A DNA stretch of 64,000 nt. Origin: Marsupella aquatica (Eukaryota > Plantae > Marchantiophyta). A model generated the notes under the pieces. The model ran no database searches and had not been told where the DNA came from. It was given only the letters and a program-made list of their open reading frames with translations. Below are positions 1 through 64,000 of the stretch, in pieces; within the stretch, counting starts at the first letter, position 1; the number at the start of each line of letters is the position of its first letter. The stretch is from contig OZ316893.1 of the NCBI GenBank assembly GCA_973895155.1, positions 23,210,015 through 23,274,014 of the forward strand. Direction: 5' to 3'. Position numbers and translations under genes: made by a program.

Positions 1-890
1 GCTCATTAAGAGGGGTCCAAGTAATTAACAAAACTTTCATAGGGGCCATCACATAAATTGTTTTTGCCAATTGTTCATCACGCATATACCTTGCATTAGT
101 TTGGGGCTTTAGTCTTAAACCACCACTGTCCATATAAAAGGAGAAGTGTCCAATACTTCTCACTTTTTCACATTTCTCTCTTCTAGGGTGAGACTTTGCT
201 CAACACTTTCAGGAAAATGGTACTAAAAATGGTGAAACTTGATGCATCCAGGTTTTGTCATGGACAGTGGCACTTTAAGTACTAGGACAAGCTTTTGCGA
301 ATCCCTTTTGTCCAGAGGAAAACCGTGTGACCCTGACCCGGAGGCAAATCTGAGGGGTTAGAGAGCCCCTACTACAGTAAGTAAGTACCGTTTTTTGAAG
401 TTGTTTTCTTCTCGTGCAGTCATGCCCGTCTCCAGTCGGTCCGGTCCGGTCCGGTCCCACCACTGCCCTCTCCCGTCATGTTTATAGTCCCCGTTCCGCC
501 ATTACTCCTCTCCACCCTCCTCCATCGATCTCCCATCTCCCCTCTCTCCTCATCGCTCTCCTCATTACACGGCGACAGCCCCCGCCTGCCCGCCCCTGCA
601 TGCCTCTGGGGATTTGATTTTCCCTCTTCGGCTCCTACTCGCCTCGTCCCCTCCGTCTTCTGCCCTTCTGCCCTGCTGCCCTGCTGCCCCAGCCCGCCTC
701 GTCTGCCCCACTCTCGCTCCCTTTATTATATTTATTTATTCCGGTACGTCACTCTCGCTGCCCGTCCGCATCATTCCGTCCCGTCGCTGCAGCAGAGGAT
801 TTGTTCTTTTTCTTATTCTTATTCTTGTTTTTTTCTGATTTCTATTTTGTGCTGCCGCAGCAGCGGATTTTTTTCGATTTGTTTACTGCG

Positions 891-898
891 TATATAAA
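891..898 (+). promoter_or_regulatory. Candidate TATA box of the ACL5 gene
   Basis: TATATAAA lies after a pyrimidine-rich tract and about 30-60 bp before an SSR-rich leader in which I saw no ATG. A plausible 5'UTR intron runs 1446-1761 (cg|GTACGT ... TTTCAG|). The transcription start is not verified. Confidence 0.4.
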
Positions 899-960
899 CT
901 TACTCGAGAGCTAGTCAGTCAATCACCCCACTCTATCTATCTATCATCATCATCAGCGGG

Positions 961-1286
961 GCAGTGCAGTGCAGTGCAGAGCAGAGCAGAGCAGAGCAGT
1001 GTAGTGCAGTGTTGTTGTTGTTGTTCCTTTGCGATTCATTGCTCTGCAGCGCTTTTACTCTCTGATCAGACGCACGAGGACGAGAAGCCAAGCAAAGCAG
1101 AGCAGAGCAAAGCAAAGCAAAGGGAGCAGAGCAGAGAGCAAACAAGCTTTGCTCATCTGGTTGGCTGAGCTGTGGGTCATTCTGCCGCCTTCGTCACTTC
1201 ATTTCCATTCGTTGCGTTTCGGGTCGGTTCGGTTCGGTTCGGTTCGTTTCAGTTGGGGTGGGTTCGATTCGATTCGATTCGATTCC
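961..1286. repeat. Microsatellite cluster in the probable ACL5 5'UTR: (GCAGT)n/(GCAGA)n, (TTG)n, (AGCAA)n, (GTTCG)n, (TTCGA)n
   Basis: Pentamer and trimer runs are directly visible at ~961-1024, ~1090-1140, ~1223-1246 and ~1263-1285. Confidence 0.85.
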
Positions 1287-1852
1287 AGGCTTTTCCATCG
1301 ATTCCAGGCTTTGCAACGCTTCGCTGGAGTGCGAGGGGTTCTGCGTGGACGACTACGGTAGCTTCGTGGGCACTGAGGGGCGGCGAGTCGGGGATCCATT
1401 GTGCCTGCGTTGCTTTGAAAAATCAGTCGTTCATTCCTTGCTTCGGTACGTGAGTAGCTCGCTCGACATTGTTGCGCTTCGGCTCTCGCTTTCATTTAGG
1501 CCCGATGTTGTCAATGGCATGTCGTCGTGGTGTGAGGCAGTCGCATAGTGTTGGGTCGTGTTGCAGGTAGTGTATTGTTTTGTTTCCGTGCGCTTCGTCC
1601 TACGCTAGCAAGCAATTTATTGTGAGGAGGTCTGGGCCGAATCGTGTGAACTGTGACTGAGAGGACCAGAGCCTTCAGTTTGGATGGATTCTTGTTAGAA
1701 TTCTGTTTCTTTCAGCTCAGCTCTCTCATTTCTCTGCGAATTTTTTTCTTTGGGCTTTCAGGCGTCGTTGGGATTCCGTCATTAAGCTGGGGAAGGAGAC
1801 TTTACAGTCTGTGGAGGAGGCCCCGCCGCAGCAGCAGCAGCAGAGGGTGAAC

Positions 1853-6112
<4,260 letters not shown>

Positions 6113-6589
6113 GTAGAAGAGGGTCTGACAGAGAGACAGCAGCATTTTGTACAATGAATGAGGTTTTCAAGGGTGCACCGAAATCTTCTCGAGGGGGCAT
6201 ATGCGCGGGGAGTTCATCGTGGTCCTAATCATCATCCTCCTCCTCCTCCTCGTGCTGGTGCTGCTAGACTTACTCTGCTGCGAGAAGTGCGTGCGCCATT
6301 TTTTAGAGAGAGAGATCGATCGATTGTATAGACAGAAGAAAGCTATTTAATTTTTGACCCGCTCGGATGAGATTTTTGGCCCTGCCTTGACCCGCACGCC
6401 TTAATGTATCACAGAATCAAGCTTTCGCTGCATCTCCGTTACAGACCACGAAAATCAAGTTTTCTCCTCATCTCTCCTTCTGTGAACAAACCAACCATGC
6501 GTCTCAAGTACTTGCTTTCAATTGCCCTGTCAGCTATCTGTGAACCTTAGTCTTTTCATCATCTGTCATCCTTTTTGAGACGAGGGCAA

Positions 6590-6682
6590 TGCAAGCAACC
6601 ATCCAGGTCCAGACCTGTCACAGTTCAATGCCAGCAATTCAAGCGATGCAGCAATCATCCAGGTCCGTGCCTGTCACAGTTC
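6590..6682. repeat. Short imperfect direct repeat (gcaa.catccaggtcc...cctgtcacagttc x2)
   Basis: Two ~33-bp copies about 55 bp apart are visible. Confidence 0.6.
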
Positions 6683-7261
6683 TGGCTGGCTGTCATGGCT
6701 GCAAAGGCTCTGCTGCTCTGTGGGCCTTTTGGCTCTCTTGACCCTTCCTGTCTAGTGAGTGGAGTGGGCATAGACAAGTACATGCATTTTGTGAGAGATT
6801 GGTTCCATAAGTATCCGGCAGGCAAAGTCTTCAGCGATTTTGTTCAATGTCCGGTTGTAAGTAACAAAAAATTAGGCATATACGGTAACGGCAGCAAAGC
6901 AGAAGCGTAACGGGGCAGCTTGTGCTTTTCCATCATCGACTTGCGTCCCATTTTGATAATAAAGATTCGCAAATTCCAGCCACTGGTGAGACATTGAGGT
7001 TGTCACCATGCATTGACGTCCTCAAAGCACCCATTAACGGTCGAGTGTTATACACTTCCCAGTCATGCTCTTGACTTATCGCTGCTGGAACCTCTAGAGA
7101 ATCTCAGGAGTATTTCACTACATGGATCTGGGGTCGTATGTATTTGGAGAATTCAGTACCTTGCTTGTCTCTCAAATCTCGGTCTGTGATTGATGCTGCT
7201 GCCTTCGAAAGTCAGTTGACTAGACGAGGTTGTGCCTCCCTTTCAGAGCTCCACGTGGTGA

Positions 7262-7562
7262 AAACTCGCTTTTGAAGGGGGAGACAATGCCGACATTGAT
7301 CCTCCATGCCGTTGCCATCATGATTGTGGTAGTTCACTTTTCAAGTGGGAGACATTGATCTTTATATGCTGCTGCCATCATTATTGTGGCAGCTCACTTT
7401 TGAAGGGAGAGACAATGATCTTCCATCCTGCTGCCATGATTATTGTGGCAGCTCACTTTTGAAGGGGGGGTTGACATTGATCTGCCCTGCTGCTGCCATG
7501 ATTATTGTGGAAACTTCCTTTTTCAAAGGGGGATACATTGATCTGCCATGCTATGATTATTC
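7262..7562. repeat. Minisatellite, ~59-bp unit x5, intergenic
   Basis: Unit is approximately ttttgaagggggagacattgatct...gctgccatgattattgtggcagctcac. The better-preserved units contain a small inverted repeat (gctgcca...tggcagc). Confidence 0.85.
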
Positions 7563-7984
7563 TGCTGTTCGCAATGATTGCACCCAGATTCTAAAGTAAG
7601 AAACTGCCTTTCAGCCGCCTCTCTCCTAAAAGCATCGAAACCATCTTTGAACACGGCACTGGATTTATGTCCGTCGCTAAGATTGGATGCTACTTTACAC
7701 ATTTCAACCAACCAGGTAATTCCACATGGCCAAGCCTGTAGAGCAAAGCTTCACCAGTTTCACTGAAATATCTGAATAGATAAAGAATGCACTAGGTAAC
7801 CCAACCCCATGGTTCACATAATTTATGGGGAAGGCCAAGGAGCCCAAGACGCGTGAGAATATCACTTTTCCCAACAATGAACTAATATAGATGAGTTAGT
7901 GCTCTCTACCTCTTGGGCAATTGCAATCAACTGGCCTGAGTGCCCAAGCTCTGCTTATGAATAAATGGTGAGTGTTGCAGGGTG

Positions 7985-8505
7985 GAACCACAACTGTCCC
8001 GGTCTAGAGGTTTCACACTAGATGTAGGCCCAAATCCATGCTATTAATCCCATTTTAATAGAAAACTAGCATCCAGCTCCCCCCCAACTGTACTAGCTCC
8101 CAGAGTCACCCTCTAGAGACTTTCCTTTAGATGTAGGCCCTTATCCTAGCTTTAGATTGCATTTTATTTGATAGTGGCATCCATTTGCACCCACAACCCT
8201 ACTTGCGCCCTGAGTCATGGCCTAGAGGTTTCACTCTAAATGTAGGCCTTATCCTAACTTTTATTAGATAGTGGCATCCAATTGCCACCCACAACCGTAC
8301 TTGCGCGCCCCAGAGTCATGGCATGGAGGTTTCACTCTAGATGTAGGCCTTATCCTAGCTTTGGATTGCATTTTGTTAGATTAACTAACACCCAATTCCA
8401 CCCGCAGTACTTGTGCCCCAGAGTCACGGTCTAGAGGCTTCATTCTAGATGCAGACCTTTATACTAGCTTTTGATCACACTTTATTAGATAAATTAGCAT
8501 CCTTG
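7985..8505. repeat. Tandem repeat, ~105-115-bp unit x5, intergenic
   Basis: The core ctagaggtttcactctagatgtaggccttatcctagctt...tagatagtggcatcca recurs at about 8003, 8112, 8222, 8325 and 8431. Confidence 0.85.
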
Positions 8506-9621
8506 AATTCTAGAGTGTGTGAAGGCAAGAGGCAAGGCAGCCAAAAATGACCAAACCACTATTTTTTCCTTTCCTTTTCTTTTCCCCGCCCCATCCTGGC
8601 TGGCACATAGTCAAGCCTGTTCAGAAATGGGAAGCATTTTTCAGAAAGGCTTTTGGCAAAACTGACAGAAAACCATTTTAGCACATCTGATGGCCTACAT
8701 TGGTTTCCAACCTTTTTTAATTAGTATATGCCAAAATCACATTTACAAAAATTAGACTTGAAGAATCCTTTTTTATTAATTAGGAAATCTCACTGTCCAC
8801 ACTTTATTTAAAAGGGCCAACAAAGTACAATAGAGGAAAGGAAAATAGGTCCACTGACAGAGGACAACATAAAACACAAAAGAAGAGGGAAAATGCAAAC
8901 TCCAAGCTAAGCAAATGGAGGGTGGAAAATAGACCACTAAAATGAGTGTGAATAGCCAATGGTACACATCTATTCAATAATTTGACTAAATGGTTTATGT
9001 TATTAAATTTTGTTTCTAGGGTTTGAATTGGTCTAAGTTGTTCATACCACTATTTTCTTAGGTTTCCATTGGTCCTCCCTAGACATTTTTGTCCTGCTCG
9101 TTTGTTGTGCTTTTCTGGCACTTGTTCAGTAAATTTGTTCTTCCACTCATTTCTTTACAATCCAAACCAAATCACATACAAAGAGAAATGTAAATATGCA
9201 CATTTCATACACTGCAATATGACTGTTTTTCACCTTTGTGTAAAGACAGTCCAGATTGTCACTTCTTCCAAATTGATCAATTGCAGTTACAACACACAGA
9301 ATGAAGGAAGAAGAACGTTTCAGCCCATTGAATCAAGAGCCAAGAATGTCAAAGAAATTGAATCATAAAAACATTGTTTGCTGAAAGGAGAGAAAGGAGA
9401 GCCACCCGCAAAAGACAAAGCTTATGGTTGATTATTGCCTCACATTGGTTTTTTGAACAAAGTGATCAAGTATGGCTTTGAAGCACGCCCTCTGTGAAGG
9501 AGTTGAGCATTTGCAAGCTTCAGGATCTTTAATCCACCATTGGTGCCGAATCCAGTGTTCTAGGTGTGAGCTTTTTTTGAGCTTTCAATGTTGCATCCTA
9601 TTGGGTTGGTGAGGAGGAGGG

Positions 9622-12600
9622 ATGGCAGACAACAGTGGTGTGCAATCTGCCGCTGGTGGTGGACAATCTCCTCCTGCTGGCACACCAGCAAGTGATGATG
9701 GACAATATCCTTCTCCCACAACAACAGGACCGTTTACTGGTGACCAATTCTTGCTAAAACGTCAAAAGAAGTAGTCAATTGATTAATTCTGCATTTTGTT
9801 GAAAAGCAAAACATGAAAGTCCATCAACCCTAAAAGTTAATGACATTTCACCAAATTCTTAGCTGAAGTACTAAAAGAAGATGTCAATTCGGTATTGAAT
9901 TCTGCATTAGGCTGAGCAGCAAGACACGGAAACTCCCTCAACCCTAAAAGCTAAAAATATCCCAACAGACCTGAAACTTCAGCCCAAGCCACATTAAAAG
10001 AACAAAAGATCTCACTTGCATTTAAAGTCACTTGACCACCTTAACTAGAAAGAGCTAACAATATATTTCCAACAAGGATAGTACACAATTTCCCGCCCTC
10101 AAAGGTGTTCTGTCTACCACTGCAGACCTTGGACAACCTTCGACAGCACAGGAAGCTGTTCCACAAGAGATTCTTGATGAAATTGCAGCAGGAGTAATTG
10201 CCCCCAAATCAATTCCTCAGGAATGGATTGGAGATGTACGGGCAGAGTGGCTCAGGGAGAAAGTGTGTGTTGGACTTGACATTACTCGGGATGTGTTTGA
10301 TACTGTGTTCAATGAGGATTTGGGAGTCCAGAGCCTGACATTGTTTCTAGATAAATTCCAACCCTCCATATATTTCTATCTGGACGCACGGTCCGAACCT
10401 TTGGTTACCAAAATTCCCATCTTTGTTAAATTTACCCAGGAGGAAAAAGCTCAGCGGAAGCAGGCCAGAAAGGAAGCATGGGCTGCTGCTCGAGCAAAGT
10501 TTGAGGAGGATTTAACAGCCAAAGCAGCTGAGGATGAAGCTAATGGGATACCTCCACCTCTGGAGCCACCGGTGTTTGTCCCAGACCCAGAGCCTCCAGC
10601 TGATTCTGAACAAGAAAGAGGGGTTTGGGAGGTGAAGGATGTTCATAGCATCAGATACTTCCAAGTCTTGTGTGCCTCTGTTGGGCCCCTGCCTGATGAC
10701 GCTCTCAATAGGTCCCTTATGTATATTATCAACATCTCCAAAGACTCAGATCAGTTGAATTATGAGAAGATGCACTGCAAATTGGAGTTTGGAGTGTTGC
10801 CTTGTGGTCCATCTCTGGGTGCCTTGGAGCAGGTATCATCTTTCAACCTCCCGCTATGTGCTCATTACTAGTATTTTGTTGTGAGCATGATGCCAGAACT
10901 GTTACCAGTGTAGATGAGCTCCACACTAGGCAAATGGTCAAGTTAGAGTTCATATCCCATTGTGCACCACAGGGTTTAGTGTCTCAAGGGGGCAATGACT
11001 ATTTATCTCACTTCTTGTGTATTCTATAGAGTGAACGCACCTTATATCCCTACCCTTGCAAAGGTAAATAATCTGGTGCACACATAATGAAGTACACGAC
11101 TTGAGGAACTCGAATGGAAGCAAGGTAATGCACTTTATATTGGTATCCCTTTCGGAAATAAATGATCTGCTGCACAAGGAACGGATTTATTCAAGATGAA
11201 GGAAGTGGGTCAGAGGTGATAGTTACCCAAAAGGGGGCTGCCATATGAGGCTTGACCTTAAAAACATTCATGTACTGTTCAACATTGCAATTTGTCAGTT
11301 GTCTGATCTTGGTGTAGGATTTCCAGATAGAAAAATGGTAAATTTTGTCACACAATTCTTCACAATTCGCTTGTTGATGAGTAAAGCTTAGGCCCAGGTA
11401 TCCTAAAGTTGTCAGGGGACTTGCGTTAACATATTGGCAAGTGCATCTCTTGATCCACCTAACAGAAAGAACTCCCGGGTGGTTCGCAGTTGCTGTTTCA
11501 TTTGTTCATGCCAATTCTTGCCCACGAGGGTGTAAACACTGGGTCCAAGTTCTGGTGTACAGAAGAGACTCACATGATGGAACAAGTTGGCAATGAGCTA
11601 CTCAGCAACATGCAAAGGTTTCTGTCACAGGTCGGTAACATTGGTGAAAATCCCATCCAAACTGCACAACCATTTTTTGGACTTGATTGGACAATATATC
11701 CTAGGACTCAAGGCACCATTTTTTGGACTTGATTCAAACCTAGGACTCAAGGCACCATTGGCAATGTGCACATGCATGGCAATGCCAAACCACATTCTCT
11801 ATCAAAGTTTTGGAACTGAGATTCCACAGCTAGTTATCGTATACCACTTGTTTGTGAGCAGGTAACAATTGCCCAACAGCACCTCCTTGAAGATACTCAA
11901 CTGGTTATCCCAAGTCTCTCTGCAGATTGTCTGGACAAAGCAGATATTGACTACGAGCTCATACTTCAGGTTGAAGGACTTTCAAATTTCAAATAAGTTG
12001 CGGTTGACTTCATTGGGAGCACGGATAATTGATTAAACATAACAATGTTCTCCTATGCTCTTCAATGTGTTTAATATCAAAATCTTGGGATTATTTAATT
12101 AATAGTTTGGCTTCATAAAAGATGAATTGTTCTTACAAAGGTTCTTTTGGTGGAAATCAATGCAGTTGGAAAGTCTCCTTGCCGACTGGATCCCTGTTGT
12201 GATACATGCGATTGAGACTGAAGGTGTTAAAGTAGGATACAATTTTCTTCCTCCATTGAAAATCTTGGTCCCAGCAACACAGAGAACTGTAGGTGATTTT
12301 TGAGAATTGGGAACCCTCGTTGGGCATATAAATTTAAATATATACCCCTTCTGGCACATAAGTCATGGATTCTATCAGCTAGGACTGTTACCCGCTAGGA
12401 TGGTGAATAGCACAAACTATGTTTCCAAGATGAATTGAATGTGTTCATATTCCAGGTTCCTCCTGGAAGAAGCCCGTTGGCTGAAACACAATTTTGGCGT
12501 GATCGAACCAATGCTTTGAGCAGCCTCTATGAGCAACTGAATTCACACAAGGCTAAGAGGATGCTTGCACTCTTAGAAGTGGGAAGTAGCAATGCAAATC

Positions 12601-15600
12601 TCCTTGCCAGCTACAGAAGTCAGGTCATATGCTCCCTCTGCTCCCTCTAAATCCTGTAAAATTATTATGATAGTGAGAATGCTGTAGCTTTAATAGAGCA
12701 TATTGTTTTCTAACAACTTCAGGGGCCCGTGCAAATAGCATGGGCCTTCAAGGATTTTATTAATTCTTGTTTTAAAGCTTCTTAGCTATGCCCCGCCCAA
12801 AAGCCTATAGGGGTGTGAGCAATGGGTGGTCTTACATACTTTTGTGAAAAACCAAGAACACGGGTGCAGTTTTGAACCATTTTTCTCGGAAAAATAAATA
12901 GTTCCTCAAGTGCCCAAAACCAACTTGCAATGTATTTACATATCAACCTTTTCAGAGGGGTCATTGTTCCCAACTGCAAATGTGGGAATGCAGTTTACAG
13001 AACTTTCCAAGTTGTTTCTTGAGGCGAAAGACAACGTCAAGTTTCTGACCACTCTGGAGAGACATTTCAAGGTTTGTACGATTGAGTGGAAATATGATTC
13101 ATTCGCCCCTTCTTTACATACAAAAAATGGCCCAAATTCTGAGCAGAAAGTTGAAGGAATTCTTTGGCGCTTCGAGAAACTAGAGGAAGTCAGAAGTTTT
13201 TACTCTAATCTGGGCTACCCTTTCAAAACGACCGAAAGGTTTGAACTACATTGACATTCCTGTGCTTGAATATATACTCCAGGATTCAAGCATTCCTGTG
13301 CTTGAATCCTGGAGTATATAGATCAATTTTTTTTCCCACTCACATTATAGTATGTAACCATATGTACCTGGGAGAGAGAATGCAACAGGATCGACTGGAA
13401 TAGATGTGTTATTGTCATTGGTGTTTGATTGATTGATAAAGGTGAACTGTCTGCATAGACAATCTGTACTGGAGCAATGCCAAGAGTTTTGGAGACAATA
13501 AGTCCGATGATGAATGCGTTACGCATGGTTTGGATCATCTCAAGCCATTACTCTGACGACACTCGAATGGGAGCGCTGTTTGAGAGAATAGCTCACCAGG
13601 TACTGTCTAACATCGCCCACTAGCTAGCTCGGAGAATTTGAATGTCGACAAGACTGTGCTGCCTTGCAATGTTTTTTCATAGCTTTTTTGCCTTTTTTGT
13701 AACTTCGGTACAACTGTCCTCATTCTGTTCTGTTGATGTCACTGAAATCTTATCTTCTGGGCAGATTGCGGAGAGGGTTTCGGAAGAGACAGATTTCAGA
13801 ACAATTTTTAAAGTAGAACCGTCCGAAGCAGCTTCGAAGATAGCAACCGGTAAACAAGTATTGGATGCTTGGAGTGAAGTCTACCTTCAAGTTCGAGAGC
13901 GAATTGAAAGCAGCGGTCGGGATCCAAGGTACTTCTGTCTTTGGGTACTCTTTCACCTGCTGGAAGTATCAGCTGTCAAACAATGTCATAAGTGGTGAAT
14001 ATTTGCCTCACCTCTGCCACAAAGTTTTCGCACTCTAGAGTGTTCCATACGCTCATGGTCCACGAAAGGAATAGAATGACGATGATGAATTTTGAGTATC
14101 ATTTGATTCCGGAATAATTATGTAATCATTAGTTAGACACACTAGACACCTCTGAAATGAGCGCAGGTGGGAGTTTGATCGCAAGAAATTATTTGAGCGT
14201 ACAAACTACATGTCAACTGTGTGCGTCGATTTGCTGCGGATTGTGGAGGTTGTGAATGACTTTCTCTATTTTCTGGGGCCGGAATTGAAAGCTGTCACAG
14301 GTGATACGGTTGGAATTGATGCCGTGATCCATGTACGTATGCGTGCCTTTCTTGTACAATTCCCCCCTAGAACTTCAAATGTACTCAATTAAAAAATGAT
14401 TGTTTGTATTGAGAGGCGAAGAGTGTGCTTTCCTCATGAAATCATGTCCGCCTCGTTTTCCAAGGCAGAAAGTTCAAGGAATGGTGGAACCAGTCGAGAA
14501 TCTTGCTTTTGACGCTTTTGATAAAGCCCATGCTTCACTCTGGTCAGCAACAGTGTTAGCCTTCGACAAGGACAAGGAAAGGGTTGAGCAGTTGACTAAG
14601 GCATTTATTGATAGCTCTTTTAAAAAGCTGCGTAGTGCTGAGGGTATTCTTCGTTTTCCTCTACAAGACATTCTCTGTAGCATTGTTAATTGTAGACTGT
14701 TGTGTTTTCAATCTGAGTCATGTACAGTCGTTTAAGCTGTGCTGGAGAGTCTAATGGTCAGTCGTTGAAAAATGAGTCACTCCGGTATGAACAATTGACG
14801 AAGAGGGGCCATATTGTGGAAGGGAGAAAAATCTTTGTAATAGGTTCGTAGGTTACTTGAGAAGCATTTCGTTAAGTTGCATGGCAATTCTCAACTTAGT
14901 GGTTGTACTCATGTGGTTCTCGTGACTGAAATCTGGAAAGTCTGAACGTGAGTGCTTCGAAGGTGCCCTTGAACTCCTGCAAAGCTTCAAGACAATTAAG
15001 AGTGAGGGTGCCATAAACAAGCAGATGTCAGACAAATTCAACGACATTTTAACTCAGGTGACAGTTTTCTCGTTTATGGCCATTGGATACCCATCCAGCT
15101 GAACATCTGTCGATGTCTGGCTGCAAAATCATGGAGTCGATTTTAGGAACTTGGGAATAATACCGTCGTCGTTTATTTTTATTTCTAATCTAAACTTTCC
15201 TTCAGTTTGTCATTCGACCTTCGTAGGTGAGATCAGTGTAGATGTTATTTCTCCATAAATTTTAAGCAAACGAGCGGTGATTTATTAATTCTGACTCAAT
15301 ATGTCAAAACTAAGATGAATTTACTTGATGAATGTTCTCATGTCCAACGGAATAACAAAGCAATTCCTGGCCCCTGCCTGCATTGCGAAGATCTTCTCGT
15401 CGTCATTGTGACCAATACAATCAATGTACCGAACATTGTCCTTTGAACTAGATGTGCTTAGCATTCACAATTTGGTTGGTTGTAGTTTTGGCTCAAGTAA
15501 ATGCTTTCTCAATGTCTTTGTAGAGGGCTATAAGACTGTGGGCAGGAGCCTTCTTTTAATTTCAAACTGAATCCTCTGAGTTGACTGGTTCTCAATCGGA

Positions 15601-18600
15601 TTGCCTAGAAATTCGCAGTTCATAAAAGAGATAGACTATATGAGAGAGATTTTCAAACAAAATATGAATTCTCCACCTACAACACGTAATCAGGTATATG
15701 GAATCCTCATTGCCAGTTTTGAAGCTGACGTTAAAATCCTTATCTTCAAATGTTACTGTTGATGTATTAACTATCTTAATAATGAAGGTCTGTGTCTACT
15801 CTATAACATCCTTGCTATTTATTTTTGAGTCACTTTTTATCCCTCTGTCCTTTGGGCCTCATGGAATGTTAACTAAAGTCCTTCATTTTCGTTCACATTA
15901 GTCTGCACGAGGGCAAAGCTGTGAAAATATTTTATAGATCATTCTAAGAGTTGACTTATCCCGTCATTGAAGAAAACTTAAGCATTCAATAGAGAGAAAT
16001 TATTAATTATTCATATTTTGAGGATGCAGCCGCCTGTTGCTGGCTCAATAAACTGGGCCCGGTCCTTATTTGCCCGTATAAGAAAGACTATGCGTTCGTT
16101 CAAGACAAGGGGTAGTGACATGATGAAGCATGCTGCTGCCTCAGAGGTATCTACTCCTTTCAACATGCAAGTGTTGCATTTTGGAAGTAAATGGAAAATG
16201 CCGTTAGACTACATTATTCTTTGTCTCTAGACAGGAAAGTTCCAAACCAAGAATACTGAAACGCAAATCAATTGCCGCGAAAGTTTCCTTGTGTGATGAT
16301 TTCAAATGATTGGACTCAGACCCAACTTGGTCTATATTTAGGTATGATGAAGGCGTGATAAATTTTCATGTGCAGATGGACATTCAATACCGTGCTCTTG
16401 CAAAGCAAATGCTAATTTTTGAGAAACAATGGATCTCACAATGGGTTCAAAATGTCAACCAGCAGACAACATTCTACCTCAAGCAGGTACATTTCTGAGT
16501 ATGCGTGGCCCTGTTGAGCTTTTAAACAGAGTTTGTACAGCATAGTAAGAATATCTACTTATAGAACTCTCTAGTCGTAGAGAATCACACTGGCCCTCTT
16601 GTAAACACCAGAAAGTTTACGGGTGCGACAAGAGTCTCAAAAGGAAGAATTCCTAGATATAAAAGTGAACTTATTACTTAGTGTTTCTGGCAATTTGGAA
16701 GTTGTTATTCTAGATTTTTGTTAACATGATATCTAAGATGTTCCTTCTGTATGGCAGACGATTATCCACAATGTCGGCAATACCATAATAGAGGTGAATT
16801 TTCACTGTCATTTGGCACAAATCATTAGAGAGACCAAATATCTTGATGCAATGGGATTTCATGTCCCCGAATATCCGTTGACCGTGACGCTCCAAGCAGA
16901 CCGATATCAAAGCAACATTGAAAGCTTGCAGAATATGTTAGAGGTATGTTGTTGTCAACGGCAATATAAATCTGTTCACTTTTGTAGGATACAAGATCAG
17001 CCAAATAATTCATTTCAAGAAAGTCTTCCCAGCATTGACTTTGAGCGGGTTTTAGTCTCCACAAGGACTTTGGAATTTTATAAACTACCAGAAAGGGTCA
17101 GACTAGTATCTAATTGAATCGATCCGAATATTCAGGTCGTCAAAACTTCTGTCAGGATGGTGATGATTTATTAATCTGATCTGCAGCAATATCAAATTGT
17201 GTTGAGCATGATGACACCTGTAGAAGCAAAACTGTTGGCAGCTAGGGTGAAGAAGCTGCATCATGTGTTGGATCCAGGTTTCTCGCATCTCAACTGGAAT
17301 GCGCTTGGTATACCAGATTTTGTGGGAAATTGCACAAGGGCAATCAACTCCTTTAAAGCCCTCATCTCACAGGTTGGCGGATTGTTACGTTTTGATCCCT
17401 GTTACGATTATTTATCTTAGTTGAATGTTGTTGTTCGGAGTTAAATGGCCAGTAAGATGAAGGAGATTTCGATGCAGGTCCAAAGCAATGCAGCAAATAT
17501 GGAGAATGCAATTGCAAACATTTCAAGAGCAAGGCTTGTTGTGGTCAACCACGTCGTCAAAGAGGGGGAAATCCTCGATTTGTTGGTTGGGTTCTGTATG
17601 CCCTACCTTGTTAAAAATTTAGAGAATGCCTCACTGGTGTTTTCGATTGCTTTGTAAGTATTCTACATCTTATCGTCGCAATTAAAGCATGAAATCCCAA
17701 CCGAAGTTTCATTCCTGCAAGCAGGAATTTTATGAGCATTTTGAAAACGAGCGACAAATTGTAGTCGATGGTGCCCTCAAGCAGTAAGATTTCCTTCACC
17801 TCTCTGAGTTACTTTCAAAGGAGTTTGCCCTCGAATCACAGTTAAAATGCAGAAGTTCATTTGTTTTACGAGAGCTACCTTGTTTAACTTTCCACGTTAT
17901 CTTCGAATCAGTCATGGTCATTCGCATGCCTTTTCTGTAGGGTAAAAGCTAACGTTTGGTATCTAGAGAATTTCGTAACCTTTTGAATCCCTTGTTTTGC
18001 TTTCAATAAAATGATAGAAAGGTTTCTAACTTACTGTCGGTTGTGGACGCAAGTTGACTAAGATCTATATAATCATTGGAAACCCAGGTACCGAGGCATT
18101 CCACCGCTCTTGAAGAAGGTTGAGGATGTTGTAGTTGGAACGAATACTGGGATGTCTGCAGTATTTGCAGAGTATTATTACTTTTGGGAGCAAAAGATTT
18201 TCAAAGCTTTGAATGACATGGTCCTTAAAAGCATGGGAGCTCTTCAGTCGCTGTTTCGAGACAGTCTGTTACGGAAGGTAATTTCTCTTTCTTGTTGAAC
18301 TTCTCCAGCCAGAACTATATTTACGAAGGCCATAACAGGGAATGACATGCCCCGTCAAGGCCCAACTTCTTCCTCAAAGACACTCAATTGAGATCAAAGT
18401 TGCTTTCCTCAATACCTCAATATCCCTGGAATATCTACAATTGATTTTTGAGCGTTACATGTTCTTACATATGAAAATCAGGGAGTCCTTAAGATTTTGA
18501 CCCTCGATAATTATGTAATGGGTCCTAGTCGGATTTTGGTGGGGATTTTGGTGGGCCTTGTTTGTTCTCATCAAATACTACATGGTTGCTCGTTGTGCAG

Positions 18601-21600
18601 GGTGCAATTGGAACGAAGCAACAAAGTTCCCGGTTGTTTAGGGTGACTTGCTATTTAAACCACCCAGACGTGGTTGTGCAGCCAAGTTTGACGGAAACTA
18701 CCAAGATGTTGGCTAATATGGTATGAACCACGTAGTAATAAAAGTGTGCTTTATAGAACCTAAGGAAAAGTAAACAGATTTCCTCGAATTAAAGTGGTTC
18801 TGTTCTCTCTTCTTCTTCGTCTCACCCCCTCCTCCCCCCGGCTCTTTCCCGACACGCACGGCCAACATGAATGTGGAATTGAATTTGTGTGACTAGTCAG
18901 GTGCGGAGCATTCTGGATTCTGTCAGGCCTTTTGTTAGGTGGATGGATGGAACATGTATAGAAACAGCTCCTCAGGTGTGTGACTCTCCGATCTGGCACC
19001 CTCCTAATGTGTTAGTACAAGAGGAGAGACTTTGTGGGACTACTCACTTTTCCAATACTTAGGCAAGCGATGAAAATAATTTGATCCGTTACAGCCACTT
19101 ATGAAATATTTTACTTGGACCTGTATAGAACAGTTGAGTGTTCCCTTTTCAAACGAACTTCAGAACTGAAACTGGAAGTTCTTTCTCAATTGCTGGCTGG
19201 TGGGTGCTGGTTGAAAAGGTTTAACTCATTAATGGAGGTCACAGTGGCTCAGGGACATCGTCGTTTCATTTAGTCCAGGAAATTCAATGATTACATTTTA
19301 TCTGACTTTGCCAGAATGCTGGAGAAGATGAGCAACCATTCATATTCTCATTCTACAGCGAAGTTTGTGTCAACCCGAAGGTGAGTCCGTGTCTGAGGCT
19401 TGAAGCATTCAGTTTTTCAACAATATTGCCCTACAAAGTGTCAGATGATAAGCTGAAGGGTTGCAATTAATTAGAACTGGGTAACAACTGTATTCGAAGT
19501 TTGAGTTAGATCAATAAGAAATTTGCAAGTATCACAGCGACGAGTTTTTTGTTACAGATTATAAAGGCGATGTTCACATTAAATAGCAGCATTCAGAAAG
19601 CAAGTGCTGGGATTTACAAGTGAGTCTATTTGGGTCCGACTTCAAGCTTAAACGCTGTCACTTGAAAGTTTGTAGCACTTCTGTTGGAGTTCGGGTTCTG
19701 GAGGCAGAAGAACCGGTGGGGACCACGTGAACCATCATGCTAGCTTATTGTTGTGCTTTCATACTCCACATTCATCCGCTGACATCCTTTCCTCTTTAGA
19801 CACTTGGAGAACTGGAGAAAGTACCAGCATCTTTGGAGGCAGGACAAGACGGTGATCCTTGGAAGATTTATTGCTAAGATGCCGACATGTGCTTTCTTTG
19901 AGACAAAGCTGGCCAAGTATGCAAAGGTGTTTGGACCTATCTTGTTGTGAATGTGCTAACACAAAACTTTCTTCAAACCGATGAGGCTCCTTCAGTAGAG
20001 GAAATTCCCTAGAAAATGAACGAAACGATTTGTATCATGATCAAATGCAGCTTAAGAGAGGTTAACCTTAATTTCCCTTGAGATCTTGACAAAGAGAATC
20101 GCTGCATGATATTTCTCCTTTCTCCAGCTTGCAAGTCAATTTGTTTGCTAATAACCAACCCTCGCGAAAGCAATAGAAGGAAGAGGCAAGTTAGGATTTT
20201 TTATATGCAGTTGTCTGGATCACCACGTACCATGCAATTAATTCCCTCTTGAAGCACAGAAAACAAAGCTTAGACTTCAATTTGCTCATGTAATTCATGT
20301 AGCATCGAAAGCCTCTGTATATAATTTCCTGACGATGGTGGTGAAGTCGGCTGTTTCAGACTGAGGTGATTGTTGGACTCTAGAAGTACAGTATAAATAT
20401 TCCAGAAGGATGCTACAGTGAACAATTGGCTGAGACAATTTGTTAAACAGGTAGCAGCAGATGTACTGGAGGTCCCCAGAGATAAATCCGTAGAGTTCTT
20501 GCAAATCAGTTCTCATCAGCTTGTTGCATCAGTGCACAGTGAGGCTTCCGCATGGGTTCTTGCAATTGGAGAAGCTATGATACAGAGCGAGAAGGAACGG
20601 GTAACCCAATTACATGCAAAGATTGACAAATGGTCAGACGTCTTGCATCAGGTAAGTCAACGAGTTCCCTTGGCTCTTGTGTTGTGTTCTTCATCCTATT
20701 TCATAGCAATTAATGCGATGTCATGTAACATTCTTCATCCTATTTCATAGCAATTAATGCGATGTCATGTAACATAACTTCAATCAAGATTCCTAAGCTA
20801 CTGTAGAGAGGAAACTTTCAAGCCAATCAAAAAACGTATCTAATCGATGGGGTGATACAGGCACCAGATGCTTTAGAGAGTTTGAAGGCCGTTCTGAATG
20901 TGGTTGGCGAGATTTTGGCCGCAGACATGTTGATGGAGCTGGAGTAAGTACTGTATATCCTCCGAATGATTAATTGCTTCATCCTTGTGGACTCAATTTT
21001 AAGCTTCACCTGTAGATATTTTCCAATCGCAAATATTGCCCCTATGACTTCTTCGCCCCGTTTGGATACCGTGGACTCTAAATTCTAGCCGATTCTGGTG
21101 ATCAAGTTGGATCATCAGGTGAACAGTTGTGCGCATTTGGTCAAACATCTTTGGGAAATCACTCTGCTTAGCATACTGACTTCCCATGAACCTTCAATCT
21201 ACTGTTCTAATTGTCTTCCAACTCAATTTTTCAGATACCTTGACTTGGAGGAACGATGTAGAACTCGAGATCTCTACAAAATTCCAACCACTGAGGAAGA
21301 CAGAGCTAAAATATTCTCCATCCGCACACGGAAAGTACTAACATAAACCTCTTGATTCCCTGGACGTACATTGACTTGGAACCACTCTGTTCTTCCCTAC
21401 TATCACGAAAGTTTTCTAGATGATCGTCATTTTCTCTGATATACACTTGTGAATACTAGTTTATGTTTTGTCTCGTTGCCACTATTATTTACTCGAAATA
21501 TTGAGGTCGGACAACTTTCATCTGACAGATGGGAAGCTGTGGAGCTTGAGGCGAGGGGTTTAAGTGTGACTTTGCAGACAATAAAGAAGAACTTTGTTGC

Positions 21601-24600
21601 TGGAACGCAATTGCAGGTATATGGATTGAACCAGCGAACAAAAAAAGTTAAAGATTAAGAGATTTTAAACTAGAGGAACTACAATAAAGAAGATGGGATG
21701 GTAAAAATGGGATGGTAATGGGAAAGTAAAGCATTTGATCCAGCATTTAAAGCAGTTCGTAATGGCATATTAGCAAATTAAGTACAGACCCTCAAAAGAC
21801 AGGTCATCTGGGATTCTTCTTTCAATCTGCAGCTTCACTTGAAGGTAATGTTGCATGTGAGAAGATACACAAACTATTACGTGCAAAGCGAATTGGTCAG
21901 TTAGGAATTCCTGAGTCTGTGCTTAATTGTGCAGGCCGAAGAGTTTTTGAAAGAAACTGTTGCATTCCGTGATCGGATGATGGCAAAAGGACCTGTAAAG
22001 TGCACTGATCTGGACGAGGGAGTCCAACTGCTCAAACAATATCAGGTCTGTGGATTAAACTTCTTGTATGAATGTGTAACGTTGGGCATTGCATTTGTAA
22101 AGTACCTTGTTGTCATGTTCAATTGGCATTGCTAGCCGAAAAGTGCTTGGAATCAATTTTAGTATAAGCTTCATCACCGATGTACAATAATTCCCAGGTA
22201 CTAAAACCATGGGACTACTCATTTCACAATTATGTTTATAACTCAATTTGTATTCATTTCCGGTTTCTTTACCTGGATTCATGGCGCAGGAGGAGCTTGA
22301 AACCATGCAGAAAACGAAAGATGGGCTTGTGCTTGCACAAAAGCTTTTTGACATGCCTGTCACACCATACCCTGCTTTGTTTGAGGTAGAGTCCCTCTGA
22401 CCTCGTGTGATGGACCGGAGTCTAGTTAGATGAATGTGATAGAAGAATCTATACATAGACAACTGGAAACCTTGAGTGGCTGAATGTTTCCTAGAGGGCA
22501 AAGTATTTTAACGAATAAAGTCCAGCGATGTTCTGAAAATATCCAAATCAAATTAGTGGCTCTTGAACATCTTATGGAGTGAAACGATTAGATCGTTATG
22601 GGCACAACATGTAATTAGTTTTACTCGCGTGGCCAGGTTGACACAGCTCTGACAAACGCTGCCCTGATCTATGATATCTACATTGAGTTTACAAATACAG
22701 TCGCCAGCTACTCAGGTATGCTGTGGGTTGAGCTGGATATCAACAAGCTAGTCACTATCACTGATGAGTTTGGAATAAGGATGAAGAAACTAAAGCGACT
22801 CCGAACCCAGATACCGTACATCAATCTGGAAGCCAGATTGAAAGGATTCCAGGACTCACTTCCACTAATTCAGGTACGACTTGCTTTACTTAATTTGTTT
22901 TTACAATCAGCCATGAAAGTTTGAACAGTGTGCTAGGAATGCGACCGCTGTTCCGCTGGAAGTAGTAGAATTGAATCTCCAAAGGAATGTTTTATACAAC
23001 TGGTGTAGGATCTCAAAAGTGAGGCTTTAAGGAAGCGACATTGGGACAAGCTGATGAAGGAGACTGGAAAAAGTTTTGACATGGATCCTAAAACATTCAC
23101 TCTGGCAAGCATTTTCCGAATGGAGCTCTATAATTTTGCTGATGTTATCAGGTAATGATCGATCACCTAACAAAATACAAGTAAGGCTGAATTGCATAAA
23201 GTATAATTAAATGCGCACGTCCAAGCATTGGAAGCTTGTTAATGAACCTACGAATGTCCGGCGTTCAGACCAATTATGTTTAAGAATTGGTCCACCAAAT
23301 CTATCACTGGCATCAAAAGCACTCAGAACTATGTAATTTTGGACTTTCCATAACTCCATGGATAAATATTTGCTGCTTCCTTGAGCCACATTACAAGGCA
23401 ACATTCCTATGTCTTCAGTGAAATCACGAATGCTGCAACAAAGGAGCTTAACATCGAAACAGAGCTCAAGAATATTGCAGAGGTCTGGAAGGTGCAGACA
23501 TTTGATGTCTTCAAGTACAACAAAGACGGAATAGACAGAGGCTGGGTGCTAAGGGCAACTGAACCAATAACAGTCCTTCTGGAGGAGATGATGATGAATC
23601 TTCAGGGAATGACCAGTTCTCGATATGTTCGACCCTTCATTGATGAAGTCAGCTCTTGGGAACAGAAGCTGAGTTTGGTTGGAGAAGTGATTGATACTTG
23701 GATGCAGGTTTGGAATTTTTCAAGTAGAGAAATGATCTAAAGTGTTTTGTTGCTTTTAGCTTTGCAATCGTACGTCAACTTCGGATAGTTCACCTGTCTT
23801 AATTACATTGCAAGTTTCCAATAAAAGTAGAAGAAAACTAAGACAGAAGGGATCATAGAAACAGGGGGAAACGAAATACAAAAGAAACCGAAAGGAAGAT
23901 ACGAATATATGTAAAGCCAACCATATAAAACGACAGAGAAACACGATCAGAGTAAAGGTTTGAGCCCCTGGGTGAAGAAGAAACGGATCGGTGCTTTGCA
24001 GGCAACATACTAAGATTGAATTGTTGTATGGTACGACGTGTCACTGTTGACGTGCAGGTACAACGAAAATGGATGTATCTTGAGAGTATTTTTGTGGGGT
24101 CAGATGATATCCGGCATCAGCTACCAAATGAAGCAAAGAAATTTGATCAAATTGACAAGAATTGGATGAAGGTAATGGCCGAGACATCCAAATTTCCCAA
24201 CGTTTTGGAGGCCTGCAGCTCTGACGGCCGCCTGGATACATTGAAACTGCTCTTCAAGCAGTTGGAGAACTGTCAAAAGAGCCTGAGTGAGTAAGTACCA
24301 CTGTAGCATCGCCCGATTCTTGTTATAGTTAGGTGAAGCTACCGGATTTCCATTACAACCACTCTTGATTAGACGCCAATTTAAGTGGTCAGCATGGTTT
24401 TGCTAGATTTAGAAACACATCTTTCAAATACCCCAATTCTCCATATTTTTGCAGGCCCTTCGTATGTCCTTTGCAGTTACTAGAAGCTGTACGTCAAGTA
24501 CTGGTTGTCGAGGGAATCTGGTGTTGCAGTTGTACTGCCTTAATTGTTGGGAACCCTGATTTATCGCAGGTATTTGGACAGTAAGAGAAACGCGTTTCCC

Positions 24601-27600
24601 AGGTTTTTCTTCATATCTGATGATGAGTTACTCTCAGTACTGGGTACCTCTGATCCCAGCTCCATACAGGAGCACATGCTCAAAATGTTTGACAATTGTG
24701 CTGCGCTATATTTCGGAGAAAAGGCGAAAACAGTAACTGGAATGAAATCCTCAGAAGCAGAATCTTTCAATTTTCGACTGAAGGTCAATACGGAAACTGC
24801 AGTTGAAATTTGGATGAAGTCTGTGGAGGCTGAAATGAGAAGTACCTTATTTGATATAATGAAAGAAGGTGTGTATCATTATGCAAAATCACGACGGCAA
24901 GACTGGATCTATGACAACCTTGGTATGGTCACCCTGGTGAGTTTCTACTGAAAAGTTGATTGAGATCTTTCCAGAATTGAGAGTTTGCAAAGAGAACTAA
25001 TATGTAAAAACTCTACATCACTTTCGAGCAGATTCTGATCGGGAATGAGAATTGAACACGTCCGGGTTTTAATTACAGGCTGGAAGCACTGTTTGGTGGA
25101 CATGGGAGGTTGAAGATGCTTTCCGTTGTGTTCGCCTTGGGGACAAAAATGCAATGAAAACGTTCAGTGTCAAGCTCACAAATCAGCTGACTGAGCTGGT
25201 TGGAATGGTCCGGTCAGACCTGAGTGGCCTACAAAGGAAAAAGGTTTGTCATACCTTTTGCACACAGATTCGAAATTGGGCAGTAGACGCAACCCTGTGA
25301 CTTTGTTCGATTCCTTACTAAATTACTATTGTGTTGGTTAAAATTTTATGCATTCATGCTATATAGAGAGGAAGGGCCTTACCCTATGCCAGTAGTGTAC
25401 TGTACCAGGTTTCTAATTCCAACATGATATTGATTATTGTGCGACATATCCAGTTTCCCACTATTTTTCTTTGGTAGAGGTATAAATAAATTTGGGCTCT
25501 TCTACCGCTATTTAAATCCTTAACCAGTCTTTCCTAACACCTCTCCTCCCAGGAGATAGCCTTGTCACAATTTGCATCCGTTTTCTATTACAAAGCAGGT
25601 CAATGCCCTGATCATCATTGAAGTACATGCACGAGATATCATCGATACGTTTGTCCGTGATAGTATTCTTGACTACCGAGAATTCGCATGGGAGAGCCAA
25701 TTGCGTTTCTACTGGGATCGGAAGGAAGATGACACTGTCATAAGGTGAGACACCCTTTCCTTGGAGAATCTTAGGAGTGAACATTGGAACTGACTTACAG
25801 GACAGGAGACCAGATTGTCTCCAAATGCCTGGAAGCCATGAGTTTGAACCGTGAATAAGAGGTAATCTTTTACTACAACTGCTGGGTCCATGAACTCAAT
25901 CTGCTAGAATTTGAACATAGGTTTATCTGCATCAAGATGGTGTTTCCAAAGATGTGCAATCGACGATGTATGGACAAATTTCGTTGGTCAAGCCTTACCT
26001 TAGAAGGCGCAGTTTCATGTTATTTGTCAGAGATTTGTGTTTGTTGTTTAGATAATTAAGCAAGTCACTTAACTTTGTTTGTTTGATAGAGAATCAACTC
26101 GATATACATAGAAATCTCCAAGCGCAGTACTTGAGATTAATGACTGTCTTTCATATACGCTCAATGATGCTCTAATTCTACAATGTGACCTTGCAGACAA
26201 TGTACAGGGGAATTCAAGTATGGATATGAATACATGGGCTTGAATGGAAGACTTGTTATCACAGCATTGACTGATCGCTGCTATATGACTCTCACAACAG
26301 CACTCACTTATCGCCTGGGTGGTGCTCCAGCTGGGCCTGCTGGAACGGGCAAGACAGAGACCACGAAGGATCTTGCGAAGTCCATGGCTTTACTTTGTGT
26401 AGTGTTCAATTGTGGTGATGGTCTTGATTATAAGGTCCGTATTGAATCCAATTGGTGCCAGAACAGGGGAACAGATTCCTTCTTTCGATCTGACTCACCT
26501 GTTGAACAGCCTGTCTATGTCGAGATTGAAGCATTTTCATATTTCCACGACTGTTGAACAGCCTGTCTATATCGAGATTGATGCATTCTCATATTTACAC
26601 AAGTGTTCAACACCAGAGAGATAATCAAATAAAGTAGCTGCTGCATGTGTTGTTACTTTTGAGATTGATTCCTACATTCTAGATTCATCTCGGAAATCCT
26701 TACCAGACTGGTCTTACCTAAGTGATAAAAGTACGTTGTACATTAATGACTTTGTCGAAAAGATCCGTGGAACATGTTGTGTGTATAGCAGGGATATGAA
26801 TCAGGCACTGTAACCAAAGCCCAGCCCAAGTGGGTGACAGACAAAACGGTGCAAAGCTGATAACAGTGTCCATCTTTATGTCCAGGCGATGGGTTCCATA
26901 TTTTCTGGGCTCGTCCAATGTGGAGCATGGGGATGCTTTGATGAATTCAATCGTATAGAGGCTGAAGTGCTGTCTGTTGTTTCGTCTCAAATCAAACAGA
27001 TTCAGGTTTGCTTTTTGCATTTTACATCGTTTTCGGTGTATACGACATTTATCAAGTTTTTCTTTTAAGATTAACAAAGAACAGCATAGCATAAAACTTG
27101 GTATTGATTTCTTTGATTGGAAATCTTCCACTTGTTGGGAACTGGGCTGTTTTCGACGTGGTGACCATCTTCATTCAAGATCTTATATAGGCTTCCACAT
27201 GGCTGTCTAAAACACTTCGGGTCATGATGTACAGGAAGCATTGAAGAACGAGCAAAGGAAATTCGTATTTGAAGGCCGGGAGATTGCTCTGGATCCAAGG
27301 TCTGGAATATTCATAACAATGAATCCTGGATATGCTGGGAGAACAGAGCTACCGGACAACCTAAAGGCCCTGTTTCGCCCAGTGACCATGATTGTGCCAG
27401 ATTTCCTTCAGATCTGTGAAATCATGTTGTTCTCAGAAGGGTAGGATTTTTTTTCCAAAGGTCTTACTAACTAAAAGGTCACATATAATGTTTGAAATCC
27501 TAATTTGTTTGTTTAGTAATTTAGATGGGACTGAAATATCAGAACAAGCCAAACTAAGCGACATTTTCTCCTCCACAGATTTGATAGTGCCAAGGTCTTA

Positions 27601-30600
27601 GCCAAGAAGATGACCGTGTTGTATAAACTGTCCAAGGAACAGCTCTCCAAGCAGTATCACTATGACTTTGGTTTGCGAGCTCTGAAGTCAGTTTTGGTCA
27701 TGGCTGGATCTTTCAAGCGAGGCTTTCCTGAAATGAGCGAAGCACTGGTCCTGATGCGAGCTCTACGAGATATGAATCTTCCGAAGTTTGTTTTTGAGGA
27801 TGTTCCTCTATTCCTGGGTCTGATCAACGATTTGTTCCCGGGGTTGGACTGTCCTCGAGTCCGGTATCCTACTCTCAATGATGTTATTGAGCAAGACTTA
27901 AAGGTAAAGATAATGCAACATAATGCTTGACGTTTAAACAACACCTTCTGGCACGAGTTTTCTTTTCCTCCATGTTTCCTTCTTTGTATGCCTTGTCAAG
28001 CGATCTACCATAGGGAGAAGAATCATATAGCAACATCCAAAATTTGGGCTTTCCTCCATGTTTTTTTCCTTGTATGCATTGCCAAGCGATCTACCGTAGG
28101 GAGAAGAATTTTACAGCAATATCCAAAAATTGGGTTTAACAGCACAATAACAAGAGGAATATGCAATACTGTTGATACAATCTAGAACCTTGTGAGTAAG
28201 TGCCCGACAATCACTTCATGAACAGGTCATCATTTGATTTCGTCCTTCTGGAAATGAATTCTATTTTTGTAAGTGTTACTCTTTTTGTTAGGCAGAGGAA
28301 ATGACTCTTTCCAGATCTCACCCTGGATAAACAACAGAAGGGTCTTTTAGGTGTATTATTCTGCTTGTCCAGATTCAAATTGAAGTATAGTAACTTGAAG
28401 ATTGCCATGCATATCAGGCATTGTTTAGCAAAAGTTACTCACCAAAGTCACATCTAAAGTTGGACAAGTTAAAGACATGACAGATTTTGTTTCTAAGAAT
28501 TGTCACCATGGTTTTGTCTGGAACGCAGGAAAACTCCTACCAAGTGCTGACAGCACCTGGTGAGCAAGTAGATAAAGTAATCCAGCTCTACGAGACCATG
28601 CTTACACGGCACACAACTATGGTGGTTGGCCCTACTGGTGGAGGCAAGAGTGTGATTTTGAATACCCTTGCCCGTGCACAAACCAGAATGGGCTATCCTA
28701 CAAAGCTTTTCATTATCAATCCCAAGGCTCAACCTACCAATGAGCTATACGGAGAGATGGGTGCGTTCGTTTTATAATTTTTCAACTATGGTCATTTTAA
28801 GGTTGAAATGGCCATACACGTAAAAACAAATTGTGCATAATGATGAGAAGAATGAGCATACGAGGAAAGTATTTCAAGAACCTTGGGTGAGCTGCAATTT
28901 AGGCCAAATCTAGGGCGATGCAGGGCAGAGCAGGGCAGGGCAGGGTGACCCACCCTGGACCAATATTCATTTTGAGCCCCGAGTTTGCATTTCCACAGAT
29001 GGTAGTCAATGCTCTAATTATTAAAGGCACTCGAGGAAAGTTCTTTGTAGCTGATAGATGTTTGCTCTACAATCATCTTCATGGGATAAGCGCCCGTATG
29101 TAGGCTTTCATCATAAAACTGAATTAAGTTCTCCTAGACAAATTAAATGAAAGCATGCTGGATAAATCAAAAGGGAAAGATACAACCAGATTATTTGTGA
29201 GGTTACAATTGTTATGTTTTGAGAACGAGTTTTAAGTCAGGATGCTTTTGCCAGGCTTGGCAAAAGGGGTTCTGACCACAACCAAAACAATTATGTCCCA
29301 TATTTCTCGTCCCAAGCGCAAGGGAAGGTTATTTTGTTCAATTTGTATGATTATCGCAGTGACAACTTCTTTGTCATGACACAGATCCTGACACTCGTGA
29401 CTGGACGGATGGTCTGTTATCTAGCATTTTCCGGGAAATGAATAAACCTCTCCCCCCTGACAAGCAAGACAGGTTCTACATTGTGTATGATGGAGATGTA
29501 GATGCCCTGTGGGTTGAGGATATGAACAGTGTCATGGACGATAACAAGTTGCTGACTCTGCCAAATGGAGAACGTATTCGTCTTCAGAATCATGCAAAAA
29601 TGCTCTTTGAGGTTTTTGTCGTCAATTCTCTGTAACTTGGCAGAAATCACAAACTGGGATGTTTGCGTTTGCAGCGTGCAGCGCAAACACAATTATGGAG
29701 CTTAAGAAGATAATTAAATGATGGAGTAGTAATTAAGAAAGAAACACAGATTGGTTCTGGAGACTGGGGCGGACACACTCAAACCATAGTGCAATAAAAC
29801 AGGAGTAAAGTACTTTGAAAATACTGTAAATCCCCATCAAACAATTCTGTAGCAGGATGCTGAAATCTCTTCAAAACAGTACACAATTTCTTCGCTGCTC
29901 TCTCATGACACAGCTTGCAAGTCAATTATACCTGACGAGGTCTGAATTCATCTAATGTGATAGGTGGCAGATCTGCAATATGCCTCGCCAGCAACTGTTA
30001 GCAGATGTGGAATGGTGTTTGTGGATAACAAGAACCTGGGATACAAGCCTTACCTATGGAAATGGTGTAACACGAGGACAGTGTACGTCAAATTTGAACT
30101 TCTTTTTGTAGTAGTTGTACCACTGAATGCCTCGTGGTTCATAAATCCTAAGCTCCAAACTAGAAATAACTTCCTTCGTGAAACATGTTAAAGCCATGAT
30201 ATTACACATAGTGTACTGTTTACACAGATTTAAATTTACTAGATTTCACACGGTACCCAGAAACTGCCTACGTGGCTGATAAACTCTCCACCGCAAAATG
30301 ATTTCCTTCTTGAAGGTAGACCTAAGGTGAAACATAATTATGTCAAACCGTGGTATTGTATGTATCATGCCAATTGCATAGATAAATATCAAAACTACAT
30401 CTAAAACTCTGTAAACTCGTGTGAGACTCATGTATCACTGCAGCTTTCGCAAGGCCAGGATTGAGCTTGGAAAATGCCACTGATGTAATGTAGACAAACT
30501 GTCACAGTTGAATCGTCTCCATGGGCTTTGCAGGAAAGACGAGGCAGAGAGTTTGAGAGATTTTATGGACAAATATGCCCAAAAGTGTATTGACTTTGTC

Positions 30601-33600
30601 TTGGAAGGAATCAATGAGGACGTCATCACCAAACCCCTGCAGCAAACCATCCCTTTGACTAATTTGAACATGGCGATACAGCTTTGCACGCTTCTCGAAG
30701 TAATTCTTGGTGATGGAACTCTAGTCTCTACGCCGCAAGTATGTTACAATCTGAACCTTCAGCCCTGGCCGAAAATATCGTTTGTAAATTGGAAGACATG
30801 TATCGTAATAACCACTCGAGAGAGACTTGAACTAAGAGCAGAATGCATTGGGCACAGAGTCAATCATTCCCCTATCTAATTGGGGCATCCCCTGCTTGAC
30901 GTGACATTACAGTTAGAAATTTCAATCAAGATTCAAAGCAAATTAAAGTCCTTCCATCTTGGGAATTCTCCAAATAAAAGCCCTAGGGCAGGTAGTGCAT
31001 TCGGGCACTTACTTGGACGATTTCCTCACGGGAGGCGCATACCTTACATATTCTTCTATGGTATTATCACTCTGAAATGTGGTTACAATTTTTCCCAGCG
31101 AATAGGAAAGGATGAAACTTCCTGAAATCAAGAGTTTGATAAAGTTAGTCAAGTTCGTAAGAACTCTGAAAGGTGGCGCGTATATGAAACACAGTTTTGA
31201 GATCTCACAGTTGGTTCACAACAGGCGATCGAAGCAGTCTTCATCTTCTCGACGATATGGTCCATTGGAGCAGGCGTAGTGCAAAGCACAACATGTAAGG
31301 ACCGGGATCGTTTTGACAAATTCGTCAAGAGCCTTGCTGGACTTGGGACGAGTCCCAATGACCCTTTGCCCCCAAATCAACTCCCAATTGAGTCCCTTTA
31401 CGAGTTCTGCTTTGACATTGTTGACCTTCAGTGGCGATCCTGGAAAGTGATGGTTCCGACTTATGTGGTAAGAGAACCATTCTCTATCCTTCCACATTTC
31501 TAATGTCGTTCCAAAACTGTCAGTCTGGACTGTGGGACGATGGTTCTCCAACCAAATCAATGACAGTGTCTGCTGATGTTCTCTTCATTGTCTGAAACTT
31601 ATTAGTGGTTAAAAGATGCAGACTTTCAGCTACTAATGATGCTCATCCTAAACATTTGAAGGCTCTCTTGCAACTTGCAGCCCCCGCCGGACAAAGTCTT
31701 TGCCAAGATTCTTGTACCAACTGTGGACACAGTGCGATCAACATGGCTCTTGAATACTCTAGTTCAGGTACCGAAAAACTGTATCAAATACTTTCTTTGC
31801 ACTATCTATACTCAAATATGGTCTTCAATGTCAAATACGCACAACAAAAAATTACAAATTTCCGCAGTGATCAGGGTTACTGCACTGGACGAGGATGAAA
31901 GAAACATCCAGGTACTGGCATTAGTCATCACAGATTGTAATGAAGGAAACACTCTCTGACTGTAGAAAGATTGTTCCCCAAACTCTCTGGACTGAGAGAT
32001 AGGGGCTTTAATTTGCAGTAAGATTTGAAGCTACCTACTGTGAAGAGATCCTTCTCCACGTGAACAATACAAGATATATTAAAGAACTTTAGTAGTTGGC
32101 CTGAATATCGAACCAATAAAAATCTCGTCGTCCACTGCTCCAGCACTAAATTGATCAGCTGCTAAATCTAATGATTACATTTACTCTCTGCAGGCTGGGA
32201 GAGCTGTACTTTTCGTGGGGGAGAGTGGAACAGCAAAGACAGTCGTGATACAGAAATACTTTGGCACCCTGCCTACTACAGGATGGCTGATATTGGCCAT
32301 GAATTTCAGCAGTCGTACAACCTCCATGGATGTGCAGAGGATGATTGAAGATGCTGTTGAGAAAAGGACAAAGGTTACCTCCTCCTTACAAACTGCCCCC
32401 CACCTTAGATGATCCTCCCTCCCTGCCCCTGTCAGAGACTTTTCTGTATTTGACAAAGTCGGTTCTCCCATATCATCTTTCAATGGCTAATCTATCCTAA
32501 TTATTATTCCTATGTGTCCTCTAATTACAATTTCGGGACTTAACATGAACTAGAAAGCACTATAATGCTTGGCAACTGCCGTACTGACATCCTTTCCGAT
32601 GTAAGAATCATGGGAACTAAACTAGAGACTTTGTACCCATAGATCACTTCAACCATAGTACCGCAATCCAGACTTACCAGTTAACGAACTGACTGAGTGG
32701 GATGCCAACCTCTAGACGCCCATTCGTATCAATTCTACATTCAGGGTTTTCGACCTGATCGATGATGATACTCCTTAGATCCCGTTCATCTGTAGCCACC
32801 ACAACCCACACGACAGAGTATGCCGGTCTGAACCCGGCGTGAACGATTTCGATCCCGACTTTAACGTCAGCACTTACAGAGCTCGTCTCCATCCAGATTT
32901 TCGCCTCAAAGTACTCCTGGTTCTCTATATGATTGGTGGTTACTCCATCATCATCAATCAAGGAGATTTCCGTTTTGCTGCTGTTTGGGCTGTCAAGAGG
33001 AGAAGGGAAGAGGAGTACCACTCTCTCATCATCAGGCACTTCTGCGGTATGATGCATAAACTTGCCCAGTGGAAGCATTCCCCCCTCCGGTACGAAAACA
33101 GGGGGAAGGGCTGCTTCAATTGGAGCTTCCACAGTCACCTCTCTCCCACCTCGGAAAAATTTACCAGTAAGAAAACTAAACCACCCACACCGATTGTCTA
33201 CCTCGTGATTTTTGTTGCTAAAAATGTTAGCCACCCTGGAATTGGAGAATGTATCCACCTCACCCTTGAGAGGATAGTCAAGAGGGTCAACCACTGGCAA
33301 GAGCCTTGGGAGATAGACAGTTCTGGTGAGAGCATCCTCATGCCACACCGGAGCAACCAGCAGGCAGCTCCCAAGCATGTACTCAAATCCTAACTCGAAA
33401 GTTCTGGGATCATGCTGGAAATGCCAGAACAAGGGCCTCATGATTGGCCAAGATGTGCGTTGGAATTCCACATGGAGTGCATAGAGGTAAGGAATAAGCC
33501 TCATTCGGAAGTGCATGGAGCTCCTTATCCCGGTTATCGCGGATTCATACATCCAGGGCTCAGTCACTGTGTTGTCCGAATTCCAAGAGTGAATGCAAAA

Positions 33601-36600
33601 CCTAGGATTCAGCACACCAGCCTGGACCCATCGCTGAAGCAGTTCAGCTGAAGGTTTGGGCCCAACGAATCCCCCTACATCATGCCCATATCCAGCAGGA
33701 AATGCAGAGAGCCCAGCCGAGAGGCCCATGGGGATGTTGAACTTTAACGTCTTCCAGTCCGTGCAGTTGTCTCCAGACCATGTTTGGGCCGCAAACTGGT
33801 GGCACCAAGGAGACGCTGACCGCGTCACAACAAAGGGCCTCAGCTTGGGAGACCACTCTTGCATTGCCTGGTACGAGCATTGTGCCATGAGCAGAGTCTG
33901 GATTGGGGCTCCCACCTGCCTGGCTGGCTGGGGCTGCTTGGAGGCAAATCTTTCGTTTGCCACGGTGGTCTCCACGTCCACGGGAATCTCCATAGCAAAG
34001 GTGTTGGTGTCATCTGTAAATGTGAACTCATTATTATCATTCCAACAGCCTGAGATTCCGTATTCCAACAGAGATTCCTTCACCGATTTCTTCCAGAAGT
34101 TGTAACCTGCTGAACTGGTGAAATCAATGTAGGATGCAGAGGAGCAAGTACTTGCTCCGGCACTCCACTGCATGACTCTAGCAGGCTGGTCCGTTTCAGC
34201 ATCCCAGATGAACCCTTTGGAAGCTTTGATTTGTTCGTATTGTAGATGTCCCTCCAGCAGCCATGGTTTGATATTTGCAATAACATTAATACCCTGAGCT
34301 TTTAGTTTCGCAATCAGCCTCTTGGCATCAGGGAATCGCTTTGTGTTCCACGTAAAAACACACCTTTCTCCCTGCTTGTTGACTGTGTACCCGGAAGACA
34401 GGTGGAGTCCATCACAGGGGATGTCATGAAAACGGCATAGCTCCGTGAACGCTTCAATTCGCTCTTGTGCATCTTCAGCTTCCGTATAGTTCATGGAGGA
34501 TGCCAGAAAGCCGAGTGAGTACCGAGGAGGAAGAGATCTTGGATGCCCCATGACTGATGCAAACCCATCCAGAACGGCTCGGGCAGATGGGCCGAAGAAT
34601 AGATAATAATCCAGGGGACCACATTCCGCATGGCAGTACCGATAGGATCCCCAAAACTGCGCACAGCCAAAAATGACATACCACATGAGCCATTGCAACA
34701 AACTGAAGTATAAGGAGCGTAATTTAGAAGTAAACTATAAACTATGACATAAACTACAGGTCTTGCGTTTGTGGTAGTATAGCCCACAGCATCAATTTCA
34801 GCTCCGAGGTCGACCACAGTCCGGGACATGTTATTGTAGAAGAGTCCATAGGCAATTCCGGTTTCTTTTGAGAGTGTCAAGTAGAAGGGGCAGTGCTTGT
34901 ACAGCGGGTCTGTTCTCTCAGCATCATAACCCATTGAATCAAACCCCTCTAGCCTGAATCTTCTGCCATGAAGGTTGAGGTTGCCGGTCCGTTCTCCGAG
35001 ACCACAGTAGACTTCACTGGATTTCCGGCACATATAGTGGAAAACTCCAGATCCATCGAAGACGTAGGCGCGATTTCTTATGTCCTGTGCGAATTTTGTT
35101 GAGGAACTTGCTTCCATCCAGCTTAGGCTCAACCCATCAGCATAATCCACCTTAACGTGCAATGATGGAGTTCTGATGTGGACCATTTTTTGCTGATCAT
35201 CATGGTCGATGCTCAATTGGATAGGCGACTCAGAGGCCTCCCAACAAGCAGTGGTGCAGTTCGCAGGCGAAAATAGGACCCTCACCACTTTGCTGCTCAC
35301 AAACCGAATTTGAAAAATGTTTTCTTTGATACCTTTGAAGGTCACTGGGTGCATGAACTCTGTGACATAAACGAAACCCTTGGCCACAACTTGCTTCATC
35401 TTGTCATACACTAGCTGGTTTGGAGTCCACTGAGACTAATTATCTGATTGACTGGCTGAATGAGATATCCCTCCTCACCAAGATGATCAAGGAATCTGCA
35501 AAATCAACAGAACATTGCAGAGTGACATCAGGACATCAGCTTGACTACCCGAGGAAACTAGCGACATATAGGACTACAGAAAATCAGAATCAAAGAAGAT
35601 CTTTTGCAGGAGATGAAAATGAACGCATCCTGAAAGTCAAGGAGACACAGCTTTGGAGTCCGCCAAGAGTGCTTTCTTGCAAGGGAAATATACATAGGTT
35701 GCCCATAACGAAGAATGAATTGACGAGTATCCCAAAGATGTCCCATACCAAAGTCTCCAGATTCCGATCTCAAACTTCTTTAAGAAATACAAATCTAGAT
35801 ACACAACTAAGTAAAGCCAGCCCTTTGACTCCACTTACTATGTTTATGAACAGGACACTTATGGACCACCAGTGGGGAAGAAAATGATAGTGTATATTGA
35901 TGATCTCAACATGCCAAAGGTTGACACTTATGGCACACAGCAACCAATTGCTATGCTGAAGCTTTTCGTGGAGAGAGGTGGAATATACGACAGAGGGTGA
36001 GTATAAACAATCATTACGCACTTACAGAGTCACATTCCTATCTTATAGTCTTCCGCATGAGATAGATAGCAGATAGGAGTATTTTTCTTCTGCCCGTGTA
36101 TTACTACACATGTATATCTGCCTGTAACATTCGCGTACAAATGTGAACAATTCTGACACAGCAGCTTTCTTTTTAAACTTGGAATGATCAGGAAAGATCT
36201 CAATTGGAAGAACATCAAAGATCTGCAGTTTGTCGGTGCCATGGGACGTCCAGGGGGTGCAAGAAATCCTGTAGATCCCAGATTTATCTCCCGTTACAGT
36301 GTGATCGAGATACAATTCCCAGCGAATACGTCTTTGACTCACATTTATAACCAGATACTTGAAGCTCATGCTAAAGTTCTAAGTCCAGAGATTCAGGTTT
36401 GCCTAGAGCCTTTTGCAATGATTTCACAATGAGTCGTTTCCGTGAATTTTCTGTTTTACTGCCCCACATCGTTGTGGTTCAAAAATCCTTGCCGTTAACT
36501 TCGCCCATCATCATGCTTTACTTTGATCATAAGTGTCTGTCACTCACAGCAGTTCACTTTGTAGAATTGGGAACTGGCATAAATAAATCTTACTAATAAT

Positions 36601-39600
36601 TCGCGAACGGAAGCTACTGCAAAGGCCTACGGGGTCTAGAGTGAAGCATCTAGACCGTGACTCTACTGTAACTCACAAAACACAGAATAAAAGATGAACC
36701 GAAACAGCTAGAAATAGTTTTTTGTGCAAGTTACCTTTTCGTCCTCATCTCTTTCCGTTCAAGGAACGGGTAGTCAAGGCTAGTGTGACCAATAACTCGA
36801 GAAAACTCCCACCATGATCAATGCTTTGCAGGCGTTAACTCCTACGATCGCAGAGATGACTTTGACTTTGTATGGATATATCATAGAGAAACTTCCGCCT
36901 ACCCCATCTAGATTCCATTACATCTTCAATCTTCGTGATCTAAGCCGAATTTACGAAGGGTTGACACTGTCAACTCCAGACAAATTCAAGACTGCTAACC
37001 AGATGATCCGTTTATGGAGAAATGAATGTTTGCGCATATTTTATGACCGCCTGATCAACGATAAAGATAAAGATATTTTTACGGTAAATTGAGACTCTTT
37101 CAACATGATTTGCAACACAACTAAGTTGACAGTTTAACGTCAACGTACCAGCAGTAACCAAACAAAAAAACTGCCTAAAAGTAAGCAAGGATAATCATCT
37201 TTGTAGCAATTGAACTCCAATGCAACAGACTTTTAGTGAATTCCGTGAAAAGTCTGTAGATTCCCACCTGTTCTTTGTTGCAGCTATAAGTTCTTAAGTC
37301 ACCCTTTTCAGTGATGGCTTTCTTTGTCTTAGAAGCACAGAAACCTGAAAGGACAAGAGTAACAAGTACCTGCTGTAATTGCAGAGTAAAATGAGCGAAA
37401 TTCTCGCTTCCAAGCTCTCAGAGACACCAGCTGCAGTTGACTACATTTCTAAGAATCCAATAATTTTTGGGGACTTCCGCAACTGCTTGAGACCTACAGA
37501 ACCCAGGCTGTATGAAGATATTGGAGATTTTGAATTTATGAAGCCTCACTTCGAGGAAGTACTGGATGACTACAACATAACTAATAAAAAAATGAACCTG
37601 GTGATGTTTGAAGACGCGCTTGAGCATCTTACGCGCATACACAGAATCATGCGGTTGCCACAGGTAAATCAGGAATTAAGTAGTAGAATTTTGTTCAACT
37701 TGATTACGGATTGTAAATGGAGAACATTTAGAGGAATTAACGTGCGTTTTTTCGATCATACAGGAGTTGGATAATGGAGGGTGGCTGTGATTTGTAGGCT
37801 CACGATGAATCAATTTCTAATCATTGATTGCAATTGTCGTTTTTGCAGCTAGATTAACATGGCATGTCGTTGTTTGCTCTGTGGGGGTTAGGGCAATGCC
37901 CTTCTTGTAGGAGTGGGAGGAAGTGGCAAAAAGAGCTTATCAAAACTAGGAGCATTTACTTCAGGGTGTAAAGTGTTCGAGATAATTCTCACCCGTGGCT
38001 ACAATGAAGAACTATTCCGGGAAGACCTCAAGAACCTGTATGGTATGCTTGGCGCCCAGAATCTGCCTGTAGTCTTCCTATTTACAGATGCACACGTCGC
38101 AGACGAAGGTTTCCTGGAGTTGATCAATAATATGCTGACCTCTGGAATGGTACCTGCTCTCTTCAAGGAGGATGAGAAAGATGGAATGATTAGCCAGGTA
38201 CTGTGTCACCTTCCTTCTATATTATAAATAGATTGCATGCATAGATTGGAGCTATTAAGAGGACGTTGCTATTGTGAGTGAGAGGTAGGGCCCCCAGCAA
38301 TATCAAGCAGATTCACATTCATTCTGATCAGACGGTCTTTTGTAATGTTGTTCAGGTGAGGGATGAAGCTGTCGCCCAAGGAACCGTAGATTCCAAAGAA
38401 AACGTTTGGCAATACTTTATCAACAGGTGCCGAAGCAACCTTCATATCACACTAGCTATGTCGCCAGTCGGCGACACTTTGAGGACCCGCTGCCGAAACT
38501 TTCCTGGCATGGTACGTTCCTACTCAAATATGTTTTCGTCCGTCCGTCGACACTTAGATCTTACAGCACGAGAACTGATGACTGCCTTTACCTTGCATGC
38601 TCTACTTTCCTTATTAAGGGCGAAGGTCCATAACTGTGTGACGCGTCTAGGCTGTGTCCATTATATAGTGGAAAAAGCATTCAATCCATTTTCTACTGCG
38701 ATGTGATCTCCTCATCTGTCTACCTCGTTACACAAACACGTCAAAGAATTGGAATTTGGAGAAAACGACAATACATCGGCAATGTACATGACATGGTGAT
38801 TGGGTACATGACATGATGGATTGGGTACATGACATGATGAGACACCACACCTCTGAGCACTCATGATGAGACACCACACCTCTGCATCTCTCTGATCCGT
38901 CACCTCATTATGAAATCTTGTCAAAGTTTATTGCAAGCATTCCAGATATGATCGCAAAGGATGACCTCACATGTGAGTGCTGCACTGAACAAAGTCTTAA
39001 AGCCAGAAACCTGTCGTTTATTTATCCCATTTGGAAGTGTTAACATACAGACGCTGGGCAGGGAAGGGCGGGGCAGAGAAGACTCTCCTACCCAGACTCT
39101 ATCTCTGCCCAAGTAGAATTGCTACTCCAGCAAAGCATGGGGCCCAGAATATGCATTTGTGGGTAGCAATAGTCAAAGCCCAAAACCCAAAGGACCGTAT
39201 CCTCACTTCTCCTATTTGCAAGGTGTTGTGGTCACTGTGCCGCTGGGCAGAGGGAGACCAAACTGTATTCAATCTCTCTGCCTCTGGTGGAATTACATCT
39301 CAAACCAAACACATCAGGCCAAGCATTGCGGGAACTAATGGAACTATGTCACTAGGACAGGCCCAACAAAACTGGTAGATTTGAGGGCAGCCATTTCGAT
39401 ACAAGGTAGAAGACTAAGACAATCGGTCACTGGCGACTTATCGAAACTACAATTACTCTGTCGATATCCGAGCTCACCTGTGGGTTGGCACTTGGCACAC
39501 TTTCCTAAGCAGAGATGGTGGACTACGGTTACTACCCACATATAGATCCCCACCTAAAACTGCCCGAAAAACTGCAAACTATTTTTAGAATGGGCTGGCT

Positions 39601-42600
39601 GGCTGGTTAGCCAGAAGAAAACCTACCTCATAATTTAGCGACAGAGAGTCCGGTCGCCCATCTGAGTAATCCAACGCAAGCCTCTATCTGCTACTCAAGC
39701 AAAGCGCCCGCTGACATAGTCATGCAGCCTCCGACTCTGGACTGATCCAGATTAAGACTTTTCGATGCTCAGGCACGGGTGCATCGAGAAATTACGTGTC
39801 ATCAAAATGCAAGAAATGTCCGGTTCCACGGTTCCGGCTCAACACTCTGATCTCATGTACGAGGGTAGATGCACCAGAATTGCTTAATCCAAGAGACCAC
39901 GGAACCCCAAAACAGAAGGCAATGGACAATAAATCCATGCAGAGAAGAAATAGCTTGCCAAACGGAATTGAGTCAAGAAAAATGGGCCTCTACAGAGATA
40001 TGTAGAGAGCTGCTTAAAACGTAAACGATGAAAATCAATGATTGAAAGTAACGTGCTTCGAGAAATACGTTACATTCAGTGACACGCCAAATATCAATTT
40101 TGAATTTCCTAAAGGAAGTTGAATATGTGCTACCCTGGCTACGCCGAAAACCCGATAGAGGAATGACACGAAGAATATAACAAATTTGATGGGTCGGTTT
40201 CAACAATTTACATTCAGATCAAGACCATCACTCAGACGTAGATTGCAAAAGGAGGCCAGAGTCAACTACAGTCAACATGAGCTGGATTAAAATAACCATT
40301 TTCCAGACAGAAGGTTGAGATAATTGTACTGTACATTGAATGGGGACATGAATGTTGATAGCAGGAGAGGGGGAAGAAACAGAGAAAGGTGTAAATCCTC
40401 CTTGCCACACAGCACCTTTCACGCCTCCTAATGTGAAGCAAATTGTAGAACTGAGAGGCAATCATATAGACGTGTGGAACAATAGTGAAGAAGTAGAATT
40501 GAATGAAATTCAAATCCACAGAAGCTCAAGTGCCCTGACGGACAAGGGGGCAAGAACAAGAAGGCAAAGGGAACTTGTCAGAAAAAACTGAAATGCAAGC
40601 AGCAAGAAAGGGGAGAAACTAAAACACAAACAATCCAAGGGCACAGATGCATTATTGTTCTAGAAATAAGCTTACCTCAAAGAGGAAAGGTTCCACACAC
40701 CACTCGAAGGTGTAGATCCATCCTGTTTCTTCCTTCTCTCGCTGCTTTTTGATCATGAAGTGGGAGAGCGATGAGAAAGGCTCTCATCCTAGCAAGTTTG
40801 AGTCTCTCCACACTACTGCTCCTCACTGCTGGAGCAACTCAAACCGAAAGAGATCTCAACAGCAGCTTTCAGTCCTGATATATCCAACGAATATCCGTGA
40901 TATTCGCAGCATCTTCACCCTATTGAAAATCATCAAATAACTTGTACTTTTGTCCAGTTTGGGGGATCTGAAGTGTCGGTAGACGGCAGCAGCCGCTTGT
41001 AAGGGAGACCCGGCTTGTTCCTTGTTTACTTCACAGAGAAGGTCTTGTTTCCACTACACATCTTGGCTCATCAATATCTGACCAAACTGGCTCAATTTTC
41101 ATATTCAGTGGTATATTATTCTCCCTCCCCATCATCATGCCTGCCACCCAGCCACCCCTCCCCTTCGAATTCCTTCCTCCTGGCAGCAGATAAGGACAGG
41201 ATAGGTCGTGATGAGTTATATTGGGTAGTTAGAATCCTGGCCAGATATCCTGAAATGTTGGGTAGTATCTCGCCTGCAGCACCCAAGTAGCCTGGCCCGT
41301 CGTACCTCGTAGGTTGGTCATTTGTTGAATCCAAATCATCAGGGTCTGCTCCTGACTGGAGGGATTGGTTAGAATGGTTGGATTCATTGATTGTTACAAT
41401 CGCAGACAATTAGAAAACTGGGTTTATTCTCTCGTTGGCAAATTGCCCTTTGGAGGAGTCTCGCCGACTCGAAAGATTCGCTGGATCCATGTCATGGGTC
41501 TGCTTGCTAAATAGGTGAATTGTTCAAATTCCAAACACTACGGTAGTGTAAATTGGAATTTTATTCTCGTTTGGCAACCTGCCTTTCCTTTCACATTATG
41601 CGCCACTGCCCTCTTTTGGGTTTTCAGTGAACTTAAAAATAAAATAAATCAATTCAGTTCCCTTGCCCCTTTTGTTGAAGTTTCGTGAGCTTAAAAGAGA
41701 ACTCAAATCAAGTTACTCGCTCCTCTTGTTGGCGTTTCGTGAACTCAAAAGAGAGCTCGATTCACTTTCCTTGCCCCTCTAGTTGGCGTTTCGTGAACTC
41801 AAAAGAGAACTCGATTCACTTTCCTTGCCCCTCTAGTTGGCGTTGCGTGGATTTGAAAGAGAATTCTAACTTCAATTCTTGGGTTGCTTTGGCTTCGGGA
41901 AACTGTCTCCCGGTTTGGCGTTTTTGTTCTTTTGTACTGTAATATATATATACTTCAATTCAATATGAGGTGAAGGTGTGTTGAAAGGGGAGGTTTGTTT
42001 ATTCAGACTCACAAATGAATTCAATTCAATTCAATTCAATGCAATGCAATGCAATGCAATGCTCCTGTTGGGTCGCCCACGTTTAGGATCCCGTGCCACA
42101 GTGTGCATGAACTCACCTACCTTGACCACTTTGCATGAGGTGAGCAAGGCGCCGGATGGGGACACGTTTGTCACATGCCCAAACATAAGACGAATTGAAA
42201 TCTTGGTTTTACAGCTCCATCCATCGTTTTGCAAGCATGCACATACTTCTGGCTTCAAGCAGGAGTCCAGCCAGAGTCCATTACTCCGAAATAATAAGTT
42301 AGATAAGAACGGGAAGCCCCTGATGACGTGTCCCACGCTGGGAGGAACGAGCGCCAGCGAACCATGATTCACATGTCCGAATTTGGACACGCCCACTTGT
42401 TCTGCGTGTTTGTTTGTGGGTCAAACACATCGGTGAGATGCTCTGCTGAGTACTCATCTTCCAAATGTTTCGAGTAATTGTGGGTCAGCAGATTCTTCGC
42501 TGAGTACTAATCTTTATTAAGATGTTTTCCGTGATGGTGGGGCAGTCAGAGGCTCAGCTGAGAACTCGTCTTTCCTATGTTTATCGCTTTCGAGGTCAGT

Positions 42601-45600
42601 GGTCATCTTCAAGATGTTAGCCGTGTTTGTGAACCAGACAGAGGCTCAGCTGAGGACTCGTCTATTCCCTATTTAGCATTTTTGTGGGTCAGTCAGGCCC
42701 TGCTGATGAGTACTACAAGCCTTCCAAATTTGTACCATGTTTGTGGGTTAGAGCCCTCAGCTGATGACTACAGTCCTGTACTTATCTTCCAAATGTTTAC
42801 CGCGTTTGTGGGTCAGTCAGACAGTTCGTCTTGTACCTTCATTTAAGTACTGATTAAGTCAGCGGCCCCTCAAATGGATGAATTAAACCTTGCAAAAACT
42901 TGCTCTCATCAGTACCTCCTTAGGTCCGTTTACTAGTAATGTTCCAAATTTCTATTAATTTGAAGGTAATGTAGAAAATGTACTTAATTTTTTAAGTTTC
43001 TGCATATGTTCACTGGATGTTACGATTGTTTCCAATAAAATTGTAATTGCAACTTAGGTCCAAATCGTGAGTTTCTTTAGTGAGTGATTGATTCATTGAT
43101 GAATATTGATTGACTCAGGTAAACAACTGCGTCATCGATTGGCTAACGCCGTGGCCGGAAGAAGCTCTGCATTCAGTGGCAACAGTATTTTTGGCCGAGT
43201 TGGACATCCCAGATGAATATCGACCTGTGATCTTGAGTCACATCGTGATGGTGCACATGTCGGTGTGCAAACTCAGCGTGGACTTCGTCGAGCAAACTCG
43301 GCGTACCAACTATGTCACACCCAAAAACTTTCTAGATTACATTGACAGCTACCGAGTCTCACTCACCAAGCGGCGAACCTTCAATTTTGCGCAATGCAAG
43401 CGCTTGGATGGAGGCCTCTCAAAGATTGCTCAAGCCAAAGTGGAAGTTGCTCAGATGCAAGTAAGAATCTGTTTACAAACATGAAAGTGTGCTCCGTGCC
43501 AGACCAAAGGGCTGCTCAAATGAAGAACCCTCCTGTCCCTTTCATCCACCCAATTCAACTTGAAACACGAATGACTCCCAATGATGGTTAGTCTTGTGGG
43601 AAAACGATCAATCAGCTACTCATCCAATAGGGGGATGTACTGAGATGTTGATGTTGCTAAACAATGACCACCCAGAGAAACAAGAGATAACTCTATGAAC
43701 GAAAAACGAGAAAACTCTGAACAAAGACAGGAGGACAACAGTATCAATGTTGTAAGAACTGCTCCTAGTTTTACTTTAAAGCTCTAACGTGGAAAGCCAG
43801 AGAACCTATTGTTCATGAGGATCTTTGGGAAAGAACCTGAAGATGGCTGCGGTACGTTGCAGGTTACTATAGCAGAAGCAAAGGTGATTGTTGATGCAAA
43901 GACAGCTGAATGTAATGCTTTGCTGGAAGTAATAAGGTACATGCAAATTTCATTCCCAACATCAGAAAATTGATTTTAATCACTTTTAATGGTTTTTGAG
44001 GGCAAATTGCTGACAACAAGACTCTCACGCTTATTTCCAGACTAGACCCAGGACCATGGCACTCTGTAGACAGCTCAAAAATGTTTGATAGATTTGTAGT
44101 CACTGGAAAACATGCTGGTTCATTTTGAAAAAGGAAGTACGCCAGTGGGACTACTGCACTTGTGAATAGCAATAGAATTCACCTACGCACAGGCCCTGAC
44201 GCTCCTAAATGCGAACGGTGTCCAGCAAGAACTCGGACATTGTGAACTCAAAGCAACAAATTGCACTGGAAAAGCAAGAGTCTTTGTCGGTGGAGAGTGA
44301 AGTGATTGCACGCCAGAAAAAAGAGGCTGAAACAGCGTTGGCCGAAGCCATTCCAGCTCTGGAAGCAGCGGCTGAGGCTCTGAACAGCTTGAAGAAGGAG
44401 GAGATCACAGAAATTCGGTCCTTTGCGAAACCAAACATTTATGTCCAAAAGGTCCGACTCTTCTCAGCCTACAGGGACTCTGCGAAAATTTAACGATCAT
44501 ACTGGTTTGAGTCCAAATGTTCTTGGCAGCTACAATAGACATATTTCCATGCAAGGTGATCACTTTGTGCGTGTACAAGTTCTCAGTCCGTTCCATACCC
44601 TCCCACAACGCAATTGCCTAGTTTATTCTATTCTATTCTATTCGATTCGATTCAATTTTGCCCCTCCTTTGCAAAATGCAAGCGTTCTAGCGTGAGTTGA
44701 TCTCCAATGGCTTCCTAACAAGCTCTCACTTCCTTCAGCGAATATAATGAGTGTTGAACTCTGTTCCATCCAATTACAAGCTTCGATCATCGATTCCTTG
44801 ATGCCAAGCTCGGTTATCCAATTCATCTCATTAACATTTGGAACGACTAACGAGCTGATGCATGGGGTTTGGTTTGTGTCAGGTTTGTGAGTGTGTGGTG
44901 GTCTTGAGGGGTATCAAGGATGTGTCATGGAAGGGCGCTAAGACCATGATGGCAGACAACCAATTCTTGAAGACATTGGTAGAATTCGAGAAGGACAGTA
45001 TAACTGAGAAACAGGTCCGTGAACACCATCACAATTTGTCCACACATTTGAATTTATACATCTGTAGATCAAAATCTCACTGTAAATTCTCCCGGATAGT
45101 TTGGGTCGGCACTGCAATCTCTACAACGTTGATGATGACCACCATGGCTTGCGGTGCATCAGGAAAACTCGTAAAGCAATTAATACTAAATGTCTAGTCT
45201 AATTAAGCACTAGTTCTCCTTGACAATTGAGTATATGTGACTCTAGAATCAATTTATTCTTTCATTACGATAGAAGAGGCCAACTGGGTCATTCACGTGC
45301 AATCAGAGATAACTAACCAATTGCTCTCCATTTTCGTGGCTCTCTGTGTGAGAATATTGGAGCTGGGGCATTGCAGACACTGCTTTCCCTCTTCTGCTCA
45401 GTTGGATCAAACCTTTCTTTTGTTTTATTAGCTGCGTCCCGAGTTTTTCTACTCTTTCCCTTATCGTTGCGGAATTTACCCATCAAACAGAACTTACAGG
45501 GTAAAGAAGTTACAATATAGGATGTTTGTGATCACTTGAAAACTTGAATGGAAAAATAAGCCTAGAGATCAAACGAAGTACACAAGGCCCTAAACCACCG

Positions 45601-48600
45601 CATGCGAATTTTCGAAATACGGTAAAGGACCTTGCAGCTAACTAATTGAACCGGAAAATGCACACCACTCAATAAAGGATGAAAAATTCAATAGAAGAAT
45701 TAAAAATTTACAAGAGAGACTCAATGAAGAAACTGAAGAAACCACCTCAAAATCGCCCCAAAAGAGAGCATCAAATACTGAAACAAAACAAAACAAAACA
45801 AAAACTACGATTCGAAGTACTGCTTTGAGACTAGTGTGGTCCCTTGCAGATGAGGGTCTTACGCGAGTACTTCAGAGATCCGAACATGTCATACGAGAAC
45901 CTGCAAACGATCTCAACAGCAGGAGCAGGTTTGCTGCGGTGGGTGATTGCCATGATGAACTACTACGCCATCTTCCGAATCGTGGCCCCAAAGCGCGCGG
46001 CTGTTGCAACCGCTGAAAGGAATCTTGCAAAGGCACAGAAGGAGCTGGATTTGATCCAGACCCAGGTAGCTCTATGCTCTATGAACTGCCCCCCACTCGT
46101 GTGCATGACGCAATAAAATTCTGTTCTCCACAATTGGTGCATTGTTCATCTGCATTCTTGTCCCCTTGCATGAGCCCTGTCAGCAGCGACGCTCTCCAGA
46201 TGTCTAAAGAGGGTGGAGGTGGACTAGATTCCAAGCTTCCAACTCTTCTGTGACATCAGTTCAATGTCGAAATGCTGATTGAGTATGTGGTCATCAGAGC
46301 AAAGGTGTAAGACAGAACCTTGCAGACAGAACATTGGAAACAACGAAAGACACCCATTGGCCAAATTGGTAGAAGTTTGCCTCTGGGCCAAGGAATTGAA
46401 CACTGTGCTCAATGATCAATCACCCGCCCCTCAATCATGTGGGTCCCATCGTAAAAAAGCTGCCCCTCCACAATCATTGTAACCATCCCCAAAAAGGTTT
46501 TGGTTTTGTGGTCTGTTCGTGAACCATCTTTGGTGCCAACCAACTTGGAAACTTGGGTTGGTTGAGGGTTTCGACTTTATTTTGGCACTTGGCTACTTTC
46601 AGTGGGGAACCAAAATTGTCCTGTGTGTTTGTTATGCCTGAGGAAGGTTTCTCTTAGGGAATAAGAACCTGTTTGCCAAATACTAACTTGAAAACTTGTG
46701 TTGGTTGAGGGTTTCTACCTTATTTGGGCACTTGGCTACTTTCAGTGGAGAGCCAAAGTTGCTCTGGTTGTTTGTTCTGCCTGAGGAAGATTTCTCCGAG
46801 TGCAGAAGAACCTGTTTGCCAGATATTAACTTGAAAGACTTGGGTTGGTTGAGGGTTTCTACCTTATTTGGGCACTTGGCTAGGTTCAGTGGAGAACCAA
46901 AATTGCTCTGGTTGTTTGTTATGCCTGAGGAAGGTTTCTCCTTGTGAATAACCCGTTTGCCTGACTTGAAAAGTTAGTTGGTTGAGGGTTTCTACCTGAC
47001 TTGGACAATTGTTGGCCACTTGCAGTTGAGAGCCAAAATTGATTAGGTTGGGTACTATGCCTCCTACTGAATAATAACCTGGTTGCCAGATACTAACTTG
47101 ACAAGTTGGGTTGGCTGAGGGAACCAAAATTGTTGACGTCGTTTGTTATGCTTTAGGAAGGTTTTCTCTAGTGAACAGCATCCTGTTTGCCAGATACTAA
47201 CTCAAAAAGTTGAGTTGGTTGAAAGCTACTACCATGTTTGGAGAATGGCTACTTTAGATGGAGAACCAAAGATGCCTAGGTTGGTTGTTTTGCTTGAGGA
47301 GGGTTTTGCCTAGTAGGTGATAAACGTTTGCCAGGTAGTGACTTGAAAGCATGGGTTGATTGGGAGTACTCTTGAAGGGTTAATTTAATGTATTTTTTGG
47401 CATGCCATGTGCTATCTTGGCCTAATATAAATAATCTTTTATTTTAACATTAGTGGCCTGTTATACTCTATGAATGGTATATATTAGAGAACATTCTCCA
47501 AATTTGAGTTGATAGTACCTTGTTTTGTAATTTTGCAACTATCACTTGAATATATACTTATTTTCACTTGCAGCTGGTTCCTATGGATTTCCATAGTCAA
47601 CACCGCCCCCCCCCCCCCCCTCCTCCTCCTCCTCCTCCTCCCGAAGTAGTACTCCATTTGAAAGGTGCTGCAGTGTTTTTTAAATAAACAAAGATAAACC
47701 AAACTGGGAAACAAGCTGACTTGACAGGGTGGGTTGATTGAAGGTTGCTACCTTGTCTGGACAATTGGCTACTTTGAATGGAGAACTGGCTGAGGCAACA
47801 GCAGTGCAGCAAGATCTGAAGAGCAAACAAGACCTCATGGAGAAGCGAATTGATGCAGCATCAAGACTCATATCTGGGCTAGGGTCGGAGCAGGAGAGGT
47901 GGACAAAGGAGCTCGAAGACTTAGGGGAAGCTCGCATAAAGCTAGTTGGGGACTGCCTTGTATCATCTAGCTTTCTCAGGTGACTCCATTTTATTGTGCT
48001 CTTTTCATTTCCATTCTTTCCAAGTATGATATGAAACACTGCTAGGAATACATATACATGCCAATGGAGGAATTTTTCTCTAAACCTACTGAAAATTGAG
48101 GGGGATATACCAACCACATTAAAAAAAAAATTTAAAAAATTTAAAAACAGCAATTCCTGACCATCTGCGTATGCCTCATCTTGCTGATTAGATGTCCTAC
48201 ATATTAATATTTAATTATTGCTCTTATCCTCTCTCTCCCGGTCCTCTCTACTTACCTTTTGGCTTATTTGTTTTTTCTGCTCTACTTGCTTATAGTATGA
48301 TCACAGGTATGATCACCTAAGTTTTTAAAACTTCTGCCATGCCGGCAAAAACGACTTAATTAGATCTCCCTAGGTGGTTGCTAAGTCAACACAAACACAT
48401 GACTCGTACCTCTAACTCTGATTGCAATCATCAAACTATGGTGCCGTTTAGCTTTACGAGTTTTGCTGTTTGAGTCAGTGATGTGTACAATCTACTCTAC
48501 TAAGTTTAATATTAGCGTATTCCTTGAGGAAATAGTTTTGACGGGATTATATAAGTTAGTTGAAACTTTTAAGAAGCTTGTTAGCGGGCTTGTTAGGTAT

Positions 48601-51600
48601 GATTTGAGGGTTTTCTAATTTTGCAATGGAGCAAGTTGAAAGTTTAGGATCACCTTTCAAAGTCTGAGGAGGGCTTTGAGTGCCAAAGATGGTCTGATAA
48701 GTTTGAGAGAACCACTTTCTCCCCCACCCTCCCTCCTCCCATCAACAACAACAAACAACTCCTATCCAAAGGTTATCATATATTGTTACTTAAGCACTAT
48801 GAGTGCCAAAGATGCATTATTTTGATGGGTTTGAGAGGACCGCTTTCTCCCCCCTTCACTCCCTCCCTCCCCATCATCAACCACAATAGATCTGATATAG
48901 TGTTCTACTAAGGTTAAGAAAGCAAAATTACAGCATTCTAGCTCCCATTTAGCCTTGGCTGTGTCTGGTTCATTTTTAAGTGTACTCTTTGGCTGCCCCA
49001 TATTCCAGTGGGTAGGCCTGTAGTTTCTTTATGGTAAACCAGCTCCTATAGTGGGACGTACAGTGTGAATGAGCCATGACAATCTCTTGAAGGTTTCACA
49101 CGGTTTTTTCCTTCTCTCAATTTATTCTTAGACTTCACATTAATATCAACCTGGTCTAACTTGCGAATTGTAGCACACACGTTTACAATCTAGTTTGTGT
49201 ATAGCATAAGTTTTTACCTGGCTTATCAAATATGCAGCGTATCAACCCCAGTATTGTCTAAAGGTGTTAGAATAAGGCTTCAGAATACTCTCCTCACTTG
49301 GATGGGAATCCACACTATTCTACTTAAAACTATGACACTCCTTTTGTTTGACAATAACACCAAACCTTCTAAACACAAATTACCCACTTCAACAATCATA
49401 ACCTTCAAAACGAGTTGCAATGGAGAGCTGAAATTTAAGAGTCTCATAATCTTCATTGTCTTTTCCAAGTGGGCGAAATTGCAAGTACAAATGACCTCTT
49501 CATCTTCAGAATTATCTCATATTTAAGGCTACGCATTTGTTTTTAGAATTGTTGCTCTTGTTGTTGGATAGGCTAGCTACGGAAGATCAAAAGAAAAAGT
49601 CATAGTTTCATAGCCTGTTGACACCATTAATTGAAAATCTTGTCAATTGCAGCTACTGTGGAGCGTTTACGTTAGACTTTAGAACAGAGATGGTCCAGAA
49701 AATCTGGCATGCAGATTTGGTGACAAAAGAGGTTCCAGTAACCAATCCATTTTCGCTTGAGAACTTTTTGACAAGTGAAATTGAAATCAGCAAGTGGAAC
49801 AGTGAAGGGCTGCCATCCAACGAGCTTTCCATTCAAAACGCCATTCTTACGACCAGAGCTTCTCGATTTCCCCTTTGTATTGACCCTCAATTGCAGGCAA
49901 GTCATGAGAAAGAGCTCTCGTTCCATCCCTAGTGTTAAGCACATGTTGAAAACTTCAGAGAAAGTAAACAACAAAGGATGTCCTCTTATGTGTTCGTTCA
50001 ACACTAAAATTTCCCAAGCTTCCATTTAAGAAGTTGGCGCAGACTGAAGGAAGCAATCTCTGTTTAGTAGAGCACATTGCAGGTCCAGAATCGGAGCCGC
50101 GGGATGGTCACGAGCTGCATCACCATGGTTGAAGTGCCGATATATTAGGAACAGATACATGCAAAGTCTACCTAGAATCTCTCTCTGAATCTCGGCTTCG
50201 ATATTAGATCATGTCAAGTGTAATATAATATGCATGGGTAAGCAATAATATGCATGGATCTCAAGCAAATAATATGCATGGATCTCAAGCAATAATATGC
50301 ATGAACACAAAGTATGGATAATTCAGATGCAGTTCACTCGTACTCTCTGTTCATGCAAATTATTTTATGGGTCTCAAGCAAGCTGTAGCAGCTTACCCAT
50401 ACTATTACTGCTTACTCATGCATATTATTTTACAATTAACCTTGAGACCCATGCACTATTATTGTATACCCATGCAGTATTATTGCCTACACCCAGCTTT
50501 GCTTGAGACCCTGGTCATGTTCTCATGTCCGTGCCTGATTTAGTTTGCTGCTTCTTGTTGACAGGCTATCAACTGGATCAAAAGGAAGGAGGGCAAACAA
50601 CTGGAGGGTCGAATTAGAACGTTCAATGACTCTGATTTCCTGAAACAACTGGAGCTTGCAATTCAATATGGATTCCCTTTCCTGTTTGAGAATGTTGATG
50701 AGTACATAGATCCTGTAATCGATCCTGTCCTGGAGCGTACATTCACTGCTGCAGCAGGAGGCAGAAAAGTGGTGAAACTTGGTGATAAAGATATTGAATG
50801 GGTACTGCCTCCTAACCATTTTAGAAGGTCTTCTACGAGTGAGTGGAAGGATTACATTGTTTCTGAGCCAGGGAAGGAATAGACAAGATAGATTATCACT
50901 CAGATGCTCGAGCAATTTTGCAAAAAGGATGGATGGTCTGTGCAGCAAAATTCAAAATAAGAAATACGTACAAAGCCCTGAAAACTGGCTGAAAACCACA
51001 GAGAAATTAATCTTTAAAAGAGAACACATGGTATGTAATGATCTGCTATTATTACGTCCTAGTCTGCCAGAAAAAAAAGCAACACAACAGTAAACCCAAT
51101 TCAAGCCCAGTTGTGTTATAGAAGGAACAGTTGTGTGCTCTATCACTGAAACATTTGCGTGAGACTCATATGTTGCTCAGGATGACAATTTCCGACTATA
51201 CTTGGTAAGCAAATTACCGAATCCTGCCTACGGACCAGAGATTTCTGGGAAGACAATGATCATCAATTATAGTGTAACCGAACAGGGCCTTCAAGCACAA
51301 CTTCTCAATGCCACGGTAAGCTTCACTCTGTACCTTGATTTAAGGCATGCACAAAAGATTGGCTGTTTCCATAATGAAAGTTCTCTCGGTTTCATATTGC
51401 TCAAAGCGTAATTATCCCACTCAATGTGAAACTTTGTATGTCAAGAGGCTCTTATCTGTGCTGCTGATGATAACAGAACCGATGTATCTTGGTGTAAGGT
51501 CATGATGCACCGCTTTGAATCCACAGATTATCACATATCTGCTTTGATTCGCATGCCCAGGTGGCTCATGAACGACCAGATCTTGAGGAGCAGAGGGAAA

Positions 51601-54600
51601 CTCTAGTCAGGGACACCAGTGAGAATAAATCACTTCTAAAACAACTGGAGGACACCCTGCTTCGGGTAAGCTGACGCATACTGAGCACAAATTGGAATAA
51701 AAACTTAAATATGCTCAGACTTCAATTCTTCCCTTACAAGGGACAAGAACGGATGTAGTTCAAATCTCTTCTAAAAATTCTGTTGGCGTAATTTTCTTGC
51801 CCTCTACCTTGTTTATGACACGGGAAGCGTGCTTGCCTTGATTCCTGTTTGTGTTTGATGTAAGTAGATTCTGTTTGCAGAGGAACTAGACCTTTGTGGT
51901 TGGGGTTCTGTCAAGTTCTAATGGGAGAAAGTAGAATGAAAGCACCAAGGCAGCCGGTGGAGACCTTACTAACATAGCTACAAGAAATCAAGTCCAAGAC
52001 AACCATGACAATCCATGTTGAATTTCCATGAACAGGAATTGAGCAATGCCACTGGAAACATTCTAGACAATGAGGAGTTGGTAACAACGCTGGAGAACAC
52101 GAAATCAAAAGCGACTGAGATTTTCTCAAAGTTAGCAATGGCTCGTGAGACAACGAAGGAGATAGAGACCGTGAGTCAAACCTCATAAGACATCCCACTC
52201 CAGTCCTGTATAGCACAGTGTCTCTCTCTTGTAGTGAACATATTATTTGTATTCTTCCTTTTGGTGAATTTCTGAGTAACTTGAATTGTCATTGAGCAAA
52301 CGGAAAGCCAAGCAGAGTTTGATACCTAACATTGAATACTTCAACCTTGTCAAAATATTTCAACGAGGAGCTCATTCATCAAAAGAGATATTTTTTCTTG
52401 TGTTGCAGCTGCGGTCCCGGTATTTCCCAGCAGCCAAGCGGGGAGCAATTCTGTTCTTTGTATTGTCCTGTCTCTCGGCCATTAACAACATGTATGAGTA
52501 TTCTTTGGGATCATTTATGGAAGTCTTCACAATTTCTCTAGACACCAGCCCAAAAGCTTTATCACTTGATGGTCGTCTGAAGAATATCATTGAAGCATTG
52601 ACGTATGACATATACAATTATGCCTGTACTGGGTTGTTTGAAAAGCACAAATTGATGCTTTCCTTCCAACTGACCATCAAGATTCTTGACGGTGAGAAAG
52701 AACTGAACCATGCTCAGTTAGACTTCTTCCTGAAAGGAAATTTGTCTCTGGAGAAAGCTGAGAGATTGAATCCATATCCAGAATGGCTGCCAGAGCAGGG
52801 CTGGCAGGACATGATGCGTATGATTGATCTGGGTAAAGAGTTTGCAGAATTAGTAGAACATTTTGTAGAAGGTGAAGGCATCTGGCGAAAATGGTATGAT
52901 GAGGAGAGACCAGAAGAGAAACCTCTCCCAGGAGGATTCAGTGGCAAGCTCAACATCTTTGAGCAGCTGCTAATCCTACGCTGCTTCCGAATTGATAGGA
53001 TCACTGTTGGAATCACGGTAAGTAATCGCTTCTTGAGAGTCACTCCACTATTAGACATAATTGTCAGAATCCCTGGTGTGACCACCACCGCTACGGCGCC
53101 TCAGCAAATTAAAACAGTGGACTTAACTAAGGGTCCTTAAATTTGGCACAAGTTGCACGAGATTAACACAGTAATATATTGCACAGAGATTATATAATTC
53201 AGACTTGTGTACGTATATTTTTATTCATGTTTTGCGTGGGTTTCAACAAACTGGACCATGATTTTGGGGTTTGAAGGCTGACTTTAACTGGGTGTGGGTG
53301 GGGAGAAAAATGCACATGGACTTACTCGAGCAAGAGAATGCTGTGCTTGCCCTGTTTGTAGCTCGTTCTGAGTTGCTCTACCAATATAGAAAGCCAAGAA
53401 TCCAACTCTTATAACTGTTACAACAATCTTTCCCTTCAACGCATTGGATTATGTCACTGTTTCCATAAGTCGAAATGGCATGCCCATTTGGTCAAACCAA
53501 ACGTGACCCCAACAATTTCTAATGTTTGTGCAGCGTTATGTCATGGACAAAATGAGTGAGAAGTACGTTACACCGCCTGTGCTGGATTACAGAACTGTAC
53601 ACCGTCAAAGTTCAGCCATGTCACCGATAGTGTTCATTCTGAGTCCTGGGGCAGATCCTGCATTTGACGTCTTCAATCTCGGAGAAGCAATCGGATTCAA
53701 GCCGGGCGTGAAACTGAAGTACATGTCTTTGGGGCAAGGAATGGGTCCAAAAGCTGCAGAAGCCATTGAAGTGGGCTCAAGTCGAGGGTTGTGGGTGATG
53801 CTACAAAACTGCCATCTCCTTCCTTCTTGGCTGAAAACTCTCGAGAAGATACTGGAAAAGCTTATTAAACCACATGCTGACTTCCGCCTGTGGCTGACCA
53901 CTGAGCCAACTGAAGCTTTTCCTCTTGGAATACTGCAACGAAGTTTGAAGGTAGTGACAGAACCACCCAATGGGTTGAAGTTGAACATGCGATCATCTTA
54001 TGCAAAAATTACAGAAGAGAACCTTAGTGAATGCCCTCATCAGGCATATAGACCACAGGTACAATTACCAAACCATCTTGGGAATCTCATTATGTAATTA
54101 ATCCAACCACAACAGTAGATGAATGCGTGCAAAGCCAGCGAGTCATCAGAATCGCACCAAACAAACACTGGCACAAATTAGAGGAACCTCCCGTGCTTGA
54201 AAGTCATCGTATTGCAATCCGAATAATTGTTCCCTTCCCTGATAAGAAGCAGAGTAGAACAAAGTGTGGTAGAAAGTAGTTAAACGCAGAAGGTAGAAAA
54301 CCTCAAATTAATTTCTTCAGACAATCAACTATGCGTTGTAAAGCACTCACCAGCGGCTAAAAATCTCGGCAGCTCTTCCTGATCGATTTCAAAAAATACC
54401 GCAGGTATTCGTGGTCGCGTTTTTTCATGCTGTGGTGCAAGAGCGCCGCAAATACGGGAGACTTGGTTGGAATGTTGCATACGATTTCAATGAAACAGAC
54501 CTTCGAATCAGGTGCCCAAAACTATGCCTCTCTGGTTGGTTATAGGTGCATTTCCTTTCTGAACAAGAGTAGCAACTTATCTTCAACAATGATTTCTACT

Positions 54601-57010
54601 AAATGGAACCATGTGATCCTCATCTTTGGATTTCTCATGACCACTCTTTTAAGAGTTTGATTGATCTCTGACATGAAGAGACGTTTTCCATCTCTACTTC
54701 TGAGAAATTTTATCCTGTTCGTTGAAACGCAGCCTGGCATTGATCTCTACATATCTGAAAAAAGCCTACGACAACAAGGACGACCAAATTCCCTGGGGAA
54801 CGCTGAGGTATCTGATTGGTGAAGCCATGTACGGAGGCCGAGTGTCAGACTCCTTTGATCGGAGAATTCTGAGTACATATTTGGATGAATATTTAGGAGA
54901 TTTCCTATTTGACAAATTCCATCCATTCCATTTCTACACGAGTAGTGATAAACAGGTAGACTACAAACTTCCGGAATATGGACCAAAAGAAAACTACACA
55001 ACGTACATTGATTCTCTTCCTATTGTCCAATCTCCGGAGGTTTTTGGTTTACATCCAAATGCAGACATCAGCTACTACACTATTACTACAAAACGACTTT
55101 GGAAAGATCTCGTGAAGTTGCAACCAAGAGCAGCTGGAGGTGGAGGAGGTGTAAAGAGGGAGGAGATCATAGACAAAGTTGCTGTTGATCTCCTCACAAA
55201 GTTACCTGCCCCATTTGATCTGCCAATTATCAGGAAGGAGATTGGACTTCCTACTCCTGTGCAGGTACCTGACTCTTAGGCCCACAGCTGCAAATCAAAG
55301 TCTTCGAAAGTTTCTAACACAACAAGAGCAAAAACCCAATTTAGAAGCTAAGCAGGAATTCATAGAAGCGGCTCCAAATGTTACACAGAATAACATTAGT
55401 GATAATCTCCAGGTGGTGCTGCTGCAAGAGCTTGAGAGGTGGAACAAGCTGGTTCTAAATATGGAGTCCAGTTTGCAGCAGCTCAGAAAAGCTCTAGCTG
55501 GCGAAATTGGTATGAGCAAAGAACTAGACGACCTTGCAACGTCCCTCTTTAATGGACAACTTCCAACTTTCTGGCGAAAGCTAACTTCCCAGGTAAGATA
55601 GTCTGGTCTCTCTGATCTCATCCAGATTTACTCACTAAATAGTAATGAGTGCATAACACAAAAGCACAAACAACACTTTCTGTTCATCAGACCTTAGATG
55701 GCCCGGAAGATCAGAAGAGACGAAACTTGAGAATGATATCTCAAGGTCACGAAATCAAAGGGCTCACTTATACGAGGAGAACACCTGAATTTCCAGCTTA
55801 CGGAAAGTTCCCCATTTCCCGAATACAGCCATATCAACTGAAAAGAAACGTGCAGCTATCTGCCCAAATTAGTATGATCTCGATGGATGATATTTATGGC
55901 ATGTGCATCTTCCCGATTACGCAGAGTTCGTTTGATGAAATGTTATCCACTCCCACATAAGGGATCACTGAGTTCACATTGATAGCATGAAATGCGACTC
56001 TCTCTCAGCCTGTTTAAATGGCAGCAGAATAATAATCAACATGACACAGATAGGCAATGAACTTCATGTTCCGCAAGGACTACGAACTGCGCGTCTTGTC
56101 ATTGGTACTCAAGTCAGTGAAACGATTCATTCCCGCGGTCGTTTATCAAGGTCTTTTGACTTAAAGCCACTAGTCACACCTGCAGACAGAAAAAATGCTG
56201 GCGACATGGATGGTCTGGTTCCAACGAAGATATGAACAATACTCAGCCTGGATTGAGAATGGCGAGCCGAAGGTCATGTGGTTATCTGGGCTGCACATTC
56301 CTGAGACATACATTGCTGCCTTAATTCAGACAGCATGTAGGGACCGGGGATGGCCACTGGACAAATCAACAGTATACACTCAGGTGCCACTTCGTCTGTA
56401 CATACTCAGTCCTTGAAAGCAGCTTTGGCCTACCTTAGAGTTTCACATTAATTATCGTCCAATAAGAAACAACACAAGGCAAGTCACCGGGAAACCACTG
56501 TAAGTAATATATACTGAGGCTACATATTCATACCAAATTCTGCAGGTTACAAAATTCACTCATCCTGATCAAATTCCTGAGAAGCCCAAGCATGGTTGTT
56601 ACGTCCAAGGCCTCTACCTGGAGGGTGCTGCTTGGGATGAGGAAACCTGCATGCTGAAGTATCAGGTACGGTCAACAAGTCAACTAGAAACCAGATATCC
56701 TGATCGCAACCAACGTTTTACCAACGATCATTTGCATTGGATTTGCTTGGATCAAGCTTCTCTAACACTTGCGAAATTTTTGCAGGACCCCAAGCATCTG
56801 GTCGTTGAGCTGCCGATTCTACAACTTTTCCCAATAGAAGCCAGCAAACTTAAACTCACAAACACCTTCCGGACACCTGTGTATGTGACCCAAGCCCGTC
56901 GTAATGCAATGGGAGTGGGATTAATTTTTGAGGCCGATGTAGCAACCACCAACCACCCTTCTCATTGGGTTTTGCAAGGAGTTGCTCTTGTCCTAAACAT
57001 CGATCACTAA
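9622..57010 (+). CDS. DNAH10: Axonemal inner-arm dynein I1/f 1-alpha heavy chain (DHC1 / DNAH10 ortholog), ~74 coding exons
   Basis: Phase-compatible exons traced from ATG 9622 to TAA 57010: 9622-9739, 10126-10832, 11490-11630, 11862-11969, 12166-12231, 12456-12623, 12994-13071, 13459-13599, 13765-13928, 14167-14332, 14469-14643, 14963-15057, 15619-15693, 16030-16146, 16376-16486, 16758-16943, 17187-17372, 17478-17585, 17725-17783, 18088-18277, 18601-18720, 18901-18975, 19315-19380, 19558-19619, 19800-19926, 20451-20651, 20861-20943, 21235-21330, 21529-21616, 21935-22045, 22290-22385, 22637-22873, 23009-23151, 23419-23707, 24058-24289, 24570-24936, 25079-25243, 25599-25745, 26197-26434, 26886-27005, 27235-27440, 27579-27903, 28529-28760, 29385-29611, 29964-30082, 30534-30738, 31225-31467, 31681-31767, 32194-32373, 35854-35996, 36192-36396, 36832-37083, 37385-37663, 37892-38197, 38356-38511, 43119-43460, 43863-43936, 44226-44451, 44883-45014, 45850-46064, 47744-47979, 49653-49896, 50565-50801, 51181-51315, 51561-51665, 52036-52170, 52409-53017, 53534-54058, 54405-54511, 54733-55264, 55413-55592, 56186-56383, 56546-56665, 56786-57010. 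Four P-loops are present: [31 protein letters not shown]. Also [22 protein letters not shown], a stalk coiled coil, and C-terminal [15 protein letters not shown], which resembles Chlamydomonas 1-alpha DHC as I recall it. The first exon is the least certain. Confidence 0.93.
13255..13320. repeat. Perfect 22-bp inverted repeat (hairpin) with an overlapping 17-bp direct repeat, in a dynein intron
   Basis: Left arm tatatactccaggattcaagca (13271-13292), loop ttcctg, right arm tgcttgaatcctggagtatata (13299-13320). cattcctgtgcttgaat occurs at 13255 and 13291. Confidence 0.9.
20687..20774. repeat. Exact 44-bp tandem duplication (intronic)
   Basis: ttcttcatcctatttcatagcaattaatgcgatgtcatgtaaca occurs twice head to tail. 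Confidence 0.9.
21331..21528 (+). other. Probable non-canonical GA-AG intron in the dynein gene
   Basis: ACA CG|GAAAGT ... TCTGACAG|A TGG gives the in-frame join IRTR-WEAVE. The nearby GT at 21335 is phase-incompatible with this acceptor. Confidence 0.6.
26499..26600. repeat. ~52-bp imperfect tandem duplication (intronic)
   Basis: ctgttgaacagcctgtctat.tcgagattga.gcatt.tcatattt occurs twice. Confidence 0.8.
32674..35399 (-). CDS. Glycoside hydrolase family 31 (alpha-glycosidase, Aec37-like), 2 exons, nested antisense in a dynein intron
   Basis: The first in-frame ATG is at 35399 (MKQVVAKGF); the track's start at 35411 is a GTG. Exon 1 is 35399-34788, a GT-AG intron spans 34787-34657, and exon 2 is 34656-32674. 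The join reads EIDA|FWGSYRY, giving ~864 aa. GH31 motifs: [48 protein letters not shown], nucleophile WNDNNE, acid/base [51 protein letters not shown]. No obvious signal peptide. Confidence 0.9.
38780..38890. repeat. Short tandem duplications (acatgacatg.../gattgggtacat x2; catgatgagacaccacacctctg x2)
   Basis: Directly visible at the start of the 4.6-kb dynein intron. Confidence 0.7.
41600..41875. repeat. Minisatellite, ~54-bp unit x4-5 (intronic)
   Basis: Unit ttgcccctctagttggcgtttcgtgaactcaaaagagaactcgattcactttcc. It produces the repeated peptide in ORF 41685-41942. Confidence 0.85.
42410..42830. repeat. Degenerate tandem repeat, ~55-65-bp unit (intronic)
   Basis: The motif tgtgggtcag...gctgagtactc.tcttccaaatgttt recurs about 6-7 times. 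Confidence 0.65.
46540..47365 (+). repeat. Tandem array (~140-150-bp unit, ~6 copies) resembling the splice acceptor and 5' end of the next dynein exon
   Basis: Unit aacttgaaa..ttgggttggttgagggtttctaccttatttgggcacttggctactttcagtggagaacc, compared with the real junction gacttgacagggtgggttgattgaag|gttgctaccttgtctggacaattggctactttgaatggagaact at 47718-47786. Confidence 0.85.
47604..47642. repeat. Poly-C run plus (CCT)n microsatellite
   Basis: Directly visible. Confidence 0.9.
49897..50564 (+). other. GC-AG intron in the dynein gene
   Basis: TTG CAG|GCAAGT ... TTGACAG|GCT ATC restores the conserved DPQLQAINWIK peptide. The donor otherwise matches consensus. Confidence 0.85.
50220..50512. repeat. 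Foldback-like array of short units in opposite orientations (intronic)
   Basis: Left part has repeated aataatatgcatgg(gt/at)ctcaagc units. Right part has reverse-complement-like units such as cttgagacccatgca.tattattg and cttactcatgcatattatt. Confidence 0.6.
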
Positions 57011-57439
57011 TTCCGAAAATACTTGAAATTTAAGAACACAGCACTGCCGAACTTGTAACATACGAATGAGAAATTTTTTGAGAAAAAGCTTAGGGATCAA
57101 TAAAAGAATTATTGTTAACTGCCCACACTACACGAAGAGAACCAATTAACAGCAACAGTCAACATTCTATCATTCAAGGATGACGCCTGTGGTAGAGTTT
57201 CCCATTCCGACAGCGTCCCGACTTCATTGCCCAACTGTCTGAAGGTCACTAAGCAACCCGTAGAACCTTCAGCAAGCTTTGTAGTTGCAGTTTCAACTCC
57301 GAGAGCAACACATCGTCAGCTGCACTAAAGCCCAAGGTGGATTTAAACCTACACTGCCTGCATCTCCGCTTCTGCCTAATATGCAATAAATCCTTCCAGT
57401 TTTGCTGAGCTCCCACGAAAACAAAACTATAAGAGACAC

Positions 57440-57582
57440 CTATGCTACAATCCAAATTGATCCCACGGCTCGACAATACACCTCCCGCACGACTTCTTCA
57501 AACGTTCGGCATATCCTGCAAAATCAAGAAACGTATGCTACAATCCAAATTGATCCCACGACTCCACAATATACCTCCCACG
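57440..57582. repeat. ~46-bp direct repeat between the convergent dynein and VPS4 3' ends
   Basis: tatgctacaatccaaattgatcccacg.ctc.acaata.acctccc occurs at ~57441 and ~57534. Confidence 0.8.
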
Positions 57583-58312
57583 TTCTGTAAGAAGTCCTTG
57601 ACTTTGAAATATCACACATTGTACAAGTCAAGCAATGTTCAAATCTCTCATGATCATGCCCTGTCTACCACAAAGCGTTATCTTTCGTTCCAGTGTCAAT
57701 GAAAAAAGCCACATGCAAATTTTCATCAAAATACCGGATTTACAAACATTCACCACTAGTAGAAAACCACCAACCGCGTATGCAGTCGACCCATCACAGC
57801 AAAGAGTAGTGCTCAGAATCAATCTTCGTGACACAGTTAAGACAGTTAAATTGTAAGTCTTCAGCTGTATACAATGGCAATGCTTTAGGCAATGCTTTGA
57901 AATAAGAATTGCAAAATTTGCGTCAATGTCCCAAATGGCTGCACATCACTGCGACACGTAAGACACCATATTTCTTTTATTTCCATAGCAAACTTGGGCC
58001 CAGACGTCAAGAATCTAAATATAAGGTCAGCAAAACAAGAAGAAACTGCCAGGTTTCCCGACCACAATCGTACAATCCAAGGTATCAGCAGCCAGCAAAG
58101 GCCCGGACACTTGCTCTTGGTGTAGAAGGAAATATCTGCAGCAACACACCTATAAATCTACCACTGACTTTCCTCGAAAACTGTCGTCTCAGGCACTTCA
58201 AACATACTAAAAACTTTTAAGTACAAGCTGACGTTGTACTTGACGAGCCTACATAATTTTTTCCCTTATCAAAAGGTGTATCTTTGTTGAAAATACAATT
58301 GGTTAACCACAG

Positions 58313-59635
58313 TCACCCTTCCTCTCCAAATTCACGAGTAAATCTTTCTTGAGTTTCCAAATCACCCTTGCTTACTGTGGGCCTTTGTCGTGCAAGGACC
58401 TTGTCAAAGTCTGACTTTTCTATGGGGGGAGGTAGTATCTTGGAGCCAAGACCCTTGCTATCCATTTCCTGCATGGTGGTCTGTACAGCACCAGGAGTGC
58501 GAGGACCACACGGCATCCACATTTCTTCCCCATCATCATTAACCTTTTTAAAATGCATTGCATCTTGAGTTTTACGGACAGGCTCAAAAAGCACATCCTT
58601 CACGGCCACAGAGACGTCAGAACCTGAAAATCCATCTGTCTTCCTGGCAAGATCCTCGAAATCAGACTCGCTGAGACTATGAGGCGTATCACCCAAATGC
58701 ACCTTAAACATATGCTGTCTTGCCTTCTGATCTGGTAGTGGGATGTAGATACGTTTGTCAAAACGTCGCCTGACGGCCTGGTCCAGAGAATATGGAGTGT
58801 TCGTAGCTGCTAAGACCAGCACTTTCTGGTCATTGTTGCCCACACCTTGCATTTGAACGAGGAGCTCCGTCTTTATGCGCCTAGAAGCCTCACTCTCGTT
58901 GCCTTCTCCACGAGTGCCGCAAAGGGAATCAATCTCATCAATGAAGATAATAGATGGTGCACTTTCCCGTGCCATCTGAAACAGATTTGCCACAAGCTTC
59001 TCACTCTCTCCCATCCATTTTGACACTAAATCAGAGGATGAAATGCTAAAAAATGTAGAATCTGCTTCTGTGGCAACGGCCTTGGCAAGGTAAGATTTTC
59101 CGGTTCCAGGAGGTCCATACAGCAGAAAAGCCCGCCACGGTCTCCTTTTGCCTGTGAAGAATTGAGGGAACTTCACGGGTAGGATTACAGCTTCTTGCAA
59201 AGCTTGCTTCGCGCTCTCTAGACCGGCAACATCATTCCATCGTACATTAGGTTTCTCTCGAATAATTGCTGAATTTAAGCCCGATCTCAATTTAGCCTGC
59301 TCCGGATCCTCCCCATCACCCCCTTCCCCTCCGTCCTTTTTCCCTTGCGTCTTCGGCCTGGTTGCAACTGCTGCAGACCCATCTGCTCTGGGAGGCCCAG
59401 CAGAGACACCCTCTTCTAGGACAGCTCTGATTTCCTCAGCTCTCCGAAGGTACTCGGTGAACTTCTGAGTGATCGCCTCCTTGATTTTAGGATTCTTCTC
59501 ATACTTGAGATGGGTCTTGAAGTATTCAAGTGCATTCATGTAAAGAGGAAAAGCCTTTGCATAGTTTCCGGCATTGTCCTCTACTACTGCTTGCTTCACA
59601 AATTCAATTGCCTGCTCTTTGAAATTGCTGTACAT
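58313..59635 (-). CDS. VPS4: VPS4/SKD1 AAA+ ATPase (ESCRT-III disassembly), intronless CDS, 440 aa
   Basis: One uninterrupted ORF. It has an N-terminal MIT domain (MYSNFKEQAIEFVKQAVVEDNAGNY), Walker A GPPGTGKS, pore loop VSKWMGESEK, Walker B IIFIDEID, SRH region AATNTPYSLDQAVRRRFDKRIYIPLP, and C-terminal FTREFGEEG. A TTTTCAG acceptor 2 nt before the ATG suggests a 5'UTR intron. Confidence 0.97.
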   Translation of the reverse strand: MYSNFKEQAIEFVKQAVVEDNAGNYAKAFPLYMNALEYFKTHLKYEKNPKIKEAITQKFTEYLRRAEEIRAVLEEGVSAGPPRADGSAAVATRPKTQGKKDGGEGGDGEDPEQAKLRSGLNSAIIREKPNVRWNDVAGLESAKQALQEAVILPVKFPQFFTGKRRPWRAFLLYGPPGTGKSYLAKAVATEADSTFFSISSSDLVSKWMGESEKLVANLFQMARESAPSIIFIDEIDSLCGTRGEGNESEASRRIKTELLVQMQGVGNNDQKVLVLAATNTPYSLDQAVRRRFDKRIYIPLPDQKARQHMFKVHLGDTPHSLSESDFEDLARKTDGFSGSDVSVAVKDVLFEPVRKTQDAMHFKKVNDDGEEMWMPCGPRTPGAVQTTMQEMDSKGLGSKILPPPIEKSDFDKVLARQRPTVSKGDLETQERFTREFGEEG

Positions 59636-61324
59636 GACTGAAAACCCCTGATACTATCCACTAGCTTAAATTTACAGACTACTGCCAGACTGCGGAAACC
59701 GCAAATTAGAGAACCAGAATTGTCAATTGTATCTACAACCCAATAGCTGTTGACTAAGCAAAGAATTCTCTAACCCTGAACAGCTGCCGAAAGCTCACCT
59801 CCAGGCTCTTTGGCCCGTCAACCCTAGGCCTGCTGATGAGCAAATCACTGCCAAGATTGCAGTGGCGTTCCACCCTTCCCAACTCCTGGTCCACGGTTGA
59901 ATAATCGATTTGCAGGTAGGAGAAATAAGACTACAACCCCCGGAAAAATTCTACGCCCCTGCAACCATCGAGCTGATTGCCCGCAGCATGCCCGTAGATG
60001 GCATAAAGTCCCAATGGATAACGGTCTAAAAGTCGCAACGAGACACTCATCTCTCAGCAACAGTGCATCGTCGCCTGTGGCAGCACCCCTGAATAACACC
60101 AAAGGCCACATCCGAATCAAGACTCAAGAAGCTTTTCTGACAGCAGATGTAAAATTCATCAAATCTCTATACAGAAATCTTTCAAACATTAGAACGGCGC
60201 AGTGTAAATCTCTCGCCCTCTCTATATCTTTCTCTCTCAAAGCCCTACCCTATCCCTGCCCGAGACGAAGATCCACACCAGTCAGATCAAACTCCACAAC
60301 ACAAGAAACCAATCTACTCCGAGCAGCGGCGGAAGGTCCACAAGCAACAGCGAACACAGAATTCCGCAGAATTTGCCCCATCTCAATTCAAGCGATGACG
60401 TGACACACGGCGTGAAGGATAAAAACCTCCAAAGACACGTACCCTTAATCCTCCCCTAATCCAATCTTGCCCCTCCCCTGTCCTTCGTATCCACTGATAT
60501 CAAGCTGGCTCCTCGTCGTCTCGCCACTTCTCAAATCCTCGTTACCGCGACCTGCACGAAATCGAAAGCTCTTCGGGACCCGCTGCTGCCTCATTCATGC
60601 TCTGCGCGGGCACATCGGTGGATCAAGTTCCCAAATCAAACACCAACGAAGCAGTAACCCTACACATGCGACGCACAAACACTGCACAGAGCAAACGGAG
60701 GTGGTAGTACTCGTGGTGCGGTGCCTGGGGAGGCTCACTTTTGTGAAATTGCCGCTTGCCAAAACAAGGTCTCGCAGGCAACCCTGCTGCTCTGCTTAGA
60801 TCAAAAAGGGAGATGAGATAGACACGAGACGGGACGACGACGACGGAGCGAGGGCCCTAGAGTACTCGTCTCAGCGATTCACGCTGTTTCAGTACTTGCT
60901 GGCGCTCCTCTCTGCCTGCTGCAGTGTTGCTTGGCTTGGAGGATGACCTTGCTGCGGAATGGCTCCTTCCGCCTTCCTTCCGCCGAGAATGAAGGACCCT
61001 CCTCCGCGTTTTTGCGAAGGGAAAGGAAAGCGCGACAGCGAGGAGAGAGACCCGAAGGTGACGACGACGAAGACGACGACGAGCTCAATCAAATCAAATG
61101 AAATCCAGCTCGTCCCTTCGAAAGCAAGCAAATCCTTCCTCCAAAGCTCAGCTTCTTCTTCGGTTCGTCGTCTTTCTTCGTCTCTCGCGTTTCTTCGCAA
61201 TCGACCGAAGTTTTTCTTCCTTCTTGTTCGGCAATCCCGGCACGCTATTTCTACCGGGCTGGACCGCGGGCCCGGCAAAATGCTTGCCACTGTATTTAGT
61301 TTACCGTGCGGCGGGGGAACGAAC

Positions 61325-61590
61325 GAGAGGCTCGGCAGAGAGGCAGAGAGGCTCGGCAGAGAGGCAGAGAGGCTCGGCAGAGAAATAGAGAGGCTCGACG
61401 TGGGGCCGAACCTGTGTCTCGTGAGGGCAGGGCCTGACCTGACCTGATGACCTCATTGGATATTGAGTGCCAAGGCTCGGCAGAGAGGCTTGGCAGAGAG
61501 GTAGAGAGGCTCGACGTGGGGCCGAACCTGTGTCTCCTGAGGTCCGGGCCTGACCTGACTTGATGACCTCATTGGATATTGAGTGTCAAG
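61325..61590. repeat. 21-bp tandem repeat x3 followed by a ~105-117-bp duplication, upstream of VPS4
   Basis: gagaggctcggcagagaggca repeats, then tagagaggctcgacgtggggccgaacctgtgtctc...gggcctgacctgac.tgatgacctcattggatattgagtg.caag occurs twice. Confidence 0.85.
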
Positions 61591-62140
61591 CACATACTCC
61601 ATTGGGCCACTGTAAAGCCAAAATGGACTAAAGTTTGATATCAATGGTTTTTGTTTTTTGTTTTTTAACAGAAAACCAAGATCGGCCAGAAACTTTATTC
61701 CGAGAAACGGGAGACAGCAACATGGGGCCCTGCCTGGGAGGAGGAGGCAGGGAGCAGCAAACAGATATTAAGGGGGCTGAAAGGAAGGAGCACACCCAGA
61801 GAAAAGGAACGGCACCACCAACCCAGATCGCCAAATGGAAGGAGGACGATCAACAGAGGGGAAGGTGGAACCCCCAGAAACCAAAGGCACAGGCAAAACA
61901 AACAAGGAATGAGAGAGCCTGGAGAACACCGCAGCAACGGCAACCAAAGAAGAAAAACTGGCCGAGGCAAACCAAGGACAAAGCCGCACTCCACTCTCCA
62001 CTGGCCAACAATCGAAAAAAGATCCCTCCTTCACCAGATGAGCAAAACTCAACCATAACCATTGCGACCGTCACTTTCAATGATACAAGTCATGTTCCGA
62101 GAGTGCCAGAATCAGGGCCATATTCCATACAATGAATCCT

Positions 62141-62204
62141 TCTCCCCGAACAGATGGAGAGGCGCAAATGAATTCTCCCCGAACAGATGGAGAGGCGCAA
62201 ATGA
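62141..62204. repeat. ~33-bp tandem duplication
   Basis: tctccccgaacagatggagaggcgcaaatgaa occurs twice. Confidence 0.85.
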
Positions 62205-64000
62205 ACCCAGTAGTATCATCACCGGGAGTAATTGAACCCATCACAGAAAAGAAACCGAAGAGGAATGGCGGAAAATCTTTGAAGTGAGCGGTCATTTGTT
62301 ATCCGATTGTTCTTGTAAGCCCCTCTCCCCTCTTAATACCCTGGGCACTATAGGAACCCCGGGAAATTGCAAGTGAGGATTTAGGCCCGACTCACATGTG
62401 GTAGCCTTGAAGAAAGCAACCCTTAGTATCTACAAAACCTTGGCAAAAAACCAGATCTGGATTGCCAACAAGATCTCTTGCCCTATAACATCTGCTTTTG
62501 TGTTACTATGAAATCAAAGGTTGGGACTTCACGAGCCTGAATTTTTCTGGCCCTTGCCCTTGGGATTCCACAAATATTTCCGTCAGGAGGGGTTTCCGGC
62601 ATATAACTCTAGCTGCATTTGTGAAGTTGAGGGCCACACTCTTCAGGACCCTGTACATGCCAGTTGGCCTGTCTGTGCAACAGTCTAAAGGAATAGGAAG
62701 TTTTGAAGTTGATGGCATTGATGGATGGAGAGGCTTGTGAGTCAGCCATAGGCTTGATTGATGTTACCAAATCTGTCACATGAGGTCCAGGCTTGACCTG
62801 ACCAGATTACCTCATTGGTTCATTCCTCCTAACGCTGTGGTTGTGCTCCATCCATAGTATTAGGGGGGCTTTAGTGTTATCTCCATAGTGCACCATTTCA
62901 CCCACTAAACTGTCGGATGGGGAAAAAATTGGCAATTGCCCCTCCCCATTGGTAACTCATATCTCTAAATCTATACGTTAGCTTCCAAATCCAAACTGTT
63001 GATAGCCAGTCTTAGAAAGAAAGGCAATCATCAAACCAATCTCTCATTCACAATTTGATTTTCATTAAGTGCATGAAAGACACAACCAGATCCTTTTGTA
63101 TAGTACAGTTTTAGGGGTGCATGGAGTGGAGGTCAGTTTGGGGGCTTTTTGGTGGGATTTGGATGGTCAATAGCAACATCGTCATCTGAGAGCCCATAAA
63201 CACACCCTATTTCTATTGTTTGAGGACTAATAGCTACCAAACAAGTGGAGATGCTTTGACAAGAACTAAAGGACAAACTTGACTTCCCATTTGTGTTTTA
63301 CACTACCCTGATACACATGTCATTTAGATTGACTCTTTACCAAAAAGGCGGTCGGGTAATACATTGAATAGGTTACTCAAGAATGAGATGCAACCTAGTT
63401 GTCCTTCAAAAGACTAATTCAAGAGGTGGTCTAAACTTTGACCAGAACTACTGTTCACATAGTCCATGTAAGATTGGGAGAAAAGCATGTAGGATTGAGA
63501 GATTCTTGCACAAGTCACCTCTCAATTTCATGTGAAGCCGTAATATACTGGTCACTACATATCAACTCTTGTGATGAAATTTAAAAGCAAAATATGGGAA
63601 CTAAGTGGTTGGTCATTTGTTGTTGGGTGGTTCTTGTAAAACCCCCTTTAATACCCTGGGCACTATCGTCGGCCTGGCAAAGTGCATGCTATCGGAGTTT
63701 CTATAGGGCAGTGCAACATATAGGATAATGCAGGTCTGGTTCGGGGTAACTAGCCTGTACTTCTGTGACCGAAAGTGAAGTAAACCTCATCGTTGATAGC
63801 ATTATTGTATGTAATTCCTGCCCAGAAAAAAGGTTAATTACTTCTGGGCAATAGATTATGGGAATAGCATTCAAAGAGACAATGCCCTGCCAAAACTCAT
63901 TAAATATGCCTCTTTTTCCCCCACAACCCATTGGAAGAAGACCACCGTGTTTCCCCATCCAGGCATCACTTTTCAGGCCTGGTTCTTTTTCCTTATTGCT

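Follow-up and report, generated by a model that had tools for sequence, protein, structure and literature searches.

Nested antisense intronic genes typically lie on the opposite strand, contain few introns and reside in a long host of tissue-restricted expression. Fungal genes have been domesticated in liverworts or early land plants, including microbial terpene synthases, fruit-body lectins, GH88, RDS1, YANB and EUPF (PMC12890914, PMC12513842, bioRxiv 2023.10.27.564390); in the accessible portions of these reports the named donors are Dikarya ancestors, and neither GH31, a Mucoromycota donor, a retained donor intron nor residence in a dynein gene is mentioned. A liverwort-Mucoromycotina partnership is reconstructed, in the available part of a further report, as the ancestral liverwort symbiosis (PMC6890582).

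In this work, we analyze a window of 64,000 nucleotides from the liverwort Marsupella aquatica, where a glycosidase gene of family GH31 is found antisense within a dynein gene. Our preferred reading, to which we assign a probability of roughly 0.85, covering origin and architecture, is that this gene is of fungal (Mucoromycota) origin and came to be arranged antisense inside DHC1. As in the known transfers, a fungal gene would have been domesticated; as in other nested genes, an opposite-strand guest with few introns occupies a tissue-restricted host. The liverwort gene departs from the latter in its foreign origin and in leader exons that likely lie in other host introns.

The host features are listed below. 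Transcript evidence, here and throughout, consists of contigs of relatives (83-95% identity) from runs, designated X1 and so on, that are guessed to be RNA.

24544..57007, plus strand: host gene, axonemal dynein heavy chain DHC1/DNAH10 (mapped part; the 5' part lies beyond the map)
32194..32373, plus strand: dynein exon, first half of AAA3 with the P-loop GESGTAKT (motif, Pfam, alignment; spliced joint 31764/32191 in X1)
32374..35853, plus strand: host intron, 3,480 nt, phase 0, GT..AG, between ...EKRTK and DTYGPP...
35854..35997, plus strand: dynein exon, second half of AAA3 (Pfam, alignment; spliced joint 35995/36191 in X1 and X4)
58316..59635, minus strand: VPS4 gene, single-frame, synteny anchor (reading frame and homologs)

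By homology search, in which the best matches are DNAH10, and by gene order, syntenic with Marchantia DHC1, the host is the DHC1/DNAH10 inner-arm dynein, in agreement with the sperm dynein of the original prediction. The 3.5-kb phase-0 intron said to split AAA3 was equally recovered: its flanking exons cover Pfam AAA_7 positions 30-91 and 93-138, forming a single continuous AAA3 domain, and, when joined, align to fish DNAH10 (64%) with no gap at the joint. The joint across this intron, 32373/35854, is absent among the listed contig joints, an absence which proves nothing. Dynein exon hits mapped in the window number 28, spanning 27.6-57.0 kb, and the earlier figure of about 73 host introns was not confirmed.

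The coding sequence of the guest lies entirely inside this single intron, running antisense from an ATG at 35399 to a stop at 32674, and encodes 864 aa with no internal stops.

34788..35399, minus strand: GH31 coding exon 1, residues 1-204, N-terminal beta-sandwich (translation, Pfam)
34657..34787, minus strand: GH31 intron, 131 nt, phase 0, GT..AG (splice signals; joint 34656/34788 in contigs)
32674..34656, minus strand: GH31 coding exon 2, residues 205-864 and stop, with the TIM barrel, HLSSGY (289), D411, D500 and the C-terminal domains

The start Met is common to the Calypogeia, Marchantia, Riccia and Umbelopsis homologs, the splice site is consistent with the alignment of full-length homologs and the joint 34656/34788 is present in contigs of three of four runs. 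The Pfam domains PF13802, PF01055 and PF21365 all score above cut-off (E 4e-28, 3e-73 and 2e-16). Frame, domains, homologs and contig joints hence uphold the intact gene with one 131-nt intron that had been proposed, and the protein indeed starts without an N-terminal signal-like sequence. No Rfam match was found in the window, nor terminal repeats of note around the guest.

GH31 enzymes act by a retaining double displacement, in which a nucleophile Asp attacks the anomeric carbon and a second Asp serves as acid/base. Both residues are intact: D411 aligns with the D412 nucleophile of FjDex31A (Ala in the mutant 6jr8), and D500, within WSGD, occupies the acid/base position. The three-part domain layout is also that of the family, and the model of the Calypogeia fissa ortholog (pLDDT 91.9) has a GH31 fold, with a Foldseek TM of 0.78 to FjDex31A. 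Within the family, the predicted difference from plant-type enzymes is evident: the protein carries WNDNNE rather than W(I/N)DMNE, a sugar beet enzyme is matched with E 7e-31 at 19% structural identity, and no plant-type alpha-glucosidase, xylosidase or glucosidase II occurs in the best 120 of 4,484 hits. All four motifs on which the Aec37-type assignment had been founded, including WNDNNE, HLSSGYT and QTWSGDN, are present. The enzyme of an E. coli LacI-MFS-GH31 cassette, which we take to be Aec37 (CDD group GH31_glycosidase_Aec37), is 34% identical over 854 columns; it shares LSSGYT, WNDNNE, QTWSGDN, IHSWN and EPWMY with the liverwort protein, and it differs in being bacterial, operonic and intronless. 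A literature search for the term Aec37 listed no paper containing it.

Bacterial gene neighborhoods provide a clue to the substrate. uxaC, uxuA or manD adjoin 6 of 13 plasmid loci of bacterial homologs, versus none of 8 distant GH31 controls; uxaC/uxuA motifs are found in 12 of 80 bacterial genome loci, and both adjacent MFS genes tested (2/2) resemble sugar-acid transporters, below cut-off. These glucuronate operons around bacterial relatives suggest that the liverwort protein is an acid-sugar alpha-glycosidase, a prediction drawn from sequence comparison; the idea that it mobilizes carbohydrate in the antheridium found no support, the neighborhoods pointing to acid sugars instead. By our own estimate, the odds of a glucuronide substrate fall slightly short of even, and a sulfoquinovoside or other acid sugar is unlikely. 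We know of no alpha-glucuronidase activity in GH31.

Several candidate clues were set aside. GH2 neighbors, which occur at 4 of 13 loci and resemble beta-glucuronidase below cut-off, lack specificity, GH2 genes being present at 2 of the 8 control loci as well. YihQ-type sulfoquinovosidases are described, in the accessible part of the source, as members of GH31 acting on an analogue of glucose that is anionic at C6 (PMC10755693). The liverwort protein is not of this classical type: it scores 135 with PRK10426 against a cut-off of 553, and YihQ-type enzymes match it at 26% over part of the barrel, with the nucleophile motif WMADFGE and no HLSSGY. The Ser of HLSSGY as sole mark of an anionic substrate is weakened by a sulfoquinovosidase-like protein that keeps Asp there, and the notion of plants devoid of any sulfoquinovosidase candidate was dropped, GH188 members being listed in plants in the part of that source available (PMC10755693).

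The same origin and architecture could instead accommodate an ordinary neutral alpha-glucosidase or xylosidase, with uronate neighborhoods confined to a proteobacterial sub-branch, and a neutral alpha-glycoside as substrate is, at below even odds, a substantial possibility. The nearest solved structures are a dextranase, a transglucosylase and glucosidase II, solved structures being at most 22% identical to the GH31 group; the first 37 of the 80 genome loci, mostly of Chloroflexota, the nearest bacterial group to that clade of fungi, and many on short contigs, hold no uxaC/uxuA motif; and an identity of 35-43% to bacteria permits a change of substrate. However, where the usual (W/L)xDIDY-type motif has its Asp, liverworts, fungi and bacteria alike have the Ser of HLSSGY, so that the sugar pocket would be shared with uxu-linked proteins, unlike that of glucosidases, and no NCBIfam glucosidase/xylosidase model reached its cut-off. 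One of four Chloroflexota loci has a sulfoquinovose-isomerase-like (SftI-like) gene and a transaldolase instead.

The GH31 transcript probably extends beyond the intron that contains its coding sequence.

35400..35497, minus strand: final 5' leader segment, with its splice acceptor (AG at 35497-35496, preceded by a pyrimidine tract)
37268..37328, minus strand: 5' leader exon, likely an alternative one, within dynein intron 37084-37387 (GT donor at 37267)
39627..39651, minus strand: 3' end of what is likely an upstream leader exon, located in the large dynein intron that follows (roughly 38513-43120), with donor GAG|GTAGGT at 39626
32191..32673, minus strand: likely 3' untranslated region, across the host donor site and host exon 32194-32373 (contigs blind to strand and end)

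Contigs of X1, X3 and X5 cease to match at 35497-35503 and continue with other letters. In X3 a leader joint, 35498/37302, was found, with intervening letters that match uniquely 37271-37290, while the loose end of the X1 contig corresponds exactly, and at a single place, to 39634-39651, a match seen in none of 100 shuffles. Two of three leader joints could thus be placed. Three of six loose-end probes (X5 and the far end of X3) could not be located in the window even with up to 3 mismatches allowed; one short X3 probe gave no match and its neighbor did. None of 7 ORFs of the 38.5-43.1 kb dynein intron has a Pfam domain. On the 3' side, an X1 record covers 32191-34656, and a form 83% identical, recorded in X1 and in X3, joins 32189-32383 to 32676 onward. 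Because of the leader exons in two downstream dynein introns (37268, 39627) and the likely run over the upstream exon, GH31 and dynein are likely interleaved rather than merely nested. The original picture of a gene sheltered in one intron therefore holds for the coding part; the transcript, judged from relatives' contigs, is likely not so confined, its leader and 3' end likely overlapping dynein exons.

A comparable arrangement is found in other liverworts. MpGH31.5 of Marchantia polymorpha (MARPO_0064s0040), a name existing in annotation only, for which literature searches by name and locus id found no paper, is an ortholog with 64% identity over its full length, the same motifs and the same VPS4/DHC1 neighborhood. 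In Marchantia v3.1 the order is VPS4 (0064s0038), DHC1 (0064s0039) and GH31.5 (0064s0040); in three of three chromosome assemblies the order is reversed and GH31 and VPS4 accessions are consecutive. C. fissa has two copies of the group VPS4, dynein piece and GH31, which falls within 4 accessions in one and 7 in the other. For both Marchantia and C. fissa, the order of accessions points to the nesting found here, with GH31 inside DHC1 in Marchantia. The gene is older than the Marchantia/Calypogeia split and is kept in Riccia off the dynein locus: GH31 and VPS4 are 1,659 locus tags apart in one species and on different chromosomes in another, so that nesting is not obligatory.

It might be asked if the interleaving persists because transcription of GH31 contributes to silencing of dynein outside sperm cells. 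The antisense leader and 3' end together probably cover as many as seven dynein exons, in an arrangement that appears conserved in Marchantia and Calypogeia; yet nested genes are hard to move on mechanical grounds alone, and Riccia separated them, which makes such interference improbable. MpGH31.5 offers a tractable test both of this and of the function of the GH31 group.

As to origin, the best 120 of 4,484 hits contain four named plant proteins, all of liverworts (58-89%), the others being from Mucoromycota, chytrids and Chloroflexota; mosses, hornworts, ferns, seed plants and algae are absent by name, as are Haplomitriopsida. A control search with VPS4 retrieves mosses, ferns, seed plants and algae by name, though not hornworts, and within those 120 hits the distribution of GH31 in plants is accordingly patchy. 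In a tree of 31 rows, liverworts form a branch (100/100) with the expected leafy versus thalloid split, liverworts and Mucoromycota group together (100/99) and all eukaryotic sequences form one branch (100/100); a tree of 61 rows, like the first drawn from best hits only, gave the same outcome. Of 200 bootstrap trees, 3% recover Mucoromycota alone as a clade. Endogone is the nearest fungus (54% identity), and the placement of liverworts inside Mucoromycota is supported at 89/83, below the certainty of the joint node. The horizontal microbial origin originally proposed is thus sustained, recipient liverworts being nested in the donor group and no other named green lineage appearing in the best 120 hits, with the source narrowed from bacteria to fungi: the donor was likely a Mucoromycota fungus.

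An ancient eukaryotic gene, inherited vertically with an ancestral intron and retained, among green lineages, by liverworts alone, would fit the occurrence of the family in chytrids, Mucoromycota and, more distantly, an Ascomycota-rich cluster, and old introns are often common to different kingdoms. Vertical descent, however, needs liverworts outside all fungi, a topology rejected by the AU test (p-AU 0.002), and the lack of other named green plants or algae in those hits also speaks against it; we consider it very unlikely.

Transfer from Mucoromycota is also consistent with intron position. In gene calls on unspliced fungal DNA, comprising 48 environmental fragments from fungal clusters, all 9 N-terminal fragments, from 5 clusters, terminate at the position of residue 204 of the window protein, with Val next, and liverwort fragments behave alike. 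Mucoromycota genes, to judge from these broken calls, likely have an intron at the liverwort site, and since the calls break exactly there, the gene likely arrived as fungal genomic DNA, intron included. Independent transfers from bacteria into fungi and liverworts, with a chance intron at the same site, could invoke Chloroflexota homologs 41-43% identical; they are scarcely credible, given the single eukaryotic branch and odds, before site bias, of roughly 1 in 1,000 that a new intron, with some 2,600 sites available, would fall on the codon boundary of either of the two fungal introns.

Under the preferred fungal origin, the gene would have passed from Mucoromycota to the common ancestor of leafy and complex-thalloid liverworts and inserted into a pre-existing dynein intron; a promoter may have been recruited in a downstream dynein intron, the leader intron passing over three to six dynein exons, and the second fungal intron (residue 573), absent from the window gene, would have been lost. 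In Riccia the gene would later have left the dynein locus. The product is predicted to act in the cytosol on small acid-sugar glycosides, most likely alpha-glucuronides. The full combination of Mucoromycotina symbiont DNA, a kept fungal intron, interlock with DHC1 and an alpha-glucuronidase recycling anionic glycolipid head groups is doubtful as a whole. If true, the locus would represent a dated molecular record of the partnership between liverworts and Mucoromycotina, its retained intron indicating both mechanism (DNA, not mRNA) and donor group, and a foreign gene which gained promoter and leader inside a conserved motor gene of 70-kb scale without breaking it.

Assembly chimera or fungal contamination, which might be suspected as no single contig spans the whole stretch and liverworts harbor such fungi, can be practically dismissed: run X7, perhaps the source sample, has coverage in 30 of 30 bins and includes pieces that cross from exon to intron on either side; in diverged relatives, contigs connect GH31 with the dynein exon; and four other liverwort species have the gene in chromosome-scale records, its tree agreeing with that of the hosts. 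Contigs, liverwort records and gene order all place it among host genes.

The nested GH31 gene of the window is real, conserved and more informative than on first reading: it likely passed from Mucoromycota to a liverwort with a donor intron kept, and is interleaved with a sperm dynein gene. The features of the locus are the following.

32374-35853, plus strand: host intron, starting with GT and ending with AG, between dynein exons ...EKRTK and DTYGPP...
34787-34657, minus strand: GH31 intron; its removal yields 864 aa and fits the full-length homologs
35497-35496, minus strand: putative leader acceptor AG, following a pyrimidine tract
beside 39634-39651, minus strand: putative leader donor GAG/GTAGGT
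~38513-43120, 4.6 kb: dynein intron with 7 ORFs without Pfam match, and short tandem and dispersed repeats at ~41690-41860 and ~42440-42830
58316-59635, minus strand: VPS4, 440 codons in one unbroken frame, convergent with the 3' end of the dynein

The original prediction, an intact GH31 gene antisense within an intron splitting the AAA3 region of a sperm-type dynein, was borne out. Between the minus-strand ATG at 35399 and the stop at 32674, 29 candidate GT/GC-AG introns preserve an open frame; the joint of the listed one is found in three of the four runs with fitted contigs. The two exons flanking the host intron match Pfam AAA_7 at positions 30-91 and 93-138 and, when joined, align to a fish DNAH10 with the joint free of gaps. 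A search with the C-terminal dynein exon (76 hits) brought up a protein of Calypogeia fissa at 98%, followed by ones named DNAH10. The host, to which 28 exon hits map from 27.6 to 57.0 kb, is therefore a DHC1/DNAH10 heavy chain gene from a leafy liverwort near Calypogeia. Plant dyneins are described in PMC9237703 as restricted to lineages with flagellated sperm.

Exon 2 of the GH31 gene (32674-34656) matched 4,484 proteins among 7,996 candidates. Within the best 120 of the 4,484, examined by name, only four named proteins are from plants, all liverworts: C. fissa (89% identity), Marchantia MpGH31.5 (62%) and two of Riccia (58-60%). Umbelopsis, Mucorales, Calcarisporiella, chytrids and Chloroflexota follow in the same 120, and high-scoring unnamed matches group with Endogone and Blakeslea. 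The control query, the neighbouring VPS4, retrieved mosses, lycophytes, ferns and seed plants alike. A profile-free search of 1.84 billion representatives, a library that carries no organism names, returned the Riccia cluster at the top, followed by a relative (61%) of the Endogone protein, and also an N-terminal fragment (82%) of the liverwort type. One fungal homolog of 1,226 aa (P0422) is fused to a region reading as RAD52-like, probably a merged gene model.

The horizontal microbial origin originally proposed is upheld by the phylogeny, built on 31 rows picked from the exon 2 matches (5 liverwort, 12 Mucoromycota, 7 chytrid and 7 bacterial). Liverworts form a clade (100/100), divided into leafy and thalloid members, which groups with Mucoromycota at 100/99 and lies within them at 89/83, Calcarisporiella remaining outside. 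A Mucoromycota-only clade appeared in 3% of 200 bootstrap trees, and a constraint uniting all fungi was rejected (p-AU 0.002); a quick tree of 61 rows agrees. Endogone is closest both by identity (54%) and by path length, the node itself being open in the tree. Mucoromycotina are reported as ancestral liverwort symbionts in PMC6890582.

The GH31 intron points to the form in which the gene would have travelled. The environmental proteins of the collection were predicted on unspliced DNA, so that fragment ends mark introns. Among 50 mapped fragments (2 liverwort and 48 from fungal clusters, with 1 full-length and 2 unrelated), all nine fungal N-terminal, non-full-length pieces match only as far as window residue 204, after which comes Val, often followed by Ser, as a GT donor would be translated; they belong to five clusters, those of Blakeslea, Thamnidium/Mucor, Circinella and two of Umbelopsis. 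Liverwort fragments end at the same residue in the same manner. At residue 573, 18 pieces stop and 2 read through an insertion, marking a second fungal intron without counterpart in the window gene. From these gene-call ends, rather than from fungal DNA itself, we infer that the gene would have come in as fungal genomic DNA, retaining one of at least two introns. Shared introns are named as a hallmark of transfer in a review (PMC12448838).

Interleaving with the dynein was read from contigs of runs guessed to be RNA, from relatives 83-95% identical to the window. Neither the strand nor the ends nor the level of a transcript can be taken from such contigs, and a contig that covers two genes need not represent a single transcript. 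The GH31 contig of X1 departs from the window at 35497 and continues with letters matching 39634-39651, exactly and uniquely, while in X3 the same acceptor is joined to 37268 onward; for X5, no place was found within the window for the continuation beyond 35497. By these joints, a GH31 leader intron would cross three or six dynein exons. Minus-strand features of the 4.6 kb dynein intron may harbour a promoter for GH31 as well as additional leader exons. On the 3' side, contigs extend from exon 2 across a dynein exon to 32189-32191. Spliced dynein joints occur on both sides of the nested intron (31764/32191 and 35995/36191), and none among the joints in the relatives' contigs spans it. In X7, possibly the source sample, 30 of 30 bins are covered, unspliced, with pieces bridging both ends of the host intron. 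Dynein introns are retained at 35742-38000 in contigs of the RNA-guessed runs, upstream dynein contigs being spliced, as would be expected if RNA of the GH31 leader was unspliced or if the runs contain DNA. X1 and X3 each carry two GH31 forms over 32189-35399 (~94% and ~83%), both joined to the dynein exon, representing either two species or two subgenomes. A 3-codon upstream ORF overlaps the GH31 start (35398-35407, minus strand); it may lack conservation, as small deletions lie close to it in relatives.

The nesting seems to extend to other liverworts. In Marchantia v3.1 the order is VPS4 (0064s0038), a DHC1-clade dynein (0064s0039, so classed in the supplement of PMC9237703) and GH31.5 (0064s0040), the window order reversed; the VPS4-DHC1 pair is syntenic. 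In three chromosome-scale assemblies of opposite orientation VPS4 comes directly after GH31 (BBN18320/1, BFI21309/10, BFI41685/6). Provided that accessions are numbered by start coordinate and that the dynein retains one, the order can swap only if GH31 lies within the dynein span, as it then would in Marchantia. M. paleacea (006101, 006104) and both C. fissa copies are consistent with nesting; Riccia breaks the pattern (028562 versus 026903; different chromosomes in R. sorocarpa). Plant VPS4/SKD1 genes have several introns, so the single-frame VPS4 may be an old retrocopy or a case of intron loss.

Neither nested genes nor gene transfer from fungi to bryophytes is new in itself. Our literature search turned up no paper dealing with MpGH31.5, with liverworts gaining GH31 by transfer or with foreign genes inside plant dyneins. 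In the portions available, PMC12890914, PMC12513842, PMC12448838, PMC9434271 and bioRxiv 2023.10.27.564390 deal with fungal transfers other than this one; the term "GH31" is absent from the main texts of PMC12890914 and PMC12513842, and the HGT tables (1,809 families) of PMC12513842 and the expression tables of PMC12890914 may list the gene. Within this search, which did not extend to a GH31 alpha-glucuronidase, neither the combination nor the donor nor the substrate lead turned up in a publication.

As to the enzyme, in the alignment with FjDex31A D411 (WNDNNE) falls on the nucleophile and D500 on the acid/base motif, and the model of the C. fissa ortholog has a full GH31 fold (pLDDT 91.9; best structural match at 22% identity). 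The chain starts straight in the beta-sandwich, like those of bacterial and fungal relatives, hence a cytosolic location is predicted. No NCBIfam model reaches its cut-off with the protein. GH31 subfamilies and sulfoquinovosidases are treated in PMC10792220 and PMC10755693.

Bacterial neighbourhoods offer a lead on substrate. Near 6 of 13 close plasmid-collection loci lies uxaC, uxuA or manD; a glucarate-dehydratase-family gene is present in one of the 13 and a beta-glucuronidase-like GH2, below cut-off, in four, and the two MFS genes tested both resemble sugar-acid transporters. None of 8 distant GH31 control loci has uxaC or uxuA. Motifs of these two genes occur in 12 of 80 genome loci, with none in the first 37, mostly Chloroflexota. 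Four Chloroflexota loci include one with an SftI-like isomerase and transaldolase, one with TauE, two with GH4-like genes and three with an esterase-like gene. On these neighbours we propose an acid-sugar alpha-glycosidase, with a glucuronide as first choice, and rate this about as likely as a neutral substrate. Possible substrate sources in plants are alpha-glucuronosyl and sulfoquinovosyl lipids. In the bacterial loci L003-L006, L009-L011, L026 and L051, the GH31 group sits in glucuronate operons (Proteobacteria) or, in some Chloroflexota, next to sulfoquinovose-like genes; this acid-sugar glycosidase group is uncharacterised and deserves separate study.

Elsewhere in the window, at ~1850-4200 on the plus strand, a candidate multi-exon gene has exons reading like spermidine/thermospermine synthase, preceded by a long repeat-rich leader from ~900.
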